From a virus (Duplodnaviria > Caudoviricetes), in IMG/VR virus record IMGVR_UViG_3300035698_019959, positions 443 through 64,442 of that record: DNA of 64,000 nt. The stretch is one strand, 5' to 3'. Positions within the stretch are counted from its first letter, which is position 1; the number at the start of each line of letters is the position of its first letter. The notes beneath the pieces were generated by a model, which saw only the letters and a list, made by a program, of their open reading frames with translations, was not told the origin of the DNA and did not search any database. Both the position numbers and the translations under genes were made by a program. This document shows positions 1-64,000 of the stretch, piece by piece.

Positions 1-1
1 T

Positions 2-157
2 ATCGATTATTGGGAAGAGATAGAAGAAGAGGGTGAGGCGGTTAAGCAAAGCTATTGGGATGCTGAGATGAATTTGTTTGTTAAAAAGTTGAAAATTATT
101 GAAAAGAGAATATTTGTGGCTGAGGGTGATAGCGGTGGGTTTGGGGTATGTGTCTAA
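2..157 (+). CDS. 3' part of hypothetical protein (starts before window)
   Basis: Open frame from position 2 to TAA at 155-157, followed by the AGGAGG RBS of the next gene. Confidence 0.6.
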   Translation: MDYWEEIEEEGEAVKQSYWDAEMNLFVKKLKIIEKRIFVAEGDSGGFGVCV

Positions 158-166
158 GGAGGAAAT

Positions 167-352
167 ATGACGAATAAAATAAAAGGGTTTTTGTGTATAA
201 CCCCGTTTGTATTATCTATTTTGGGACTTTTTTGTTATTTTGTATCTGCGGGAGGGTTTGGGTTTTTATTTATTGTTTTACTTAGTAGTTTTATTATTAT
301 GGCGATATCGTTATTGGGTGGTTATGGTTTAAAACTATTAAGCGGAAATTAA
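167..352 (+). CDS. small two-TM membrane protein
   Basis: AGGAGG RBS; two hydrophobic segments. Confidence 0.7.
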   Translation: MTNKIKGFLCITPFVLSILGLFCYFVSAGGFGFLFIVLLSSFIIMAISLLGGYGLKLLSGN

Positions 353-374
353 AATATAATATTATGGGGGGGAC

Positions 375-1460
375 ATGAGTCAGTTAAAAGTTGAAGTAGT
401 TGAAATTGATGAAATTCTAGAACATCCAAATGCCGATAGTCTTGAGTTGGCTAGGATCAAAGGTTGGATATGTATTGTTAAAAAGGGTGTTTTTAAGTCA
501 GGAGACAAATGCATATATGCTCCCATCGATTCTGTTCTTCCTTATATTTTAGAAGATAAGCTTTTTTCAGATGCAAAGGTTAAGTTAAGCAAAGGTAGAA
601 TCAAAACAATCAAGTTAAGGGGTTCCATTTCACAGGGATTAGTTATTAATCCTAAAACAGTGGGAATGGAAAATAAAAAGGTAGGTGCAGATGTAACGAA
701 AGAGCTTGGCATAGAAAAATATGAGCCTCCTCAAAAATCTTGTAAAAGCAATGAACCAAAATATTATAAATATAGAAATCCTAATTTTAAAAAATATACT
801 GATATGGAAAATTATAAGAATTATGTTGGTCTCTTTAAGGAAGGAGAACCAGTTGTTGTTACAGAAAAGATTCATGGAACAAATTGGAGAGCTGGTTGGG
901 TTCCTACTGTGGCTGATACTTTTTGGAAGAAAGTTAAAAAGTTTTTTGGTAGGTTGCCTGAGTATGAATTTGTTTATGGGTCTCGTAATGTGCAGCTTCA
1001 TGATAAAAAAGATTGGAAGGGGTTTTATCCTGGGAATGTGTATTATAAGATTGTAGAAAAGTATGATATTAAAAATAAATTAAAACCTAATGAAGTTATC
1101 TATGGCGAAGTCTATGGTGATGGAATTCAGGGTAATTATAGTTATGGGTTAAAGGGTGAAATGGATTTGGTTATCTTTGATATGATGCACGATGGGGACT
1201 ATATGTGCCCGAAATTTGCTGAGACTTGGTGTGAGAATAGAAATCTTCCTTTTGTCCCTGTTTTATATGAAGGCCCATTTAGTATTGAGAAGATCGTTGA
1301 GTTGAGTAAAGGTGCTTCGGTATTATGTCCTGATCAAAAGGTTAGAGAGGGTGTTGTTATTAAGCTAACGGAAGAAGCAGCTACTCACATGGGGCGGAAG
1401 GTTTTGAAATATGTTAGTGACGAATATTTATTGTTAAAAGGTAATACAGATTTTCATTGA
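375..1460 (+). CDS. RNA ligase, DRB0094/Rnl5 family, with N-terminal tRNA-binding-like OB domain
   Basis: N-terminal HPNADSLELA; nucleotidyltransferase motifs TEKIHGTN (I), YGEVYG (III), IFDM (IIIa), REGVVIK (IV), LKYVS..YL (V). Confidence 0.9.
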   Translation: MSQLKVEVVEIDEILEHPNADSLELARIKGWICIVKKGVFKSGDKCIYAPIDSVLPYILEDKLFSDAKVKLSKGRIKTIKLRGSISQGLVINPKTVGMENKKVGADVTKELGIEKYEPPQKSCKSNEPKYYKYRNPNFKKYTDMENYKNYVGLFKEGEPVVVTEKIHGTNWRAGWVPTVADTFWKKVKKFFGRLPEYEFVYGSRNVQLHDKKDWKGFYPGNVYYKIVEKYDIKNKLKPNEVIYGEVYGDGIQGNYSYGLKGEMDLVIFDMMHDGDYMCPKFAETWCENRNLPFVPVLYEGPFSIEKIVELSKGASVLCPDQKVREGVVIKLTEEAATHMGRKVLKYVSDEYLLLKGNTDFH

Positions 1461-1464
1461 TAAT

Positions 1465-1535
1465 TGGTGGATCGTCCAATGGAAGGACAGCGGTTTTTGG
1501 GGCCGTTTATCTAGGTTCGAATCCTAGTCCGTCAA
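1465..1535 (+). tRNA. trnQ: tRNA-Gln (TTG)
   Basis: Acceptor TGGTGGA/TCCGTCA; D stem GTCC/GGAC; anticodon stem GCGGT/GCCGT with loop TTTTGGG; T arm CTAGG-TTCGAAT-CCTAG; CCA not encoded. Confidence 0.85.
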
Positions 1536-1566
1536 CAGATGGTTATAACAGATAGTAAATATTGGT

Positions 1567-1639
1567 GTGATCGTAGCTTAATTAGTAAAGCGTCAGGTTG
1601 TGGCCCTGGAGGATGTGGATGCAAGTTCCACCGATCACC
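1567..1639 (+). tRNA. trnH: tRNA-His (GTG)
   Basis: Acceptor GTGATCG/CGATCAC with C73; D stem GCTT/AAGC; anticodon stem TCAGG/CCTGG with loop TTGTGGC; T arm GTGGA-TGCAAGT-TCCAC. Confidence 0.85.
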
Positions 1640-1668
1640 CCTATATTTATTATTTTAAAGGAGGAAAT

Positions 1669-2502
1669 ATGAAAGCACAGAATCTAACAATATGCGTACC
1701 GAATAAGGGTTGTGATAAGAATTGCCCTTATTGCGTTTCCAAAATGACTCCTTCAGTACAATCTGATTTAAAAAGAATGGAATGGAATTTAAAAAAAGTT
1801 AAATTTTTTGCTGAAAGAGCAGGGGTGTCTTCGATACTGTTTACTGGTAAAGGTGAGCCATTTTTAAATATAAAAGATTTGACCTATTTGGCCAATCTTT
1901 TTAGTTTTTTCCCGATTGAAATTCAAACCAATGGATTGAAGTTGTTAGAGTGTTATAATGAACAGGAATTAATGATTGCACGAGATATTTTGTGGGCAGC
2001 CAATGTATTGGCCTTTTCGTTCGATAGAATGGAACAGTTTGATAAATTCAAAGATTTGTTTGAATTTTTAAAGAAAAATTATGGAATTGTTATTCGGGTA
2101 ACAATGAATGTAACTGAATGGCTTGAAGGTTATGATCCTAGCCAATTTATTGGGAAATGTCAAGAATGTGGTGTGGATCAATTTTCTTTTAGAAATATAG
2201 TTGTCCCGACTAGGTTAATGAAAGATCAAGAAGCATATAAGGCAGCAAGGTGGATAGATGAAAACACCGACCCTCTTCTCTATAATAATTATAAGAAGTT
2301 TATTTCAAAATTTTCGAATTCGCTTATAATTCGGGAATTACCTTATGGTGCTGTGGTGTATGATATTTGTGATGTTGCTGTTACTTGTTTTGATTATTGT
2401 GTACAGGATAAAAACAATGGTGACGATATTAGAAGTTTAATCTTTCAAGAGGATGGTCATCTTTATACCTCATGGAATAGTAAGGCAAGTATATTATTTT
2501 AA
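1669..2502 (+). CDS. radical SAM protein
   Basis: CxxxCxxC motif (CDKNCPYC), TGKGEP, IQTNG; start moved to ATG 1669 behind AGGAGG because the ORF-track start overlaps tRNA-His. Confidence 0.85.
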   Translation: MKAQNLTICVPNKGCDKNCPYCVSKMTPSVQSDLKRMEWNLKKVKFFAERAGVSSILFTGKGEPFLNIKDLTYLANLFSFFPIEIQTNGLKLLECYNEQELMIARDILWAANVLAFSFDRMEQFDKFKDLFEFLKKNYGIVIRVTMNVTEWLEGYDPSQFIGKCQECGVDQFSFRNIVVPTRLMKDQEAYKAARWIDENTDPLLYNNYKKFISKFSNSLIIRELPYGAVVYDICDVAVTCFDYCVQDKNNGDDIRSLIFQEDGHLYTSWNSKASILF

Positions 2503-2531
2503 TGCATGAACAAAACATAAAGGAGAAAACT

Positions 2532-3050
2532 ATGAAATACAAAGTGGGTGACAAGGTAAGAGTAAGGCAGTGGGAAGCAATGAAGAGAGAGTTTGGGTTG
2601 GATAGTGATGGAAATATAAAATTATATCCTTCTTTTATAACAGGTATGTCTGGGCATTGTGGTGAAGTGGGTATTATATCAAAGGTGAGTGGGATTGGTT
2701 ATTCTATGGGTAATGGTGGTGGGTTTGTTTGGACTGATGATATGTTTGAGGGTTATGCTTTTGAGTATGGTGATGAGATTGAAGTTAGTAGTTATGAGGG
2801 TGTGTGTGGAGAGGGTTGGGTTAAGAGAATATATGTTGGGTATATAGATGGAGACTATCGGCCTTATTGTTGTGTAAGTTCTGAGTGTGACAAAGAATAT
2901 GAAGAAGGTAATACTTATGATACGGGCCCTTGGAGATTTGCTCGTCCAGTTCAAAAGGATGTTATAGAAGTAACACTTAAAAAGAATGGTGAAGTAATTG
3001 ATGGGCCTATAAGTGAAGAGACTGCTAGAAGTCTTAAAATAATTAAATAA
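2532..3050 (+). CDS. hypothetical phage protein (MKYKVGDKVRVR SH3-like N-terminus)
   Basis: AGGAG RBS before ATG 2532; KVGDKVRV...WTDDMFE pattern common in phage accessory proteins. Confidence 0.7.
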   Translation: MKYKVGDKVRVRQWEAMKREFGLDSDGNIKLYPSFITGMSGHCGEVGIISKVSGIGYSMGNGGGFVWTDDMFEGYAFEYGDEIEVSSYEGVCGEGWVKRIYVGYIDGDYRPYCCVSSECDKEYEEGNTYDTGPWRFARPVQKDVIEVTLKKNGEVIDGPISEETARSLKIIK

Positions 3051-3066
3051 AAAAAAGGAGGAGATA

Positions 3067-3489
3067 ATGGTATTTTTAATTTATTTGTTGGGTATGGTAG
3101 ATATTTTTCTTGGTGTATCTATAGCGGTTGCTGTATGTAGCGGGATGTTCCTAATTGTTTCTGCCGTATCAACTGTGGCTTGGCAGGGGGTGGTAGAGGT
3201 TGCGCCAGAGGAGAATCGTCGTGGTTGGGATGTCAAAGACTATAAGGCAGCGTGTAAGATAGGGCAGAAGATAAGAAAGACAGCTATGGTGATATTTATT
3301 CCGACCATTTTATTCTCTATTTTTATCCCTTCTTCCAAGATGATGGCTGCTATGTATTTGTTGCCCAAGATAGCGGGGAACGAGCAAGTCCAACAGATCC
3401 CTAGCAAAGTATTAAAAGCATTAAATTTTAAGTTAGATGAATGGGTAGAAGATTTCACTGGTGATGTTAAAAAGGAGAAAACAAAATGA
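3067..3489 (+). CDS. membrane protein
   Basis: RBS; two hydrophobic helices; IFIPS..M.AMY..P motif typical of phage membrane proteins. Confidence 0.75.
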   Translation: MVFLIYLLGMVDIFLGVSIAVAVCSGMFLIVSAVSTVAWQGVVEVAPEENRRGWDVKDYKAACKIGQKIRKTAMVIFIPTILFSIFIPSSKMMAAMYLLPKIAGNEQVQQIPSKVLKALNFKLDEWVEDFTGDVKKEKTK

Positions 3490-3674
3490 TTGATTTAAAC
3501 GAAGGGGTGGAAACACCAGTGCAGAGAATGTGGGTAAGCTTTGATCCGAAAACAGACAGGACGATGAATGAAGGTGGGGTCGGAGAATTCTTTAATCAAC
3601 TGATAGAGTTGATGAAGAAGTTTGGGGTTCTTCAATTAGGATGTGCTAAATGTGATAATAAGGAGAAAAAATAA
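3486..3674 (+). CDS. hypothetical protein
   Basis: AGGAG RBS; ATGA overlap with upstream stop. Confidence 0.6.
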   Translation: MIDLNEGVETPVQRMWVSFDPKTDRTMNEGGVGEFFNQLIELMKKFGVLQLGCAKCDNKEKK

Positions 3675-3685
3675 TATATAACCAA

Positions 3686-3886
3686 ATGAATATTCAAGAG
3701 GGGAGATATGTTGTGAAAAAATACTTTGAAGTTGTTAAGGATTCTTTAGGTAAAACTAAGATATTTGGTCCTTTAAAAAATATTAAAAAGGTAGTTGATA
3801 ATCAAGAGTATAAATATTGCCAAGTTTTTAAGGATAAAGTGATTTCTGTTTTAAAGGAAAAAGAAATATTACAACAGGAGGAGTAA
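3686..3886 (+). CDS. hypothetical protein
   Basis: Fills the gap in a tightly packed operon. Confidence 0.5.
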   Translation: MNIQEGRYVVKKYFEVVKDSLGKTKIFGPLKNIKKVVDNQEYKYCQVFKDKVISVLKEKEILQQEE

Positions 3887-3887
3887 A

Positions 3888-4127
3888 ATGTCTAGTACAT
3901 ATTATCGCGATGAAGATGGTCAGAAGCATTATTTCACTAGATACGTTGAGGAGCGGCTGGAAGAGTTAGAAGCATTAAAAAGAATAAGCGAAGAGTATTT
4001 CAAGCCTTTTATTAAAGCAGTAAGTAAGATTTATCTGTGTCGTCCTTGTTGCTATAAGAACAGGGAAGTTCTAGATGAGATAAAAAAACTAGGCGAAAAG
4101 GCAGAAAAGGAACGTAAAGATAAGTAA
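3888..4127 (+). CDS. hypothetical protein
   Basis: GGAGGAG RBS. Confidence 0.65.
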   Translation: MSSTYYRDEDGQKHYFTRYVEERLEELEALKRISEEYFKPFIKAVSKIYLCRPCCYKNREVLDEIKKLGEKAEKERKDK

Positions 4128-4137
4128 GGAGCTATTA

Positions 4138-4236
4138 ATGTTTGCGTTGATACTAATAATTTGTATGGCAAGTTCTGGAATAGATTTTCCTGATTGGGCT
4201 TATGTTCTAGCAGCATTGGCTATATTAGAGAGTTAA
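4138..4236 (+). CDS. 32-aa hydrophobic peptide (below ORF-track cutoff)
   Basis: AGGAG RBS; MFALILIICMASSGIDFPDWAYVLAALAILES; stop abuts the next RBS. Confidence 0.55.
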   Translation: MFALILIICMASSGIDFPDWAYVLAALAILES

Positions 4237-4246
4237 AGGAGAAAGC

Positions 4247-4675
4247 ATGTTGATGAGCGCAATTTCGTTTGCAATACTTAAACATATGAAACAAGTAGAT
4301 GATGATGGCAAAGATTATTTTAGAGAACATTGTGCTGTTGTAGGTAGGCTTGTTGAAGGAGTTACTAATGATATCAAAGTAATTGAAGCGGCTTATCTTC
4401 ATGATACTTTAGAAGATACAGATACTACTTACGAGGAGCTTGTGGAGCATTTTGGTCAAAGGGTTGCTGACCTAGTCAATGAGGTAACTCACGAAGGACA
4501 GAAGGATCATTATGGATACTATTTTCCAAGACTAAAGAGTAGGGATGCTATACTTATTAAGTTAGCAGATAGGATGTCTAATATATCAAGAATGGATAAT
4601 TGGGATGATGAGAGAAAAGAACAATATTTAAAGAAAACAAAGTTCTGGAGAGATGGTTCAGATAAGGGGGAGTAG
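4247..4675 (+). CDS. HD-domain hydrolase, Mesh1/small alarmone hydrolase-like
   Basis: Y..H, AAYLHDTLEDT, FG.RVADLV.EVT and IKLADR.SN motifs of the RelA/SpoT hydrolase domain. Confidence 0.85.
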   Translation: MLMSAISFAILKHMKQVDDDGKDYFREHCAVVGRLVEGVTNDIKVIEAAYLHDTLEDTDTTYEELVEHFGQRVADLVNEVTHEGQKDHYGYYFPRLKSRDAILIKLADRMSNISRMDNWDDERKEQYLKKTKFWRDGSDKGE

Positions 4676-5002
4676 ATGTTTATTTACAATTTGGTTGTCG
4701 CTATGGTTCTACATTTTTTAGCAGATTTTGTTGCCCAAAATGATTGGATGGCAATTAATAAGTCTCAATCGTTCAAAGCATTAGGTTTGCATTCTCTTGT
4801 TTATTCTTTTTGTTTTCTTGGATTTGGATTAGGGTTTATGTTATGGATGTTGCTTACTCATTTGATTATTGATGGTATCACAAGTAGGGTAACGTCATAT
4901 TATTGGAAGCAAGAAAAAAGACATGAATTTTTTGTAGTTATTGGCTTTGATCAATTGTTACATAATTTGGTGTTAATATTAGGAGTGCTCAAATGTTTAT
5001 AG
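4676..5002 (+). CDS. DUF3307-like membrane protein
   Basis: HFLADFVAQ, HSLVY, HLIID, GFDQLLH motifs. Confidence 0.85.
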   Translation: MFIYNLVVAMVLHFLADFVAQNDWMAINKSQSFKALGLHSLVYSFCFLGFGLGFMLWMLLTHLIIDGITSRVTSYYWKQEKRHEFFVVIGFDQLLHNLVLILGVLKCL

Positions 5003-5616
5003 AAGATGAAGATTTAGAATTTAATGAAGGTAATTTTAAACGTCTAAAAGAAGAAGCGAAGTCAAGGGAAGCATATATTAAAATTTTGTTAGGATTAATT
5101 GATGAGTTAAAAAAAATGAATCAAGGGGGGGGGGATAAAATGAGTCCAGAATCAATCTGTTGTAGTGTAGAAATTGCGAAGAATTTAGAAGAAGCAGGAT
5201 GGGATAAAGAGACTGTGTTTGTATGGTTGGCCCAATGCAATGGAAGTTATCGGCTTTGGCCAATTGAAAATATCGGTTATGAATTAAATCCGATGATAAA
5301 TTTTTATTATGCTCCCACAAGTGCAGAGATAGAGTTGCCAATAGAAATACAATGTATTTGTTATTGTAAAAATGTTTTAGACGAACATTCTAAATATTGG
5401 TGTTTAGACGAACATTCTAAATATTGGTGTATGGAAGTTTTTGATGAGGAAGAGGATAGAATTTATACTAAAGATATGGTTCTAGCATGTTCTGGTCCAA
5501 AATATTGTGGAGAGAATCATAGTTTTACTCTTCCAGGAACTGAAGAGGCCTATACTGAAGTAGAATCAAAAGCTAGAGCATGGTTATATTTAAAAAAAAG
5601 GGGGTTAATCAAATGA
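4993..5616 (+). CDS. hypothetical protein; probably two genes (second starting at ATG 5140) joined across a G10 tract
   Basis: G10 at 5125-5134 can act as RBS for ATG 5140; CS.EIAK.LEEAG is a typical protein N-terminus. Confidence 0.6.
   Translation: MFIEDEDLEFNEGNFKRLKEEAKSREAYIKILLGLIDELKKMNQGGGDKMSPESICCSVEIAKNLEEAGWDKETVFVWLAQCNGSYRLWPIENIGYELNPMINFYYAPTSAEIELPIEIQCICYCKNVLDEHSKYWCLDEHSKYWCMEVFDEEEDRIYTKDMVLACSGPKYCGENHSFTLPGTEEAYTEVESKARAWLYLKKRGLIK
5377..5430 (+). repeat. 27-bp in-frame tandem duplication (LDEHSKYWC x2)
   Basis: TTAGACGAACATTCTAAATATTGGTGT repeated exactly twice. Confidence 0.95.
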
Positions 5617-6080
5617 AAGATACTTTAAGATGTAGAGGGAAAAGTATTGACACTCGTAGTTGGGTGTATGGTTTCCCGGTATATAGTGTTAATGATAAAT
5701 GTTATATAATTTTAAATGCAACAGAAGATGCCATAAATACATTAAATGAAGTAGATTTCGTGTTTGTAGAAGTCGATCCTAAGACTGTTGGGAGATATAT
5801 TGGGATGAATGATGCAAATGATATAGAAATCTATGAACATGATATTGTTAGAAAATGGTGGGGATTTTATTGGGATCGTGGAGATAAATATTGTTATCAC
5901 CAAATTGTATTTGATAGGGGGTCTGTTGGCCCTTGTTATGGCGGTAATGTTATGTCGTGGTTATTAGGAGGATGTTATAATTTATGGGAAGGTAATGAGG
6001 TTGAGGTAATGGGTAATATTTTTGATAATTCTGATCTTGATGGTAAAGAAGAATTTGTAAAATGGGAAGGGGAACAATAA
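5613..6080 (+). CDS. YopX family protein
   Basis: RGK.ID...WVYG, VDPKTVGRYIG..D.ND.EIYE.DIV, EVMGNIFDN. Confidence 0.85.
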   Translation: MKDTLRCRGKSIDTRSWVYGFPVYSVNDKCYIILNATEDAINTLNEVDFVFVEVDPKTVGRYIGMNDANDIEIYEHDIVRKWWGFYWDRGDKYCYHQIVFDRGSVGPCYGGNVMSWLLGGCYNLWEGNEVEVMGNIFDNSDLDGKEEFVKWEGEQ

Positions 6081-6081
6081 A

Positions 6082-6240
6082 ATGAATACATACGAAACAA
6101 TATTTCTTTTTATATTAGCTTCAGGTGCTGCTCTTTGGTTTGGGCTATGGCAGGATAGTGCTCAAGCTGGAATGTTTATGTGGTTATTATTAGCATTAAT
6201 TATATATTTATTTATAGAAAAGGGGCAACCAAATGACTAA
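6082..6240 (+). CDS. 52-aa membrane protein (below ORF-track cutoff)
   Basis: GGGGA RBS; two hydrophobic segments. Confidence 0.6.
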   Translation: MNTYETIFLFILASGAALWFGLWQDSAQAGMFMWLLLALIIYLFIEKGQPND

Positions 6241-6766
6241 CCTCAAAAGAAAAGATGTTGAGAATGCTATTGATGAATGTGCAGATAAGAAATTAAGATA
6301 TTTTATGACAGGTGGATGTTACGGACAACCTAAAGAAATAATCCACCAAGAAGAAGTATTTATAGCTAATAAATGTAAGTTGGTAAAAAATATAATGGCC
6401 CTTCAAGATAAAGAAGAAATATTAATATGGGACGATCCAATGGATTATAATTATTACTATAGAACAGCGGATGGGGAATATATAAAAATGGGGTCAAAGA
6501 AAGAAGGAATAATAGAGCCGGAATGGATGAAAGGAATAAGGTATTTGTATCTAAGGTTAGCACAAGAAAGAGGCTTTCAACCTGTCGATAAGCTTTGTAG
6601 TATAACTGATGTTGGAGGGTACCACGAATTAATATCTTTTGTCTCTGACTTACTTGAAGATCTTGGAAGCAAATGCTTATGTAAAATGGGAGCGGTTCTG
6701 GCCCGTAATCGTTCGGGCAATATGATAAAAGGTGCTATTAACGGAATAACTTATTGGAGATTGTAG
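6233..6766 (+). CDS. hypothetical protein
   Basis: AGGGG RBS; 177-aa ORF within the operon. Confidence 0.6.
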   Translation: MTNLKRKDVENAIDECADKKLRYFMTGGCYGQPKEIIHQEEVFIANKCKLVKNIMALQDKEEILIWDDPMDYNYYYRTADGEYIKMGSKKEGIIEPEWMKGIRYLYLRLAQERGFQPVDKLCSITDVGGYHELISFVSDLLEDLGSKCLCKMGAVLARNRSGNMIKGAINGITYWRL

Positions 6767-6775
6767 GGGTATGTT

Positions 6776-7711
6776 ATGAAAATATTAGTTACAGGTGGAG
6801 CGGGGTTTATAGGATCTCATATAGTCGATGCTTATATCGATGCCGGGCATGATGTTGTTGTAATAGATAATCTTTCAACCGTCAAAAGAGGTAACTTGAA
6901 TCCTAAGGCGAGGTTGTTTGAATTGGATATATGTTCAAAGGAGGCTTCTGAAGTTTTTGAAGCTGAAAAACCGGATATTTTAAATCATCATGCGGCTCAA
7001 ATAGATGTAAGGATTTCTGCTGAAGATCCTGTGTTCGATTTAAAGGTCAATGTGGGTGGGCTTGTAAATCTTCTCGAGGCAGGAAAGAAAAACGGTCTTA
7101 AGAAGGTTATTCTCGCGTCATCCGGCGGTGCTATATATAGCGATAAGGCAGAGAAGCCTTCAACGGAAGATTCACTTGCGGGTCCTTTAAGTCCCTACGG
7201 TTTAAATAAGTTGATATGTGAACATTATTTATCGATGTATGAAAGGGTTTGCGGGATTAAGTGGGTGGCTCTTCGATATGCCAACGTATATGGACCTCGT
7301 CAGAATCATAAGGGCGAGGCCGGCGTGGTTGCTATATTTATAGATAGATTGCTTTCCGGTGGGGTGCCGACCATTTTTGGTGATGGCAAACAAACCAGAG
7401 ATTATGTATTCGTCGAAGATGTGGTTGAAGCAAATAGGTTAACCCTTGCGGAGGATATGTCCGGTATATACAACGTGGGCACTGCTGTTGAAACTGATGT
7501 TAATGGTATATTCAGTATGATTAGGGAGCTTTCTGGAGCTTCTTGTGAACCGAAATATGGCGAGAAGAATTCATCGGAGTTGCTCAGAAGTTCAGTCGAG
7601 CCTAAAAGGTTCATTGAGAAAAAGGGTTGGAGACCCTCCGTAAGGTTAGATGATGGAATTGTAAAAACCTTTGAATGGTTTAAAAATAAAATAGAGGAAG
7701 AAAACATTTAA
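6776..7711 (+). CDS. NAD-dependent NDP-sugar epimerase/dehydratase (GalE/WcaG-like extended SDR)
   Basis: VTGGAGFIGSH, HHAAQ, SSGGAIY, YGLNK (YxxxK), RYANVYGP, GDGKQTRDYVFVED. Confidence 0.95.
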   Translation: MKILVTGGAGFIGSHIVDAYIDAGHDVVVIDNLSTVKRGNLNPKARLFELDICSKEASEVFEAEKPDILNHHAAQIDVRISAEDPVFDLKVNVGGLVNLLEAGKKNGLKKVILASSGGAIYSDKAEKPSTEDSLAGPLSPYGLNKLICEHYLSMYERVCGIKWVALRYANVYGPRQNHKGEAGVVAIFIDRLLSGGVPTIFGDGKQTRDYVFVEDVVEANRLTLAEDMSGIYNVGTAVETDVNGIFSMIRELSGASCEPKYGEKNSSELLRSSVEPKRFIEKKGWRPSVRLDDGIVKTFEWFKNKIEEENI

Positions 7712-7721
7712 GGAGACAATA
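7683..7721 (+). repeat. 39-bp direct repeat, copy 1 (gene 3' end + stop + RBS)
   Basis: AAAATAAAATAGAGGAAGAAAACATTTAAGGAGACAATA identical to 8784-8822. Confidence 0.95.
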
Positions 7722-8077
7722 TGAAAAAATGGGAAGAAACAACCAATCAAGTTTTTGAATTAAAAAGAGTTATAGAAATTCTGCAACAGGATTATGATAG
7801 TAAGGATGAAATATTCAAATATTTAGAAGAAATAGAGCAAGTCTCTGATGAAGAGTGTGATGGGTGTATCAATGAATCGTCAATTCATGATGGGACTCTT
7901 CTTTTTACATATGATTTAATTGGTCAGGCAATCAATCTTTTATCTGCGACAGACACAAGGCAAATAGGAAAGATAAATTTACAAACAGATTATATAATAT
8001 GTAATATGAAATATGGGAAGAAAATGAGCGTGTCGAGGGATATCGTAACAATTCCATTCAAATATCAGGAAGAGTAG
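7721..8077 (+). CDS. hypothetical protein
   Basis: AAGGAG RBS. Confidence 0.65.
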   Translation: MKKWEETTNQVFELKRVIEILQQDYDSKDEIFKYLEEIEQVSDEECDGCINESSIHDGTLLFTYDLIGQAINLLSATDTRQIGKINLQTDYIICNMKYGKKMSVSRDIVTIPFKYQEE

Positions 8078-8093
8078 GTTAAAGGAGGAAACA

Positions 8094-8300
8094 ATGGCAT
8101 TTGGTAAAATGGATACAGGATTTTTATATATGTGGCTTGAGAAAAGTAGAGAGAATCTAAAAAAGTCAAAAGAAGCATTTTCTAAAGAATCCCACCCTCA
8201 ATTTTTAGTTGGTAACGACTCTGAGAATATAGGTGCTCTTATCAAAGCACTACAAAAAGAAATTAATAAAAGGAATATGTTCCAAGGTAATAGAAGTTGA
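8094..8300 (+). CDS. hypothetical protein
   Basis: AGGAGG RBS. Confidence 0.65.
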   Translation: MAFGKMDTGFLYMWLEKSRENLKKSKEAFSKESHPQFLVGNDSENIGALIKALQKEINKRNMFQGNRS

Positions 8301-8321
8301 ATTTCAATAAGGAGACATTAT

Positions 8322-8516
8322 ATGCTTATTCTAAAGAAGATAGGACTATCTCTATTAATACTGTACATACCTATAGTACTTATTATCTCATTACTACTAG
8401 ATATTGATAAGATACTCATACATATTGTATTTTACCCTCTAATGGTACTATTTTTAGTACTACTAGTGGTAATGTTTATACTTCCACCAATATATAGAAT
8501 ATGGGGTGGCAAATGA
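8322..8516 (+). CDS. small membrane protein
   Basis: AAGGAG RBS; two TM segments. Confidence 0.65.
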   Translation: MLILKKIGLSLLILYIPIVLIISLLLDIDKILIHIVFYPLMVLFLVLLVVMFILPPIYRIWGGK

Positions 8517-8812
8517 CACAGAAGATAAGAGATAGAGTATCAGATTTTGAGTATATAGGTGTTGATGCAGGAGATCTTGAATGGTTATGTACTACTATAG
8601 AGAAGTTATGTGATGTGGTGGATCTTAGTAAGACTGTGTTTGAGGAAGCAGTAGTAGAGATGGACGGCCGGAAACAATGTTTAACATGTGGTGTTTTTAG
8701 GTCTTTTGGCGAAGATTTTGTACACACAACCACATGTGAGGTTGACCAATTAGGTAAAATCTTTAAAGCCCTAAAAGAATGGGAAAATAAAATAGAGGAA
8801 GAAAACATTTAA
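8513..8812 (+). CDS. hypothetical protein with CxxC...H...C motif
   Basis: ATGA overlap at 8513; ends NKIEEENI like the epimerase. Confidence 0.65.
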   Translation: MTQKIRDRVSDFEYIGVDAGDLEWLCTTIEKLCDVVDLSKTVFEEAVVEMDGRKQCLTCGVFRSFGEDFVHTTTCEVDQLGKIFKALKEWENKIEEENI

Positions 8813-8822
8813 GGAGACAATA
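8784..8822 (+). repeat. 39-bp direct repeat, copy 2
   Basis: Identical to 7683-7721. Confidence 0.95.
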
Positions 8823-8824
8823 AA

Positions 8825-9025
8825 ATGATTATAAAAGAGATGACTCTTAGTATATGTATGAATCGAGATCTAGAAAAGGAAGTTTGTGTTCTTGATGAGG
8901 AAAGCGATATAATAACTATTTTTGGTGAGCAAGAAATAGAAGAATTTATAGAGAAGTGGGAGACAACTGATTGGAATGAGGGGGAAGAGGCTGTTTGTAA
9001 CACTCGCTTTCTACTTGAGAGATAA
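8825..9025 (+). CDS. small acidic hypothetical protein
   Basis: AAGGAG RBS. Confidence 0.6.
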   Translation: MIIKEMTLSICMNRDLEKEVCVLDEESDIITIFGEQEIEEFIEKWETTDWNEGEEAVCNTRFLLER

Positions 9026-9026
9026 A

Positions 9027-9455
9027 ATGAATACAAAAATAATAAAAGGTCGTGTATGGATATGTATACCTGATAGTGAATCTGGTGGGTTCATGGATTA
9101 TTTTGAAATTAATAATGGTAATTCTTATGAGCTTGGTTCTATCTTAAGCAACTGGACTCCTGGAAGTGCTTTAATGTTTGCGACAGGTGCTACAGATACT
9201 GAAGGTAATGATGTTTATGCTGATGATGTTTGTTTATGTAATAACGGAACGCTTCAGGGTGAAAAAAAATGTGAAGGATGGGTTGAAGTTGTTAAGTATC
9301 AATGTATAAAAGAAAGAGGATATTGGGAGGTTGGGTATCCAATATTTAGTGATAGTTGTGTAAAGGTTATAGAAGTGTTGGGGAATATTCATCAGAATCC
9401 TGAGTTTAAAAAGGTACTAGATGGATGTCGTGGACATGATATTGTAGTCAATTAA
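9027..9455 (+). CDS. YopX family protein
   Basis: KGRVW, LMFATGATDTEGNDVY.DDV, EVLGNIHQNPE. Confidence 0.8.
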   Translation: MNTKIIKGRVWICIPDSESGGFMDYFEINNGNSYELGSILSNWTPGSALMFATGATDTEGNDVYADDVCLCNNGTLQGEKKCEGWVEVVKYQCIKERGYWEVGYPIFSDSCVKVIEVLGNIHQNPEFKKVLDGCRGHDIVVN

Positions 9456-9626
9456 GGAAAGGGAATGAAACTAAAAGAAGGGTTTAAAAAAGACTAATGA
9501 TATCAGTATGTTGCAATATATATAAATAATAATAAAATATTAACAAAAACAGATAGTTACAGATGAAAAGAAATCTTTACTTATAAGATCAAAAGAGATA
9601 TAAGAACAAGACACTAGGGGGGATAG

Positions 9627-10076
9627 ATGAAAGAGATAAAAACACTACAAGCAATAGATAAATCGATAGCTCACTGGGAGAGAATGATTGAATATGTGGA
9701 AGCTCGATCATTAGATAAGCGTAAAGTACATTTTGCTCTTTCAGACAAGAGTAAAGGACATTTTGCTCTTTCAGACAAGAGTAAAGGACATTTTGCTCCT
9801 TCTTCTCTTGAAATGAAAATTGATATTGATGAGGGACTGGGACCTGACGATTGTGCATTATGCTGTAAGTTTTATGATACTGTGGACTGCTCTTGTTGCG
9901 AGGGTTGCCCATTGGATGATTTAGGAGATACTTGTGGTTATAGTGAAGATGAAAATGGTATATATATTAAAGTTACAGAATCTTCTTACTGTAGCGATTG
10001 GTTAGAGAACGTTCGTGATATGATGCTGTTACTATTATTTGCAAAAGAATATGTAAAGATGAAAGAATATGATTAA
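9627..10076 (+). CDS. Cys-rich hypothetical protein
   Basis: GGGGGGA RBS; SIAHWE...CALC...C.GCPL...C pattern. Confidence 0.7.
   Translation: MKEIKTLQAIDKSIAHWERMIEYVEARSLDKRKVHFALSDKSKGHFALSDKSKGHFAPSSLEMKIDIDEGLGPDDCALCCKFYDTVDCSCCEGCPLDDLGDTCGYSEDENGIYIKVTESSYCSDWLENVRDMMLLLLFAKEYVKMKEYD
9721..9802 (+). repeat. 30-bp in-frame tandem repeat (~2.7 copies; KGHFALSDKS)
   Basis: GTAAAG(T/G)ACATTTTGCTCTTTCAGACAAGA units. Confidence 0.95.
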
Positions 10077-10135
10077 AAAAACCCAACAACGTAATAGGAA
10101 ATGATTTCTTATTACAAAACCCAAAGGAGGAGAAG

Positions 10136-10483
10136 ATGGAAAATACAGAGATGCGAGAAGGGTATAAGTTTTGTTCGAGATGTTTAGACAGTGTTGGCGA
10201 ATACAGACCAGTATCAGAGTTTTATGCAAATGCTTCTTCCAATGATGGCTTATCTTCTTGGTGTAAAGTTTGCCAAAAAGAATATAACAAATCCTATCAG
10301 AAGAGGGTTAGAGTTAAAGCGAGAAGGAAAAAGTATTATCAAGAAAGAAAAATGATTGAAGCTAAAACCAAGCAGTATCCTGCTAAGATTCCAAATAAAA
10401 TAAATCTAGGTAGTGTGATACAAAAGTTTCTCGTTGCTGAGATTGATGCCGCAGTAGCAAAGAAGTTGAGTAAGATATTGTAG
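10136..10483 (+). CDS. zinc-finger protein (CxxC...EFY...DGL...CKxC domain found in HNH/EndoVII proteins; no nuclease domain here)
   Basis: FCSRC...PVSEFY...DGLSSWCKVC; AGGAGG RBS. Confidence 0.75.
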   Translation: MENTEMREGYKFCSRCLDSVGEYRPVSEFYANASSNDGLSSWCKVCQKEYNKSYQKRVRVKARRKKYYQERKMIEAKTKQYPAKIPNKINLGSVIQKFLVAEIDAAVAKKLSKIL

Positions 10484-10519
10484 TTGTTGTTCCTTTCTTG
10501 TAGTACGGTTATTGTTATG

Positions 10520-10559
10520 GGCCTCCTGCTTTTGTTGGGTTAGTGGGAGGCCTTTTTTT
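10520..10559 (+). terminator. intrinsic terminator ending the accessory operon
   Basis: GGCCTCC...GGAGGCC stem followed by T7. Confidence 0.8.
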
Positions 10560-10577
10560 GTCCACACCTCCATCCTA

Positions 10578-10606
10578 TTTAATAAATCATCCTTATTATA
10601 TATAAT
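10578..10606 (+). promoter_or_regulatory. putative late promoter
   Basis: TTTAAT-N17-TATAAT; one of ten equally spaced copies. Confidence 0.65.
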
Positions 10607-10656
10607 TATATTTACAAATGTATCTATTTTCTAATTAAAAAAGAAGGAGATTATCA

Positions 10657-12477
10657 GTGTCTAAGAATTTTCAGTTTTACGTACCCGTAGATATCTATAA
10701 AGACAAAAAAAACAATTACAGAATAAAAGGATTAGCTTCCACTGGAGACAAAGATCTGCAGGGGGAAATAATCAAGCAGCAAGGATTAGACATCTCTGTC
10801 TTGAAGTCTGGGAAGGGTTATCTCAATTGGGAGCACAAGAACGATCCCAAGAATATCATAGGGTTGATTGATGATGCTGAGATAACAGAAAAAGGATTGA
10901 TGGTGGACGGTCAGTTGTTCAAGAAGCACGACCAAGCCAAAGCGGTGCATCAAATCTTAGATTCCCTGGATGATAATCGTAAACATAGAATTCAAATGTC
11001 TGTAGAAGGAACAGTAATCAGTAAGTCAGACGGTAAAGAAAAAGGTTCGGGTAAGGTTATAGACAAAGCAAGAATAACAGCTGTAGCCCTAACGATGAAT
11101 CCTGTTAATAAGAGTACATACGCGGAATTGGTGAAAAGCTTAACAGCTGTAGAAGGATCTGATTTAGGTCATGGGGATGAGTTTCCTTCCTCCTTCTCGT
11201 CCCCTGATCCTTCTATTGACGAAAAGGATATAGATGATACAAAAGATAAAGAAGAAATTATCGGAGATAAAGAAGAGGGTGTCACAAAGAATTTCACAGA
11301 TAAAGTCAAAGAGGGAGTTGAGGAGAAAGTTGAGAATCAGAAAGTCACTGTGGCGGTAGATTATATCTGTAAGAAGGCCGAGGAGAAGGGTCTAGATCCT
11401 ATGGTAGTGTTAGACGGATTTAGTGATAAGCTGATAGAGGATGCTGAAGGTCAAGAGAAGTTTGATAAGTTTATTAAATCATTAGAAAGTAATCCATTTG
11501 CGCTGGATATCATTAAGGTTATGGTACAGGAAGGATATATCAGAAAGGGCGGGAAGGGTTCAGGCAAGAGAGGTCACAAGACTTATAATTCTAACGCATC
11601 AAAAAGACATGGTGGGGCAAATTTAAAAGATCCTGAAAGAGTCAAGGAAGAAACTGCTTACGCGAAGAAAGAAGCATCTCGTAAGGAAGCTCAAAAGCGT
11701 CATATGGATAAGCTTATTGAAAGAAAGAAAAAAGAAGGTAAGCCAACCAAGGGTGTTGAAGATGCGAAGAAAGAAGGTAAGAAGCCTGAACCAGCGGAAA
11801 TGCAAGACGACGATGCAGAGGCAAGAGCTCGGGAGCATTATAATGCAGCATGGGACGATCTAAGCAGTAGTGAGCAAGATTTTATTCAAGCTGAATATGA
11901 TAAAGAACAAGTTGATGGTGGTAAGAAAAAAAAAGAAGGTAAGCCAACAAAGGGTGTTGAAGATGCGAAGAAAGAGCATGTAAAGGATAAGGGTAAAAGG
12001 AAGAAGTCACTCCCAAATATCAAAAGTCTTTTAAAGGCCATCCCAAAAGAAAAGCACAAACAGTTTCTTATATTATTAAAAGCGAATATTGAAAAGGGTG
12101 GGAAGGGTTCAGGAAAGAAAGGACATAGAACAGCCAAAAAGCCTAGACAAGATAAAAGCCAAAAGAAAAATCCTAAAGAGTATAAGGGAGATATAATAAA
12201 AGAAATTGGAACTTTATCTAGGAAAATGGGTGCAGACGCTGAATTTGATAGTGCTGAATCAAGTGATAATGAATTGCGATTAGATTTTAATTCAAGTAGG
12301 CATGGTGGATTCTTTACGCCTAGAGCTGGTGAGCAAGATGATGATTCTCCTAAATTTACAGGAATTGATAAAATAGGTAGTGCTGTACAAAAAATAGTTG
12401 GTAAAGATTTTAATGTTAAGTTAAGAGATTATGAAAAAGGAATGTTCACGATTCGTGTTGTGAGAAAAGGTAAGTAA
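10657..12477 (+). CDS. prohead protease (Herelleviridae-like) with long C-terminal extension
   Basis: IKGLAST.DKDLQGE, YLNWEH, MSVEG, VALTMNPVN..TYAELVKS; GTG start with AAGGAG RBS. Confidence 0.85.
   Translation: MSKNFQFYVPVDIYKDKKNNYRIKGLASTGDKDLQGEIIKQQGLDISVLKSGKGYLNWEHKNDPKNIIGLIDDAEITEKGLMVDGQLFKKHDQAKAVHQILDSLDDNRKHRIQMSVEGTVISKSDGKEKGSGKVIDKARITAVALTMNPVNKSTYAELVKSLTAVEGSDLGHGDEFPSSFSSPDPSIDEKDIDDTKDKEEIIGDKEEGVTKNFTDKVKEGVEEKVENQKVTVAVDYICKKAEEKGLDPMVVLDGFSDKLIEDAEGQEKFDKFIKSLESNPFALDIIKVMVQEGYIRKGGKGSGKRGHKTYNSNASKRHGGANLKDPERVKEETAYAKKEASRKEAQKRHMDKLIERKKKEGKPTKGVEDAKKEGKKPEPAEMQDDDAEARAREHYNAAWDDLSSSEQDFIQAEYDKEQVDGGKKKKEGKPTKGVEDAKKEHVKDKGKRKKSLPNIKSLLKAIPKEKHKQFLILLKANIEKGGKGSGKKGHRTAKKPRQDKSQKKNPKEYKGDIIKEIGTLSRKMGADAEFDSAESSDNELRLDFNSSRHGGFFTPRAGEQDDDSPKFTGIDKIGSAVQKIVGKDFNVKLRDYEKGMFTIRVVRKGK
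11728..11975 (+). repeat. 47-bp direct repeat pair (11728-11774, 11929-11975) inside the protease gene
   Basis: Both copies encode KKEGKPTKGVEDAKKE; one mismatch. Confidence 0.9.
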
Positions 12478-14172
12478 ATGACTTTATACGAAGGATTAAC
12501 ACATTATCCTAAATCAACAGTATTCAATGATGGCCAGATCAGGCTTCTAAATGATTACAGTTCTGCTTTTGCTGATAATAATCTTAATATTGCCCAATTA
12601 TTCTCTAATATCATAGGAAACATCTCTGATTTAGACCTGACAGGTGTGACACAAACAACTGAGGCGATTGACCTATATGTAACGACTACGGGAAGTGACG
12701 GGGCGACAGGAGCTTCTGACGATCCCTATTTAACGATACAGCATGCTATAGATTCAACTCCTGATGTTTATAGTTATAATGTCACAATTCATGTTGGAGC
12801 GGGAACGTTCTCTGAGTCTATAGATGTCTCTAAGCTCGGTAGAAAAGATTACGATATAGATTTTGAAATAGTAGGAACTGAAACTGAATTATTAAGTGAA
12901 ACATATGTAACAATTAGAACATCAACGACTATAGTAGTAGCGGGAGCGGCTTGGACTACTAATGAATTTAGTAATAAGCAATTTGTTGTAACTGCTGGTG
13001 CAGGATATTACGGAGCAGAATATGATTACCTTCAAGTAGCAGTCGTTAGATCGAATACAGCAAACACACTTACGTTTGTTGCATCTCCACCTGGGTTAGG
13101 TGCGACTACGCAATTTAAGATTGTAGAACCAGGAACTATGTTGAATTCTGTTGGGAATTCTTATGGTGTTGAAGTTAATAGTAGTTCTCAAACATTAACT
13201 AAATTTAAGAATATAAAGTTTCAGAATGCTGCCATTGTAGATATCTTAATTAACACTGGTCAGGTGATTTGTGTAAGTTGTGAGTTTGATGCAGGGTTGG
13301 GAAGATATGGTGGTGTAGTTGCTTATGATTTTTTTAGGATATACGGATGTTATATTCACGGAGATTATGCGGGTTCGGGCGTGTTTGCAAGTTTTGGTAG
13401 TGGAGCCATTTATTATTCTATAATTAGCGGAGTCACTAGTTATGGTGCTCGTGGTGTTCGTGCATCAGCTTGTGAGTTGACACTAAAACATAGTTTGATT
13501 GATGATTGTTATGAAGGAGCAGTTGCTGATGTAAATGGTTCTGTTGATTTTACAGGAAGTCGGGTGCGTAATTGTAGTGAGAGAGCTTTTCGTGCTTGGG
13601 GTGGTGGATATATAGAAGCATGGGATTGTAATTGTGATTCAAATTATGTGGTTGCAGCTGCTTTTGCTGGTGGTGAGATTTGGATTGATACTGATAAAGT
13701 AACCGATACAACTTATGCTATATTTGATCCAGGTGGAAGTGGTAGAGTTCAGGATTCAGTTGACGAATCTGTTCATTATAATACATGGGCGGAAGCTGTG
13801 GAAACTGTTAGCACTACAGACGATACAGTTACGCAAATAGCAACGATATCTCTTGTTGAAAGTGAATATCTAAGAGTAGAAGCGGATGTCGGTTGTAGGG
13901 GGAATGGTTCTCGTGATCATGCTTTTTATAAAATAGCGGGATTGTTTTATAGGAATGATGGTGATAATGTAATGCAAGTCGGTTCTGATACTCCGATTAT
14001 GACTCCTATTGAATCGAACATAGCTTTAGACGCAGGTTTTTCCTTAGATGTTCCCAATCAAAGTATAGATATATGGGTGCAGGGGATAGATATGCAAATA
14101 TTTAATTGGCAGGTTTCTTATAAGTATAAGAAAATGGAAGATCCACCTGCTGCTGCAGGAGTTCCTGAATGA
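12478..14172 (+). CDS. putative head fibre/spike with parallel beta-helix (pectin-lyase-like) region
   Basis: YVTTTGSD.ATG..DDPYLTIQHAID and IHVGAGTFSE motifs; G/N/C-rich beta repeats; position in head operon. Confidence 0.65.
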   Translation: MTLYEGLTHYPKSTVFNDGQIRLLNDYSSAFADNNLNIAQLFSNIIGNISDLDLTGVTQTTEAIDLYVTTTGSDGATGASDDPYLTIQHAIDSTPDVYSYNVTIHVGAGTFSESIDVSKLGRKDYDIDFEIVGTETELLSETYVTIRTSTTIVVAGAAWTTNEFSNKQFVVTAGAGYYGAEYDYLQVAVVRSNTANTLTFVASPPGLGATTQFKIVEPGTMLNSVGNSYGVEVNSSSQTLTKFKNIKFQNAAIVDILINTGQVICVSCEFDAGLGRYGGVVAYDFFRIYGCYIHGDYAGSGVFASFGSGAIYYSIISGVTSYGARGVRASACELTLKHSLIDDCYEGAVADVNGSVDFTGSRVRNCSERAFRAWGGGYIEAWDCNCDSNYVVAAAFAGGEIWIDTDKVTDTTYAIFDPGGSGRVQDSVDESVHYNTWAEAVETVSTTDDTVTQIATISLVESEYLRVEADVGCRGNGSRDHAFYKIAGLFYRNDGDNVMQVGSDTPIMTPIESNIALDAGFSLDVPNQSIDIWVQGIDMQIFNWQVSYKYKKMEDPPAAAGVPE

Positions 14173-15118
14173 TAGACGAAAAAGAAATATACAGAATGGA
14201 CAAAAAACTTCATTCAAAACTTCTAGAGATCCCCTCAGCTCAAAAGAAGATAAAGATTCCTAGAATTGAGATTGATTTTAAAAAGCCTTTCAAGTTCTTG
14301 AAAAAGAAGAAGACGGTGAGGTTATGGAAAAAGCCTTAACAGTTGGGCATAGCGGAACAGAAGCTCCAGCGAATAGAACAGGTGCAGGTGCTACTAATAA
14401 AGAAGATATAGACCAAGTGACTAGAATTGTAACATGGGGTCAAGGAGAGTTGTTAGATATGGGTTTCAGCACAAAGAAAAAGAAGAAAATAGCGAAGTCT
14501 ATATTGAAACTAAAAGAACAATTTCCTGATGCTCCTGTAAAAGAGCTTGTTAATGCGGTTATAGATAGAATTGAAAAAGGTAGGGGGAAAGATAAAGGTA
14601 AGAGGAAGAAAAGAAAGTTGACTTCCCAAGAGCTTCAAGCTGAACAAAGGAAATATAATAAGAGATATGGTTCGGACGCTGAACGTAGGGATGGTGAGCA
14701 TGAGGAGAAGGAAGAAAAAAAGAAATTAGATTCGTATGAGAAAAAGTCTCAGCCGCTAGATAAAGACCTGTTCAAATCTATATTAAAGAAGGTTAAGGAG
14801 AATTATCCCGGAACTTCATTTGAGGGGATAATCTATATTACCAAAGAGGTTTATAAGAAAAAGTTTCAAAAAGCCAAATCGTTCACAGCAGACGATGCTA
14901 AAAAGGTAGGAGAGAAGCTAGGAATAGACTGGGATAAGTGTAAGTTTGATGTGAAGCAGTTTCTTATGGGCTTGAAGGTAGAACTAGAGCATGGAACAAA
15001 AGATAAAGAAACGAATGTGACTGGTGATGACATTGTTAAGACAGGTAAGATTGCGTTGGCTCATTTAAAAGAATCACCTGATTACTATACGAAGTTAAAA
15101 GAGATGGAAGAAGAATAG
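14169..15118 (+). CDS. putative internal head polyprotein ending in a DUF5661-like domain; likely starts at 14169 with a -1 frameshift at 14280-14285 (ORF track gives 14324-15118)
   Basis: AGGAG RBS before ATG 14169; C-terminal GLKVELEHG...KIALAHLKESPDYYTKL; KALTVGH...TGAGA segment. Confidence 0.7.
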
Positions 15119-15143
15119 ACAAGAATTGAGAACATTACCTTAA

Positions 15144-15172
15144 TATAAAAAAAGTGCATTTTATTATATAAT
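15144..15172 (+). promoter_or_regulatory. putative late promoter
   Basis: TATAAA-N17-TATAAT. Confidence 0.65.
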
Positions 15173-15197
15173 AAATTAAAGAAAATAAGGAGTTAAA

Positions 15198-15584
15198 ATG
15201 GCCAAAGAAGGCGAGATTAAAAAAATATATAGTGGACTGACGTCGAATGTCACTCTTACTCAAGCTCTACCTAGGAAGATATTTGAACGTAGAGATATAA
15301 CTGTGGCCGTTCGTAAGACGCTTTCAGGTCAAGACGCTATGGCTGGTAATCTAAAGATATATGGTGCCATTAATGACGAAGATTCTTGGTACGAGCATAT
15401 AGGAACTGTCAGTTTAATAGCTGCAGCAAGTGAGACAGAACATTGGCTCTATCCTAATAGTATTGCTGGGCCAGTAGCTGCTACAATGGTTCCTACGAAA
15501 GCAACCTTTCTTTATTTACGTTTTGTAGTTGAGAGCATAGCGAACGGAACCATAGATGTTTGGATGCACGAGATTGAGTGTTAA
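15198..15584 (+). CDS. putative virion protein (beta-rich)
   Basis: AAGGAG RBS; head operon context. Confidence 0.6.
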   Translation: MAKEGEIKKIYSGLTSNVTLTQALPRKIFERRDITVAVRKTLSGQDAMAGNLKIYGAINDEDSWYEHIGTVSLIAAASETEHWLYPNSIAGPVAATMVPTKATFLYLRFVVESIANGTIDVWMHEIEC

Positions 15585-15610
15585 TAAAGAGACGAGAGGA
15601 GAAATAAAAA

Positions 15611-16048
15611 ATGGCTTATGTATATCAGGTTTTAAGTTCAGATCAAGTTAGATTACTCGATGAGTATAGTGGGGCAATGCATAAAGTAAAATTATCAGAG
15701 CTTTTAGATTCTGTTATGGATGTCGCAGCTTCAGGAGCATTCACCAATATAGTAGTTAGTAATAACGCTTCTATTGGAAATGATTTGACTGTTGTTGGTG
15801 CTACAGTTTTAGCAACCTTACAAGTTGGTGGTGGTTACGGAGATACAGGTGTTACTATTGATGCAGATGGTAATCTTTCTGCTGATGGTGTTGGCGATTT
15901 CGCTGCTAGTGGTTTACAAACTACAGTATACACTCCTGCGACTGCAGCAGCAACTGGCGAAAAGGGAATGATCACTTACGACACTTCATATATTTATGTA
16001 TGTGTCGATACGGATACTTGGATGCGAGGAGCAATAGCGACTTGGTAG
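15611..16048 (+). CDS. putative short head fibre/decoration protein
   Basis: C-terminal P.T....G.KG.I.YD..YIYVC...DTW.R....W motif common in phage fibre proteins; N-terminus resembles 12478 and 31914. Confidence 0.65.
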   Translation: MAYVYQVLSSDQVRLLDEYSGAMHKVKLSELLDSVMDVAASGAFTNIVVSNNASIGNDLTVVGATVLATLQVGGGYGDTGVTIDADGNLSADGVGDFAASGLQTTVYTPATAAATGEKGMITYDTSYIYVCVDTDTWMRGAIATW

Positions 16049-16072
16049 TCTAAAAATTAAAAGGGGGAAATT

Positions 16073-17173
16073 GTGCGTATTGGTTTAGTTAGCACTTTCA
16101 ATATAGAGTGTGGAATTGCCACGTATACTCAGCATCTTGTAGAGAATTATCCTAAGAATACAATAATCTTTGCGAACGATTTAGATGGTATGAATGATAC
16201 GGGTGATCATAAAGGTCACCCCATTATTCGTTGTTTTTCTCGTAAGGGCACTCACGAAAGATTATTAAAAGAAATTATAGATTCTAAGGTTGATGTAATT
16301 CATTTTCAACATGAATTTGGCTTATTCCAAAATCACAAATCTTTCTTGGAGCTTTTGAAGGCATTAAAGACTCATTATAATAAAAGGATTGTGATGACTT
16401 TCCACACTGTGTTCACAGACAATCAGTGGAATAGTAAAATATACGAATATTTTAAATGGTGTGATAGGTTTATATTTCATCACGAAGATGCTAAAAAACG
16501 ATTAGATTTATCTAGTTGTTATGTTATTCCCCATGGTTCTGTAGTTGTACGATCGAAGCCGAGATGGGAAGCTCGTGAGTATTTCGGAATCCCGGAAGAT
16601 CGTTTCGTTGCATTGGCGTTGGGGTTTATTACACCAACAAAAGGTGCGGCAGATAGCATTAATGCTGTCATGCGATTAAGAAAGATGTACCCGAATTTAT
16701 TATTAATAGTAGCAGGTACGGCTATTGTTTATGATAATAATTTCACTAATTTAGAATATGCTTTAACATTATTTAAGCAAGTAAGAATGATGAAGGCAGA
16801 AAAAACTATCAAGATCATGTTCAAGTTTATCCCAGAGAACGAGCTTGATTATTTTGCTGGGGTTACAGACATAGCAATAGAGAATTACCATCAGACGCAA
16901 TATTCAACATCAGGAATGAGCCACCTAGTTATGAGTTATGGATTGCCCTCTATTTCTTCTAATTCAAATATCCTAGCAGATTTAACTCCGGAAAGAAGTT
17001 TAAAGTATGATATCGGGAATATTGAACAGATGACTGGTCAGCTAGAAAAGCTTATCACTGATGACGTTTTAAGAAAGCAACTCTCTAGTAATTGTTTAGA
17101 TTATTCAAAAAAAACCTCCTGGCCAAATACTACAAAAAGTCACTGGGACTTATATAACGGCATAGCATTATAG
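16073..17173 (+). CDS. glycosyltransferase, GT4 (GT-B)
   Basis: CGIATYT, HFQHEFGLF, TFHTV, IPHG, LGFITPTKG, STSG motifs. Confidence 0.9.
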   Translation: MRIGLVSTFNIECGIATYTQHLVENYPKNTIIFANDLDGMNDTGDHKGHPIIRCFSRKGTHERLLKEIIDSKVDVIHFQHEFGLFQNHKSFLELLKALKTHYNKRIVMTFHTVFTDNQWNSKIYEYFKWCDRFIFHHEDAKKRLDLSSCYVIPHGSVVVRSKPRWEAREYFGIPEDRFVALALGFITPTKGAADSINAVMRLRKMYPNLLLIVAGTAIVYDNNFTNLEYALTLFKQVRMMKAEKTIKIMFKFIPENELDYFAGVTDIAIENYHQTQYSTSGMSHLVMSYGLPSISSNSNILADLTPERSLKYDIGNIEQMTGQLEKLITDDVLRKQLSSNCLDYSKKTSWPNTTKSHWDLYNGIAL

Positions 17174-17182
17174 GAAAATAAA

Positions 17183-18229
17183 ATGATAAAGACTGATAGG
17201 CTGAGAATAGCAATTACAGGATTTTATGGAGCGGGTAATAGTGGCGATGAGGCTATGCTTCATAACTTAGTATTCAAGATTAAGCAAAGAGTCCCTGATG
17301 CAGTTATACTAGTGGCAACCGATAGAATAGGGGACTGGCAACATGATGATGTTTATTATATGTCAGCGTTAGATAGAGCGAAACTTAGAGAGACAGATAT
17401 CTTTATAGTAGGTGGTGGAGATTTAGGATTTGGGTTCGGTTGGAATTTATTACCTTGGGCAAAAAGGTTTAAGAACAAATGTATTATGATGGGTAGTGGT
17501 ATTAACAGAACATGGAGAGATCCAAATTTTAAAACAGCGATAACTTCTATGTTGGGCTTGTTTGATAAAATATATGTAAGAGACGAAGACTCAGCTTTGT
17601 TTTTAAATGATTTGGGTGTTTATAACAAATACGCTACGGATATGTCTTTTGATCTATGTCAAGTACCATATGTCTTTAGAAAGAGTGAGAAGCATATTAC
17701 CTTATGTATAAGGGAAACAGAAAGTAAGTACGAATCTCAGATGTTGGATTGTGCTATTAGAGTTATAAGAAAAGTTACTACTGATGGATTTACAACAACT
17801 ATTCTACCGCTTTGTGAAGAGGATGCTATAAGATGCGATAAGATCTCTAGTTTCTTCAATGACAAGGTTCAACTGATTCATACACCAGATCCAGAGCAGC
17901 ATAAATATATTATAGCAAATTCAAATTATTTAGTTTCTTTAGGACGTTTGCATTCTTTGATATATGCTACTGATACTTGTACTCCTATGATAGGAATGAG
18001 TTACCCTGTGGTTGAGGAATATTCTAAAATAAATGCATGGATGAAACATATTGATTTAGAGAGGTTTCATTTAGACTTTTCTCCTTCTATAAAGCAATTT
18101 ACAGAGAAGTGGACGCACATGCGAGCGCATGTGGTTGCGGTTAAAGATATTTTACAAAAGCAAAGAGACAGACATATCAAACTTAATAACGATCAGTTCG
18201 ATGATGTCATCGGGTTAGTGGGTGAATGA
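17183..18229 (+). CDS. polysaccharide pyruvyl transferase family protein
   Basis: GFYGAGNSGDEAM, GGGDL, YVRDEDS, GRLHSLIYA. Confidence 0.9.
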   Translation: MIKTDRLRIAITGFYGAGNSGDEAMLHNLVFKIKQRVPDAVILVATDRIGDWQHDDVYYMSALDRAKLRETDIFIVGGGDLGFGFGWNLLPWAKRFKNKCIMMGSGINRTWRDPNFKTAITSMLGLFDKIYVRDEDSALFLNDLGVYNKYATDMSFDLCQVPYVFRKSEKHITLCIRETESKYESQMLDCAIRVIRKVTTDGFTTTILPLCEEDAIRCDKISSFFNDKVQLIHTPDPEQHKYIIANSNYLVSLGRLHSLIYATDTCTPMIGMSYPVVEEYSKINAWMKHIDLERFHLDFSPSIKQFTEKWTHMRAHVVAVKDILQKQRDRHIKLNNDQFDDVIGLVGE

Positions 18230-19230
18230 TGCCAAAGATGACAGTGGGTATAAATACAGCACAAATAGATTATCCTTATTCTGCTTACCCAGACGTGCAT
18301 CTGTTTGAAATGACTATGAAGAGTCTGCGTGAGCAAACTTTTAAAGATTTTGAAGTTGTTGTTGCTGATGTAAATTACGAACAAAGAAAAAACTATTTCA
18401 TAGATCATCCTGAAGACTTTCCAGTTAATCACGTTCCGATAAAGCCAAATATTTGGATTCCATTTAATCATATGGCAATAGCTACTACGAAGAATACAAT
18501 TCTCTTGCATGCAAAGGGTGACATAATTACATCAGTAGGTTCTTCTGTACGTTTGGACAAATACTTTTTAGAAGCTGTTTTAAGCGGTGTGACCGAAGAT
18601 TGTTGTGTGGTTAATCGGTTTTCTATTAATTGTGGGGAAAAGATTATTTTTCATGATGGTAGAGATCCTGCTGATTCTCATTCTTCTGTTCATGGAAATG
18701 TGTCTATGACTAAAGAGAATTGGATGTTAATAAATGGATATGACGAAATGCTTGATGGATGTAAGGGGTTAGAAGATTGTGATATTGGAATAAGGTTGGT
18801 TAGAGCGGGTAAGAAGATAAAGTTGATTGGCCCAAAGATTGTGTATGAAGATCATGTCACTTATTATCCTTTATTGCGTGATGGCCCTGGGTTTCAGAAG
18901 TGTCCGCACCTATTATTAGAGATATCTAAAAAAAGAAGTCAAATTCGTGCTAACGAAACTCCATTGACTGATCAAGAGTATAGTTATTTAAAGATGTGCA
19001 AATTAGGGGATCAAAGAGATAGTTGTATTTTATTTCCTGATCAACCATGCATTCATTGCACTGAAGACAACAAATGTTATTTTGGGGAAGAGCCTGAGTT
19101 GATGGGATTGTATAAGCATCCTTCTTTGATTTTTGATTTAAAAGAAATGCGTAAAAACATTGATTCGGCTATTTTGGCATTAATATATATGTGTAGTCTA
19201 GAAGAATTAAAAGAATTTATAGGGGGATAA
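18226..19230 (+). CDS. glycosyltransferase GT-A (GT2 with GT7C-like C-terminal motif), paralog 1
   Basis: SLREQTFKDFEVVVAD, KNTILLHAKGD, INGYDEMLDG.KGLED.D. Confidence 0.85.
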   Translation: MMPKMTVGINTAQIDYPYSAYPDVHLFEMTMKSLREQTFKDFEVVVADVNYEQRKNYFIDHPEDFPVNHVPIKPNIWIPFNHMAIATTKNTILLHAKGDIITSVGSSVRLDKYFLEAVLSGVTEDCCVVNRFSINCGEKIIFHDGRDPADSHSSVHGNVSMTKENWMLINGYDEMLDGCKGLEDCDIGIRLVRAGKKIKLIGPKIVYEDHVTYYPLLRDGPGFQKCPHLLLEISKKRSQIRANETPLTDQEYSYLKMCKLGDQRDSCILFPDQPCIHCTEDNKCYFGEEPELMGLYKHPSLIFDLKEMRKNIDSAILALIYMCSLEELKEFIGG

Positions 19231-19232
19231 AA

Positions 19233-19748
19233 ATGGATGAATATCAAGAAAGGTACAAAGGGCACCAACAAAGAAAAAGGGAAATGCTGATGAAGATAAT
19301 GGAAGAGAGACATTCTGATAGAATTTTTAGTGATAAAGAAGTTGAGTTGGAGAAGGTGAATGCATTGACCAAGTGTGTTAATTTGTGCCCCACTTCTTGT
19401 GGTAGAAGGGCAATAAGTTTAAAAGTTGTTTCTGATAGAGATAAAAAGAATTTGTTAGGTGGAATTTTAGTGGGTGGAACTGGCTGGATAAATAGAGCGA
19501 AACATATTTTTTTAATTTTTGCAAACGGAGAGGCTTATAAAGCAGGAGATGAAATTAATTTTATGCCATACTTAGACGCAGGGGTGGTAGCTCAACAATT
19601 ATATTTAATGGCTACGACTTTAGATTTAAAATGCTGTTATGTTAATCCGAATATAAGGGAAATGAATAAAGAGCATTTTAAAAATATTTTTGGAGATGGG
19701 CTCTTTTGTGGGGCTTTTGCTATAGGATATGGAGAAAATAATGCCTGA
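19233..19748 (+). CDS. nitroreductase-family protein
   Basis: RHSDRIFS, CPTSCGR, LDAGVVAQQLYLMAT.L.L.CC. Confidence 0.85.
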   Translation: MDEYQERYKGHQQRKREMLMKIMEERHSDRIFSDKEVELEKVNALTKCVNLCPTSCGRRAISLKVVSDRDKKNLLGGILVGGTGWINRAKHIFLIFANGEAYKAGDEINFMPYLDAGVVAQQLYLMATTLDLKCCYVNPNIREMNKEHFKNIFGDGLFCGAFAIGYGENNA

Positions 19749-20757
19749 AATATCTATTTGTGTGGGAACGGCTCATAGCGATCACGCTATGTTGGGTAAT
19801 CCTAAGATGCATATTTTTAAGTACCTCACAAAGTCTTTAAGGGAACAAACCTTCAAAGATTTTGAATTGGTTCTGACGGACACTCTTTATGAGCAGAGAA
19901 AAGATTATTTTAAGAAGTTCCCTGAAGACTTTGTTGTTAAGCATGTTCCTGTGAAGCCGAATATTTGGATGCCTCAGGGATATTGCGCAATAGCTACTAC
20001 TAAGAATACAAGTTTGTTACACGCCGAGGGCAAGATAGTTGTTTATACTGGTGATTGTTCTAGCTTACCTCCTAACTTTTTAAAAACTATTGTAGAAAAA
20101 ATAAGATCGAATCGCTGTATAGCAAACACTTACGAGATATATTCGGGAAGGAAGCAAGTTTTTAAGGATAGGAGAGCTCCTGGAATAGTCCAAGGTACGT
20201 ACGGTAATGTTTCTTTATATATGAAGGACGCATTAGAGCTGAATGGATACAATGAGATGTTTGATGGCTCTAAGGGTTTGGAAGATTGTGACTTTGGTAG
20301 GAGAATGTATTCTAAGGGAATGATAATTGAATTAATAGATCTCCCTGTTCGGTATCAACAACACAAGGGTGACTTCCCAACTTTAGAAGCTCAACCACTA
20401 AAATGCCCAAGACTGATGGAAATGATGAGCTGTGATAGATCTAGGATAAAAATATATAAAGCAAATTCTGTACCGTATACAGAAAAGGAAATTGATCGCT
20501 TGTTAGAATGTTCTGAAATATCAAAAGGCCATTTCTGTAAATATGTACGAGATATTAATGGTGACTCAATTGAATGTAGAAGTGGGTTGAATCAAGACGG
20601 TAAGGCAAAATATAGTGATGTTGTTAAAATAAGATTTATGTACAATCATCCTTCTTTGATCTTCGATTTAAAAGAACAAAAGAAGAGTATAAATAAAGCT
20701 TTGTTCGATTTAGACAAATTATGTCAAGATGTGGGGGCGAGATATGCCAAAAGTTAG
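19741..20757 (+). CDS. glycosyltransferase GT-A, paralog 2
   Basis: SLREQTFKDFELVLTD, LNGYNEMFDG.KGLED.D; GGAG RBS before ATG 19741. Confidence 0.85.
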   Translation: MPEISICVGTAHSDHAMLGNPKMHIFKYLTKSLREQTFKDFELVLTDTLYEQRKDYFKKFPEDFVVKHVPVKPNIWMPQGYCAIATTKNTSLLHAEGKIVVYTGDCSSLPPNFLKTIVEKIRSNRCIANTYEIYSGRKQVFKDRRAPGIVQGTYGNVSLYMKDALELNGYNEMFDGSKGLEDCDFGRRMYSKGMIIELIDLPVRYQQHKGDFPTLEAQPLKCPRLMEMMSCDRSRIKIYKANSVPYTEKEIDRLLECSEISKGHFCKYVRDINGDSIECRSGLNQDGKAKYSDVVKIRFMYNHPSLIFDLKEQKKSINKALFDLDKLCQDVGARYAKS

Positions 20758-21775
20758 TGTAGTATATACAACAATTAGAAGAGACTTTCCTATGTTAAGT
20801 TTGCCGGATATTCATCAGTTTACTATGTTTTTAGATTCTGTTGAGAAGCAAACTTTTAAAGATGATATAGAAGTCATTATAGTAGACGCCTTAAAGGATC
20901 GCAAAATAAGCAATCCAATTACTCCTATGTTTGATGGGGTTACTAGAGGTGATTTTGATTTTTCTAAGTACTCTTTCCCGATAAAGCATATCAGACCTTT
21001 GCCAAGTTATTGGTTAGACGAAGGATTTTCGTCTTATTGTCATTGTGTTAACACTGGCATTATTGCTGCTGATGGTGAGTTGATTGTATTATTTGATGAT
21101 TGTTCAGAAATAATAGGCACGGAAGCTTTAGAATTACATTGGGAGTGGTATAAGAAAGGTGACGGTAAACAGTTCGCTCGTTCTATTTTTGAATACTGGA
21201 AAGGCGGTTCTCCTGTTCTACATCATCCTGATCATAAGACCCATGCGGGAAGACCCATAAGACATTCGGCATATGATTATCTTGCTAGAACAAATAAATT
21301 ATATTTAATACACGAGAAGATGTTTTGTGCCTTTGGGTATTACTCGTTTAGTTTAGATGTGATGTTAGAGTTGAACGGATATAATGAAATGTTTGATGGA
21401 GCGAAGGGTGCAGAAGATTTCGATATGGGCTGTCGCTTAATAGATTTTGGTGTTCGGTCGATAGCGGATATGCGGTTAAGAGTGATAGAACATTTCCACG
21501 AGCCTATGGTTTTCCATGGAGTAAACCATAATCGTGGTCGTAGGAATAATGTTGCTATTCACGAAGCACTCTTAAAGCGCGGTCCAACATTTAAAAGAGC
21601 AAATGAGAAGCCGCTGACCGAAGAAGAATATAATTTTATGTTAGAAAGAGATAGAGTGTATGTTCCTAATTTTGTAGAAGACGAGTATATTAAGAGAATT
21701 AAAACTCACCCACCAATTTTTGATTTAAAAGACCTGAGGAGGAAATATCGTGAAGGATTCTATGATGAGAAATAA
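20744..21775 (+). CDS. glycosyltransferase GT-A, paralog 3
   Basis: QTFKDDIEVIIVD, NTGIIAADGELIVLFDDC, LNGYNEMFDG.KG.ED.D. Confidence 0.85.
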   Translation: MPKVSVVYTTIRRDFPMLSLPDIHQFTMFLDSVEKQTFKDDIEVIIVDALKDRKISNPITPMFDGVTRGDFDFSKYSFPIKHIRPLPSYWLDEGFSSYCHCVNTGIIAADGELIVLFDDCSEIIGTEALELHWEWYKKGDGKQFARSIFEYWKGGSPVLHHPDHKTHAGRPIRHSAYDYLARTNKLYLIHEKMFCAFGYYSFSLDVMLELNGYNEMFDGAKGAEDFDMGCRLIDFGVRSIADMRLRVIEHFHEPMVFHGVNHNRGRRNNVAIHEALLKRGPTFKRANEKPLTEEEYNFMLERDRVYVPNFVEDEYIKRIKTHPPIFDLKDLRRKYREGFYDEK

Positions 21776-22331
21776 TGGTGTAAAAGAAAGAATTTATATT
21801 ACTGATAGTGAGTTAGAGATTATTGAGAACAGGTTATCGGTAGAAGCTCATGTCCAGAGATATGGCTTTGTGCGTCAGTATGTTCACGATCATGTTTTAG
21901 ATTGTGCTTGTGGGTGTGGGTACGGAACTTATATGTTATCTAAGAACCCTGATGTTAAATCTATTATAGGAGTTGATAGATCTAAAGAGGCAATTGATTT
22001 TGCTATGGATAATTATTGTGATAAAAAAACTTTTTTTACTCATTGTGAAAATATAGAAGATTTTGAGGTTGAGTGTATAGATCAGTTGGTTTCTATAGAG
22101 ACGATAGAGCATTTAAAAGATCCCATGACTTTAATAGAGATGGCTATAAGGAATGAGGTTCCGGAATTAATTATTTCTTTCCCGACTAAAAAGTCCACTC
22201 ATTATAATAAGTTTCACTATCATGATTTTACATTCAACGATATCAAAGAGATGTTGGTTGGATATTATAAGGTAAAAGATTCATTTGAATATAAGCGAGA
22301 AGTAGGGTTTGTTTTCGCCAAAAAAATATAA
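21762..22331 (+). CDS. class I SAM-dependent methyltransferase
   Basis: H.QRY.F, VLDCACG.GYG, GVD, SIETIEHL. Confidence 0.9.
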   Translation: MMRNNGVKERIYITDSELEIIENRLSVEAHVQRYGFVRQYVHDHVLDCACGCGYGTYMLSKNPDVKSIIGVDRSKEAIDFAMDNYCDKKTFFTHCENIEDFEVECIDQLVSIETIEHLKDPMTLIEMAIRNEVPELIISFPTKKSTHYNKFHYHDFTFNDIKEMLVGYYKVKDSFEYKREVGFVFAKKI

Positions 22332-22345
22332 GGAGAATAAAAAAA

Positions 22346-23083
22346 ATGAAAGCTTCTGATTTTAATGCAAAGTATTATGATAAGAACTATTTTGTAACCC
22401 CAGAGGGCAAAAAATTTCATAACGCTGATGGTAAGGAATTGGGTTGGAGTTATAATAACCCTGAAGGAGAATTCTTAGGAGCTGGCCCGATAGCTCAGGC
22501 TTGGGCAACAATTTTCAAACCTAAGAATATGTTAGATGTGGGTTGTGGCCGTGGAACATTCGTAGCGTATGCTCGCAAGGCGGGTATTGAAGCGCACGGA
22601 TTTGATTTTTCAGAATTCGCTACAAGCGAAGAAGGAAAGTATGCTGGTTGTGAAAAGGGATGGTTAAAGTGTCACGATGCTTCAAAACCTTGGCCGTATC
22701 CAGATAATCATTTTGATTTAGTAACGTGTTTAGATTTGTTCGAACATATTTACGAAGAAGACCTACCTCAAGTGATTAATGAAATGTTTAGGGTAGCAAA
22801 GAAGTGGGTATTTATTCAAATTTGTACGGTTAATGGCCAAGAAGGTTATACACTAGGTAAGAAAGAAAGTGTTCCGATAGAGCTTGAGGGAATGGCCGTT
22901 GCAGGACATGTTTGCATTAAGCCAGAGTATTGGTGGAATTATAGGTTTTATAAAAATGAGTGGCTTCCTAGGAAGGTTATGACCGAGAGATTTATTTCTC
23001 TGGTGGATAACAATATTATTTCCAATTGGATAAGGAATTCAATTTTAGTTTTTGAAAAAGATATCGATGGTTCGGGGGAGTAA
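22346..23083 (+). CDS. class I SAM-dependent methyltransferase
   Basis: MLDVGCGRG, GFDFS, FDLVTCLDLFEHI, GHV.IKPE.WW. Confidence 0.9.
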   Translation: MKASDFNAKYYDKNYFVTPEGKKFHNADGKELGWSYNNPEGEFLGAGPIAQAWATIFKPKNMLDVGCGRGTFVAYARKAGIEAHGFDFSEFATSEEGKYAGCEKGWLKCHDASKPWPYPDNHFDLVTCLDLFEHIYEEDLPQVINEMFRVAKKWVFIQICTVNGQEGYTLGKKESVPIELEGMAVAGHVCIKPEYWWNYRFYKNEWLPRKVMTERFISLVDNNIISNWIRNSILVFEKDIDGSGE

Positions 23084-23111
23084 TTAATTTTAACAACATG
23101 AGAGAGTGGTA

Positions 23112-24053
23112 ATGAAAATTCAATTTTTTAAACGTACTGATACAACATCTTTTGATTATTTGGGAACTTGTATTTCAGAGATCTGTAGGGCTCATGGTCA
23201 TAAGGTCGTTGTAAAGAGTATAAATAAATTTGTAGAGGGAGAAGGTATTGAGAGAGCTGAAGTGGGGATGTCTTATGGTTTAATTTCTGATATAAGGCAT
23301 CTTGCTGCTTATCCTATAAAAATTGCTGGCTTGGTCTGTGAGAAGGATTTAACCCCTAAAGAAATAAAAATAATTAAAAATATAGATCCTACAGAGATTT
23401 GGGTACCTAGTGAGTTTGTAATGAAGAAATTCCAAGAGGCTGGTTTTATAAAAAACTTGGCATTGGTTCCTCATGGTTTGGGCGAAGTCACAAAGGTTAA
23501 GAATAAAAAACGTACGGATAAGGTTCTAATGATTTTTAATTCTTATAAGAAGGCAGATTTTAGTGTAGAAAGAAAAGGAATTTTTGAAGTACTAGAAGCA
23601 TGGGGTAAATATAAAATACCACAAAAATTGATCCTAAGAACCAAGTATAGAAATTATTATGGAAAATATGATCTATCCAATGTTTCTTTTATAGAAGATA
23701 GAGTCGAAGATATCGGTGGATTGTTAAATGATTGTGATGCTGTTCTTTGCCCTAGTTATTCAGAAGGGTTTGGGATTGTTGGGTTAGAGGCTTTGGCTCA
23801 TGGCGTTCCCTTGATATCGACCAAGACGGGGAATGATTATCTTCAAAAGGATGTTTTTTATACTCATATAGATTTGCCAGTGACAGTAGAAAAGATAAAG
23901 ATAGCTATTGATGAGACGTATTTAGATTTAGATATAAATAAAAAAATAGCAATGGGGCAGGCTGATCGAGTATATAAAAAGTATAAATGGCAAAGTCTTT
24001 ATAAGATAATTGAAAAAAGAATTAGTGTTTTAAAATCTAAGAGATACTCCTAA
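23112..24053 (+). CDS. glycosyltransferase, GT4 (GT-B)
   Basis: VPSEF, VPHG, RKG, PSYSEGFGIVGLEALAHGVP (Ex7E). Confidence 0.9.
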   Translation: MKIQFFKRTDTTSFDYLGTCISEICRAHGHKVVVKSINKFVEGEGIERAEVGMSYGLISDIRHLAAYPIKIAGLVCEKDLTPKEIKIIKNIDPTEIWVPSEFVMKKFQEAGFIKNLALVPHGLGEVTKVKNKKRTDKVLMIFNSYKKADFSVERKGIFEVLEAWGKYKIPQKLILRTKYRNYYGKYDLSNVSFIEDRVEDIGGLLNDCDAVLCPSYSEGFGIVGLEALAHGVPLISTKTGNDYLQKDVFYTHIDLPVTVEKIKIAIDETYLDLDINKKIAMGQADRVYKKYKWQSLYKIIEKRISVLKSKRYS

Positions 24054-24082
24054 TTTAATTTTGATGAACAATTATATATAAT
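24054..24082 (+). promoter_or_regulatory. putative late promoter
   Basis: TTTAAT-N17-TATAAT. Confidence 0.6.
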
Positions 24083-24129
24083 AAATAAATGAATAAAATT
24101 TTATATAATCAAGAAAGGGGAATTATAGA

Positions 24130-25050
24130 ATGAGTTATAAACAAAATATGTTTCTTTCACCAGCAGAGAAAGAAATAATTAATACACTTATGCCGGGTGG
24201 GTTCCAGGCAAATATGTTGGAGATTTGGGCAAAAAGCGATGAGACGAATTTTCTTTACAAATTTAAGAACGCAAACTCTTACGCTAGAATTGCTTATACA
24301 AGTGCTACTGTAGTTGCTCTTGCTTCAGAGACTCCTTGGCTTTATGATGTCTTGAGGGGCTATTTAGTTATAGATGGGGTTACAGCTGGTATTGATCTTG
24401 ATAAGATGAATCTTACTTTAGAGCCAGAGCCGATGATTGCTAATGGAGATGATGGTTTAGCCGCAGATATTACAGTTTCTGGCGCGGGTGGATTAGACAC
24501 TGGTATAGAAGCGGTTTCTACTTGGTATTATGTTTTTGCTATTGGTAAGTCAACTGATCCAACAGATGTTGATCTTCTTTTGAGTGCCTCTGCGCCAACT
24601 GATGATATCACACTTCCGACTGGTTATGATTTAGCTGTTCGTATTGGTATGGTTTACAACAATGCTTCAGGCGATTTTGCTTCATTCCAAGAAGTAGATT
24701 GTTTTAATTATCGTGAATATTGGTTCACAACTAGTATAAAGATTTTAGAAGATGGTGCTGAAACTGATTGGACAGAAGTTTTTCCTGATGCTCTTCCCGA
24801 TAGAATTGCTATAACAGTTCTTGGATCATTTTTAAGATTTAGTTTAGATGCATCTTGTGAAGCAAGCGTAGGTTACACTACTGGAATTGAATTCTTCAGT
24901 TTAGATTATGCTTTGGCTCAGTATCATTATAATAATGAGTACATGCCTAATCTTTCAGATGAAGAGATTTGGTATAAGGTTACGAGTGGTGGTGGCGAGA
25001 CCATGGATATATATGTAAATGGATTTAAGTATAATACTTATATTGGTTAA
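24130..25050 (+). CDS. putative fibre/decoration protein, paralog A
   Basis: GGLDTG.EA.STWYYVFAI...LPTGYD...IG..YNN.SGDF..FQ domain typical of phage fibre proteins. Confidence 0.65.
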   Translation: MSYKQNMFLSPAEKEIINTLMPGGFQANMLEIWAKSDETNFLYKFKNANSYARIAYTSATVVALASETPWLYDVLRGYLVIDGVTAGIDLDKMNLTLEPEPMIANGDDGLAADITVSGAGGLDTGIEAVSTWYYVFAIGKSTDPTDVDLLLSASAPTDDITLPTGYDLAVRIGMVYNNASGDFASFQEVDCFNYREYWFTTSIKILEDGAETDWTEVFPDALPDRIAITVLGSFLRFSLDASCEASVGYTTGIEFFSLDYALAQYHYNNEYMPNLSDEEIWYKVTSGGGETMDIYVNGFKYNTYIG

Positions 25051-25080
25051 AAATAATTTAAAGAAAGTGGAGGTTTAATA

Positions 25081-25980
25081 ATGTCAGTTTTTCAAAAATT
25101 TTGGTTAAAAGCAGGTATTGATCTTTTGACTTTGGATACGCTTAATCCAGGTAAAATGGAAGCGGGTTTGGCTCTTGAGCAAATGGGTGCCCTAACAAGA
25201 ATGGGTGCATTCCAGGATCTTATGAGTAAAATAGGTACAGGATTTAATTGTATACATTCTAATAGTGCTTCGGCATATATAGAGAATGGTGGATATGATT
25301 ATGATGTATTGGCTCTTGATAATGTTGAAGAGGATGCGAGTCATTTTTTTACAACTCCTGAACCTATGTATGATCTCGACAATGAGAACACTAAGACCGT
25401 AAGTCTTGCTGTTTCTGGTCTTGATGGTTTAGACACTGGAACAGAAGCGGTTTCAACTTTGTATTATCTTTATGCGATTGCAAATTCTAGTTACCCTGGA
25501 GTTATTCATGGTATTTGGAGTGTAGAGTCAGAAGTTGGTGATGTTACATTACCTACGGGTTATGATCAAGTTGTTCCAATTTCTTTTGCGTATAACGATA
25601 GTGGTAGTGATTTTGAACCATTTCAAACTTATCCTACACATACAGATGGAGGCAGGCGTTATGTTTATTTGAATGCCCCTTCTATTTTAGCAGCTGGTGA
25701 GTCCGCTACGTATGTAGAAATTGTAAAAGCAAGTGCAAAAGTTCCTGATTGGAAAATTAATGGTGTTTGGATTAATATTTATACTAGTGATGGTACAAGT
25801 GTTTTTACCTTTAATAACAATTCTTGGAGTGATGGTTTATTTTCTACAATTTCTGTTCGTGAACCTATGGTTTTCGTTCCAAGTGACGATGGTTCTGTTC
25901 ATTACAAAAGAACAAGTGGACAAGGAACTGTGGCAGTAGAACTTGTTGCAATTGATTATGTCACTGTCGATGTAGATTAA
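25081..25980 (+). CDS. putative fibre/decoration protein, paralog B
   Basis: Same GLDTG.EAVST.YY.YAI...LPTGYD...YND.G.DF..FQ domain as 24130. Confidence 0.65.
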   Translation: MSVFQKFWLKAGIDLLTLDTLNPGKMEAGLALEQMGALTRMGAFQDLMSKIGTGFNCIHSNSASAYIENGGYDYDVLALDNVEEDASHFFTTPEPMYDLDNENTKTVSLAVSGLDGLDTGTEAVSTLYYLYAIANSSYPGVIHGIWSVESEVGDVTLPTGYDQVVPISFAYNDSGSDFEPFQTYPTHTDGGRRYVYLNAPSILAAGESATYVEIVKASAKVPDWKINGVWINIYTSDGTSVFTFNNNSWSDGLFSTISVREPMVFVPSDDGSVHYKRTSGQGTVAVELVAIDYVTVDVD

Positions 25981-25990
25981 TTGCGTGATA

Positions 25991-26019
25991 TTTAAAAAAT
26001 ATAAAGAATTATATATAAT
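25991..26019 (+). promoter_or_regulatory. putative late promoter for scaffold/MCP
   Basis: TTTAAA-N17-TATAAT. Confidence 0.65.
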
Positions 26020-26046
26020 TATGATATATGAAAGGAGAAATTAATA

Positions 26047-26790
26047 ATGAGTAAAAATAAAAATTTATATTCTAAGGAAGATCTCACGAAAGCTATTGAT
26101 GAGACTTTGGAAGATTTAGATTTAGAAGAAACAAAAGATGTAGAGATAGAAAATCTTGAAAATGAAAAAGAAGATGTTGTCGTTGAAGAAAAGGAAGAAG
26201 TTGTAGAAAAAGCTAAGAAGAAGAAAGAAAGTGATAAGAACGATGACGATGATGACGACGAAGATGGTGAAGACGGTAAGAAAAAAGTCCCTGAACAGTT
26301 TGAGAAGAAAAAGGACAAAAAAGAGAAAAAGGACAAAAAAGTGAAAAAGTCTATAGAGGTTGATGAGTCTGAATATAATGATCTTAAGAAAGCTTTTGTT
26401 GAATTAGAAGAGCTTAAAAAGACAGAAGAAGATTCGACTGATCTTAAGAAAGCTTTAACTGAAATTTCTGATCTTAAAAAGTCAGTTGCAGAGTTAAAGG
26501 CAGTCCCCGATGTCAAGAAGTCGGTAGATGGTATCGATATAATTGAAAAGGGTAATGCTGAAGATGGCAAGGTAAAGACTGATAAAGATCCTAAAAGCTT
26601 ACTGTCGAAACTTTCAAAAACTAAAGTAGCAGATATTATGTTTGAAGAACTCAAGAAGGGTGAAACCGATATAACATCTGAAGATATTTCGGGCATGGCA
26701 GCTACTGGATATATTGATGAGAATAGACCAGAAGTTTTAAACCAAACTCTTGAGGCAATCGGCCAAAGAGTAAAAGACGGTAGATTATAA
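26047..26790 (+). CDS. head scaffolding protein
   Basis: Highly charged coiled-coil protein immediately upstream of MCP; many x-x-K-[SAG] sites. Confidence 0.75.
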   Translation: MSKNKNLYSKEDLTKAIDETLEDLDLEETKDVEIENLENEKEDVVVEEKEEVVEKAKKKKESDKNDDDDDDEDGEDGKKKVPEQFEKKKDKKEKKDKKVKKSIEVDESEYNDLKKAFVELEELKKTEEDSTDLKKALTEISDLKKSVAELKAVPDVKKSVDGIDIIEKGNAEDGKVKTDKDPKSLLSKLSKTKVADIMFEELKKGETDITSEDISGMAATGYIDENRPEVLNQTLEAIGQRVKDGRL

Positions 26791-26823
26791 TTTTGAAAAT
26801 AGATAAGAAAGGAGATATATAAA

Positions 26824-28302
26824 ATGTTTAATGAGGCAAATTTTACAGAGGGCTTTGGGTCTTCTACAGTACAGGAATTAGAGGCTCTTAGAAAAGCTTT
26901 GACTGTCGATCATACTTATACTGCTGCTCCCGGAACTTTTACGGGCGCGGGCGCTTTACAGGTTGAATCTTTAGATGCTTCTCTTAAGAGTGTTACTTTT
27001 ACGAACAAGAATCTAACTATATGGCCACGTATCCCTAAGGATAAAGCATATAGTACGGTTGAACAGTATGTAAGACAAACCAGTTATGGTGAAAGCCAGA
27101 ATGGTGGATTTTTTGATTCTGAAGCAGGAGTTGCTCCTCATACAGAGGATCCTACTTGGAATAGACAGTATCAGTTAGTTCGTTATGTTGGAACGACTCG
27201 TTCAGTTGCTCATGTTGCAACTTTAGTAAAGCAAATTGGCGCTCCGATGATAGCAAAGGCTGTTGAGGCAGGAACCAAATGGATTCTGCAGCAAATGGAA
27301 AGACAACTTTGGTTGGCTAACAGTTATTTTGTAGGTGTTGATGGTATCTTTGATGGCGCTACGGCTGATATTCCGGCCACGTCTTTAAAGTTTAATGGTT
27401 TAGATCAGCAGATTCGTGCTGGTGATTCTGATGCGAAAGCAAAGTATACGGGTTTTGAGGGATATGATGATGACATTTCTGTTGTTGTTGATATGCTCGG
27501 AAGTATTCCCGATGAGGATGCTCTTGAAGAGGCTTCAAGAATTGTGGCTTCGAATTTTGGTATACCTACTGCGCTGTTTATGGATTACAAGGCACATAGT
27601 GATATCAGCAGAACCTTCTATCCGAAGGAATGGTATCCTCGTCCTGGTATGATGCAGGGTGGCCAAGGTGGTTTTGTATTATCAAAGTTTATCAGTTCTG
27701 CTGGTATTTATGATCTTATAGGAACTCGTTTCCTATCACCAAGACGTTCTGTTCTTGCTGCGGCAGAATCAGACGCTCCTAATACTCCTGTTGTTACGGG
27801 TACGGCAGCTGTTGCTGATGTTGCATCTAATTTAGATGCAGGAACTTATTATTTCAGAGCTTCTGCGATTGGCCAGTTTGGTGAGTCGCTTGCTTGTGCT
27901 GAAACAGTTGGTCAGGTCATTGCGGCCAATCAGCATGCTACGGTCACAATAGCTCCAGGAATTGTTGGTGCACAGTATTATGCTTTATTTAGGACCGAAA
28001 CCTCTGGTGCAAGTTGGTTGTTCATAGGTTTTGTGGCAGATTCTACTGGTAACGGTGGTGGTGCAACTTTTGTTGATGCTGGTAATTATTTACCAGGTTC
28101 TTCAAAGGCATATCTGCTTCAGTTAGAGTCGGCAGAAATTGTTTGGAGACAGTTAGCTCCATTGATGAAGATGGATCTTGCCGTTATTTCGCCTGCGTAC
28201 AGATGGATGCAATTACTTTACGGTACACCGATTGTATTCGCTCCGAGACATCATGTTATACTTGATAATATCGGTCAGGGCGTTGCAATTACTGCTCCGT
28301 AA
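26824..28302 (+). CDS. major capsid protein (Herelleviridae-like)
   Basis: KAL...GAGALQVESLD, KAYSTV.QY, F.GL, FG.PT..FM, L.PLMK.DLA, LLYGT....APR resemble Twort/K/SPO1-type MCPs as recalled; Ig/FN3-like insert near the C-terminus. Confidence 0.9.
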   Translation: MFNEANFTEGFGSSTVQELEALRKALTVDHTYTAAPGTFTGAGALQVESLDASLKSVTFTNKNLTIWPRIPKDKAYSTVEQYVRQTSYGESQNGGFFDSEAGVAPHTEDPTWNRQYQLVRYVGTTRSVAHVATLVKQIGAPMIAKAVEAGTKWILQQMERQLWLANSYFVGVDGIFDGATADIPATSLKFNGLDQQIRAGDSDAKAKYTGFEGYDDDISVVVDMLGSIPDEDALEEASRIVASNFGIPTALFMDYKAHSDISRTFYPKEWYPRPGMMQGGQGGFVLSKFISSAGIYDLIGTRFLSPRRSVLAAAESDAPNTPVVTGTAAVADVASNLDAGTYYFRASAIGQFGESLACAETVGQVIAANQHATVTIAPGIVGAQYYALFRTETSGASWLFIGFVADSTGNGGGATFVDAGNYLPGSSKAYLLQLESAEIVWRQLAPLMKMDLAVISPAYRWMQLLYGTPIVFAPRHHVILDNIGQGVAITAP

Positions 28303-28328
28303 ACATAAGTAATATATAGTTATTTTAT

Positions 28329-28363
28329 AAAGAGGGATGATTAATTTCATTCCTCTTTTTTTT
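28329..28363 (+). terminator. intrinsic terminator after MCP
   Basis: AAAGAGGGATGA/TCATTCCTCTTT stem plus T run. Confidence 0.85.
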
Positions 28364-28367
28364 ATCA

Positions 28368-28396
28368 TTTAATCTGAAACCTATGTACGGTATAAT
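28368..28396 (+). promoter_or_regulatory. putative late promoter (leaderless transcript)
   Basis: TTTAAT-N17-TATAAT; ATG begins 7 nt downstream; no SD. Confidence 0.6.
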
Positions 28397-28402
28397 AACG
28401 CT

Positions 28403-30037
28403 ATGATTAAAAATAAAAAATATTCACCAAGAATGAAGCCGATAGATATAAACAAACTTATTGAATTAAAAACAAAAGGGTTGTCTAATAGTAAGTGTGC
28501 TAAATTGTTAAATGTTAGCGGAGAAAGATTAGGTGAAACTGTTAAAAAATTAATTCAAAAGAAAAAAATTGTTATAAAAAAAATACCTTGGAATAAAGGA
28601 TTGTCGTCAGTAGAAAAAAAAGAAGTCGAATGTACCTATTGTAAAAATTCTTTAAAAATATCCTATAAGAAGTACAATAAAAGCAAAAGCAAAAAATTTT
28701 ATTGTACTAAAAAATGTGAAGCAAATGATAGAAGAAAAAATGAAATAATAATTTTAATTTGTAAATGTTGTGGGGAGAAGTACCCAACGACCAATAAATA
28801 TCAAAAATATTGTTCAAATAAATGCAAAAATAATAGTTTTGATCCCCAAGTGTTATTAAAAAATCAAAAAATAAATTATGGTCCAGAAAGACGATCAAGA
28901 GTATTAAAGAACAAGTGGGCAAAAGATAAAGAAAAAATGTTAGAAAAAAGAAATACGGACGAATATAGAATTAAAATTGGGGAAACAACGAGAGAAAGAT
29001 TTGAGAATGATTCTGTTTTTAGAGCAAAACATTCTCAAAATTGTAAGGAGGGTTGGACTTCAGAAAAAAAAGAAAAACAAAGAAAAATTGCTTTAAATAG
29101 AATGAACAATAAGTGTATCACAATACCTAATTTAATTGTTGCTGATTATTTGAAATTTCTTGGTGTGAATTATAAAATGGAGCAACCGATAGGGAATATT
29201 TGTCGGGTGGACATATTGATAAACGAAAAAAAGATTGGAATAGAAATTTTTGGCGATTATTGGCATGCCAATCCTTTAATTTTAGAGTTAAAAGAGAATA
29301 AGACTCTAACATATGACCAAAAGGGTAACACAAAAGGCGATTGCGAAAAGGCAATTAAACTGAAAGAAGAGTACCCCCAATATAAGATTTTATATTTATG
29401 GGAAGGGGATATAGCATTTAAGTGGGGTGAGTGTAAAAATAAGATCTTATCTGAATTACAAATTGAAGAGCCAATTATAAATATGAAAGATTATAAAATT
29501 TTAAAAATTGATTCTGATCGCGCAAAAATGTTTTGTCAAAAATATCATTATTTAGGAAAATCTTTCCCAATAGCGCCTAGGGTTCTTTATGGACTATTCT
29601 ATAAAGAAATTTTAGTAGGAATTGCCGTATATAGTAATACTGGAGCTTTAAACGCAGGGAATATAGTTGGAAATAATGTATGTGAGTTATCAAGATTTTG
29701 TCTTTATGATTCTTTGCCTAAAAATACTGCTTCTTATTTTTTGTCTAAAACTATTCATTTGATTAAAAAAGATATTTCCAATTTGGACGGGTTGATCTCT
29801 TATTCAGATGATAGTATTCATCTTGGAACAATTTATAGAGCTACTAATTGGGAAGAATTGGGGAGTGTTAAGGGTTCTTATTATTACCTTACTCCACATA
29901 GTCAAAAAATTGATCGAAGAAAAGTACATGGCCATTGCAGTGCTTTTTCTATATCTGAGTCAGAATATGCTAAAAGAATGGATTTAAAAAAGATTGATAC
30001 GCCCACTAAGACCAAATTTGTATATCGTTTTAATTAG
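28403..30037 (+). CDS. fusion of Zn-finger repeats, Vsr/DUF559-like endonuclease and Mom-family (GNAT) DNA adenine modification domain
   Basis: CxxC..YC..C repeats; RVDILI...IGIEIFGDYWH; C-terminal YHYLG, ELSRFCL...PKNTASYFLSK, LISYSD...HLGTIYRATNW. Confidence 0.8.
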   Translation: MIKNKKYSPRMKPIDINKLIELKTKGLSNSKCAKLLNVSGERLGETVKKLIQKKKIVIKKIPWNKGLSSVEKKEVECTYCKNSLKISYKKYNKSKSKKFYCTKKCEANDRRKNEIIILICKCCGEKYPTTNKYQKYCSNKCKNNSFDPQVLLKNQKINYGPERRSRVLKNKWAKDKEKMLEKRNTDEYRIKIGETTRERFENDSVFRAKHSQNCKEGWTSEKKEKQRKIALNRMNNKCITIPNLIVADYLKFLGVNYKMEQPIGNICRVDILINEKKIGIEIFGDYWHANPLILELKENKTLTYDQKGNTKGDCEKAIKLKEEYPQYKILYLWEGDIAFKWGECKNKILSELQIEEPIINMKDYKILKIDSDRAKMFCQKYHYLGKSFPIAPRVLYGLFYKEILVGIAVYSNTGALNAGNIVGNNVCELSRFCLYDSLPKNTASYFLSKTIHLIKKDISNLDGLISYSDDSIHLGTIYRATNWEELGSVKGSYYYLTPHSQKIDRRKVHGHCSAFSISESEYAKRMDLKKIDTPTKTKFVYRFN

Positions 30038-30051
30038 CTTTATGCTTTTAA

Positions 30052-30080
30052 TATAAAAAAACTTCGAAATATAATATAAT
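30052..30080 (+). promoter_or_regulatory. putative late promoter
   Basis: TATAAA-N17-TATAAT. Confidence 0.6.
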
Positions 30081-30117
30081 AATATTAATAATTTAAAATG
30101 TAAAAGGAGAGGACACA

Positions 30118-30384
30118 ATGGGGGAAGAAATAAAGATTTTTAAAACCGATAATCTTGCTTTGGCTCCTTTTTTAAGTATGCAGGGTTTAAAGTATGTCGG
30201 TTGCGATATAGATACGAGGAATCATAACGTATATAAGGTTGTTTTTATGTTTGAAGATCCCAGGGATATCGGTAATGAAATGGCATTAGATTTTACCAAT
30301 TCTAGGGAAAAATTGTATCGTGGCAAGTACGCCTTTTTTAGAAATGAAATAGAAATCACTAAAAAGAAAATAAGGGAGAAATAA
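30118..30384 (+). CDS. DUF5659-like protein
   Basis: F.TDNLALA.FL...G....... VF.FED pattern. Confidence 0.65.
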   Translation: MGEEIKIFKTDNLALAPFLSMQGLKYVGCDIDTRNHNVYKVVFMFEDPRDIGNEMALDFTNSREKLYRGKYAFFRNEIEITKKKIREK

Positions 30385-30386
30385 AA

Positions 30387-30767
30387 ATGGCCCAACAGTT
30401 GACGTTGAATGTTTTGGGATCTCCAGATCAAGGTATTATCGAAGAATTTCGCTTTTTTTCAGGAGAAGAACGCACCCTAAAATTACAAGTTATTGAATAT
30501 GTAAATAAGCAAAAATGGTCATTGCCCGTAGGAACAACAATAGCATTAATCTTATCAGGAACTCCTGCTGATATAACAGTTGCTACTGCGGACATCACTA
30601 TTGATTCAGAAGATAGAAGTATTTTTGAAACAGTACTCATAGAAACCCAAACAGCATTACTTATCACAGGCTTGGTACAAGCCAAATTTGAATATCTCGA
30701 TGGGTTAAACACAATAACAAGATATGCAGTTAAAGAGCATGCCCTGAAAAAGATAGTGGAGGCGTAA
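30387..30767 (+). CDS. putative virion protein
   Basis: GGGAG RBS; beta-rich; structural context. Confidence 0.6.
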   Translation: MAQQLTLNVLGSPDQGIIEEFRFFSGEERTLKLQVIEYVNKQKWSLPVGTTIALILSGTPADITVATADITIDSEDRSIFETVLIETQTALLITGLVQAKFEYLDGLNTITRYAVKEHALKKIVEA

Positions 30768-31103
30768 ATGGCAAACGGCAAGGTGTCTATTGATATTAAC
30801 GATGAGCAGGCTTTTCGTGGATATGTTGTTAGCAAATTAGAAGATATTATTGATAATTCCTATCAAACGAAAGAAAAGGTAGATGGTTTAGATAAAAAGG
30901 TTGGGAAATTAGAAAACACTGCTGAAAGTATTATAAAAATTAAAAAAACTCTATTTGGCAATGGCAAAGAAGGTCTTGTTATTGAAGTAAAAAAATTAAA
31001 ACTTTCTCATAAAATTAAGAGTAGCATGTACGGATGCTTGGGAGGCGGAGGGTTTGCTTGTCTTATCACGCTTTTGTATTTTTTATTAAGAGGAAAGGTG
31101 TAA
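30768..31103 (+). CDS. coiled-coil protein with C-terminal TM helix (XhlA/holin-like)
   Basis: LFGNGKEGL motif then hydrophobic C-terminus. Confidence 0.55.
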   Translation: MANGKVSIDINDEQAFRGYVVSKLEDIIDNSYQTKEKVDGLDKKVGKLENTAESIIKIKKTLFGNGKEGLVIEVKKLKLSHKIKSSMYGCLGGGGFACLITLLYFLLRGKV

Positions 31104-31904
31104 ATGGCAAATACTAATATTATATACCCTCCACAGTCTACGACACTAAACGATTTCAAAAGACATGAAACCTTATTGTCGGTACAAGATTTAAAGGATA
31201 GATATTTATTCGCCGTTGATTTAACAGATGGTGATGGTAACGAATTAAAAGATGAGGTTTTGGCCTTTCATATAGATGCGGCAATCAATTTAATGGAAAT
31301 GGAATTGGGTGTATTTATAAATCCCGTGGCTTTAGATGAGGATAGGGATTATATTTTAAATGATTATTTAAGCTGGTCAATTATAGAGTTATATGAAAGT
31401 CCTGTTATTAGTGTCGATAAGTTTGAAATTAGATTTTTGAAAAATGAGTCTTTTGTCGAATTCCCTGAAGAATGGATAAGACTAGATAATCATACGGGTA
31501 TGATTAGAATTGCAGCAACAATAGGTACGATTGATAATTGGGTTATGACACAATTTTCGTATCTTCCTAGATTACTAACAAGAGTCTCGGACTTTCCTCA
31601 TTTCTTTCATATAGAATATACTGCTGGGTTTGAACAAGATAAAGTTCCCAAAGCTGTTAACCATTTAATTGGAATGTTAGCAGCGGTATACACGTTCAAT
31701 ATAGCTGGTGATATTGTTTTAGGAGCTGGTATCGCCGCACAGAGTCTTAGTATTGACGGATTATCACAAAATATTCAAACAACGTCTAGTGCTGAGAATA
31801 GTGCTTACAGTGCTAGAATTATACAATACGCGAAATTGATTAAAGATATGAAGAAAGTTATTTCAAAATATTTTGGTAAAGATCATGGAATAAATGTAGT
31901 ATAA
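31104..31904 (+). CDS. head-tail adaptor (neck) protein
   Basis: YLF.VDL.D.DG, YTAGF, G....GAGIA.QSLSIDGLSQ...TTSSA...AY.ARI..Y, as in Herelleviridae neck proteins. Confidence 0.8.
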   Translation: MANTNIIYPPQSTTLNDFKRHETLLSVQDLKDRYLFAVDLTDGDGNELKDEVLAFHIDAAINLMEMELGVFINPVALDEDRDYILNDYLSWSIIELYESPVISVDKFEIRFLKNESFVEFPEEWIRLDNHTGMIRIAATIGTIDNWVMTQFSYLPRLLTRVSDFPHFFHIEYTAGFEQDKVPKAVNHLIGMLAAVYTFNIAGDIVLGAGIAAQSLSIDGLSQNIQTTSSAENSAYSARIIQYAKLIKDMKKVISKYFGKDHGINVV

Positions 31905-31913
31905 AGGAGAACA

Positions 31914-33059
31914 ATGGTAACAGGTGTTCAAAAAAGATTATTAAATAAATATCAATCTAATTTAGATAAAGTAGATCTTGCGGCTTTAATTGAAGCAGGT
32001 GGAGATGGGGGCTCGTCTACTGCATTATTAAATAATGCTTGGTTTGTTGATTTAAGAGCAAACACAAATGGGAACGGAAGTGCTGGGAGCCCATTCAATA
32101 CAATTGCAGCAGCCAATGCTGTCTCTCAACAATTTGATAAAATTTATATTAGTGGAACAGTAGCTGCTGGTGGACTTCCTGCGGTTACTTCTTTCCCTGT
32201 TCGTGAAGGACGCAATTATGAATTTTTGACTATGGCGTTTATGGCTTGTAGACCAACAATCATTCCAGATGCAACTATTCCAGCGAATAGTTTTACAAAT
32301 ATAAAAGCAGAGTACTTTATTATTGATGGTGATTCTATTTCAGGTGTCGATCCTTTTATAACAATTAATTGCCCAACATTTTTAATATTTGAAACTTCTA
32401 TATTAACAGCTGCTTCAAGTACTTTGGCTTATAGTGCTTTTTTCGGTACTACAGCAGATGCGGCAGGTGGCGGTATAATACTTCAAAATTCTAGGGTGTT
32501 TTTTGATGATAGGCCCGTTTATATTTATTATAATAGGTTTGATAATGTTGATTTTACAGCAATTAATTCTCAAATTGATGTTGGAGAAGTGTGTATTGTT
32601 AACAATAGAGCTGATTCTGATGTTAATTTTAAAAATTGTATATTAAGAAATGATTCTGATGATGATATTGTGCTTCCAACACTAAAAATTGATGGTGGAA
32701 CATATTTGAATATTGTGCAATCTCGAGTTGTTAATGGGGGAACGGCTTATGCTTTATCAATATTAGGTGCTGGTGATTATTGTCAGATGGATAATAATTG
32801 TTGGTTCGAATCAAATGGAGTTACCTCTATATTTAGATCTGTCGCAGCGACATTTACTGTTTGTGCTTGTTCTGAACAACAAATTGATTTGAATGGAGAT
32901 AATACACAAATTTTGCCTGCTTTTTCTAGTGTGGTTACAACTTCTACAGCAGCTCCAGACCTAGCACTTTATGCTCCTTTATCGGGGCAAATTTGTTCTG
33001 GTGGTTCCCCCTCTCATTTATATATGTATACTGGTGCCGCTTGGGCGCAAATAAGTTAA
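31914..33059 (+). CDS. putative head/neck fibre with beta-helix region
   Basis: FVD.....NGNGS..SPFNTIAAA motif; LYMY.G..W C-terminus; shared N-terminal motif. Confidence 0.6.
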   Translation: MVTGVQKRLLNKYQSNLDKVDLAALIEAGGDGGSSTALLNNAWFVDLRANTNGNGSAGSPFNTIAAANAVSQQFDKIYISGTVAAGGLPAVTSFPVREGRNYEFLTMAFMACRPTIIPDATIPANSFTNIKAEYFIIDGDSISGVDPFITINCPTFLIFETSILTAASSTLAYSAFFGTTADAAGGGIILQNSRVFFDDRPVYIYYNRFDNVDFTAINSQIDVGEVCIVNNRADSDVNFKNCILRNDSDDDIVLPTLKIDGGTYLNIVQSRVVNGGTAYALSILGAGDYCQMDNNCWFESNGVTSIFRSVAATFTVCACSEQQIDLNGDNTQILPAFSSVVTTSTAAPDLALYAPLSGQICSGGSPSHLYMYTGAAWAQIS

Positions 33060-33071
33060 GGAGATATAGTA

Positions 33072-34013
33072 ATGGAAAATGTTGGATTAAACTTTGAAAA
33101 TGGTGATGCGATATTTAATTCGTTTCATGCATTGTTTGCTTTAGATACTGGTGATTTACAGATTAGTGCAAATTTATATGATTATGATGCTCGTAAAAAT
33201 AGCGATGATGGGATGACTGCTTCTGGTAAATATAAAAAGCCAACAGGTAAACATCTTTCAGTAAGTGTTAGTGATAACAATCAGTTCGCTGATTATATGG
33301 ATGATGTTGCTGTTAGTACTAGACAAGAAGGATTCTCTTTTCAAAAATTAAAAGATATGAACCAAGAGGATTGGACTGATTTAGATTATAAGATTGCCAT
33401 ACAAATTTTAGAGTGTTATGTAGAGTTTATTTTAAGTGGCGATAAATCTTATTATGAGACAAAGAAAATATCTAAAGCAGGATGGACAAAAGAATTCGGA
33501 TTGGTAAAAGGTTGCCCAGGAGACAAAAAGCGTTCAGATGGCAAAGGTAAAGGACATGGTACTGGAGAAGGTAAGGGGCCAATCGGCAGGCAAGGTGATA
33601 TAGATAGAAAAGGTGAAGGCCCTAAAAAGGACAAGAAGAAATCTAAGAAAAAATCAGGAAAGAAGTCAGGAGACAATATGAAACTAAAGGATTTAGTTAA
33701 AAGTATGATTAAAGATGGAATGTCAAAAGAAGATATTAAGAAGGTAATTCTTGATAGATTTGATACTCCTGTAATTAAAGCTGAAGATATTATCAAAAGC
33801 GATGGTCAAGTATTTAAAATGACTGATAAGACAGATAAGCCTATTGATGATTTTCTTAAAGCTGCTCAGCCCACTGCTGACATTCTCAATTGGGAAGGGT
33901 ATGAAAGTAAAGAATATGTTAGCGGCGGTAGGGATTTAGAAGGGGTTGAGAAGTCACAGGGTGAAGCAGTGGCCTCTAAATTTGTAGAAAGAAACTTGGT
34001 AGGCGATAAATAG
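33072..34013 (+). CDS. putative internal head protein (K-[SAG] site-rich)
   Basis: ISKA, LVKG, LVKS, VIKA, IIKS, FLKA, VEKS; G/K-rich linker. Confidence 0.55.
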   Translation: MENVGLNFENGDAIFNSFHALFALDTGDLQISANLYDYDARKNSDDGMTASGKYKKPTGKHLSVSVSDNNQFADYMDDVAVSTRQEGFSFQKLKDMNQEDWTDLDYKIAIQILECYVEFILSGDKSYYETKKISKAGWTKEFGLVKGCPGDKKRSDGKGKGHGTGEGKGPIGRQGDIDRKGEGPKKDKKKSKKKSGKKSGDNMKLKDLVKSMIKDGMSKEDIKKVILDRFDTPVIKAEDIIKSDGQVFKMTDKTDKPIDDFLKAAQPTADILNWEGYESKEYVSGGRDLEGVEKSQGEAVASKFVERNLVGDK

Positions 34014-34021
34014 GCGAATAA

Positions 34022-34828
34022 ATGACTGTTAGAAGCCAAATTAAAAGAAACACTTATGCTCATAAGAATCCGTATGACTCAAAATTCCCTGGGCTAAATA
34101 TAGATCCCAAATTATTTAACGCCATGCTGAGGGAATATGGAATCCGTATTCGTCATGAAAAGAGTACGCCTTGTCCGAATCTAAAAGGGAATATAGATAG
34201 CGGTCACCATAGGCTTAACTGTACTCTCTGTGATAATGGTTTTGTTAATTATGATCCTTATGAGTATACTGCCTATTTTCAATCAAATACCTTAGAGAGA
34301 GTAATACAGGCTCAAGGATTTTTTGATCCCGGAACAGCTCTCTTGACAGTTCCCACCTTGTTAGAAGATAAGAATACGTATATTTATATTCATTATTTTG
34401 ATCGTATAACTTTGATAGATTTTGAAGATAGATATACAGAACTCGTTCAAAAAACAAAGGGTGAGATTGATTTATTAAGGTACCAAGCTTTGAATGTAGA
34501 ATATCTTGCTACAAAGAATGTGAGATATGAGCAGGGACAGGATTTTGAAATTGATGATAATGGAAATATTTTATGGATTAGTTCTAATCGTCCTGGTAGG
34601 AATGAAGTCCCCGAGTATGGTGAAATTTATAGTATAGCGTACGTGTATAGGCCCGTGTATAGGATTGTACACTTGTTGCATGAAGGTAGGTTTTCACAAA
34701 GAAAACTAAAATTGCCTGCTGTGACTCCCGAGCGTTTTCCACAGCAATGTGTGATTAAAAAGGATTTTTTGCTTGATCGCAGAGATGATGTCACAGACGA
34801 GAAAATAGAAGCCCCTGTTCTCCCCTAA
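34022..34828 (+). CDS. head-closure/neck protein
   Basis: CP...H...C.LC..G, DRITL, YSI.Y...PVY.I..LLHE.R. Confidence 0.75.
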   Translation: MTVRSQIKRNTYAHKNPYDSKFPGLNIDPKLFNAMLREYGIRIRHEKSTPCPNLKGNIDSGHHRLNCTLCDNGFVNYDPYEYTAYFQSNTLERVIQAQGFFDPGTALLTVPTLLEDKNTYIYIHYFDRITLIDFEDRYTELVQKTKGEIDLLRYQALNVEYLATKNVRYEQGQDFEIDDNGNILWISSNRPGRNEVPEYGEIYSIAYVYRPVYRIVHLLHEGRFSQRKLKLPAVTPERFPQQCVIKKDFLLDRRDDVTDEKIEAPVLP

Positions 34829-34856
34829 TTAAAAAATACCCAAAATATTATATAAT
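34828..34856 (+). promoter_or_regulatory. putative late promoter (leaderless transcript)
   Basis: ATTAAA-N17-TATAAT; ATG begins 7 nt downstream; no SD. Confidence 0.55.
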
Positions 34857-34862
34857 AATAAT

Positions 34863-35606
34863 ATGAAGATCTCTCTTAATCTAGAAGCTCAGCGTCTAAA
34901 TAAAAGTCTTAAATTTATAGATGAAATGACCAAGGCACAGATTAAAAAGTCTATGGAGGCGTTGGCCAAATCTGTAATGATAAAAGCACAAGAATTAGCG
35001 CACCAAAAATTAAATAGTACTTTACCAGATTATTTAAATGGGTTAAGTTTAGAAAAAGAAGAAGACCAACATTCCGTTGTTTATAAATTATCTTTAGCGC
35101 CAGAAGCAGGTTGGATAGAAACTGGCGGCCCATCTGCTGGATTTGATCTTAAACCTGGAATACTTCAAGGGCCAAGAAAATTACATATCAGTAAAGAAGG
35201 TAAAAGATATAAACATGTTCCTTTTGAGCATCATCCTCATGGCAAAACTGAATCTCGTGGTGTTGCTGGTCAAGTCCAAAAAAGTTTAAAAAGTTCTATA
35301 GAAAAATATGGGTTGAACAAGATAGTAAAAGCAAGTGGTAATAAAGCTCTTCAGGGGAAAATGAAAAATGAAATGAAGGGTGAAATAAGAAGTAGGTTAC
35401 ATCCTTACCTACAAGGATTAACACAATACAAAAAACAATACAACAAAACCACTCAATCCACCTACAAAACATTCCGCACAATATCAGAAAATAGTCCAGA
35501 AAACAGTTGGATTATTCAAAAGCCATGGTTAGGGGCAAAAATATTCCCTGAATTAGGGACATATGTTAAAGAAGAAATGGCCACAATTCTCAAGATTATT
35601 CTATAA
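34863..35606 (+). CDS. neck/tail-completion protein
   Basis: IE.G...FDLK, VPF.H, Y.TFRTISENSP.NSWI. Confidence 0.75.
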   Translation: MKISLNLEAQRLNKSLKFIDEMTKAQIKKSMEALAKSVMIKAQELAHQKLNSTLPDYLNGLSLEKEEDQHSVVYKLSLAPEAGWIETGGPSAGFDLKPGILQGPRKLHISKEGKRYKHVPFEHHPHGKTESRGVAGQVQKSLKSSIEKYGLNKIVKASGNKALQGKMKNEMKGEIRSRLHPYLQGLTQYKKQYNKTTQSTYKTFRTISENSPENSWIIQKPWLGAKIFPELGTYVKEEMATILKIIL

Positions 35607-35708
35607 GTTTTTCAGTAAAACCGCTAAATAGCTGATTTATAAGGTGAAAAAAGATGATTTTTTTCTTTTCTTCTATACCGGATGGGTATATAATATAGTT
35701 ATTGATTG
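35601..35708 (+). repeat. ~108-bp promoter-bearing direct repeat, copy 1
   Basis: Near-identical to 36528-36636; contains an IHF-like site (35625-35637) and TATAAT (35689-35694). Confidence 0.9.
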
Positions 35709-35736
35709 GTTGAAAAACAAAAAAGGAGTTGATAAT

Positions 35737-36513
35737 ATGAACGAGAGATTAAATGGTCTGGAATTAGACGAGAATGTTGAAACTGTATTTAAGGTAGAGC
35801 CGCCCTTGACACCAGCCAAAAGCGAATTTGGATATATTGGTGTTCTGTTAAGGGACATCTATGAAGATAAATTGCAGTGTCACATATGTGGTAAGTGGTT
35901 TAGTTCGCTCTCGTCTCATATAGTACAATCTCATGATATGTCAGCAGCTGATTATAGGGCTGAATTTTCATTACCGCCGAAGTTTCCGCTCATATCACGA
36001 GAATTATCCGGGAAGCATTCTAAGCGTGCCAGCTCTCCTAAAAATTTAGAACGATTAAAAAAGAATATGGCGAAAATGAATAAAGCCAGAAAACGAAAGG
36101 GTGGCAATAATTGTAAGAGGTATTTTGCAACTGAAGCGCATGCGAATAAGCATGGATTGTGTCCTAAGCAAATAGAAAGTAGGTATTTAATTGTTGCTGA
36201 TACGGTGGGTAGGGAACCCACACAGTGCGATTTAAAAAAACATGATTATGCATTATTAGCAGGTATTCGTAAGAGATTTGGAACGATAAATAAATTTAGA
36301 AAGGCAAAGGGGTTCAAGGTAAAGTTAAGAGGAAAAATATTAACGGATCAACAAATTATAGCTGCACTGCGAAAGTTTTATTGTAAATATAATAGGTTTC
36401 CGAAAAAGAAAGATTTTGTGGGTAAGACACCAAGTTATCATACCATCAGGGAGAGATTTGGATCATGGAATAGGGCATTGGAAATGGCGGGATTTAATGC
36501 AAGAGAAGCGTGA
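35737..36513 (+). CDS. MucR/Ros-type zinc-finger protein with C-terminal homing-endonuclease-associated helical repeats
   Basis: LQCHICGKWF..L..HI...H.MS..DYR.EF.L; II.AL.......R.P...DF...PS..TI..RFGSWN.AL..AG; AAGGAG RBS before ATG 35737. Confidence 0.75.
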   Translation: MNERLNGLELDENVETVFKVEPPLTPAKSEFGYIGVLLRDIYEDKLQCHICGKWFSSLSSHIVQSHDMSAADYRAEFSLPPKFPLISRELSGKHSKRASSPKNLERLKKNMAKMNKARKRKGGNNCKRYFATEAHANKHGLCPKQIESRYLIVADTVGREPTQCDLKKHDYALLAGIRKRFGTINKFRKAKGFKVKLRGKILTDQQIIAALRKFYCKYNRFPKKKDFVGKTPSYHTIRERFGSWNRALEMAGFNAREA

Positions 36514-36527
36514 ATAGGGTGTTTGGC

Positions 36528-36636
36528 CTATAAGTTTTTTCAGTAAAACCTCTAAATAGTTGATTTATAAGGTTAAAAAAGATGATTTTTTCCTTTTCTT
36601 TTATAGAGGATGGGTATATAACATAGTTATTGATTG
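36528..36636 (+). repeat. ~108-bp promoter-bearing direct repeat, copy 2
   Basis: Contains TAAATAGTTGATT (36553-36565), an exact match to the IHF consensus YAANNNNTTGATW, and TATAAC. Confidence 0.9.
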
Positions 36637-36664
36637 AGGTTAACAAATAACAAAGGAGAATAAA

Positions 36665-37018
36665 ATGGATTTAAATTTGGTACCCCCAATGCAAGATGAT
36701 GATGCAGAGATAAGGGCTCGGGAGAAATATAATATGGGATGGAATGATTTAGGTAGTAAAGAACAGGATATAATTCAAGTCGAATATGATGAAGAGCATT
36801 CAGAACAGATTGTTCAAAAAGAATCAAAGGGTCAAATAATGGATGATCAAACTAAAAGATATAGAGAAGCCCAATTTGAAAAATTAGCGATTGAATATTC
36901 TGAATATAAACCAAAAATCAAGATCGTAAAGCCTAATGGCGAAACGAATTGGCTTGATATCGAAGAAGACGAGTTCAAAGCTATTAAACATATTTTAACA
37001 GACAAAGTAAAAATCTAA
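36665..37018 (+). CDS. early-type hypothetical protein sharing a 37-aa module with the prohead protease extension
   Basis: AAGGAG RBS; MQDDDAE.RARE.YN..W.DL.S.EQD.IQ.EYD.E. Confidence 0.75.
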   Translation: MDLNLVPPMQDDDAEIRAREKYNMGWNDLGSKEQDIIQVEYDEEHSEQIVQKESKGQIMDDQTKRYREAQFEKLAIEYSEYKPKIKIVKPNGETNWLDIEEDEFKAIKHILTDKVKI

Positions 37019-37046
37019 CAGACTGTAAGGTCAAAGGGGGAACAGA

Positions 37047-37250
37047 ATGGGAGAATTAAGTTACGAAAAACCGAAAGTTGAATTGATTGGACAAAGTGGG
37101 AACGCTTTTATGATTTTAGGCAGGGTTAAAGGGGCAATGAAACGAGCCGGAGCAAGTCAAGAAGAACTGGATTCCTATATTTCAAAAGCAACCGTCGGTG
37201 ATTACGATAATTTGCTTCAGACAACCATGGAATATGTAGATATCCAATAA
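37047..37250 (+). CDS. conserved small phage protein
   Basis: LIG..GNAF.ILGRV..AM.RAG...... GDYDNLL motif. Confidence 0.8.
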   Translation: MGELSYEKPKVELIGQSGNAFMILGRVKGAMKRAGASQEELDSYISKATVGDYDNLLQTTMEYVDIQ

Positions 37251-37260
37251 AGGAGGAATA

Positions 37261-37425
37261 ACGAGCATACAATCTACTGTAGAATTAACACGAAAAGAGG
37301 CGGAGGAAATGTTGGTCTGTAAACTGATGAAAGAAGTTGTTAAGATTGTTAGCGCTTCCGTTGCTTTAATGACAAATGATGAGATAGAAAACCGACTGGG
37401 GGGAATAAATGACAAGGATAATTGA
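37261..37425 (+). CDS. 54-aa protein with ACG in the start-codon position (non-canonical start or pseudogene)
   Basis: AGGAGG-aata-ACG AGC ATA CAA TCT ACT; open to TGA 37423. Confidence 0.45.
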   Translation, partial: TSIQSTVELTRKEAEEMLVCKLMKEVVKIVSASVALMTNDEIENRLGGINDKDN

Positions 37426-37522
37426 TAGGGCATCAAAAGGAGTTTTAACATTAGCAACACTTTATTTGGTAGGTCATTTGATTGTTTGGGCTTGTAATGG
37501 CTTCAAGGTTTTGGGAATATAA
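37409..37522 (+). CDS. 37-aa membrane peptide
   Basis: GGGGGGA RBS; MTRIIDRASKGVLTLATLYLVGHLIVWACNGFKVLGI. Confidence 0.5.
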   Translation: MTRIIDRASKGVLTLATLYLVGHLIVWACNGFKVLGI

Positions 37523-37541
37523 CACAGAAAGGGGAGAAATA

Positions 37542-37748
37542 GTGTTAGCAAGGGATGCAAAAGAAGGGTATTATAAAACTAAAAGAGGGGCAACTGTACG
37601 GGTGGTGAGCAAGGCTTCAAAATATTTCCCACCAAGACCAAAGAAAGGAGCTGTACCGTATAAAAGGAAGAAAAAAGCTGATTTTATGATTTATGGATGG
37701 TTACCAGAAGATTATGAATTAATTTTAAAGGAGGAACAATGTTATTAA
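37542..37748 (+). CDS. basic hypothetical protein
   Basis: GGGGAG RBS before GTG 37542. Confidence 0.6.
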   Translation: MLARDAKEGYYKTKRGATVRVVSKASKYFPPRPKKGAVPYKRKKKADFMIYGWLPEDYELILKEEQCY

Positions 37749-38571
37749 ATTCAGAAAAATTAGAAGATCTGTATGAAGAAATAGGTTTTCCAGTGGAACA
37801 AAAAGAAGTTTTCGCTGAAGTGGGTGGAGATCGGGTGTTAACGAAAGCAAAAGCGATAATAAGAACAGATACTAATACGTCCCTGGCGGTCATGTCAAAT
37901 AAATATGGGTTAATTCCCCATAAAGAGACATTTGAGCGTGCACTGGGCCATCTGGATAGCCTGAGTATGGACTATGAGCTTGTAAAGCACGAGATAACAC
38001 ATAGTGGAGCTCGAATGATCGCGGAATTTGGGATCCCAGAATTAAGCTATAAATTTCCGGATAGTGATGAAATTGATTTCCATCTAATTTTCAAGAACAG
38101 CTATGATGGTTCTTGGAGTTTTGATTTTTCGTGCGGGTTTTTAGATTGATTTGTAGCAATGGCCTTATGATCGGAAAAGTTCTTGAGAAGATTTCACAAA
38201 AACATACTCGGAACATTAGTATAAACGCCAAAACATCTGCAGATGGATTAAGAAACTATTTGTTAGCAGCTAAAACAAATGGAACGGAGAAATTCGTTGC
38301 GATGAAAGAGCATAAAGTCACTCCTGATCGTGGAATAGAAATAATCAAAAAATCAGTTGAAGATAAGGTCTGGTCGAAGAGAAGGGAAGAACAGGTTATT
38401 TACTATTATAGGAACAAGGTTGATGCTTTTAGTAATGACAATTTGTTTGATGTTTTTAATGGTTACACCAGAACTTTAAGAGACCTAGAATCGAAGATGA
38501 ATTTTGCAAGGCGAGAAGGGCTGAGTTCTGAGGTGTTCGGGTATTTGTATTCTAACCATATGGCAGCGTAA
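37739..38571 (+). CDS. DUF932-like protein, split by a 1-nt frameshift near 38140
   Basis: S.KY.LI.H, NSYDGS in ORF 37739-38149; FRLICSNGL...H in ORF 38131-38571; one extra T in the T5 run joins them. Confidence 0.75.
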
Positions 38572-38623
38572 TTTTTAAATTATTTTAAAATAGGAGACAA
38601 CAATGCATTATAAAGGAGGAATA

Positions 38624-38866
38624 ATGAATTATGATTTAGTTCCAGAAAATGTAAAAGATTCGATAGTACGATATGTAGATCACCGAATTGAACCAGGAAG
38701 CTTTCTAATAGCGGTTTTGTCCAACAATTTAAGCGAAGCGGTGGGGAGGGCAGATCATATAAATATTAGACTTCTCCCTGAGATTGTGAATTTCATTTAC
38801 AACAAAATTCCTGCCGGATGCTGGGGGAGTTTCGATAAAGTATCGAAATGGCTGGAGGAAAGGTAA
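38624..38866 (+). CDS. conserved small phage protein
   Basis: RY..H...PGSFL.AVL.N.L..AV.RAD..N......P..CWGS...V..W; AGGAGG RBS before ATG 38624. Confidence 0.75.
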   Translation: MNYDLVPENVKDSIVRYVDHRIEPGSFLIAVLSNNLSEAVGRADHINIRLLPEIVNFIYNKIPAGCWGSFDKVSKWLEER

Positions 38867-38869
38867 GCT

Positions 38870-39196
38870 ATGAGTCTTCAGAATAGGTATAAAAAGATTA
38901 GGAAGGAACATTTTGCCAATTTAATCGAGGGCGAGATCAAGTATGGGCAAATTGGTTCAAAGGATTACTATATTACATATGATGAGAACAAAAACTATGT
39001 AATAGAGATTCACTCTTGTCATCGAGGAGGGAGGATATTAAATGATATCATAAAGATGGCGATGATTAAGGTGTGTTTGGATTTGTATTCTAATGAGTGG
39101 AATCCTTATGAACGAGAAAGGCTTATTTTAAAGAAAGCAAGAGAAGTTGGTATTTCTATGAGATTGTTGAAAGATGAGTTGAGAGGGTTGTTATAA
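38870..39196 (+). CDS. hypothetical protein
   Basis: ORF in early island. Confidence 0.6.
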   Translation: MSLQNRYKKIRKEHFANLIEGEIKYGQIGSKDYYITYDENKNYVIEIHSCHRGGRILNDIIKMAMIKVCLDLYSNEWNPYERERLILKKAREVGISMRLLKDELRGLL

Positions 39197-39223
39197 ATCA
39201 AATTTTAAAAAGGAGAGTAAAAA

Positions 39224-39448
39224 ATGAGAGACAAATTATTAAGAAAGCATTTGGGAGTGGAGGAACGCCATAATTATTTAGATAAGTATTTGGGTGGGAT
39301 TGGTTATGGGAAACTAGCAAACATTAACACAAGACTTGAAAGTCAAAGTGCGATTATTTATCAGCTTTTAGATCATTTAGGGCTTGAGGCTAAATATGAA
39401 AAGGGTCATAGTGGTAAGTTCATTGTGGCCCCTAAGGAGGAAAAATAA
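39224..39448 (+). CDS. hypothetical protein
   Basis: AAGGAG RBS. Confidence 0.65.
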   Translation: MRDKLLRKHLGVEERHNYLDKYLGGIGYGKLANINTRLESQSAIIYQLLDHLGLEAKYEKGHSGKFIVAPKEEK

Positions 39449-39597
39449 TGGAGTTTTTATTTAAACTTATATTGGGATTAGTGGTATTTAAAGCTATTGT
39501 CATAGGATCTGAATTTAATTTTCATTATTGGTTTAGAGATGGGAAAAGATATACAGAGTGGTATAACAATCGACCGGAATATAAAAAGGAGGAATAA
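39448..39597 (+). CDS. 49-aa membrane-anchored peptide
   Basis: AAGGAGG RBS; TAATG overlap; hydrophobic N-terminus. Confidence 0.55.
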   Translation: MEFLFKLILGLVVFKAIVIGSEFNFHYWFRDGKRYTEWYNNRPEYKKEE

Positions 39598-39598
39598 A

Positions 39599-40000
39599 AT
39601 GAAAATAGTAATAAACGGAGGTTATGGTGGTTTTGGTTTGAGCGATAAAGCAATCTTAAAATTATATGAGCGAAAATGTCCTGTTGTTGAAGCTACCGAT
39701 CCTAAGGAATATTATGGTGGTGCAGAAGATTGGGAGGAAGATTTTAAGAGAGATCAGGACAATGAAAAAAGTATTTTTGGAATTATAGTGGCTTTTGATG
39801 GGAAAATTGTTCGTTTGGATAGAGAAGAAGCACACCGAGGTCATCCTGATTTAATTGCTGTAGTAGAAGAACTGGGCAAAGAAGCAAGTGGTAAGTACGC
39901 AAAATTAAAGATTGTAGAAATTCCTGACGATGTTGAATGGGAGATAGATGAGTATGATGGTTGGGAAAGTGTTCATGAAAAGCATAGAAAGTGGGAGTGA
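39599..40000 (+). CDS. conserved phage protein
   Basis: MKIVIN..YGGFGLS..A, R.HPDLI.VVEELG..A.G..A.LKIVEIPDDV.W.I.EYDG.E.V.E.HR.W; AGGAGG RBS. Confidence 0.8.
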   Translation: MKIVINGGYGGFGLSDKAILKLYERKCPVVEATDPKEYYGGAEDWEEDFKRDQDNEKSIFGIIVAFDGKIVRLDREEAHRGHPDLIAVVEELGKEASGKYAKLKIVEIPDDVEWEIDEYDGWESVHEKHRKWE

Positions 40001-40017
40001 TCAAGGAAAGGAGGAAT

Positions 40018-40233
40018 ATGTCTGAATATATTATTAGAAAAGCTTTAACTAATTTGGGGATTGATCGCAAAATAGATTTGCAAATTGCTTTCCAAGAAAA
40101 GTGGGGGATTCTTAATATGCAATTAGATCAAGAAGGAAAACTTGCTTTAAAAATTAAAAGAGAGATTTACGCCTTAAAGAATGAAAAATTATATTGGAAG
40201 TGGAGCAAGGACCCTAAAGAAATGTGGGAATAA
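40018..40233 (+). CDS. hypothetical protein
   Basis: AGGAGG RBS before ATG 40018. Confidence 0.6.
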   Translation: MSEYIIRKALTNLGIDRKIDLQIAFQEKWGILNMQLDQEGKLALKIKREIYALKNEKLYWKWSKDPKEMWE

Positions 40234-40276
40234 TAAAAAGAACTATAACTCATAAAAAAGAAGAAGGGAAATAAAA

Positions 40277-40447
40277 ATGATTTCAAAAAAAATAGAATAT
40301 TTTACACCAGAAAGAATAGTTGAAGATTTTGCGGTTTGTTTGGATTATTGTCGTGATATAAATAAAGAAATGAGCTTTTTTGCTTCTTTATTAAAGGAAT
40401 TAGAAAATAAGGGGGTTTTGTTGGTTCAGTGTATAGAGCCAAAATAA
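40277..40447 (+). CDS. 56-aa hypothetical protein
   Basis: AAGGGA RBS; ends just before the terminator. Confidence 0.5.
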   Translation: MISKKIEYFTPERIVEDFAVCLDYCRDINKEMSFFASLLKELENKGVLLVQCIEPK

Positions 40448-40472
40448 AAAGTAAAAATAATAATTTTAAAAA

Positions 40473-40502
40473 GCGGGAGCCATAACGGCTCCTGTTTTTT
40501 TT
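40473..40502 (+). terminator. intrinsic terminator closing the early island
   Basis: GCGGGAGCC/GGCTCCTGT stem with T run; A run on the 5' side. Confidence 0.85.
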
Positions 40503-40528
40503 ATCTAAAATTCTCGTTTTATCCTTAA

Positions 40529-40557
40529 TTTAAAAAACCAGTAAAACATTATATAAT
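40529..40557 (+). promoter_or_regulatory. putative late promoter for the tail operon
   Basis: TTTAAA-N17-TATAAT. Confidence 0.65.
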
Positions 40558-40591
40558 TATTTATAATTGTAGTGTTAGAGGAGATATCAAC

Positions 40592-41515
40592 GTGGGAGTC
40601 CCACTTACAGAGTTTTATCTAGAATTTATTCTCCGCGAAGGACTGAAGCAGTTGCGGGCAAGTCCCGAAACCATTCAAGAGTTGTTTTCAGATTTTATGG
40701 ATGATTACTTGGTGAATACTTATGGCGGCGAGACTGTAAAAAATATAGTAAAATATATTCAGGATAAAGAGTTTCATATAGTGCAAAGTTGGCCTTTAGA
40801 AGAGACGAGAATGCCTTGTTGCTCTATAAATGTGGTTTCTACCACTGAACAAGCTGGTCGGGAAATGCTTGAAAATTATGTTGGGTATGAAGATGAAGAT
40901 ATGACTCCTACGGTAATTGTTTCTAGTTTTACTCCTACTGCTTATGACGAAGGGTATGTAATAGTTCCTGACACTGTTGTTTTAGACAATGTTCTTACTG
41001 GTTATGTTTTTGTAGATGCCGCTGAGGACGAGTTTGCAATTCTAACAGTTATTAATGAAACAGGAAATAAAAAGATAGGCATAGGTACTGGTGAAAGCGT
41101 CACAATCGGCGCAGGCTGCTACATAAGAGGTTTGGTGGATCATGTATCTTATGACACCAAACAAATAGCTTTGCAGGAGAATTTGGTTTTAGGAATTCAT
41201 GCCAAAGACAATCCTGCAGAATGTAAATATTGGTACTATGTTATAATGTATTTGTTAGCAAGCAATACGCTTTTATTTGAACGTAAGGGATTGCAAGTAC
41301 AAAATACTACGGTAACAGATTTTAATAGAGCTTTAGGCTTTATGCCTGAAGGGGTTTTTACCCGATTTATTAATATTGGGTTCTTAACTTGGATGAGCTG
41401 GAAGGGTAGCGCTCAGGCTTCTGCAGATGGCGCTGTTAATATTGTTAGGGTTCAAAAGGATATAGTGGAAGTTCCAATAACGTCCTTAAAATCTGTTATA
41501 ACGACAGAGGATTAA
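40592..41515 (+). CDS. putative tail terminator/completion protein
   Basis: Position two genes before the sheath; ...SWP.....PC.SI pattern; GTG start with GAGGAG RBS. Confidence 0.6.
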   Translation: MGVPLTEFYLEFILREGLKQLRASPETIQELFSDFMDDYLVNTYGGETVKNIVKYIQDKEFHIVQSWPLEETRMPCCSINVVSTTEQAGREMLENYVGYEDEDMTPTVIVSSFTPTAYDEGYVIVPDTVVLDNVLTGYVFVDAAEDEFAILTVINETGNKKIGIGTGESVTIGAGCYIRGLVDHVSYDTKQIALQENLVLGIHAKDNPAECKYWYYVIMYLLASNTLLFERKGLQVQNTTVTDFNRALGFMPEGVFTRFINIGFLTWMSWKGSAQASADGAVNIVRVQKDIVEVPITSLKSVITTED

Positions 41516-41537
41516 AAAAAATAAGGAGATTTTATAC

Positions 41538-41834
41538 ATGCCAGAAGATATAAAAAAAGAAGAAGTAAAAGAAGAGGCAAAAGAAATTTTAAAAAAGGAA
41601 GAGCCTGTGAAAAAACCTAAAAAGGCTAAAAGAAAAGAGCCTAAGACGGTTATTCGGACAAAACCTCTTCCAAAAATAAAACTAATTTCTTTTGATGTGT
41701 TTTTTAATTTGACTAGATCAAAAAATAGAAAAATAAAAGCACATCATAAAAAACCAATGGAAATATTTTTTAGAAACGAATGTGGTTTGCTCGCAACAAG
41801 AGAAGTTTTTGATAAAGTTTTAAAGAAGTATTAA
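41538..41834 (+). CDS. small basic protein preceding the sheath gene
   Basis: AAGGAG RBS; usual position in Herelleviridae-like tail operons. Confidence 0.6.
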   Translation: MPEDIKKEEVKEEAKEILKKEEPVKKPKKAKRKEPKTVIRTKPLPKIKLISFDVFFNLTRSKNRKIKAHHKKPMEIFFRNECGLLATREVFDKVLKKY

Positions 41835-41850
41835 GAAAGGAGACTAAATA

Positions 41851-44382
41851 ATGAGTATTGAAGTTAATTACGCAGGCCAAACTATTTATAAGCCTGGAGT
41901 ATATAGCAAGTCTACGGTCTTACAAGCGGGAGGATTTCCGCTGTTGGGCGCAAGCATTGCTGGTATTGTTGGTGAAGCAGTTAATGGTGCTCCAGGATCC
42001 GAAACGGATGAGGGTGTCCAAACATATGCAAGTTCACAGATGTCTGATATTTTAGAAAAATATGTGGGTGGACCGATTGTTGAAGCTTGTAAGGCACTTA
42101 TTAATCCGGCAAGAGATGCAAGAATCCCTGGTGGTACAGATTATATTAAAATTTATAAAACAAATCAAAGTACACAAGCAACAGGTACGGTTCAAAATGA
42201 ATCGGCAACACCTTCGACTTTATATAATATCAACTCCAAAAATTATGGAGCTGATGAGAATTATATTTATTATTATATTACAGAAGGAACTACGGAAGAT
42301 AGTCAGTTTGTTTTAAATTCTGGTGCAATTACATTCCCTGTTACTTTTGTTCTTGGTGATACTTTAGTTTTGACAGTTAATGGGATAGCTTATACATATA
42401 CTGTTGCAGCTTCAGCTGGTGCAAAGGCAGATGTTGCGGCGGTTCTTACTGCTCTTAATACAGATGCAGAATGGGCACCAAGTAATCCTATTACTGCTAC
42501 AGCAGGTTCAGTTACGAACACTATAGTTCTTACTATGGATGAAACTAATGCTGCATTGGATGAGTATAATGCGATGCATGAATATTCAATGTGTTATAGA
42601 ATTGGTATCGGCCCTGATCTTGCAACATATTTGATCAATCTTGGTAGTAAATTAAATTTTCTTAGTAAAGAAGCTTTTAATGCTGCTGGAACGGTAAGTG
42701 GAACTTTTGGTGTTGCTGCTGGCACTATTTTAAGTGTTGGTTCGTTTGTTTCTGTCGATGATGATGGTAGTGCTTCTCTTGATGGGTTTGTTACATCAAT
42801 TACAGGGGCAGCTCCAGCCGTTATTGTTCAGTTGAATTATGGTAATGTCGATTTAAGTATGTATACTCCTAATCCTGGTATTGAGGCTCAAGTTTATGCC
42901 AACGGATCTTCTGTAGATTTAACGACCCTTGCGGTCACGGAAGGTGCGGCTGGCCCGTCTCGAGGATATAGAGGAACAAGACTTTGGACTGTTGGTAGGA
43001 ATAATACGATAGAAACGCTTAATGAAAATGATAATAATGTTATGTTGAGATTATGGTATGTTGGAACAGGAACAGCTTGTACAATGTCCATAAAAGACGT
43101 AGCAAGTGTAAGAACACTTACCACCACTGTTACAGCAGGTGCGGGAAGTGAAGATTTAAGTGTTTCTCTTAGAGATTATACGATTCAAGAGCTTTGTGAT
43201 TATATTAATAATTTCGCAAGTGGTGTCTATAAAGCGTATCCTGTTTATGGTAATAAAACTACTCAAACATGTGATATTTTAGATTATTACAACGGAATAG
43301 ATGTTCGTTCCATGCCTTTAGAATTAAAGGCTGTTTGTGACGAGATTGAAACAATTGTGAATAATCAATCTGAATTAATAGATATCGAATTACAAAGTAA
43401 TGTTTATGGTGCTTTAGAAACAATAACATCTACATTAAAAGAATTTTTAAGTGGGGCAGTAAGAGGAGTAAGCACAAATACTAATTTTCAAAGTGGATTT
43501 GATGCTCTTGCTCAGACAAGATGTAATACTGTTGTTCCATTAATTTCTAGGGATGCTACAGATGATATTGCTGATGGTGATACTGATCCTAGCTCTACTT
43601 ATACAATTGCATCTGTGAATGTAATGGCAGATACTCATTGTAGAACAGCTTCTAATGTCATTAATAGAAGTGAAAGAGATTGTTATGTTTCTTATTTGAA
43701 TGCTAGTTTTGCTGCCTGTAGAACAGCTTCTGAAAATATTAATTCAGAATTTACTAGTTTCACAATTCAAGAGGTTCAAGATTATAATGTAGAAGGAAGT
43801 GTAATTTGGAAACAACCTTATATCTTGGCTTGTATAGGTGCAGGCATGCAGTTAGGGGCAGATATTGGAACTCCTATTACTTTTAAACAACCTAATGTAT
43901 TGGGCATAAGACATGCAGATTTTGATTCTAATGATCCAGGAGATATAAATTTTGCGATTAAATCCGGTATCCTTGTTGTTGAGGAACCTGATGTTGGTGG
44001 CTTCAGAATTGTAGTTGGAAACTCAACCTATATTAAAGATTCCAACGGAGTTTATAATCGTAAGAGCGTATTTAAAGCAGCTCAGTATGTTGCCTATAAT
44101 CTTAGACAGCAAATTGAATCGTTATATATTGGAAATAAATTAGTTAATGTAGATAGCAGTGCTGAATCTATAAAATCTAGCGTGATGGCAATTATGACTA
44201 GATTTAAAGATGACAATATTATTGTTGGTGATGACACCAATGGTGGTCTTGGATATAAGGGATTGTCGGTTAGAGTTGATGGAAATATTATTTATATTGA
44301 TATCACCATAACGCCTGTTCCTGGAATTGATTTTGTTTTAGCAACATTAACAATAGATACTGTTAAGACAATAGTAGAATAA
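41851..44382 (+). CDS. contractile tail sheath protein
   Basis: G.TIY.PG.YS, IVGEA..GAP, GTPITFK, LR..IE..YIG, PVPGIDFVL. Confidence 0.9.
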   Translation: MSIEVNYAGQTIYKPGVYSKSTVLQAGGFPLLGASIAGIVGEAVNGAPGSETDEGVQTYASSQMSDILEKYVGGPIVEACKALINPARDARIPGGTDYIKIYKTNQSTQATGTVQNESATPSTLYNINSKNYGADENYIYYYITEGTTEDSQFVLNSGAITFPVTFVLGDTLVLTVNGIAYTYTVAASAGAKADVAAVLTALNTDAEWAPSNPITATAGSVTNTIVLTMDETNAALDEYNAMHEYSMCYRIGIGPDLATYLINLGSKLNFLSKEAFNAAGTVSGTFGVAAGTILSVGSFVSVDDDGSASLDGFVTSITGAAPAVIVQLNYGNVDLSMYTPNPGIEAQVYANGSSVDLTTLAVTEGAAGPSRGYRGTRLWTVGRNNTIETLNENDNNVMLRLWYVGTGTACTMSIKDVASVRTLTTTVTAGAGSEDLSVSLRDYTIQELCDYINNFASGVYKAYPVYGNKTTQTCDILDYYNGIDVRSMPLELKAVCDEIETIVNNQSELIDIELQSNVYGALETITSTLKEFLSGAVRGVSTNTNFQSGFDALAQTRCNTVVPLISRDATDDIADGDTDPSSTYTIASVNVMADTHCRTASNVINRSERDCYVSYLNASFAACRTASENINSEFTSFTIQEVQDYNVEGSVIWKQPYILACIGAGMQLGADIGTPITFKQPNVLGIRHADFDSNDPGDINFAIKSGILVVEEPDVGGFRIVVGNSTYIKDSNGVYNRKSVFKAAQYVAYNLRQQIESLYIGNKLVNVDSSAESIKSSVMAIMTRFKDDNIIVGDDTNGGLGYKGLSVRVDGNIIYIDITITPVPGIDFVLATLTIDTVKTIVE

Positions 44383-44405
44383 ACAATAAGAAAGGAGAAT
44401 GATAA

Positions 44406-44822
44406 ATGGCAACACTTATACCTTCAGGATCACGAATAGCGTTTAAGATTAATGGCGTTAAAGTGGCATTCGCGACTGGAGTTTCTTTTGATGTAGCTTA
44501 CCTAACTATACCTGCTCATCTTTTAGATCAGGCAGATGTTGCGGAACACGTAGAGGCTGGATATGATATTACTTTTTCAGCTACTAAATTTAGGGTTCCC
44601 AACAAATCTTTAAAACAATTGGGTATTGAGCCTTCATTAGAAACTTTATTAACTAGACCAGAGCTTGAGGCTGAAATATACGATAGAGTAGTGGATAAAA
44701 CATTACATCGTTTTGAGGGCGTGAAGCTCACAAGTAAAGCTGGTAGTGTAAATGCTAGAGATATTTTTAATATGACTCTTAATTTTGTTGCTCGTAAAGA
44801 AACTGATGAGTCTAGTACGTAA
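44406..44822 (+). CDS. tail tube protein
   Basis: 138 aa directly after the sheath; SGSR..FKING.KVAFAT.VS. Confidence 0.85.
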   Translation: MATLIPSGSRIAFKINGVKVAFATGVSFDVAYLTIPAHLLDQADVAEHVEAGYDITFSATKFRVPNKSLKQLGIEPSLETLLTRPELEAEIYDRVVDKTLHRFEGVKLTSKAGSVNARDIFNMTLNFVARKETDESST

Positions 44823-44842
44823 GTATTTGTATTAGTTGAATG

Positions 44843-44872
44843 GGGGAGAGGGGTAATTGTCTCCTCTCCCTT
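44843..44872 (+). terminator. stem-loop after the tube gene (terminator or mRNA stabiliser)
   Basis: GGGAGAGGGG/CTCCTCTCCC stem; weak T tail. Confidence 0.6.
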
Positions 44873-44902
44873 AAATAAAATAAAATTAAAAGGAGAATTA
44901 AA

Positions 44903-45304
44903 ATGAATCTAACGAACCTCCCCTCAATGGAATATTCTTTCGATCTTAAAGTTAAAGGTAAAAACACCGGATACTTATATGAAGGTAATTTTGTCTATAA
45001 AAGATTAAATTATTTTGCCAAGAATGAAGCTGCCAAATATACAACTCAAATAAGTGGTGATTTAACAAATTTAGATTTGAATATTCAGAATATAAATTTT
45101 ATATTGGGGATATTAAGACTTGGGCTTACAGAATTCCCTGAGTGGTGGGAAGATTCTAATTTTGGTTTAGATCTTTATGATGATAATATTATTTCGAAAA
45201 TTTATGACAAGATTAATAAATTTGAAAAGAAATGGCATGATGAAGTTTGGGCAAAAGAACCCCAAAAACCAAAAATAAAAGATGAAAAAACCCCAAAAGA
45301 ATAA
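44903..45304 (+). CDS. tail assembly chaperone
   Basis: Between tube and tape measure; Y.G.F..KR, P.WW......DL.D..I...IY. Confidence 0.75.
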   Translation: MNLTNLPSMEYSFDLKVKGKNTGYLYEGNFVYKRLNYFAKNEAAKYTTQISGDLTNLDLNIQNINFILGILRLGLTEFPEWWEDSNFGLDLYDDNIISKIYDKINKFEKKWHDEVWAKEPQKPKIKDEKTPKE

Positions 45305-45813
45305 GGGCGAGCAATATGACGGTTCCAACTAATAAAAGCAGATGGATAGGCCGTGAACAACAGGTAGCGGAGTTTATACCTCCCAATAGTAATGTTCTAG
45401 ATTTGGGTGGATGGCGGGCTTATTTAAAAGAGACTCACGGTAAATTAAACAAATATATTTGTGTTGATCGTCATCCCGAAGCTAAAGCAGATATTGTTGC
45501 TGATTTTAATAAAAATGAATTTCCTGAAATTGAATTGGAAGATTGTGTTATTGTTTGTGTTGGGCTTTTAGAATATTTAAAAGATGTTCCTTCTTTTTTA
45601 AGAAACATAAGAAAATATGGCAATAAATTAATAGTAACATATCTTCAAAGAATAGATTTTGCAAAACCCATGGGTGATTTGTGGCTTAATAATTATAGTT
45701 ATGTCGAGCTTTTGGATGTTTAAAAAAAACGGGATGGGAGCTAAAGCGTATAGAAATAGTGAAGGGTATGCGGCAGCTTATTTTAATATATGAAAAAAAC
45801 CCAAAAGAATAAG
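45282..45813 (+). repeat. 24-bp direct repeat pair (45282-45305, 45790-45813) bracketing the methyltransferase gene
   Basis: ATGAAAAAA(C/A)CCCAAAAGAATAAG, 23/24 identical. Confidence 0.9.
45316..45812 (+). CDS. class I SAM methyltransferase-like protein, frameshifted near 45720 (ORF track stops at 45723)
   Basis: VLDLGG, CVD, DFNK.EFP, GLLEYL.D; -1 frame continues LKKTGWELKRIEIV...YEKNPKE*. Confidence 0.7.
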
Positions 45814-46146
45814 AGCACTATAAAGAATATAGAGAAACTAGCTTTTAAAAATATTTATGAAGTTAATTCCGAGGAAAAATTAACACGATTTTTAAAAGTT
45901 TGGTGGTGTAAGTATTATAAACGGCCTTCCAAAGATCCTCTTTTTTGTCAATATACTTTTGAAGAACTATTACTTGAGTATTTTGAACAAAATTTAATAA
46001 ATAATGATAAAAGATTTGATGAGATCGCAGAAGATTGGTTAATCAATTCTCAGGGTATGGATGATGAGGAGTGGTACGAGAAACAAGAAAGAGAATTACA
46101 AGAAAAAATAGAGAGTGGCGATTTAGAATTTAACGATAAGTTTTAA
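45790..46146 (+). CDS. second tail assembly chaperone (pre-tape-measure)
   Basis: WW..YY..P..DPLF..YT.EELL.EYFE motif; position. Confidence 0.7.
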   Translation: MKKTQKNKSTIKNIEKLAFKNIYEVNSEEKLTRFLKVWWCKYYKRPSKDPLFCQYTFEELLLEYFEQNLINNDKRFDEIAEDWLINSQGMDDEEWYEKQERELQEKIESGDLEFNDKF

Positions 46147-46156
46147 GGAATAAAAG

Positions 46157-48472
46157 ATGCCAGAAGAAAATGTTTTAAAATTTGGTGCTGATTTTAAAGA
46201 CGTAGATAAAGCGTTTTTTAAAGTGGGCCAAGCTGTAGACAATCTTTCTAAAAAGGGTGTTAGTTTTAAGTTAGATTCTAAGACGGAAAAATTCCTTTCT
46301 GAACAGCAAGTAAGAGTTATCGAACGATTAACGAAACAAGTTGATGGCGCTACTCAGGCTTTTTCTAAAATGGCTCAACAGGTTAGCGCAACTGGAGAGG
46401 GTGTAGAAAAATTAGATAAGATTGCAACAATAACTGAAAGACTTTCAAAAAGATTATCAACGGCAAGAGGAATGAAATTTGGTACTATTGCTGGAGGAAC
46501 TGCAGGCGGTGGAGGCGCTGCTGGTGCTGCTGGTAGTGAATTGACTGGTGAGGTTATTGGGAATGCCTTGGGAGTTATTGGTTTGGGGCGTTTGTCAGGG
46601 GTATCTAGGAGGATTGGCGCTGCTGGAGGTGGAGGTGCGGCTGTTGGAGGTGCAGGATTCGCTGTTGGAGGTGCGGGACTTGCCGCTGGGGCGATAGGAG
46701 CTGTAATAGCTGCTGGTGTGGCAACGGCGGTATGGGGTTATCGTCGTACCTCAAAATATGCCGACGCAGGATTAAAGTATCAAGCAATAGGATATGATCG
46801 TGAACGTATGCAGGAAGGTGCGGTTAGACCTGGCCGCGCGAATATGTACAATAGAGAAGAATCTCTTGCTATGGGTCTTCAATGGGCTGGGCAAACTGGT
46901 GGTCTTGGGGGCTTGGGAATGGGAATGGCCGTTTCTCGGGGATTTGGATTAGATTTTGGACAGGTTGCAGGCGTTGGAGGATTGGCGAGAAAACAAGGTG
47001 GAGATCAAAGAAAAAACTTTGTAGATATGCTTGCTCAAGGTGTTGCTAGTGGTGTTGAAATAGCAAAACTTCCTGAGTACTTACAAGTACAATCTCAAAT
47101 GTTAGCTGGAGTTTTACAAAAAGGGCCAGCTGATCTTAATTTTCTTTCTTCTTTAATGAGCACTGTAACAAAAAAAGGTGGACAGTTTGCTCAATTCAAT
47201 CCAGCAGCAACAGCCGCTACAATACAGAGTTTAAGTGCTGGGATTACTGCACAAGGTGCTGGTGGAGGATTGTTTGGGTTATTGGCTCCTGCGATTATGA
47301 AACAGCCAAGATTTAAGAATGTACAGGGTGCTTATGATATTGAGACTGTTACAAGTTATGGATTTGCGGCTCCCGATTTATCAAAATATAAAAATTTACC
47401 TCCAGAATATAGAAAGTATTTAGAAGGATTGAGTATGGATAAGCCAGGAGCCTCTCGGGCGTTAATGGGGGTAATGTATGAGTCAATTTTTGGTACTCCT
47501 GAAAAACCCAACAAGGGGTTAATTTCAAGAGGAGTACTTCAAGGGTATATGCCAAGCGCAACAGGTTCAGAATTGGATACAGCTGCGGAATTATTGGGAA
47601 CCGCACATAAATATTCTGGTGAAAAAAGGGGCGGAGAAGCCACAAAAGAATTTATGAAAATGCTGGTGGAAAAGAATAAAACAGTACAAGAAAGTATGGA
47701 CGGAACATTAAAGAAAATTAATGTTGGTGTTGATACCATAAAAGATATTTTGGGATTTTCAGTAGCTGGCTTTCTTTATAAGGCTACTGGTTTAAAAGCT
47801 TATAATGATTTAAAACAATGGCAAGAAACCGGAAAATCCGAAGAAATTGATTATGGTTACGGGTTTGGATCTGAAGGTGAGACCCCAGTCCGTGATATAA
47901 ATGGCAAATGGATTCCTAGCAAAAAGCCAGGAAGAAGAATGGCTTCTCATAATAATCCTTTAGCTTTTACAACTGGATTTGGCTCAATTTTAGAAAAAGC
48001 TGGAATTGATTACGATATTGGTCAAAGTTTTGATGGTGGGAGATATAATACTGCAAAATTTAAAACCCCTCAAAAGGGCTGGGCGGCTTCTATGTATTTA
48101 ATGGAAAATGATCCAGCGTTTTTTAAGTGGTATAAGTCAGGAGCAGAATATACGCAAGGAGGAAATGTTGGCCCATTGAAAGGCTTAACACAAGAGCAGT
48201 TCCGTGGAAATCTTACGCAAGAACAAAAAAATAAAAAGATAGCAGAACTTAATCGTTTAGAGGGCGGTAGTGGAGTTTTTGTTTCCGACCCTGATAGTGG
48301 CGGAATTGCTAATGCGATAGAAGCTGCATTTAAATCAGCAATGATGAGTAGTTGGACACCTGGAATTAATAAAATGGTGGGAAAACAAGAAGAGACAAAA
48401 CAAGAAATAATAAAACAAGGTGGTACAACCACCAATGCCGTTAATGTTTTTGAACAGAATAATATTAAATAA
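46157..48472 (+). CDS. tape measure protein
   Basis: Ala/Gly-rich helical protein after the chaperones; C-terminal NNP...F.TP..G..A lysozyme-like motif. Confidence 0.8.
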   Translation: MPEENVLKFGADFKDVDKAFFKVGQAVDNLSKKGVSFKLDSKTEKFLSEQQVRVIERLTKQVDGATQAFSKMAQQVSATGEGVEKLDKIATITERLSKRLSTARGMKFGTIAGGTAGGGGAAGAAGSELTGEVIGNALGVIGLGRLSGVSRRIGAAGGGGAAVGGAGFAVGGAGLAAGAIGAVIAAGVATAVWGYRRTSKYADAGLKYQAIGYDRERMQEGAVRPGRANMYNREESLAMGLQWAGQTGGLGGLGMGMAVSRGFGLDFGQVAGVGGLARKQGGDQRKNFVDMLAQGVASGVEIAKLPEYLQVQSQMLAGVLQKGPADLNFLSSLMSTVTKKGGQFAQFNPAATAATIQSLSAGITAQGAGGGLFGLLAPAIMKQPRFKNVQGAYDIETVTSYGFAAPDLSKYKNLPPEYRKYLEGLSMDKPGASRALMGVMYESIFGTPEKPNKGLISRGVLQGYMPSATGSELDTAAELLGTAHKYSGEKRGGEATKEFMKMLVEKNKTVQESMDGTLKKINVGVDTIKDILGFSVAGFLYKATGLKAYNDLKQWQETGKSEEIDYGYGFGSEGETPVRDINGKWIPSKKPGRRMASHNNPLAFTTGFGSILEKAGIDYDIGQSFDGGRYNTAKFKTPQKGWAASMYLMENDPAFFKWYKSGAEYTQGGNVGPLKGLTQEQFRGNLTQEQKNKKIAELNRLEGGSGVFVSDPDSGGIANAIEAAFKSAMMSSWTPGINKMVGKQEETKQEIIKQGGTTTNAVNVFEQNNIK

Positions 48473-48475
48473 ACA

Positions 48476-50002
48476 ATGAAAAAAGAACAATTAGAATCAA
48501 GACAAACTAGATGTTATATGGATGTTTTTCATTTTGTGAATCAAGTACCTCCAAGTGGTAGTGGTTCAGGAATATTTATGAATATCATTCCATCTGATGT
48601 GGATAATTTAAAAACAGAAAAATATCAATTGTATGATGATATAGTCAGTTTTTCTTATTCTAAAAGCTTGTCAAGCCCAGCAGGTACTTTTCAATGTAAA
48701 ATTTTGGCAACAAGAGATTATTCAAAATTAATTTCTCCTGGTGATTGGGTTCAAATATACTTAACAACCAGTAAAGATAAAAAGCACAAACGTGTAATTG
48801 GGAATGTAGATAGAATTTCTTTAGAAGAATTCATTAATGAAGATGGAATGAGGGAGATTTACTTCTCTATTTCTGGCAGAGATTTTGGCAAAATTTTTCA
48901 AGACACAACAATTTGGTTTAATCCCTATACTTTAGATCAGTATAAGGCTGTTATTTTAAATAAAATCAACAAGCCTGGTGGTCCTCCAAATGTTTTAATT
49001 AAAAATATAATTGATTTGTTTCTTAATGATGCAGAATCTGTTGCTGACTGTTCTACTAGTATGAATTATTGGTATATTGGTGATCGATTTGCTCAGGAAT
49101 TAGGGCAGTCCGGCCATCCTCAGTTTGCAGATTTAATAGATATGTCTGATTTTTCTGTAGAACAACCTGGGTTCAAAGCAATACCTGTTTTAAATGTTCA
49201 AGGTAATGTTTGGAGTGTTTTAAAAGGTATAAGTAATGAAGTTATAAACACTATGTTCACGGAACTATACGAAAACAAAGACACTGGCGAATTACTTCCA
49301 AAATTATATTTTGGAGTAAGACCTTATTGTTTTAGGAGTTTTACTTCTGAAATAATACCAACAATTCAATATTTTTTAGACCTACCAAGTGCTGTCGTAG
49401 ACGCAAAAGAAATTATTGGAGCTTCTATTGGGCTTAATGATCATGATAGACTTAATATGTTTTTCTTAAGACTTCAAGAACAGCCTTATTATAAATCACA
49501 AGAAGCAAAAGTTTTTTATACACAAGGTATTGATTTAGATTCCATTAAAAGGTCTGGCTTGAGATTATTTAGCAGAAATATAGATTATGGTATTATACAG
49601 GGTGGTACGGTTGATTCAGAATTATATAGCGAATATATGAGACTTGTTTCTACATGGTATAAAGCGAATCATTTATTAGAAAACGGAACTTTTACTATTT
49701 TAGGCAATCCTGAAATAAGAGTTGGCAGAAGATTGGTTATAAATAACAGCAAAATGTACCCCAATAGACAATATTTGATAGAATCTTATACTGATAGTTG
49801 GAGTTTTGGTGATGTGTGGAGACAGCAAGTAGAGGTAACAAGGGGGATCACACTAGAAAATGAGTCTGAAAAATATGCATATCAATCTCAAGCGGGATTG
49901 TTTAATGTTTCTCAAGTTTCTAAAATAGATAATCGTGCAAGTAAAGATTTATTACCAGACACAGCTTATTCTTCAGACGCTGTAAAGAATGTGGTTATTT
50001 AA
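48476..50002 (+). CDS. baseplate hub protein
   Basis: SKSL..PAGTF, ISGRDFGK, NGT.TI.GNP.IRVG.RL, Y.IES....W.F, VTRG. Confidence 0.75.
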   Translation: MKKEQLESRQTRCYMDVFHFVNQVPPSGSGSGIFMNIIPSDVDNLKTEKYQLYDDIVSFSYSKSLSSPAGTFQCKILATRDYSKLISPGDWVQIYLTTSKDKKHKRVIGNVDRISLEEFINEDGMREIYFSISGRDFGKIFQDTTIWFNPYTLDQYKAVILNKINKPGGPPNVLIKNIIDLFLNDAESVADCSTSMNYWYIGDRFAQELGQSGHPQFADLIDMSDFSVEQPGFKAIPVLNVQGNVWSVLKGISNEVINTMFTELYENKDTGELLPKLYFGVRPYCFRSFTSEIIPTIQYFLDLPSAVVDAKEIIGASIGLNDHDRLNMFFLRLQEQPYYKSQEAKVFYTQGIDLDSIKRSGLRLFSRNIDYGIIQGGTVDSELYSEYMRLVSTWYKANHLLENGTFTILGNPEIRVGRRLVINNSKMYPNRQYLIESYTDSWSFGDVWRQQVEVTRGITLENESEKYAYQSQAGLFNVSQVSKIDNRASKDLLPDTAYSSDAVKNVVI

Positions 50003-50004
50003 TT

Positions 50005-50898
50005 ATGAAATCTAGAGATGGAACAATATATAGTGATGGGTTAATTTCTAATTTAGGAAGTTTACCAGATTTACCCCCATTTCTTGAGGCAAGAATTGAT
50101 GAAATTCTCTATACGGATAATCCTAAAAATACCACATATAATAGTGATAAAAAAGAAATAGAATATAATTGTACAGTTGTTACTGATGTTTTTGGTGGTC
50201 TTAGAATTTTTAATGTTAAAGACACTGTTGAGTCAGGTGGTAAGTATAATAAAAGTGGTCATGTAAGGCAAGCTATGCGTAGCGGGAATATAGATTCTCC
50301 TGCCACAGATCCAGAAAAAACAGATGGCGATTTTGTTTTAATTTCTTTTATAGAAAAAAATAATCCGCATAGAGCAAAAATTATTCGAGGTCTCCCCCAT
50401 CCGCAAGGAAAAGCTTTAGATATACCTTCCACAGAGGGCGGTAAAAAGTTTTTTGAATATAATGGTACTTGCATTAATATAGATAAAAATGGAGCACTGA
50501 CAATTAGTTTTGGTGGTGGTCCTAAGGATCAAGAGGGGCAACCAGCAGATGAAAGTGCAGCTGGAAGCGCCATTACAATAGATCAAAGTGGTGTTATAAA
50601 AATAGACGATGGCGAAGGCCAGACAATAGAGTTTGACAAATCAACAAAATCATTAAAAATTAATAGTAGCCAAGGTATAGAGATGGAAGCTGGTGCGGCT
50701 CTGAGCCTAGATATAAGCGGTTCAATTACTATTAAGGGCGGCGGTACTTTAAATTTAGACGGAGCAATTGTTCAAATAGGTGGTGGTGGCAATTTAGCAG
50801 CGAGAGTTGGAGATATTGCCGTAGGAACAGGAAATGAAGGTGCTCCAGTTGTTAGTACAATACAAACAGGAAGTTCAACAACTTTAATAGGAGGATAA
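50005..50898 (+). CDS. baseplate central spike (gpV/gp5-like)
   Basis: N-terminal OB-like region (GDFVLISF), beta-helix repeats IDK.G, AARVGD C-terminus. Confidence 0.8.
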   Translation: MKSRDGTIYSDGLISNLGSLPDLPPFLEARIDEILYTDNPKNTTYNSDKKEIEYNCTVVTDVFGGLRIFNVKDTVESGGKYNKSGHVRQAMRSGNIDSPATDPEKTDGDFVLISFIEKNNPHRAKIIRGLPHPQGKALDIPSTEGGKKFFEYNGTCINIDKNGALTISFGGGPKDQEGQPADESAAGSAITIDQSGVIKIDDGEGQTIEFDKSTKSLKINSSQGIEMEAGAALSLDISGSITIKGGGTLNLDGAIVQIGGGGNLAARVGDIAVGTGNEGAPVVSTIQTGSSTTLIGG

Positions 50899-50903
50899 AA
50901 AAT

Positions 50904-51134
50904 ATGAATAAACCACATAAAATAATAATAAAAAATAAAACACCAGGGAGAGTTTCTCACGGTGCCAATACGCAAGTATTGCTTGATGGTGAACCATTAA
51001 GGTATGTAAAAAGTGTTAATTTAAATGTTACTGCAAAAGAACTTTCAGTCGTTACTTTAGAAATGTTTGCTGATGTTGAAATCGAAGATTATGAAATTGG
51101 TAGGTTAGAAAAAACAACTTTAATAGGGGAATAA
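50904..51134 (+). CDS. small hypothetical protein
   Basis: AGGAGG RBS; V.LDG..L..V..V.L. Confidence 0.65.
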   Translation: MNKPHKIIIKNKTPGRVSHGANTQVLLDGEPLRYVKSVNLNVTAKELSVVTLEMFADVEIEDYEIGRLEKTTLIGE

Positions 51135-51135
51135 T

Positions 51136-51333
51136 ATGGAAAAGAATAAATTGCATACAGTAAAAATTAAAGAAAGAACAGAAAATGGAAATACTGTTAG
51201 AGAAATATATCTTGATGATAAAAGGATATATGGCGTACATAATATAGACCTGGCAATACATAATGGATTTAGTTCTATTATAAAATTTGAATTGTTCGTT
51301 GGCAACAGTATTATTATTGAAAGTGAAGATTAA
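51136..51333 (+). CDS. small hypothetical protein, likely paralog of 50904
   Basis: GGGGA RBS; IYLDD.RI.GV..I.L. Confidence 0.6.
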   Translation: MEKNKLHTVKIKERTENGNTVREIYLDDKRIYGVHNIDLAIHNGFSSIIKFELFVGNSIIIESED

Positions 51334-53048
51334 TGGCAATAGTTTGGACACCAGATATAAGAAAAGCAATTTCTAGAAGAATTGTAAAAATTCCTATAGA
51401 AAATGAAGCCTTTGATACGTCTAAAAGTGGTTTAGATGATACTGTTGTTGCGTTTCAAAATGTAGATGATGGGAATAAAGAGTGGTTTGATTTATATAAT
51501 GATGATATCTGTTTACGCTATGAAAATGAAAAAAGATTAATAGATGGTTTGCTTTTAGGCCAAGTTATAGAACAGAATTTAGATGATTCTGCTTCTCAAA
51601 CAGATTACAATATATTTTTCAAAAAGGGATTAGATTATAACCCATACATGTACCCACTGATTAATTATATGGTGCATGGATTGTATGCAAATCCTTTTAA
51701 AAGTGATGGGCAAGTGGGTGGAACATTTACAGTCTGGGAAGTAAATGGATTGCAGGGTGGCCAAGACATTGTAATTTCTGATAATGGGGCTGTTGGAGAT
51801 TCAGATACAAATTATGATTTATATCTTCAAAACATAGGAGTTGGAATACCTTCTACTTTAACGATTTTTAATAGAGCTACTGGTGCTGCTTTTGATTTAA
51901 GTGCTTATACGGCAGAAAATGAAGCTTATATAAAAACTGTGGTTGAAGCGGCTTACGAAAAACTAGATATCATTAATGAATATATTTCTATTTTAGTAGA
52001 TGGGTTTATTGTTGGTTCTGGAGCAACAGTTCAATTAGCTGCTGCTCATATTCCACACGCAAGGACAATTTTAGTCAATGCAAATACCTTGATAAATGGA
52101 GAGTTTGTAATTTGTGATGATGGAGTTGATGGTGCTGTTTTTGAGTTAACATCTGGCCCAGTACCTTCGGGACCTAATTTTATTTATAGTATTAGAGAAG
52201 TTTTTGTGAATGGGAATATCACCATCGGAACAAATGTTTCAAATAACTTTATAGGGTTTACAAACATACAAAGACAAAATTTAGTTGCTGCTCCTTATAA
52301 TAATGTTTTAAATCAAATGGCAGATGAAATAGATCTTTTGGTCTGGAACAATCCTCCTGATAGTTGGAAAGATATTTTGGCAGACGAGGCAGTGGAATTA
52401 AATGCTAACGAAGAAGACAGAGTCGCTCAACAAGCACAAATTGTTACGGCATTAGCAGATATAGTAACTGCGTTGGCTCAAATAGCAATTTGGGAAGCAT
52501 ACCCTCAAATTGGAGTAACAGGAAGATTTTCAGATGGAGAGGTCGATGTTTTAAGAAACGAACTCGTTGCAAGGATAGCATTTACTGAGGCTCGTTTGAT
52601 AGAGACAGCGACAGCTCTTGGAGATGTTGTTGACAATTCTGGTTCTTATACATTTGGGATAGACGCAACGGATATTTATTTTAGAAGATATAGAACGATA
52701 GACTATAGAATCAATAGAATATACGGAAGTCTCTCTAAAGTAAAAAGACAAACAGGAGCATCGTCAACAGTTGGCCAATTAAAAGATGTTAATGATGGTT
52801 GGGAATCTGAATATGATGTATTTATGAAGGCGGTGCGGTTTTCTTATAGTGGGAACAATACAAACAAAATTTCCTTAGAGGGCACAACAGATTTTTCTAT
52901 TGGGGATACCGTTTATGTTATTTCTGAAGAAGAGGCTGAGCTCTCAGGAGTTATCATAGCAATTTCGGATTCTACTGCAAGTTTAGATATTAACATAACT
53001 GAAGATTATAAAGTTGTTGATTTGGCAAGGATATATAAAACATTATAA
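51333..53048 (+). CDS. baseplate-region structural protein
   Basis: 571-aa ORF between spike and wedge genes. Confidence 0.65.
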   Translation: MAIVWTPDIRKAISRRIVKIPIENEAFDTSKSGLDDTVVAFQNVDDGNKEWFDLYNDDICLRYENEKRLIDGLLLGQVIEQNLDDSASQTDYNIFFKKGLDYNPYMYPLINYMVHGLYANPFKSDGQVGGTFTVWEVNGLQGGQDIVISDNGAVGDSDTNYDLYLQNIGVGIPSTLTIFNRATGAAFDLSAYTAENEAYIKTVVEAAYEKLDIINEYISILVDGFIVGSGATVQLAAAHIPHARTILVNANTLINGEFVICDDGVDGAVFELTSGPVPSGPNFIYSIREVFVNGNITIGTNVSNNFIGFTNIQRQNLVAAPYNNVLNQMADEIDLLVWNNPPDSWKDILADEAVELNANEEDRVAQQAQIVTALADIVTALAQIAIWEAYPQIGVTGRFSDGEVDVLRNELVARIAFTEARLIETATALGDVVDNSGSYTFGIDATDIYFRRYRTIDYRINRIYGSLSKVKRQTGASSTVGQLKDVNDGWESEYDVFMKAVRFSYSGNNTNKISLEGTTDFSIGDTVYVISEEEAELSGVIIAISDSTASLDINITEDYKVVDLARIYKTL

Positions 53049-53062
53049 AGAAGTATTATAAT
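53034..53062 (+). promoter_or_regulatory. putative late promoter
   Basis: TATAAA-N17-TATAAT. Confidence 0.5.
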
Positions 53063-53081
53063 AATGGGTAAGAGGTTATAA

Positions 53082-54905
53082 ATGGGTTCAGTTTTAGGGG
53101 CTTTTGAAAATATAGCCCAATCTATAGATGATTTTGTGGACACTCCAAATGCGTTTTCTACAATTTGGAATGCTCCTGATGTCGCTCATGCTTTACAAGC
53201 TGTTAAAGCTGTAAATTGGAATAAGAATCCTGGATACAGTTTTAAAATAGATGGTGGTGGTGTGTCTGGAATTGTAAAGTATTATAATCTTCAGCTTAAT
53301 CCTGAAGATATTGACCAATCTGAGCCATTTTCTATTAAAATAATTCCTACTCAATCTGGTATAGTAACTGAAAATGAAGGATTTGTTACAAAAGATTTGG
53401 TTATTAGTGGAACGACAGGTGTGTATCCAAAACGTCCCGGGACAGGCTATTTAACTCTTGGCAAATCTGGGTACAAAGAGTTCATGGATTTTAGAAATTT
53501 TATTCGTGAATATGCTGAAATAAAAACTTTAGAAGAAGGCAAAATTGTTAAGTTAATTTTTAGAAACTATAAAGATAACGAATTTTGGTATGTTGAACCC
53601 TTAAATTTTGCTATGAAAAGAAATAAGAGCAAGCCCTTTTCATATGATTATAAGGTTACTTTTAAAATAATTGGTAAGCCAGTTCCTCCTTCTATTTTCC
53701 CAGTAGCTCTTACTGATTTTGTTGCACAGGTAGATCAAATTTATGACGCTATTGATACTGCCATTGCTACATTTGAAAATACAATAACTTTTTTAGAAAA
53801 TGTTGAAGGAGCTTTTGAAACAATTATTTTAACTCCGCTGCAAAAAGTGGCATATGCAATATCCGCTATTAGAAATGGTGTTAATACTGTCAGCTCTTTG
53901 CCAAGAGAATTTTACCAAAATTTATTGTTTGAAGTAAGAAGGATTCGAGATAATGCTTGCGATTTGTTGGGGTTGGGGGATGAAACATATAATACGACTT
54001 TAGATAGAATCTCCACACTAGAAGGTTCAGCTGCAACTGATGTTACACTTGAAGGAAGAGAAGTTCTGTCTGGGTTTGTTGATGCTGAAAATGCATTAAC
54101 TCAATTTCTTTGTACTGATAATTTTTTTGACGAACAAACCGCAGAAGTAACTGTAAATAATCAAATTATTGGGCCTTCTTCTTTTCTTAGTACAGATGAA
54201 ATTTTGAACAAACAAATATCAAGTAAAAGAAATATATTAAAAATGTTTAATAATGAGATTTCTCTTCCGACTCCTAATAGTTCTGTTAAAGTAGAAGTTC
54301 AAACTGGTGACACTTTAGAGAGGATAGCTTTAAGACATCTTAATGATGCTTCTAGGTGGATAGAAATAATGAGTTTGAACAATTTAAAACCGCCTTATGT
54401 AGATGAAACATTAGATCAAGAAGGTGTTTTAAATCCTGGGGATGAAGTTTTAATTCCTTCAAATACATCTATCAATATAAATAATATTAATATTGTTAAC
54501 ACAAGAATAACAAGTCTTACTCGAGGATTGACAAAACAAGAAAGAGCCTTGGGCATAGATTTGTGGGTGAATTCGAATTTTGATTTGATTCCCAACAATA
54601 GACAAGATTTAGAATTAGTGTTTGGTTTTAAAAACATTGATCAAACAATTATGTTGAAAATGGGGTATGAAAAAGGCTCTCTTTTATATCATCCAAGAGT
54701 AGGAATAGGATTGGTAATTGGTGAGAAGAACTTATTAATGGTAGACGAACTTTATCAATCAATGAGAGAGACTATTCTTTCAGATCCAAGATTTTTTGGT
54801 GTAGATCAATTAAGGTTGTTAAGAGAAGGCGGCACAATAAAATTAAGCTTAAAAACAACACTTGCTGCCACGAGAACAAAAGTTCCATTAGTACTTACTT
54901 TCTAA
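53082..54905 (+). CDS. baseplate fusion protein: tube-initiator-like domain, LysM and gp25-like domain
   Basis: NP..I...EPF, ISGTTG; GDTLE.IA...L.D..RW.EI..LN.L..PY...L.PGD.VLIP; G..NI.Q....G.L.YHP..G...I.SDPR. Confidence 0.8.
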   Translation: MGSVLGAFENIAQSIDDFVDTPNAFSTIWNAPDVAHALQAVKAVNWNKNPGYSFKIDGGGVSGIVKYYNLQLNPEDIDQSEPFSIKIIPTQSGIVTENEGFVTKDLVISGTTGVYPKRPGTGYLTLGKSGYKEFMDFRNFIREYAEIKTLEEGKIVKLIFRNYKDNEFWYVEPLNFAMKRNKSKPFSYDYKVTFKIIGKPVPPSIFPVALTDFVAQVDQIYDAIDTAIATFENTITFLENVEGAFETIILTPLQKVAYAISAIRNGVNTVSSLPREFYQNLLFEVRRIRDNACDLLGLGDETYNTTLDRISTLEGSAATDVTLEGREVLSGFVDAENALTQFLCTDNFFDEQTAEVTVNNQIIGPSSFLSTDEILNKQISSKRNILKMFNNEISLPTPNSSVKVEVQTGDTLERIALRHLNDASRWIEIMSLNNLKPPYVDETLDQEGVLNPGDEVLIPSNTSININNINIVNTRITSLTRGLTKQERALGIDLWVNSNFDLIPNNRQDLELVFGFKNIDQTIMLKMGYEKGSLLYHPRVGIGLVIGEKNLLMVDELYQSMRETILSDPRFFGVDQLRLLREGGTIKLSLKTTLAATRTKVPLVLTF

Positions 54906-54926
54906 AAATAGAAAAGGAAATAAAAA

Positions 54927-57900
54927 ATGGCATTCGTTTTTAAATCGTTTCAAAAAATTGTAGGAGATCAAATCTCTTATATTTCTGCTAACACACCTAT
55001 TAATGATATGACGCCTGGGTCTGTAATTCTTAATCTTATAGAAATGAACGCCCAAGAAATATATCAGCAGTATATTCAATTAGTGAACATTATTCAGTCT
55101 TATAATTTAGATACAACGACTGGTGAGGATTTAGAAAATCGAGCTCTAGAATATGGAATAATAAAACAAGACGCATCAGCTGCTACAGGATATGTAACAA
55201 TTGGTGATAGTGGTTTTACAAAAGTTGTCACGAATATATATGCAGGAAGTAATGGTGCCGTTTCTGGACAAGTAATTTTAGATATAAATGATAGCACTAA
55301 TTTTTCTGCTAGTGGTGCGGTTATTGTCGGTAGAGGGACTGTCAGTGAAGAAACTGTAAGTTACCTTTCAATTACTGACAACACAACCTATTATACTTTA
55401 AATTTAGACCCTTTAACGCCATTAACAAATGATCATAAAGTTGGGGAAACAGTTATTTTAAGTCAGGGAGGATTAAGAACTGTTCTAGCTGGAACCACAG
55501 TATTGGTTCCTATGACAAATATTTCTGAAGAAATTTCATTTACTACAAATGAAGATACTGAATTGTCTGATGGCGAAGATAGTGTTAGTACAACAATAGT
55601 AACTTGTCAAGAAACAGGAACAGTCGGCAACATACCCATAGGGGCAATTGTTGAATTTGATAGTGCGCCTTTCCCTAATGCCACAGCAACCAATGAAGAG
55701 GCGTACACAAATGGTAAGGACGAAGAAACGGATAATGAATTAAGAGGCAGAATTAGGGATCATATTCAAAGTTTGTCTATGGGGACGGAAACGGCTATTA
55801 CGTTTGGTGTTAGTGGTTTGACAAATGTTGCGCAAACAAAACGTGTTGTTTCTTCTAATTATTTAGAAGGTTTAACAGCTTATGATGTGAATTATTTATA
55901 TATTGATGATGGTACTGGGTTTGAGCCTACATTTAGTGGTAAAGCTATAGAGTACGTTGTTAGAAGTGCGGCTGGTACAGAAAAAATAGTCCAGTTGGAT
56001 AATTTTCCTTTGGTTAAAGCCAGTTTAATTACTCAATCAGAACAGCCGTTCAATATTAATAGCGGAGACAAGTTAAGGGTTGCGGTCAATGATGTTGAAG
56101 AAGAGTTAATATTTTTGGCTTCAGATTTTACAAATGAAGGTGCAACAACAGCTAGAGAAATTGCAATTGCGATTAACGATGGTATGACTCTTGTTGAAGC
56201 TCGTACTACAGGTAGCAATAACGGAGTTATTATGCAAGCTGTTGCTGAAGAAAACGAAAACATAAAAGTTTTAGTTCCAGCAACAGGAACAAATGCTAAT
56301 GATAATTTACAATTTGAAGAGGATGTAGATAGATATACTTTAAAATTATACAAAGATGATTTATTACTTAATAAAGATGGCGCAACTGCTTTTGTAGATA
56401 CAGTTAACACTGCGCCTTTTGTTTTAGCAGATGCTCAAACTTTGACCCTTTATATTGATGATAAAACAGATAATCTTTTAACAATAACTTTTCATACTGG
56501 TGATTTTGTTGATATTACTCAGGCTACCGCTGCAGAAGTGGTTAGCGCTATTAATGCTGATTTACCAGGTGGATACGCCTCTTCTATTTTAGACGGATCT
56601 GAAGTAAGAATTTATTCTCGAACAAAAAGTTCAGAAGGCTCGTATGTAGAAGTAACTGGAGGAACAGCAAATGCTGGTCTTGCTTTTCCAACTGATCAGG
56701 TTCAAGGCGCAGACAATGATTATGTTTTAAATAAATGTAATGGCCAAATAGAACTAACAGAAGAATTAAATGCTGAAGAATCTTTAAAAGCAGGAACTAT
56801 TTATACGGAAGCGTTTTTAGAATGTGCAAGTTCAGAGGATTATACAATTGTTGCTGCGGAGACCTTGGTTTTTAATACAGATGCACTTGGAGCGCAAACA
56901 ATACCTTTTGTGGCTACAGGAACTTATACAGCTCAACAAGTTGCCGATTTAATTAATGCTGACACTTCTGTCAATGGAATTTATGCGTATGTTATAACAA
57001 AGGGTTCAGATATATATTTAAGAGTTGCTACAAATACTTTGGACGACTCTATTGGTTCTATTGTTATTACCACAACACCAGCAGGATTAGATTTTACAAC
57101 AGGTGTTACAGTTACTAATCAAGAAGCAAATTTAGCATATATAGAACCAGAAAATGTAGAAGATTATACATTAGGCCCTGATCAAAATTTAGTTGTAGTT
57201 TTAGATCAAGATGCATCGGATAGAGTTTTTAATTTTGTAATAAGTTTAAGCGGAACTGTTACAAATAGTGTTAGTAATGTCCTATTTGATTCTACAAATA
57301 TTAGTACGAATTATTCAGATACAAATGATTTCTTTGCTGGGTATATGGTTAGATTTACGGATACAACTACTACTGTTGCATTAAGGGGTTATATTAGAGA
57401 AGTTTCTACATATAATGGAATATTAGGAAGAATTACAATAGCTGCTGGTGAAATTTTACCAGCTGTTCCGGTTGTTGGAGATTCTTTTGATTTAATTCCC
57501 GTTACTGCAAAACACATGGTTGATTATTTAAATAACACTCAAATAACACCATTTTCTGTTTATGCTGATACAAAACTAATCAAAGGAGCAACCAAACCTC
57601 AAATTAATACACAAACAGAAGGAAGTGTTGGTGCTGTTCAAATTACTGGAGGAACGGCAAATAAAATACTAATTCCTTTTACTTCTGTTGGAACAGTTGC
57701 AGGTAATTTTGAGGTTGATAATATTGAAGGATTGTTTGAGGGCGTAGGAGATGCTCCTGTTGCAGCAATTTATTATGGAGGTATGAGGGTTACATTAGAT
57801 AATGTTTTGAATAGTTTTACTTATGATTTTCTAACAGATCCTGCACCACTTGGTAACACTTTTACTTGTGCAAGCGCAAGATATTTACAGGTAGATGAAG

Positions 57901-58910
57901 GCTGTGTGATAAAAGATGATAATACTCAAACTTATTTAAATGGTTATGTCGATGACATTACAGTCGATGGTGGACAAACTATTGATTTTAGTACAAACGG
58001 AAATGTACAAGGAGAATTTGATGTTGCTGTTACTGATCCAGGAACAGTAATGGCTGTTGGTGATTTGGTGGTACTTAATTCAACAACTGAAGATGCTTAC
58101 ACAAATGGTTATGTCTATGCAAGAGAAACAGGCGGGCCAGGTCCTTGGACAGTTACTATTTACGATTCTGATACGAGAGAAGCAAAAGATTTAACAGATT
58201 TTTTAATTGCTGATACTTCTGTTATTTTATATACTTCATATACGATTTCTATTTTTGATAGAACAACTACGCTCGCGCATGATATATCTGCTTTTACGAC
58301 AGGACAAAATGCTGAGGTTAGTTCTATTTATGATAAAGGGTATATTCGAGATATAACTGCTGACCCTGTTTCTTTAGCAGAACCGTATACAATAACAATT
58401 TATGATGAAACATCTTTAAATGTTGTTGCTGATTTACAAACTTATACTTTAAGTTATGGCGCGGTATTAAAAGACAGAAATAATTTTGATTTTGATACAA
58501 ATGTTGTTGTTGGTGTTGATGGTTATAAATATTACACGGGATTGTTGCAAGAGGTACAGTGGAAAGTTGATGGCCTTCCTGCCAGTCCTATTGATTATCC
58601 TGGAATTAAGGCTGCTGGTCCGCAAATACAAGTTGCCGCACCAACTGTTAGACCAATTAAATTAAGTTTAGACATTACAACATTGGGCGATATAACTGTT
58701 GGAAGTATAGAGAACGATATAAAAACACAAATTTCTCTTTATATTAATAATTTAGGTGTGGGAGATGATGTGGTTTTAAGTGAAATAATAGACAAAGTGC
58801 AAAATGTCATTGGGGTTTATGATGTTAAAATTACAAGTCCTCTGATAAATATTGTAATTTCAGATAATGAAAGAGCAAGAGTTATCAGTAGTGATATCAC
58901 TTTAGCATAA
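54927..58910 (+). CDS. baseplate J/gp47-like wedge protein with many inserted domains
   Basis: D.TPGSV, A.AATGYVT, C.ETG.VGN, NG.DEETD.ELR.RI, YIDDGTG, YINNL.VG.DV.LSEII. Confidence 0.9.
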   Translation: MAFVFKSFQKIVGDQISYISANTPINDMTPGSVILNLIEMNAQEIYQQYIQLVNIIQSYNLDTTTGEDLENRALEYGIIKQDASAATGYVTIGDSGFTKVVTNIYAGSNGAVSGQVILDINDSTNFSASGAVIVGRGTVSEETVSYLSITDNTTYYTLNLDPLTPLTNDHKVGETVILSQGGLRTVLAGTTVLVPMTNISEEISFTTNEDTELSDGEDSVSTTIVTCQETGTVGNIPIGAIVEFDSAPFPNATATNEEAYTNGKDEETDNELRGRIRDHIQSLSMGTETAITFGVSGLTNVAQTKRVVSSNYLEGLTAYDVNYLYIDDGTGFEPTFSGKAIEYVVRSAAGTEKIVQLDNFPLVKASLITQSEQPFNINSGDKLRVAVNDVEEELIFLASDFTNEGATTAREIAIAINDGMTLVEARTTGSNNGVIMQAVAEENENIKVLVPATGTNANDNLQFEEDVDRYTLKLYKDDLLLNKDGATAFVDTVNTAPFVLADAQTLTLYIDDKTDNLLTITFHTGDFVDITQATAAEVVSAINADLPGGYASSILDGSEVRIYSRTKSSEGSYVEVTGGTANAGLAFPTDQVQGADNDYVLNKCNGQIELTEELNAEESLKAGTIYTEAFLECASSEDYTIVAAETLVFNTDALGAQTIPFVATGTYTAQQVADLINADTSVNGIYAYVITKGSDIYLRVATNTLDDSIGSIVITTTPAGLDFTTGVTVTNQEANLAYIEPENVEDYTLGPDQNLVVVLDQDASDRVFNFVISLSGTVTNSVSNVLFDSTNISTNYSDTNDFFAGYMVRFTDTTTTVALRGYIREVSTYNGILGRITIAAGEILPAVPVVGDSFDLIPVTAKHMVDYLNNTQITPFSVYADTKLIKGATKPQINTQTEGSVGAVQITGGTANKILIPFTSVGTVAGNFEVDNIEGLFEGVGDAPVAAIYYGGMRVTLDNVLNSFTYDFLTDPAPLGNTFTCASARYLQVDEGCVIKDDNTQTYLNGYVDDITVDGGQTIDFSTNGNVQGEFDVAVTDPGTVMAVGDLVVLNSTTEDAYTNGYVYARETGGPGPWTVTIYDSDTREAKDLTDFLIADTSVILYTSYTISIFDRTTTLAHDISAFTTGQNAEVSSIYDKGYIRDITADPVSLAEPYTITIYDETSLNVVADLQTYTLSYGAVLKDRNNFDFDTNVVVGVDGYKYYTGLLQEVQWKVDGLPASPIDYPGIKAAGPQIQVAAPTVRPIKLSLDITTLGDITVGSIENDIKTQISLYINNLGVGDDVVLSEIIDKVQNVIGVYDVKITSPLINIVISDNERARVISSDITLA

Positions 58911-58927
58911 TTTTTGGAGCAATATAG

Positions 58928-61483
58928 ATGCCAACGAAATTAGAAAGATTAGAAAAAGTACTACCAAAGATTTTTACTCCACAGATTAATCCTTTTATAA
59001 AGGCTTTATTAACTGCTTGGGCTAATGAATTAGAGGGCATTCAAGTAGAAATTGATGAAGCTCATGACCAAATTTTTGTAGAACTTGCGGACGGAACTTA
59101 TTTAGATGCTTTAGGCAAAAATGTTGGTGTTTATAGACCCGCTTATGTTACTCTTGAAGATGGCACTAGAGAATTAATTCCTGGATTGGCTGATGATAGT
59201 TTTAGGGAATTGATTCCTATTTTAAGTTTTTATCCCAAACAGATTAGACAGACAATGATAAGTGCTTTAGATATTTTTTGGGGCCCAACATATACAAGAT
59301 CAACAATTACTTCTGTTAGTCCTGAACCATATCATTTGTCAGCGTTAGGATTTCCTTGTGAATTTAATTTTACTGTAGATAAAACAACAGATGTCAAAGT
59401 TACTTTTGAGGCTTCTGATTTTTCAGATCCAACAAATGCTACTGTCGCAGAAATAATTGCGGTTATTAATAGTGCAACAGATAAAATAACAGCTATAAGT
59501 TATTATGACAATGAAACATCTAAAAATTATATAAGAATTTATACCAATACTGCAGGAACGACAGGATCTATAAAAATTAATATTCCGGATATAGATTTTG
59601 CTGAAGATTTAAAAAGAAGAATAAATGTCCATGCGGCGGATGTTCTCCAGCATACGACTGCGGCTGATGATGTTAATTACCCACTTCAAACAAGAACAAG
59701 AGCAATTGATTTTATTAGTCTTGCCAATTTAATAAAAGAAATGCTTGATGCATATGACGCTCATGATACTGATGCAGAAACGATCATACCAGGACCATGG
59801 CTTTATCACGCAGGACAAGAAACTACTAATCATAGTTTGGCTTCTATTGTCGCTCCGACAAGTATTGAAGAAAGTGGAGAAAGATTAGACGATTTAGTTT
59901 TAAAGTATAATGCGCATGATGCCGATGCAGGAGCACATGCTGTTACGAGTTCTCATCAATTTTCTGATACTAGAAAAATAGATGCAAATGCTTTTTTTAA
60001 TTTTCCCACTTTGATAGAACAGTTTGTTAAGGTTGGAGTTTATGAGTTGCTTAATAAGGAAATTGTTTTAAGAATTCCTGAACAAATTCCTATTCTTTTA
60101 GATGAATTAAAAGGAAGCCATCATTTTCATGAAGATAGCCATGACTTTTATATAGCATCATATGGTGGAGGAAATTCATATGTAAAAAGTTTTAATTACG
60201 AAGATCAAGAACAAAGATTAACTGTTGGTGGTGCAAGTGGCACTGGTGTTGATGAATTTGATTCTCCGCAAAGTATTCATTTAGACGAAACATATGTTTA
60301 TATTTGCGATACAGCGAATGCTCGAATTGTAAAAAGAAAAAGAAGAGACTTTCAATATGTGGCTGAAGAAGATACTTTTGATGGAGTCGCCTTGGCAACT
60401 CCGACAGGTATTACTGGAGATGATACTCATATTTATATAAGTGATTTGGGTAACGACGAAGTAATTAAAGTTAGAAAAGTAGATTTAGGTTATACTGCAA
60501 GGTATGGAGCTACGGGTGCCGGGAATAACCAATTAGATCGTCCTATGGGTGTTGTGGTAATGGATGGGTACCTATATGTAGCTGATTTTAATAATGATAG
60601 AGTTATGAAAAGATTGGCTTCTGATTTAACTTATGTAGATAAAATAGGAACCACAGGAGCTGGAGATAATCAATTTAATGGCCCTATGGATATTGCTGCA
60701 GATTCAAATAATAATTATATATTTATTATTGATTCTGGGAATAGTCGAATTGTTAAAAGGTTACAATTAAATTTAAACTATGTTGCGCAAGCTGTTTTAG
60801 CAAATTGTTATGCGATTTGTTATGATGAAAATAAAAATGGACTAATTTTAAATGAACAAATTGTTGGTGTAGATGAAACAATTAAATATTGGGATTTAGA
60901 TTTAACCGAATTAGACAGTTTTTTAATAGAAGATGTTGAAAATATATCTGTTGGCGGGTTGGCTTCTTCACCACCTAATCAAGCGTTTAACTCAGAGATA
61001 GATTCGTCGTGGCCAGGTTCTTTTTTATACGATATAAGGCAGCTTGTCGATTCTTTTACTTTTACAAGCAAGAGAACGACATTGGCTCAAAACTTATTTA
61101 AAGGAAGTGTTTATACTGGAATTCAAGCAACAGATACTACAGATTTTAGTAGTGATGGTGGGTATTTGGTTTTTAATTTTGGCGGGAATACACAAGAGGA
61201 GCTTGTTCCATATTTAGGAAAACCAAATGCAACGACATTAACAATTCATCCTGCTTATGTTTTTGAAAATAATCATGTTATCGGAGAAATGGTAAATGTT
61301 GTTGAAAGCGGGAATTACGTTCCAAATGGCTATGGCACAGACTATCCTGTTTATTTAATAAATCCAAATATTGCTGAAGAACTTGTAACAATGTTAATAG
61401 ATTTGGTTAGAGCGGCAGGAGTTAAATTAAGATTTGAAATAAATGTGACCAGTTATAAATATGACTATTTAAACAATTTGTAA
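58928..61483 (+). CDS. baseplate wedge (gpI-like) protein with NHL-repeat beta-propeller
   Basis: A.G.YLD.LG...GV.RP; F..P..I..D...YI.D..N.RI NHL repeats; AAGV.L.F C-terminus. Confidence 0.8.
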   Translation: MPTKLERLEKVLPKIFTPQINPFIKALLTAWANELEGIQVEIDEAHDQIFVELADGTYLDALGKNVGVYRPAYVTLEDGTRELIPGLADDSFRELIPILSFYPKQIRQTMISALDIFWGPTYTRSTITSVSPEPYHLSALGFPCEFNFTVDKTTDVKVTFEASDFSDPTNATVAEIIAVINSATDKITAISYYDNETSKNYIRIYTNTAGTTGSIKINIPDIDFAEDLKRRINVHAADVLQHTTAADDVNYPLQTRTRAIDFISLANLIKEMLDAYDAHDTDAETIIPGPWLYHAGQETTNHSLASIVAPTSIEESGERLDDLVLKYNAHDADAGAHAVTSSHQFSDTRKIDANAFFNFPTLIEQFVKVGVYELLNKEIVLRIPEQIPILLDELKGSHHFHEDSHDFYIASYGGGNSYVKSFNYEDQEQRLTVGGASGTGVDEFDSPQSIHLDETYVYICDTANARIVKRKRRDFQYVAEEDTFDGVALATPTGITGDDTHIYISDLGNDEVIKVRKVDLGYTARYGATGAGNNQLDRPMGVVVMDGYLYVADFNNDRVMKRLASDLTYVDKIGTTGAGDNQFNGPMDIAADSNNNYIFIIDSGNSRIVKRLQLNLNYVAQAVLANCYAICYDENKNGLILNEQIVGVDETIKYWDLDLTELDSFLIEDVENISVGGLASSPPNQAFNSEIDSSWPGSFLYDIRQLVDSFTFTSKRTTLAQNLFKGSVYTGIQATDTTDFSSDGGYLVFNFGGNTQEELVPYLGKPNATTLTIHPAYVFENNHVIGEMVNVVESGNYVPNGYGTDYPVYLINPNIAEELVTMLIDLVRAAGVKLRFEINVTSYKYDYLNNL

Positions 61484-61496
61484 TTTTTAATATAAT
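61468..61496 (+). promoter_or_regulatory. putative late promoter
   Basis: TTTAAA-N17-TATAAT. Confidence 0.55.
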
Positions 61497-61517
61497 AATA
61501 TAAACGGAGAAAAAACA

Positions 61518-62789
61518 ATGTTACAAAAAGTAAAATTTTATGCGATGGAAAGACTTGTTATCCCTGATACGAATAATCTTCAAGATTTTATTGAAGAAGA
61601 GTTCCAACTATATAATTCTAAATTATTTAGCGGAACAACTAAAATCGTCAAAGGGTTTGCAGTTAGTCAAGTTGCCGCTGCAACAATAGAAGTGGCTATT
61701 CCAAGTAGTACTTTACTGCATAGTTCAGGAACCTATAAAGCTTTTTTTGTAGCTGATGCTGGCGAAAGTGATTTGCAGGAGGTTTTAAGTAATGGAACAA
61801 ATTATGTCCATATCCAAATAGACAGCGAATCAGGATCTTCTACGCAACGAGCTTTTTGGGATAAAACAGCTAATGATGGTGCAGGTGCAGAGTTTATTCA
61901 AGATGTTGATACTGCGGAATATTTAGAAGCAAGTCTATATGTGGTTCAAAGTGGGTTTAGTAGCGATCCAGATAAAATACCAATCGCAGAAGTAACTGTT
62001 GCTCTTGGTAATATCACTGCAATAGAAGATCGAAGAAACATGCTTTTTAGGTTAGGTGTTGGTCAACCTTATAATGCTGGCTATGATTTTAGTCTTTTAA
62101 CGGTTGCTGAAGATGATACTGATTTTACAGGTGGTGATAGGTATTTAGATACATTTAAAAGTTGGATGGATTATGTAATGACGAAGTTCAAAAAGATTCA
62201 AGGAACCTCGTATTGGTTTGAAGATCCTCCGTCTAGTTTAGCATCCACTCAATATGAAATGACAGATGGTGGTATTTGGTCTTGGTTAATTACACCAACA
62301 CCAGATATTTCAGCATATACTGTTTTACAAAATGCAAGAATAGAAAACCCAAACACAGGGGCCTTAATTGTTGTATTTGATAGTGATGGAACTGGGGCGG
62401 GAGATTTTGATATTGCGACAGATCCTGCAACTTTAGATTTAGAAGTAGAAAGTGTTATTTACTTAAATGATGATAACACCACTGCAAAAAGATATGTAGT
62501 AAGAGCAATTGCTGGAGCGACACCATGGACAATCACTGTAGAAGAGGCAGATTTAGATTTTACTTTAGATGCTTATTATGTGATTGTAGGAACGCCGTAT
62601 ACGAACACAATTGATCAAGCAACACAATCACCGATAGCGCTGGGGAGTGGTTGGGTGGCTTATGTTGATTTGGACATAACCGCAACAGTTCCTGTTCCTG
62701 TTTATGTAGTAAGTGGCGACGAATATATAAATAGTGAAAATAGATTTATTGTAGCAAGAAGATATGGCACTCAAGTGTATGTTGGATAA
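61518..62789 (+). CDS. tail fibre / baseplate-anchoring protein
   Basis: ERL..PD, RAFWD....GAGAEF.Q.VDT, I.DRR.M.FRLG, K.WMD.VMT..K...G..YW. Confidence 0.7.
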   Translation: MLQKVKFYAMERLVIPDTNNLQDFIEEEFQLYNSKLFSGTTKIVKGFAVSQVAAATIEVAIPSSTLLHSSGTYKAFFVADAGESDLQEVLSNGTNYVHIQIDSESGSSTQRAFWDKTANDGAGAEFIQDVDTAEYLEASLYVVQSGFSSDPDKIPIAEVTVALGNITAIEDRRNMLFRLGVGQPYNAGYDFSLLTVAEDDTDFTGGDRYLDTFKSWMDYVMTKFKKIQGTSYWFEDPPSSLASTQYEMTDGGIWSWLITPTPDISAYTVLQNARIENPNTGALIVVFDSDGTGAGDFDIATDPATLDLEVESVIYLNDDNTTAKRYVVRAIAGATPWTITVEEADLDFTLDAYYVIVGTPYTNTIDQATQSPIALGSGWVAYVDLDITATVPVPVYVVSGDEYINSENRFIVARRYGTQVYVG

Positions 62790-62819
62790 TTTAAAAAAGT
62801 AAGAAGGAGAATTTAAAAA

Positions 62820-64000
62820 ATGTTAAGATTACAAGATGGCGAAGCTTCAAAACTTATAGAAGGTCAAGTTGTTTATGATGAGGTTTGTACTAATATTACA
62901 GATTTTGAAACAGCGATGGCCGATACTAATGTTAAAAGTATATTTTTAGAAAATGGGTTATATACCTTAACGGGGAATTTAACTATTAGAGAAGGTTTGA
63001 TTATTGATGGTGAAAATGTAGAGCAAACTATTATAGATCTAGATGGAAACGATATTACTGGTGGGGGAACATCTATTACAAGTGCCGGGACAATAACTCT
63101 TACAAATGCAAGTGCCACTGTCAATGGGGTATTAACTGTTTTTGTAACAGATGGTGTTTTACCAGGTGATAAAATTATTATCCTTGAGGCGGGGGCAATG
63201 TTTGATGTTGATTCTGTTGGTGGCGAATTGGCTTTAGATATAACAGAAACTTGGAGCGGCCCAACACTTGCGGGATTACATTATGTTGTTTTACGTTCTG
63301 ATGGTAACACGGGCATAGAAAATATTTCTTTTACAAATAGCGGTGGTGTCTCATTTTTTTCGCTTTTTTCTTATAACCTTAATATGCGAAACTGTCATTT
63401 TTATGATTTTTCTGGTGCGGGGATACAGATAGGAGTTGGTGGATATAATCATAATATTTGTAATAATATTTTTGAAGGAAATGTTCTTGTTGGCAATGAA
63501 TTCTTTGTTGGTTCAAATTTTTCGAACAATAATTTTAGATCTGCTAGTTACTATATTTGTAATTCTGCTTATTGGTCAGAAATAGATGTGAACACTTTTT
63601 TTGATTACAGCTTAACTCCATTTATAGTGGTTAATGCTTATCAAACAAGTGTAACAAATAATTATGTATCTGGGGTAAATGCAGTGGGAGCCCCCAATTC
63701 TATTCTGTCTATTGGGGAGGGCGGGTCAGCAGACAATTGTGTTATTTCTGGTAATATTGTTGTTAATTCTGGCGCCGGACAAAATAGTCTATATTGTGCG
63801 TCAGTTACTAATTCATTAATTTCTAATAATATAGTTGATGAAACAATTGGGTTAGTGGGTAGCACCGACAACACTATTATTGGCAATCATTGTGAGGATC
63901 TTGAGCTTGATGCCACTTCAGATGATAATAATATTGGATTAAATTATGTGAGCAATGCTTTTACTGATCTTGGGAGTGGAAATACTTCAATTTTATATAA
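62820..64000 (+). CDS. tail fibre/spike with parallel beta-helix (runs off the window end)
   Basis: AAGGAG RBS, ATG 62820; MLRLQDGEASKL...SIFL.NG.Y...I.GE; I.NN/I.GN repeats; frame still open at 64000. Confidence 0.75.
   Translation, partial: MLRLQDGEASKLIEGQVVYDEVCTNITDFETAMADTNVKSIFLENGLYTLTGNLTIREGLIIDGENVEQTIIDLDGNDITGGGTSITSAGTITLTNASATVNGVLTVFVTDGVLPGDKIIILEAGAMFDVDSVGGELALDITETWSGPTLAGLHYVVLRSDGNTGIENISFTNSGGVSFFSLFSYNLNMRNCHFYDFSGAGIQIGVGGYNHNICNNIFEGNVLVGNEFFVGSNFSNNNFRSASYYICNSAYWSEIDVNTFFDYSLTPFIVVNAYQTSVTNNYVSGVNAVGAPNSILSIGEGGSADNCVISGNIVVNSGAGQNSLYCASVTNSLISNNIVDETIGLVGSTDNTIIGNHCEDLELDATSDDNNIGLNYVSNAFTDLGSGNTSILY

Follow-up and report, generated by a model that had tools for sequence, protein, structure and literature searches.

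Our analysis showed that the source phage is an uncultured relative of the SPO1/Staphylococcus phage K group. In the window, that is, the whole stretch of 64,000 nucleotides that was analysed, the ORF at 10657-12477 (606 aa) encodes a prohead protease of the Herelleviridae type (aa 1-160), followed past L-V-K160↓S (↓, predicted cut) by an extension of 445 residues, a length that bears out the sequence-only reading of about 440 extra residues after the catalytic domain. The features of this ORF, and one paralogous module elsewhere, are as follows.

10657..11136, plus strand: prohead protease catalytic domain, aa 1-160, ending L-V-K160↓S-L (PHROG 1028, tblastn, AF2).
11137..11547, plus strand: acidic disordered linker aa 161-229, then helices aa 230-291 with F-I-K274↓S (AF2, alignments).
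11539..11583, plus strand: joint 1, a helix end, I-R-K297↓G, then the Gly/Lys leader GGKGSGKRGHKT (sequence, AF2).
11548..12036, plus strand: payload 1, aa 298-460, with a long helix, two Lys-rich disordered repeats and a 36-aa helical hairpin (AF2).
11725..11975, plus strand: 50-nt direct repeats D1 (11725-11774 and 11926-11975; 96% identical) flanking the hairpin module.
12013..12132, plus strand: helical hairpin aa 453-480 (K460↓A, K475↓A), then joint 2, I-E-K480↓G, and the leader GGKGSGKKGHRT (AF2).
12169..12468, plus strand: payload 2, predicted autonomous alpha/beta domain, aa ~505-604 (homologue search, AF2).
36689..36796, plus strand: N-terminal module of ORF 36665, paralogous to the payload 1 hairpin (protein and DNA alignment).

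PHROG 1028 ("head maturation protease") covered aa 2-164 of the protease (E 4.2e-34). This family match stopped at aa 164, and the tblastn matches to the SPO1 and CP-51 proteases, which are 37-38% identical to the catalytic domain, spanned aa 1-164 only. The AF2 pLDDT was 83-95 across aa 1-150. K160 is present in all 23 aligned proteases, and the conservation of S161 and L162 is at least 90%; L-V-K160↓S is a family-invariant predicted site closing the catalytic domain. The protease has 11 sites of the motif h-x-K-[SAG] in total, five of them within the folded catalytic domain. The others are K160↓S, K274↓S, K297↓G, K460↓A, K475↓A, and K480↓G.

Along the extension, folded stretches alternate with disordered ones. 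The AF2 pLDDT was below 50 for aa 168-229, helices were placed within aa 212-291, and the piece aa 161-274 has a net charge of -16. The helices aa 230-291 are common to the closest relatives. In alignment A1, K274↓S was present in P0002, P0003, and P0004 and absent from P0005; L004 also has K↓S. The leader GGKGSGK(R/K)GH(K/R)T follows both K297 and K480, and at the DNA level the two copies form a direct repeat of 40 nt with 83% identity. In the AF2 model, disorder (aa 297-325) sets in exactly at joint 1; around joint 2, helices (aa 453-461 and 464-480; pLDDT 68-86) are followed by disorder (aa 482-504). As modelled, the joints of the extension coincide with order-to-disorder boundaries. Both share the form h-x-K↓GG-x-GSG-K, and each opens into a strongly basic piece. 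P0002 has the joint-2 hairpin and leader in common with the window, and the sequence downstream differs.

Payload 1 has a net charge of +13 and a pI of 9.6, with AF2 helices at aa 327-360 and 383-420 and disorder at aa 362-383 and 422-452. Its hairpin module (aa 382-417, nt 11800-11907) resembles aa 9-44 of ORF 36665, with 72% protein identity (E 2e-15), and the DNA of the two, when aligned, is 82% identical over 164 columns. The piece aa 481-604, which holds payload 2, has a net charge of +9. Besides the query, 15 of the 16 matches to payload 2 (E <= 1e-3) were restricted to this domain, which elsewhere is either free-standing at 96-131 aa or N-terminal, C-terminal, or interior in larger proteins. 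Its hallmark motifs EEDDD and DHEKG read EQDDD and DYEKG in the window. AF2 with the homologue alignment gave a pLDDT of 92.2 and a pTM of 0.84, and in this model payload 2 is an independently folding domain. The "unrelated domain" that had been noticed after the leader is in this one case a real autonomous domain. No Pfam or PHROG family was found for payload 2; its matches were uncharacterised phage proteins only, and those in the PDB were at noise level. The Pfam search of the whole extension returned nothing, no recognisable activity was found in any payload, and a phage-collection search gave zero records matching the extension.

Among 23 complete related proteases, six are long, at 466-731 aa (two of these are identical), and their extensions differ. 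In alignments run as a check on extension invariance, the extensions varied among relatives, which retain the joints yet carry different payloads; the window, P0002, and L004 have the leader in common and differ after it. The joint motif K-[GA]-G-x-GSG-[KR] was sought in 1206 six-frame ORFs, taken from the window together with 29 related loci. It occurred in the protease ORFs of the window (twice), L004 (twice), L010 (three times), L011 (three times), and L012 (once), and outside proteases only in the protease-adjacent ORF of L010 and L011. In L005, the slot after the protease is filled by a 1047-aa multi-module protein with three repeated leader motifs and a P-loop.

The sequence-only reading had taken ORF 14169/14324 as one unit. 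This was not upheld, as the 56 codons of 14169 form an ORF of their own in a different frame. ORF 14324 (14324-15118) begins at its own ATG, with an in-frame TAA at 14279-14281, and contains five motif sites.

14324..14437, plus strand: ORF 14324 aa 1-38, duplicating the maturation site and N-arm of the capsid protein (BLASTP).
14471..14872, plus strand: ORF 14324 aa 50-183, with poly-Lys, helical modules and a basic leader and piece (sequence, charge).
14897..15115, plus strand: DUF5661 domain, ORF 14324 aa 192-264 (Pfam PF18905).

In BLASTP, aa 1-38 of ORF 14324 matched aa 22-59 of the capsid protein (47% identity, E 9e-7), with M-E-K3↓A aligned to L-R-K24↓A. Among the other plus-strand ORFs of the window, ORF 14324 was the best match to the first 75 aa of the capsid protein (score 82; next 46). 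In relatives, it is the protease tail that bears the capsid-site copy, which changes in step with the capsid protein of the same phage. Since ORF 14324 has just three residues ahead of its first site, a cut there would be nearly useless. Its first helical module ends I-E-K85↓G and is followed by a basic leader and piece (aa 86-151, net +8); the second lies between K151↓S and K183↓A. The same type of helical module also closes the short proteases of relatives. The match to PF18905 had an E of 7.5e-23 and 81 bits against a cut-off of 27, and the DUF5661 piece has a net charge of -3. The 221 homologues of DUF5661 are mostly free-standing proteins of ~145 aa, some on contigs > 200 kb; the domain is common in cellular genomes, where rubrerythrin, radical SAM, and other enzymes are its fusion partners.

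Judging by sequence comparison, modules are exchanged between the protease tail and genes of their own. The leader of ORF 33072 occurs in the L015 protease (aa 146-184 against aa 225-263 of the extension, 74% identical), the canonical protease tail is the start of ORF 14324, and payload 2 occurs free-standing. The other head genes of the window are listed here.

26047..26790, plus strand: scaffold-like acidic protein with 9 sites, directly upstream of the capsid gene.
26824..28302, plus strand: major capsid protein with predicted maturation site L-R-K24↓A25 at nt 26893-26898 (PHROG 752, PDB 9vel).
33072..34013, plus strand: ORF 33072, with acidic aa 1-135, K146↓G and a Gly/Lys/Arg leader, and a small site-cut tail (predicted).

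The scaffold-like ORF 26047 has a net charge of -21 and 9 sites against 1.6 expected. In alignment A7, its K15, K135, K168, and K191 are invariant across 9 of 9 loci, whose scaffolds have 8-14 sites apiece. The capsid protein matched PHROG 752 (E 1.8e-69) and PDB 9vel (SPO1 Gp6.1; E 9e-64), in which L-N-K↓A aligns to L-R-K24↓A of the window. ORF 33072 has 7 sites against 2.45 expected and a piece, aa 147-210, of net charge +13; it repeats the arrangement of a site leading into a leader. Its K146, K210, K236, K242, and K294 are invariant in three of three homologues, one of which begins just ahead of K146.

All the sites, leaders, and ORFs of the sequence-only reading were found where it had placed them, and the excess of the motif beyond Lys content was borne out by within-protein shuffles (2000 shuffles). 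The protease, ORF 14324, the scaffold, and ORF 33072 (1430 aa), four proteins selected by that reading after the motif had been seen, contain 32 motifs against 10.7 expected (z 7.0), and 0 of 2000 shuffles reached 32. The stricter h-x-K-[SA]-h gave 13 against 1.4 in the same proteins. Five control motifs (reversed; Arg at P1; Glu at P1; non-hydrophobic P3; K followed by a residue other than S/A/G) were unenriched there, and the remaining 73 ORFs of the window (18,444 aa) were flat, with 64 motifs against 67.5 expected. Tested singly, ORF 14324 reached a p of 0.04 only. ORF 34863, which the sequence-only reading did not name, has 7 sites (1.7 expected), of which five lie within the N-terminal 41 residues, and ORF 8094 has 3 against 0.6; both are enriched without any other link to the head core.

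That Herelleviridae capsid proteins are cut after Lys near the N-terminus, a premise of the sequence-only reading, agrees with the records of cultured phages. The A511 record annotates residue 24, just past A-L-K↓S, as the start of the mature capsid protein. For phage 812, the capsid protein has been deposited in two lengths, 463 aa and a chain of 439 aa, and the offset of 24 residues between them agrees with V-V-K24↓S. The motif h-x-K-[SAG] is the family cutting rule. As a regular expression it is imperfect and misses the real A511 capsid site because of the Ala at P3. SPO1 has 8 protease sites against 1.6 expected and 11 scaffold sites against 1.3; the corresponding counts for Staphylococcus phage PSU5 are 6 (1.1 expected) and 7 (1.3 expected). 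Among cultured relatives without enrichment were A511 (scaffold-position ORF, 2 against 1.4), Eyuki (protease, 2 against 1.1), and Lactobacillus phage 3-521 (protease, 2 against 1.0; scaffold-position ORF, 3 against 1.4). The motif is enriched in the head-core proteins of the window (the four above), SPO1, and PSU5, and in the scaffolds of the 9 loci. Because the proteases and scaffolds of SPO1 and Staphylococcus phages have just as many sites, site-rich scaffolds and protease tails are ordinary. As a sign of cargo, site richness was not supported for the scaffold and protease tail, where it is normal for the family (SPO1, PSU5, the 9 loci); by analogy with other phages, it would reflect self-destruction of the assembly core rather than cargo. 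What is not ordinary is the modular extension, its variable content, and the capsid-site copy in ORF 14324.

The cultured Herelleviridae (SPO1 gp3.2/3.3/6.1; A511 gp84/gp85/Cps; phage 812 Gp94-96) are like the window in the homologous catalytic domain, the cut after Lys ~24 residues into the capsid protein (predicted here for the window), the site-rich scaffold and protease tail, and a head module that holds a copy of the capsid maturation site and N-arm. However, their proteases are 254-268 aa long, against 606 aa, and lie in a portal-protease-scaffold-capsid block. The window has no portal upstream of the protease, a protease-scaffold distance of 13.5 kb, the capsid-site copy on a separate ORF, and extra basic modules on the protease tail. 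In lambda C/Nu3, P2 gpO, and herpesvirus UL26, the prohead protease has a long C-terminal part that is released by self-cleavage and is the scaffold itself, whereas the window has a separate scaffold gene and a tail that is basic, modular, and variable.

The T4 prohead protease cuts after Glu, and phiKZ gp175 belongs to a comparable giant-phage head proteolysis. T4 internal proteins have a ~10-residue N-terminal capsid-targeting tag; no such N-terminal tag is present in the window, where the cut is predicted after Lys and the payloads are on the protease C-terminus or behind the capsid N-terminus copy. The logic proposed for the window from its sequence is the same (targeting element, protease site, basic payload). 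T4 IPI-III and Alt are described as non-essential proteins that are incorporated into the scaffold core, undergo trimming by the prohead protease, and stay with the DNA, and IPI is injected (PMC9958956). In the giant phage SPN3US, the gp245 protease removes its own C-terminal propeptide, and giant-phage ejection proteins have long propeptides cut at several motif copies (PMC10052503); there, unlike in the window, the motif is A-x-E↓, the propeptides are N-terminal, and the cargo comes from separate genes. Polyvalent proteins (Iyer et al. 2017) carry many unrelated modules per chain near virion genes and are predicted to be head-packed and processed; in the available text, processing is assigned to their own metallopeptidase domain, not to the prohead protease (PMC5512222). 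The 1047-aa protease neighbour in L005 looks like this class. None of the signature domains of polyvalent proteins was found by Pfam in the protease extension of the window.

Taken together, the observation of the sequence-only reading was confirmed, and its interpretation, small cargo proteins released from polyproteins in the prohead, is partly supported. We consider it about evenly balanced whether the protease gene has expanded to become a carrier of internal head proteins that would be processed by the protease. A smaller but real possibility is that the extension is assembly machinery only, a scaffold-like or targeting tail that is chopped and expelled, with nothing functional kept or delivered. 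Site-rich protease tails and scaffolds, found in every relative, are normally degraded and lost, so the extension of the window could share this fate. The SPN3US protease removes its own C-terminal propeptide, and propeptides are generally expected to exit the head (PMC10052503); moreover, a large part of the extension is disordered in AF2, and the Pfam search found no enzymatic or known effector domain in it. However, payload 2 is well folded and stands alone in other genomes, which is hard to square with a mere spacer. The extensions diverge strongly between close relatives with the joints kept, a pattern of swappable cargo unlike that of an assembly part under constraint. The scaffold of the window has a gene of its own, and the post-joint pieces are strongly basic, while the scaffold is acidic.

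It is rather unlikely that the basic pieces are cut and retained to act only in the capsid, condensing DNA or neutralising charge, and not as host effectors. Their net charge of +8 to +13, the Gly/Lys/Arg-rich leaders, and the lack of any catalytic domain detected by Pfam in the extension would fit this, but payload 2 is a folded domain, as is DUF5661, whose piece is slightly acidic and whose enzyme fusions in cellular genomes do not suggest DNA packing. Still less probable is that Lys/Ala/Ser-rich amphipathic helices give rise to the motif excess incidentally, with most extension sites uncut and the leader a binding or linker motif. The enrichment of ORF 34863 and ORF 8094, the five sites in the folded catalytic domain, which are unlikely to be cut, and a leader conservation exceeding the needs of a mere cut site agree with it. 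Against it are the control motifs (reversed, Arg or Glu at P1, K with other residues) and the flat rest of the genome, the positional conservation of sites across relatives, and the position of both K↓GG joints exactly at helix ends preceding disorder.

If the protease gene is such a carrier, the protease extension and the ORF 14324 and ORF 33072 proteins would be built into the scaffold core during prohead assembly, held there by the capsid N-terminus copy, by short helical modules, or by fusion to the protease. The activated protease would cut after Lys at h-x-K↓[S/A/G]; the acidic pieces (scaffold, protease linker) would exit the head during DNA entry, and the basic pieces would remain with the DNA. 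The charge split is as expected under this proposal: the pieces after the K↓G joints are at +8 to +13, the scaffold at -21, and the protease linker at -16. The small basic modules of the extension, joined at apparent Lys-Ser/Ala/Gly sites of the protease itself, would probably be loaded into the capsid.

Because its capsid protein (26824-28302) matches PHROG 752 (E 1.8e-69), is about 30% identical to those of SPO1-like Bacillus phages and of some Bacteroides phages, and matches the solved SPO1 Gp6.1 chain (E 9e-64), and because sheath, baseplate and other tail genes are present, the window can be placed as a distant, uncultured relative of Herelleviridae. It covers nearly all of a 64.4-kb contig. 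At nucleotide level, 10657-15118 matched nothing in the phage collection. The genes on which the analysis centres are listed here with the tail region.

Main genes of the window
10657-12477, + strand, protease (606 aa)
26047-26790, + strand, acidic scaffold ORF
26824-28302, + strand, capsid protein
41851-64000, sheath, baseplate and other tail genes

Residues 2-164 of the protease matched PHROG 1028 (head-maturation protease) with an E value of 4.2e-34, and tblastn found 697 cultured-phage records, every one matching aa 1-~170 alone. No Pfam model matched the catalytic domain, and no solved structure matched the protease by sequence. H60 and S115, candidate catalytic residues, were invariant in all 23 aligned proteases, as was K160, which closes the catalytic domain; S161 and L162 were at least 90% conserved. 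The Lys-Ser/Ala site ending this domain was present in every related ORF that reaches that point. The layout of the 606-aa protein was read from an AlphaFold model of the whole protein.

Predicted layout of the protease (AlphaFold)
aa 1-163, folded catalytic domain
aa 168-229, disordered acidic linker
aa 212-291, helices
aa 297-325, disordered
aa 327-360, helix
aa 383-420, helical hairpin between two disordered Lys-rich repeats
aa 453-480, second helical hairpin
aa 482-504, disordered
aa 506-603, final domain

In this model the extension is modular, unlike an ordinary family tail. The sequence-only reading had described h-x-K-[SAG] sites (h, hydrophobic) in the protease and a Gly/Lys leader occurring twice, and our analysis found both where it had placed them. 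The predicted cuts K297|G and K480|G fall exactly where a helix ends and a disordered Gly/Lys leader starts, giving a joint of the form h-x-K|GG-x-GSG-K. The pieces that follow such K|G joints are strongly basic, with net charges of +13 (protease aa 298-460), +9 (protease aa 481-604), +8 (ORF 14324 aa 86-151) and +13 (ORF 33072 aa 147-210), while net charge is negative in the scaffold (-21) and in the protease linker aa 161-274 (-16). Pfam searches at E <= 1 on aa 162-606, ORF 33072, ORF 36665 and the extensions of five relatives returned weak chance-level rows only, and ESM Atlas gave nothing usable for ORF 33072 aa 1-146.

A 36-residue hairpin of the extension (aa 382-417) is flanked by 50-nt direct repeats that are 96% identical (within window 11725-11975). 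It shares 72% protein identity with the start of ORF 36665 (36689-36796), a paralogous stretch, and looks like a recent insertion or duplication of a module.

The last piece of the extension is a genuine autonomous domain. With aa 162-606 as query, phmmer against the full library returned 17 matches at E <= 1e-3, one of them the query itself, and 15 of the 16 others covered aa ~512-602 only. The matching proteins are either free-standing (96-131 aa) or larger proteins carrying the domain N-terminally, C-terminally or in the interior. Modelled with its homologue alignment, this domain (payload 2, aa ~505-604) reached a pLDDT of 92.2 and a pTM of 0.84. It has no Pfam or PHROG family, and Foldseek against the PDB gave no match at E <= 1e-3. 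The best structural matches were uncharacterised proteins of one Rhizobium phage and one Bacillus phage. Two likenesses were set aside. The one that VIA-align wide ranked first (Z 7.6), to small ferredoxin-like domains from type II secretion proteins, was within the noise range, and the one to FtsK-alpha (ESM Atlas, TM ~0.5) was under the bar. Among the 17 phmmer matches is P0145, a 187-aa protein with little beyond two copies of joint and leader; neither P0145 nor payload 2 matched any cultured phage by tblastn. Another homologous protein, P0142, holds the payload-2 domain and opens with the same type of leader as a 1047-aa protein at the related locus L005.

The sequence-only reading had proposed asking whether such extensions vary across relatives. 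They do: the joints are kept and the payloads changed. The relatives sampled were seven homologues from the protein collection and 29 metagenome loci; a search of viral_contigs with a single protease as query gave no related loci. Complete protease ORFs were short (237-348 aa) in 17 of 23 cases and long (466-731 aa) in six, two of which are identical; one more long form, cut by a contig end, lies outside the 23. The long forms diverge from each other beyond the first ~300 residues. In the window, in the homologue P0002 and in L004, hairpin and leader are held in common and the sequence beyond is different. Among the 1206 six-frame ORFs scanned, taken from the window and from the 29 metagenome loci, K-[GA]-G-x-GSG-[KR] was limited to protease ORFs and to the ORF right after the protease in L010 and L011. 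Short helical modules, whose spread was followed by regex alone, gave 14 matches in the 1206 ORFs, and 12 of these belong to protease tails or to genes of the ORF 14324 type. Modules also move between protease tails and separate genes: ORF 33072 aa 146-184 and a stretch of the L015 protease extension share 74% identity.

The slot after the protease is filled by a Lys-poor beta-helix ORF without sites in the window and by the 1047-aa protein in L005. The latter (4982-8125 of L005, the closest long locus) is a multi-module protein with a P-loop and three copies of a different type of leader, H-K-Y-x-K-R...G-x-Y-R-Y-W-Y, each behind a Lys-Ala site. The window's ORF in this slot, ORF 12478, was ruled out as a member of the system, being a Lys-poor beta-helix with 0 sites and 2% Lys. 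ORF 12478 (12478-14172) and two other Lys-poor ORFs (15611-16048 and 31914-33059) have a short N-terminal motif in common, Q-(I/V/K)-R-L-L-(N/D)-x-Y. Weak pectinesterase and tail-protein matches were found for ORF 12478 and weak tail-protein matches for ORF 15611, and the three may dock at the same place on the virion.

Enrichment of h-x-K-[SAG] beyond composition, another point raised by that reading, was borne out. In the pooled protease, ORF 14324, scaffold-like ORF 26047 and ORF 33072, four proteins picked by eye before the test, there were 32 sites against 10.7 expected from within-protein shuffles (z 7.0; 0 of 2000 shuffles reached 32). The stricter h-x-K-[SA]-h gave 13 against 1.4 in the same proteins, and five control motifs were flat. 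The remaining 73 ORFs of the window held 64 sites against 67.5 expected. ORF 14324 by itself gave p 0.04, and five of the 11 protease sites lie inside the folded catalytic domain. Two ORFs were enriched without other links to the head core: ORF 8094 (3 sites against 0.6) and ORF 34863 (34863-35606; PHROG 16819, function unknown), with 7 sites against 1.7, five of them in its first 41 residues. The latter may represent one more substrate of the protease, its N-terminal propeptide being cut at several points, or just a Lys/Ala-rich helix; the fetched loci contained no homologue of it.

Our analysis also showed that the motif is the cutting rule of the family, of the Herelleviridae type. In the A511 record the annotated mature capsid protein begins at residue 24, behind A-L-K|S. 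For phage 812 the PDB has the capsid protein both at 463 aa and as a 439-aa chain shifted by 24 residues, and its gene reads V-V-K24|S. By alignment, the SPO1 capsid L-N-K|A falls on L-R-K24|A of the window. Sites were in excess in the protease (8 against 1.6) and scaffold (11 against 1.3) of SPO1 and in those of Staphylococcus phage PSU5 (6 against 1.1 and 7 against 1.3), and the motif was flat in the portals and capsid proteins of both phages. In nine loci (the window plus eight relatives), each ORF at the scaffold position had 8-14 sites. The regex misses the true A511 capsid site, which has Ala at P3, and it was not enriched in the A511 scaffold-position ORF (2 against 1.4), in the protease (2 against 1.0) and scaffold-position ORF (3 against 1.4) of Lactobacillus phage 3-521, or in the Eyuki protease (2 against 1.1). 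Since the motif is the cutting rule of the family, this part of the finding is ordinary; a self-digesting assembly core is expected to have a site-rich scaffold and protease tail, so richness in sites alone is uninformative on cargo.

ORF 14324 carries a copy of the capsid maturation site. Its aa 1-38 are 47% identical to aa 22-59 of the capsid protein (E 9e-7), with M-E-K3|A aligned on L-R-K24|A. The copy is followed by poly-Lys and a helical module, then by a basic leader, a second module and DUF5661 (PF18905; aa 192-264, 81.1 bits against a gathering cut-off of 27). Relatives with short proteases have a copy of this kind in the protease tail, again with poly-Lys and a small helical module behind it. 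Fusions of DUF5661 to rubrerythrin, radical SAM and other enzymes occur in cellular genomes, where the domain is common; our literature search found no paper naming it. Orthologues of ORF 14324 with reordered parts occur in L010, L012 and L005 (P0009), each located between the protease and scaffold genes. A 56-codon ORF in another frame (14169-14338), with an A-rich run (AAAAAGAAGAAG), overlaps the start of ORF 14324. A frameshift joining the two was dropped, as P0009 also begins four residues before its first site and no frameshift is needed.

The first 75 capsid residues were then compared with the other + strand ORFs of their own locus, leaving out L027, which is identical to L028. The best match was the protease tail or an ORF 14324-type gene in 11 of 12 loci, the exception being L028, where the protease came second (39 vs 41). 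Five more cultured phages from five lineages all had the protease as best match, narrowly so in Eyuki (60 vs 54). In total this holds for the protease tail of all seven cultured Herelleviridae examined (SPO1, Staphylococcus PSU5 and 812, Listeria A511, Enterococcus phiEF17H, Lactobacillus 3-521 and Bacillus Eyuki), the copy in cultured proteases being located just past the Lys-Ser site of the catalytic domain. In a cross-matrix of 11 loci (L028 dropped), which ignores kinship and includes few clades, the top score of the copy was with its own clade's capsid protein in six of six clades, for example 82 vs at most 59 for the window, 110 vs at most 78 for SPO1 and 116 vs at most 61 for PSU5. Independent divergence after an old duplication would not yield this pattern, which points to copy and capsid N-terminus changing in concert, through selection for likeness or gene conversion. 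A complex prediction of capsid protein, scaffold and ORF 14324 aa 1-95 scored 0.01 against a mark of 0.32. No description of the Lys-Ser rule or of the copy was found in the literature, which is not proof that they are unpublished; the accessible part of PMC3601020 describes neither. Variants of a Gly-rich leader motif known from other phage proteins led to unrelated literature only.

The block of portal, protease, scaffold and capsid protein is kept in cultured Herelleviridae, whereas it is broken in the window. No portal match was found upstream of the protease, so that this gene order is not present, and the scaffold begins 13.5 kb downstream of the protease, with the beta-helix ORF and a glycosyltransferase island intervening. 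This island of about 8 kb (16073-24053) holds two glycosyltransferase-like ORFs, one methyltransferase-like ORF and several ORFs without match; in cultured relatives this position is empty. Two adjoining ORFs of about 300 aa immediately 5' of the scaffold (24130-25050 and 25081-25980) look like paralogues, with a common central stretch containing G-L-D-T-G-x-E-A-V-S-T and no family match. Directly 3' of the capsid gene, a 544-aa ORF (28403-30037) has homing/HNH-endonuclease matches and a Mom-like DNA-modification domain (Pfam Mom, E 4.4e-25). The overlapping ORFs 37739-38149 and 38131-38571 cover successive stretches of the DUF932 profile (positions 2-82 and 84-180), and the gene is therefore split or frameshifted. 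All ORFs of at least 150 aa are on the + strand except 26019-26696, antisense within the scaffold ORF. GC skew is positive across the whole window (0.12 to 0.44 in 2-kb windows), with a strong excess of G over C on the + strand.

Read together, the sequences present a defined anatomy, conserved sites and joints, variable payloads, an autonomous domain and a co-varying copy of the capsid N-terminus. In the mechanism that we consider most likely, these proteins would enter the prohead along with the core and the protease would cut them after Lys; the acidic pieces would leave the head, the basic pieces would remain with the DNA, and some may enter the host. The observations of the sequence-only reading were thus confirmed, and its interpretation as cargo loading is supported in part.

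Fusions of protease and scaffold of the lambda C/Nu3 type have a C-terminal part that is the only scaffold, with no separate scaffold gene. The window is unlike these, as it has a separate acidic, site-rich scaffold ORF directly before the capsid gene, which aligns with the scaffold-position ORFs of eight related loci.

In the T4 core, a targeting tag and gp21 processing load internal proteins and Alt, according to the part of PMC9958956 available to us. In SPN3US the protease cuts off a C-terminal propeptide of its own, and the propeptides of ejection proteins are cut at several points and lost, as stated in the accessible portion of PMC10052503. The logic of the mechanism proposed here matches both. 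No T4-type N-terminal capsid-targeting sequence of ~10 residues was found in the window proteins; the T4 tag is N-terminal, whereas payloads here are C-terminal to the protease or behind the copy of the capsid N-terminus. In polyvalent proteins, as far as the available part of PMC5512222 (Iyer et al. 2017) goes, processing is ascribed to their own metallopeptidase domain and each chain has two to fifteen recognisable effector or enzyme domains. The extension differs, with one clearly autonomous domain of unknown function and no Pfam family at E <= 1 in aa 162-606. We rate the finding with protease-processed internal head proteins, a known class; its specifics are a Lys-specific rule, payloads attached directly to the protease, and a copy of the capsid N-terminus as candidate loading tag.

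It is possible, though we consider it doubtful, that the copy of capsid site and N-arm is a general load-and-cut tag for the prohead across the SPO1/phage K/A511 family, carried on the protease in cultured members and freed onto a separate gene here, and that with the K|GG-x-GSG-K joints it makes the protease locus a plug-in site for exchangeable small proteins, which would then be packaged, released by cutting and delivered together with the DNA. If this is true, the tag could be used for loading chosen proteins into the heads of phages of this family.

Phage-head proteins can act ahead of any phage gene expression. To our knowledge, little is known of how such proteins are chosen and loaded outside T4, P1, N4 and the giant phages. 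The analysis offers a simple cutting rule, after Lys and before Ser/Ala/Gly, valid across a large family whose members include therapeutic phages of Staphylococcus and Listeria; a candidate tag for loading, which co-varies with each phage's own capsid protein and is present in seven of seven cultured members examined; and a conserved joint as the point of payload exchange between relatives. All three are directly testable in well-studied relatives. If confirmed, they would account for the entry of the protease itself into the prohead in this family and would give a handle for packing foreign proteins.

Follow-up and report, generated by a model that had tools for sequence, protein, structure and literature searches.

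The prohead protease gene and its C-terminal extension

The locus lies in a 64,000-nucleotide stretch of phage DNA (the window, meaning the whole stretch analysed) from an uncultured salt-lake phage, known from metagenome assemblies only. Its main features are a head maturation protease gene, the conserved domain at the start of its product and a folded domain at the end.

10657-12477, plus strand: prohead (head maturation) protease gene, 606 amino acids, with a C-terminal extension of 440 amino acids (open reading frame; phrog_1028)
10657-11136, plus strand: catalytic domain, residues 1-160, with the conserved ELVK↓S at its end (similarity to SPO1 gp3.2 and conserved residues; here and below the arrow marks a candidate cut)
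12169-12474, plus strand: C-terminal alpha-beta domain, residues 505-606; no other part of the extension is modelled with confidence

The phrog_1028 profile matches residues 2-164 (E 4.2e-34), and residues 4-164 are 37% identical to SPO1 gp3.2. H60 and S115, the presumed catalytic pair by analogy with the HK97 protease, are invariant in all five aligned proteases, and LVK↓S is kept in all ten proteases listed. By this profile and the match to a characterised member, the 606-residue protein is identified as a prohead protease of the Herelleviridae type. No Pfam family reaches E<=0.01 for the protein or for eight relatives, which is taken as a gap in Pfam sensitivity because the PHROG profile does match. 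The label of prohead protease given by the first-pass annotation holds for residues 1-164 and does not reach beyond residue 164.

The protease gene of SPO1 and of Aerococcus phage AVP encodes 256-268 residues (256 for SPO1 gp3.2) and is placed between the portal and the scaffold genes, whereas the gene of the window encodes 606. All 697 phage records matched by tblastn with the protease cover only about residues 1-173, and none of them covers at least 80% of the 606-residue query. A profile of canonical protease tails has no match to the tail of the window protease. Residues 161-274 form a very acidic region and the extension is lysine-rich. An internal translation start at M382 was considered and rejected, there being no AGGAG-like site upstream of this codon.

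In the AlphaFold2 model of the protease, the blocks within residues 505-606 mostly reach a pLDDT of 66-85, with two low blocks around residues 548-566, and the elements are ordered helix-strand-strand-helix-strand-strand. A structure search was informative on residues 500-605 only and returned generic ferredoxin-like and alpha-beta matches (best Z 7.9).

Unlike the canonical arrangement, the window protease gene is not located between the portal and the scaffold or capsid genes. No portal gene was found upstream of it among the window ORFs scanned, the contig being about 58% complete, and the protease gene is followed, after 14 kb that contain sugar-modification and other genes, by a scaffold candidate (26047-26790) and the capsid gene (26824-28302). 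The scaffold candidate (247 residues) adjoins the capsid gene and has weak similarity to SPO1 gp3.3 (E 4e-4). Given this separate candidate, the extension need not be a scaffold; that it is the phage's scaffold was rejected on this ground and because it has no similarity to the SPO1 and AVP scaffold proteins.

An acidic module shared by two genes

Within the extension lies a short acidic segment flanked by two direct repeats, and a second copy of it is found near the start of a small gene about which the remaining features are grouped.

11800-11910, plus strand: acidic module, copy 1, protease residues 382-418 (12 acidic and 3 basic residues)
36689-36799, plus strand: acidic module, copy 2, residues 9-45 of the 117-residue ORF (12 acidic and 4 basic residues)
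11725-11775, plus strand: direct repeat B1, encoding KKKEGKPTKGVEDAKKE, 48/51 nucleotides identical to B2
11926-11976, plus strand: direct repeat B2, also encoding KKKEGKPTKGVEDAKKE (17 residues), with three differing codons, all synonymous
36665-37018, plus strand: acidic ORF of 117 residues, pI 4.7, with a strong ribosome-binding site (AAGGAG 6 nucleotides before the ATG)
36842-37015, plus strand: small C-terminal domain (YKPKIKIxKPNGETNWLDIEE) of this ORF, the only part common to its relatives (homologues)
36536-36636, plus strand: intergenic element of 101 nucleotides upstream of the 117-residue ORF, with a TATAAC box; second copy at 35608-35708

The two module copies align without gaps and share 26 of 37 residues, as counted on the translations. 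BLASTP gives 26/36 identities (E 2e-15), and when all plus-strand ORFs of the window are compared with each other this pair (E 3.5e-13) is one of seven at E<=1e-3. At the DNA level, 84 of 111 positions are identical. The 30-nucleotide blocks flanking the copies match at 5, 9, 11 and 14 of 30 positions, which is the chance level, and the borders of the module are therefore sharp. A six-frame hmmsearch finds only these two copies in the window (next match, E 2.3). A third, diverged copy suspected by eye in ORF 14324-15118 was discarded, since the module profile scores E 58 in that ORF.

The copies differ by 11.2 synonymous changes over 17.8 sites and by 15.8 non-synonymous changes over 93.2 sites (dN/dS 0.14; Fisher p 2.8e-4), and the synonymous change is near-saturated. 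In a simulation of 27 random substitutions in the module, 18.6 of 37 residues remained identical on average, and 26 were reached in none of 20,000 trials. The module is held by purifying selection in both genes. Both the duplication and its selective maintenance are observed, and the first-pass annotation, which had pointed out the shared segment and made its lack of purifying selection a ground for doubt, is borne out on both.

The same annotation had described 47-bp direct repeats around the module, as if it had been inserted. The repeats are present and slightly longer: repeat finding gives 50 nucleotides at 96% identity (11725-11774 and 11926-11975, spacing 201), and in codon register they span 51 nucleotides, 48 of them identical. 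As the three differences are all silent and a conserved basic peptide is encoded, B1 and B2 are not a fresh insertion scar. They were also rejected as target-site duplications, being too long and differing at silent positions only.

Six homologous proteins (65-91 residues) and five viral loci match the 117-residue ORF only over about residues 50-117, so that none of these 11 relatives contains the module, and seven members of this small-ORF family have nothing in Pfam below E 0.06. The ORF has small accessory genes, not head genes, as neighbours. The second copy of the upstream 101-nucleotide element is 92% identical and has a TATAAT box. An early island and an early-type promoter before the module gene, both proposed in the first reading of the sequence, were not confirmed, with no site listed for 36514-36664 by the sigma-70 scan.

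The module is modelled at low confidence in both proteins, for which the AlphaFold2 models have mean pLDDT values of 54 and 43. Its own pLDDT is 42-50 in the model of the 117-residue ORF and 39-54 in that of the protease, where it forms two helices (residues 384-400 and 404-421).

The module is absent from the four close protease relatives. A six-frame hmmsearch of the loci of nine relatives gave a best E of 0.71, and tblastn of the 117-residue ORF against 50,697 phage records gave no match. The two-copy profile, run against 1.84 billion representative proteins, returned the protease itself alone; this blank is weak, because the 117-residue ORF, a known bearer of the module, was itself missed. 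Pattern scans with the module gave 69 matches in viral contigs and 190 in metagenome contigs, none of which was confirmed, and the same holds for the 24 matches of the whole protease and the 21 of the protease alignment in viral contigs. A word-index search with extension residues 165-606 recovered only the protease itself among 7998 candidates scored, and the sole other member of the protease cluster is identical save for the start codon. Pieces from other studies are identical to the window (record 13 of X2 over 11719-12080, record 26 of X4 over 11712-11882). Over 10600-12600 the contigs of four runs contain no joint that skips the module, although contigs drop rare variants, so that the absence of a module-less form is not thereby shown.

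Searches for known families were equally sparse. Neither the module nor the protease has a Pfam family or a match to a known DNA-mimic family, the PDB sequence search gave a single match at chance level (E 1.5), the PADLOC matches were weak (E 0.002-0.02) and disregarded, the ESM Atlas gave no usable match, and the term 'DUF5661' had no mention in the literature searched. The first-pass annotation had proposed a search for homologues of the module both as free early genes and in head polyproteins, and had named its lack in both contexts as counting against its reading. This lack is what was found for the module: no further copy was detected in any collection searched, and the pattern is consequently not replicable for it.

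A variable slot between candidate cleavage sites

The module sits in a part of the extension that is delimited by two similar motifs and may be processed by the protease itself.

11539-11583, plus strand: bracket motif A1, IRK↓GGKGSGKRGHKT, residues 295-309, candidate self-cleavage site (repeat family D2, translation)
12088-12132, plus strand: bracket motif A2, IEK↓GGKGSGKKGHRT, residues 478-492, candidate self-cleavage site (repeat, translation, motif scan)
11548-12036, plus strand: predicted released fragment, residues 298-460, with B1, the module and B2 inside (putative cleavage; 163 residues, 18.3 kDa, pI 9.6)

The capsid proteins of the window phage, SPO1 and AVP all have L-x-K↓A-L, without variation, close to their N-terminus. 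The candidate cutting motif scanned was [LIVMFY]-x-K-[AGS]. It occurs 12 times in the window protease against 5.2 in shuffled sequences (P 0.004), 10 times against 4.5 in L010, and 11 times against 2.2 in P0014 and P0017; the scaffold candidate contains nine sites in 247 residues and the capsid protein two. From this conservation and enrichment we infer that the head protease of this clade would cut by the rule [LIVMFY]-x-K↓[AGS]. The literature on head-protease cleavage in SPO1-like phages, including the accessible parts of PMC3601020 and PMC5923470, yielded no measured site.

Two h-x-K↓GGKGSGK(K/R)GH motifs form the brackets of the slot in the extension, and all five bracket motifs seen (two in the window, two in L010, one in P0011) follow h-x-K. 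L010 has the same two brackets, GGKGSGKK(D/G)H, and between them lies another cassette, about 150 residues long, which BLASTP does not match to that of the window even at the bracket motifs. Four proteases are 72-79% identical over residues 1-170. The four relatives align to about residue 290 and again at about residues 449-477, and are unrelated in between. In P0011, slot residues 409-504 match the full 98-residue phrog_9437 profile (E 4e-24), the only match found in any slot. The phrog_9437 domain matches 49 isolated phage genomes, one of which was inspected and has it as a free gene of 100 residues among small non-structural genes. A variable bracketed slot, filled in one relative by a domain that is free elsewhere, is thus observed. 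On a related matter, P0016 shares 29 of 39 residues with the window ORF 33072-34013, and short modules are mobile in this group.

The position of the candidate sites bears on what the slot could release. K297↓G and K460↓A enclose a stretch free of [LIVMFY]-x-K-[AGS] sites, and the module would consequently stay inside a net-basic fragment of about 163 residues. The first-pass annotation had read the extension as carrying functional cargo. As swappable content this is a fair reading, given that the slot differs among relatives and that P0011 carries phrog_9437 in it; as a free 37-residue mini-protein it is not supported. That proposal held that an acidic DNA mimic or anti-defence factor is cut out between the 17-residue repeats, packaged, injected and also made early. 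The 12 acidic residues among 37, against 3-4 basic ones, the purifying selection and the variable slot speak for it. Against it, there is no candidate cutting motif within or beside the repeats, the nearest being at K297 and K460, and the early timing is unsupported. The module has no Pfam match, only the chance-level PDB match and low-confidence models. Ocr and ArdA are phage-encoded DNA-mimic anti-restriction proteins and are strongly acidic. DNA mimics have about 56-120 residues, and 37 is far below these sizes. The module resembles Ocr and ArdA in acidity, whereas it has only 37 residues, no confident fold and no family match. We regard the proposal as highly improbable.

The cutting motif also helps to judge another role for the second copy, namely that the N-terminal module of the small protein pairs with the module or the basic repeats of the extension and carries the 117-residue protein into the prohead, in the style of capsid targeting. 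The module is N-terminal in the small protein and lacking in the relatives of that protein, as would suit such a tag. The phage does reuse head-related leaders, since the N-terminus of ORF 14324-15118 copies the N-terminal region of the capsid protein (E 9e-7). The 117-residue ORF, however, has no cutting motif (0 sites) and hence no link to the head; its neighbours are small accessory genes rather than head genes. Of the two copies in the window, that of the protease is internal, and the 'tag' is on one protein only, whereas T4-type tags are on several. Loading of this kind is very unlikely.

Hypervariability can also be viewed as evasion of host immunity. Host sensors would recognise the protease or its tail, the extension would change under this pressure, and the module would be the current filler, passed between the small gene and the protease in one direction or the other by illegitimate recombination. 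CBASS escape mutations occur in prohead protease genes, according to the available text of 10.1101/2023.05.21.541620, and the variable slot and the mobile short modules (29/39 in P0016) agree with such turnover. A filler would not be expected to have a dN/dS of 0.14 with near-saturated synonymous change, and the flanking 17-residue repeats are conserved as peptide too, which makes this explanation hardly probable.

Another possibility is that both copies act in the producing cell only. The extension, rich in lysine around an acidic centre, would then help in the construction or timing of the prohead core, for instance through charge balance with residues 161-274 or with the scaffold; the small protein would dock at the site that the protease module uses and so modulate assembly or the protease, with no delivery to the next host. 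The charges are suggestive, as the module has a net charge of -9 and the neighbouring protease segments have +13 and +22. Protease tails tether the enzyme to the core, as with the T4 gp21 propeptides in the portion of PMC9026906 available, and a 'scaffold domain' is assigned to the Bas13 prohead protease in the accessible text of 10.1101/2023.05.21.541620. On the other hand, an assembly element should be conserved, yet the slot differs wholly among proteases that are 72-79% identical in residues 1-170; the slot domain of P0011 is a free gene among non-structural genes of unrelated phages, and a separate scaffold candidate is present. We consider a role of this sort unlikely.

The reading that we tentatively prefer, at somewhat less than even probability, is that the module is the core of a self-cleaved protease fragment released in the capsid, with a paralogous copy on an accessory protein. 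The 37-residue segment would be a lineage-specific acidic peptide, probably of two helices, copied between two unrelated genes. Conservation of one peptide in two proteins makes a common binding partner most likely. In the protease the module would be the conserved centre of the hypervariable slot. Once the prohead is assembled, self-cleavage of the protease at the brackets would free the net-basic, mostly disordered or helical fragment of about 163 residues, which has the acidic module at its centre. This piece, set free inside the capsid, could exit with the DNA at infection, like the T4 internal proteins. The second copy would be an N-terminal addition to a small accessory protein with its own gene. 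Against this reading, protease and scaffold fragments often simply exit the capsid, the small ORF lacks the cutting motif, the module has no copy elsewhere in the collections searched and is modelled at low confidence, the tail profile missed the window protease, and BLASTP did not relate the window cassette to that of L010.

A broader form of the preferred reading is rather unlikely as it stands. In it, the prohead protease of a salt-lake SPO1-like clade would also carry cargo. Self-cleavage sites (h-x-K↓GGKGSGKKGH) would flank a slot prone to recombination, and the slot would capture small products of accessory genes, which would be pre-loaded in the capsid and enter the next host with the DNA. 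The module would be the active partner-binding core, supplied both pre-made from the head and newly made on a small protein.

Comparison with known systems

If the carrier reading is true, the slot would give phages a second, structurally distinct way to load their heads with fast-evolving accessory peptides, next to the tag system of T4 as a known route and the MuF or portal domains as known carriers. It would operate in a Herelleviridae-like family, which includes therapy phages, and its brackets would mark a natural site where foreign peptides could be inserted for packaging; the slot contents across relatives would be a way to find host-directed phage factors. If the slot is not for cargo, the locus still documents peptide modules shuffled between head and accessory genes and kept by selection.

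Long protease tails are familiar from lambda C/Nu3 and P2 gpO, which are protease-scaffold fusions with nested genes. As in these and in Bas13, the window protein is a head protease with a long non-catalytic C-terminal part, presumably in the prohead core. It differs from the protease-scaffold fusions in having a separate scaffold candidate and in its hypervariable extension, which does not resemble the SPO1 and AVP scaffolds.

T4 loads variable internal proteins and retains processed core fragments in its mature heads, as described in the available part of PMC9026906. IPI, IPII, IPIII and Alt are variable, non-essential proteins of the prohead core that are trimmed by the protease, kept in the head and injected; IPI blocks a restriction enzyme, and small core fragments of gp22 and gp67 remain in the head (PMC9026906, same part). 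The T4 cargo is encoded by separate genes with an N-terminal tag of 10-19 residues, whereas the candidate cargo here is part of the protease polypeptide and the second module copy sits on a protein without the cutting motif. The protease is moreover of the SPO1/Herelleviridae type, with the putative rule h-x-K↓[AGS] rather than that of T4.

Another parallel in architecture is with the MuF polymorphic toxins and polyvalent proteins, in which a conserved head N-terminal domain is joined to a variable C-terminus and which are thought to be packaged and injected (according to the accessible text of PMC5576092 and PMC5512222). Pfam finds no toxin, enzyme or MuF domain in the window protease or its eight relatives. 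The window protease, too, has a conserved head-associated N-terminal domain and a C-terminal part that varies among close relatives. The carrier would in this case be the prohead protease instead of a MuF or portal protein, with payloads of 37-100 residues.

An old duplication of a 37-residue acidic module

The window covers nearly all of a 64.4-kb IMG/VR viral contig with a completeness rating of about 58%, and every sequencing run containing its DNA is labelled salt lake metagenome. The gapless pairing of two copies of an acidic module, proposed by the first-pass annotation for two genes of this contig, was confirmed, with 26 of 37 residues identical.

Genes containing the module and positions of its copies
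10657-12477: prohead protease ORF, 606 aa
11800-11910: module copy 1, protease residues 382-418
36665-37018: small ORF with module copy 2, 117 aa
36689-36799: module copy 2, residues 9-45 of the 117-aa ORF

The pair has an E of 2e-15 in BLASTP and of 3.5e-13 in the all-against-all comparison of the window's + strand ORFs, in which just seven pairs are found at E 1e-3. In nucleotides, 84 of 111 positions are identical, and the borders are sharp, since the 30-nt blocks flanking the copies match at only 5, 9, 11 and 14 positions of 30. A six-frame profile search of the window gave no third copy (next-best E 2.3).

The synonymous differences between the copies amount to 11.2 in 17.8 sites (pS 0.63) and the non-synonymous ones to 15.8 in 93.2 sites (pN 0.17), which corresponds to a dN/dS of 0.14 (Fisher p 2.8e-4). 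When 27 random substitutions are introduced, a mean of 18.6 of the 37 residues is kept identical, and 26 were reached in none of 20000 trials. Because of these patterns the module is considered to be under purifying selection, the duplication to be old and the peptide to be conserved in both genes. The module is thus an old intragenomic copy of an acidic peptide, maintained by selection in two unrelated proteins. A single genome is behind this analysis, and no strain variation was seen in it.

The direct repeats described on both sides of copy 1 do exist, their length being 50 nt at 96% identity and spacing 201 in the repeat search, instead of 47 bp. In codon register they span 51 nt (48 identical) and both encode the peptide KKKEGKPTKGVEDAKKE. 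The three codons that differ between these 17-aa repeats are all silent; the repeats are therefore a conserved peptide pair, which contradicts their reading as the scar of a fresh insertion. The second repeat begins with a run of nine A (11926-11934), where a one-base slip would reach a stop about 16 codons on and yield a protease ending just past the module.

The protease extension and its hypervariable slot

Protease residues 2-164 hit phrog_1028, a family of head maturation proteases (E 4e-34), and the domain is 37% identical to gp3.2, the protease of phage SPO1. Searching with the protease by tblastn retrieved 697 phage records, chiefly myoviruses of Staphylococcus, Bacillus, Enterococcus and Listeria; every match is confined to roughly residues 1-173, and none extends over 80% of the query. 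In SPO1 and the Aerococcus phage AVP the protease has 256-268 aa and is placed between the portal and scaffold genes, whereas the window protease has 440 extra residues and is separated by about 14 kb (glycosyltransferase, pyruvyl-transferase, methyltransferase and other genes) from the likely scaffold gene. The latter is a charged 247-aa ORF immediately upstream of the capsid gene, weakly similar to the SPO1 scaffold gp3.3 (E 4e-4). No similarity of the extension to the SPO1 or AVP scaffolds was found.

The intervening region (12478-25980, +) encodes a 564-aa beta-helix protein, weakly pectinesterase-like, at least four glycosyltransferase-like proteins, a polysaccharide pyruvyl transferase and a methyltransferase, and an epimerase gene lies upstream of the protease (6776-7711). 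For a sugar-modification island, a position separating the protease from the scaffold/capsid genes is unusual. Right behind the capsid gene, a 544-aa ORF (28403-30037, +) matches homing/HNH endonuclease families and also the Mom-like DNA modification family phrog_1384 (E 2e-33).

The anatomy of the extension was read from the alignment of five proteases and the ORF of the metagenome locus L010. The catalytic domain, which ends at a conserved ELVK|S (the bar marks the inferred cut position), is followed by an acidic stretch, a conserved helical block ending at F-(I/V/L)-K|SLE-x-N-(P/E)-FA, a region wholly different among relatives and a conserved basic/helical tail block.

Bracket motifs
Window, bracket 1, aa 295-309: IRK|GGKGSGKRGHKT
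Window, bracket 2, aa 478-492: IEK|GGKGSGKKGHRT
L010, enclosing another cassette, of roughly 150 aa: LIK|GGKGSGKKDHKT and FAK|GGKGSGKKGHIT
P0011, a related long protease: LAK|GGVGSGKRGHTT

Module copy 1 sits within this bracketed, hypervariable slot. Such variability could reflect immune-evasion churn (10.1101/2023.05.21.541620 reports mutations in prohead protease genes that escape CBASS), and the content of the slot is here a peptide kept by selection; this explanation is regarded as improbable.

In five relatives and L010, scanned against PHROG, the protease domain was the only hit except in P0011, whose residues 409-504 match phrog_9437, a profile of unknown function, over its entire 98 aa (E 4e-24). 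A search with 131 aa of P0011 gave matches of about 97 aa in 49 isolated phages, whose hosts are unrelated (Vibrio 19, Rhizobium 9, Sinorhizobium 4, Rhodobacter 3 and others); among the matches listed, 14 of 15 are annotated as hypothetical and the remaining one falls under a gene annotated as cytidyltransferase. Rhodobacter phage RcMotherGoose carries the homologue as a separate, free gene of 100 aa, within a row of small genes flanked by those of a helicase and a nucleotide pyrophosphohydrolase. The slot of at least one relative is thus occupied by a domain found elsewhere as a small, free, non-structural gene.

A second case of a module common to a protease tail and another gene is found in a 313-aa ORF of the head-tail block (33072-34013, +), whose 39-aa Gly/Lys-rich segment (aa 146-184, KGCPGDKKRSDGKGKGHG...) shares 29 of 39 residues (74%, E 1e-15) with tail residues 225-263 of P0016, a distant prohead protease of 727 aa found in a different metagenome. 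In the protease tails of P0010, P0011 and P0013 the conserved block is followed by HKY(F/V/I)KRE-x-RG-x-K(W/Y)-x-Y-x-YKD, a motif that also occurs twice, at about aa 11-52 and at about aa 428-478, in the ORF of 1047 aa that immediately follows the protease of metagenome locus L012. Judging from such sequence matches, this group exchanges short modules between the tails of its proteases and other proteins.

Distribution of the module and setting of the small gene

Among 988 candidates nine proteins are long proteases, eight besides the query. The module is absent from the four closest (72-79% identity over aa 1-170) and from the metagenome loci L010-L012. Its profile returned the protease itself only from 1.84 billion representatives, a weak blank since the known copy 2 was also missed, and scanning viral and metagenome contigs by pattern gave no confirmed case; these searches are constrained by the module's short length. 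The 117-aa ORF returned seven proteins, itself and six homologues of 65-91 aa, which align to its C-terminal half alone, as do five viral-contig loci (from 102 pattern matches), and none of these eleven carries the module. The pattern expected by the first-pass annotation, slot content that also exists as a free gene, is observed for the different module of P0011 and not for the 37-residue one, for which these searches found no homologue of any kind, in either context, in other genomes.

On those viral contigs the small-gene homologues sit in rows of small ORFs, and a DUF932-type gene, a near neighbour of the small gene in the window, is also present on one contig. In the window this gene (phrog_1221) is broken up into two ORFs that overlap, one of 136 aa (37739-38149, +) and one of 146 aa (38131-38571, +), perhaps through a frameshift, decay or an error of sequencing. 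On viral contig L004 it is intact (313 aa) and lies 1.4 kb downstream of the YKPKIKI-family small gene there.

The small gene opens a 4-5-kb run of small ORFs, ahead of a 307-aa ORF and the tail sheath gene, and is preceded by a 289-aa HNH-repeat/ROS-MucR gene (35644-36513, true start probably the ATG near 35738).

Element flanking the HNH-repeat/ROS-MucR gene
35608-35708: 101-nt element, first copy
36536-36636: 101-nt element, second copy, 92% identical

The element holds a TATAAT/TATAAC box, and a sigma-70 scan of 36514-36664 reported no promoter. The arrangement looks as if a homing-endonuclease-like gene had been inserted with duplication of an intergenic, perhaps promoter, region.

Predicted cleavage and fate of the slot content

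Near their N-termini the capsid proteins of the window, SPO1 and AVP share an invariant L-x-K|A-L, a motif also found at the beginning of a 264-aa ORF (14324-15118, +). A cutting rule hydrophobic-x-K|[A/G/S] was inferred for the head protease; no measured cleavage site for this SPO1-like phage family was found in the literature searched. The window protease has 12 such sites versus 5.2 in shuffles (P 0.004), L010 has 10 versus 4.5, and the long proteases P0014 and P0017 have 11 versus 2.2. The scaffold candidate contains nine, the capsid protein two and the beta-helix protein one.

Pieces of the window protease predicted by the inferred rule, besides a few short peptides
1-160: catalytic domain
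161-274: pI 4.3
298-460: 163 aa, 18.3 kDa, pI 9.6, with repeat, module and repeat
481-606: pI 9.8

None of the protease sites adjoins the module; its release as a free DNA-mimic mini-protein, the function first proposed, is very unlikely. The 117-aa ORF has no site at all, and loading of the small protein into the head via the common module is rather doubtful.

The 264-aa product is a candidate head-internal protein. Its N-terminus copies the capsid N-terminal region (18 of 38 residues identical to capsid aa 22-59, E 9e-7), starting precisely at the conserved K|ALTV, and it has a DUF5661 domain at its C-terminus (E 7.5e-23) besides five candidate cutting motifs and two segments weakly resembling protease tails (profile E 0.0016).

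The AlphaFold2 models have a mean pLDDT of 54 for the 117-aa protein (module 42-50) and of 43 for the protease, in which the module forms helices 384-400 and 404-421 at pLDDT 39-54. Only protease residues 505-606 are modelled confidently (blocks mostly 66-85, with two low ones at about 548-566), as an alpha-beta domain with generic structure matches (Z <= 7.9). Module residues Y14, W18, L21, I29 and Y33 are among those conserved between the copies, which is compatible with either a small core of hairpin type or folding upon binding. An assembly or regulatory role within the producing cell is one reading of a peptide conserved in both genes, and is held to be unlikely. The reading tentatively preferred, as the most likely one, is that the slot content would be cut free in the prohead as a basic fragment bearing the acidic module, and that this fragment may act on the same partner as the module copy of the small protein. 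Analogues of such a fragment are the internal proteins and retained core fragments of T4, as described in PMC9026906, and the head-delivered polymorphic proteins dealt with in PMC5512222 and PMC5576092.
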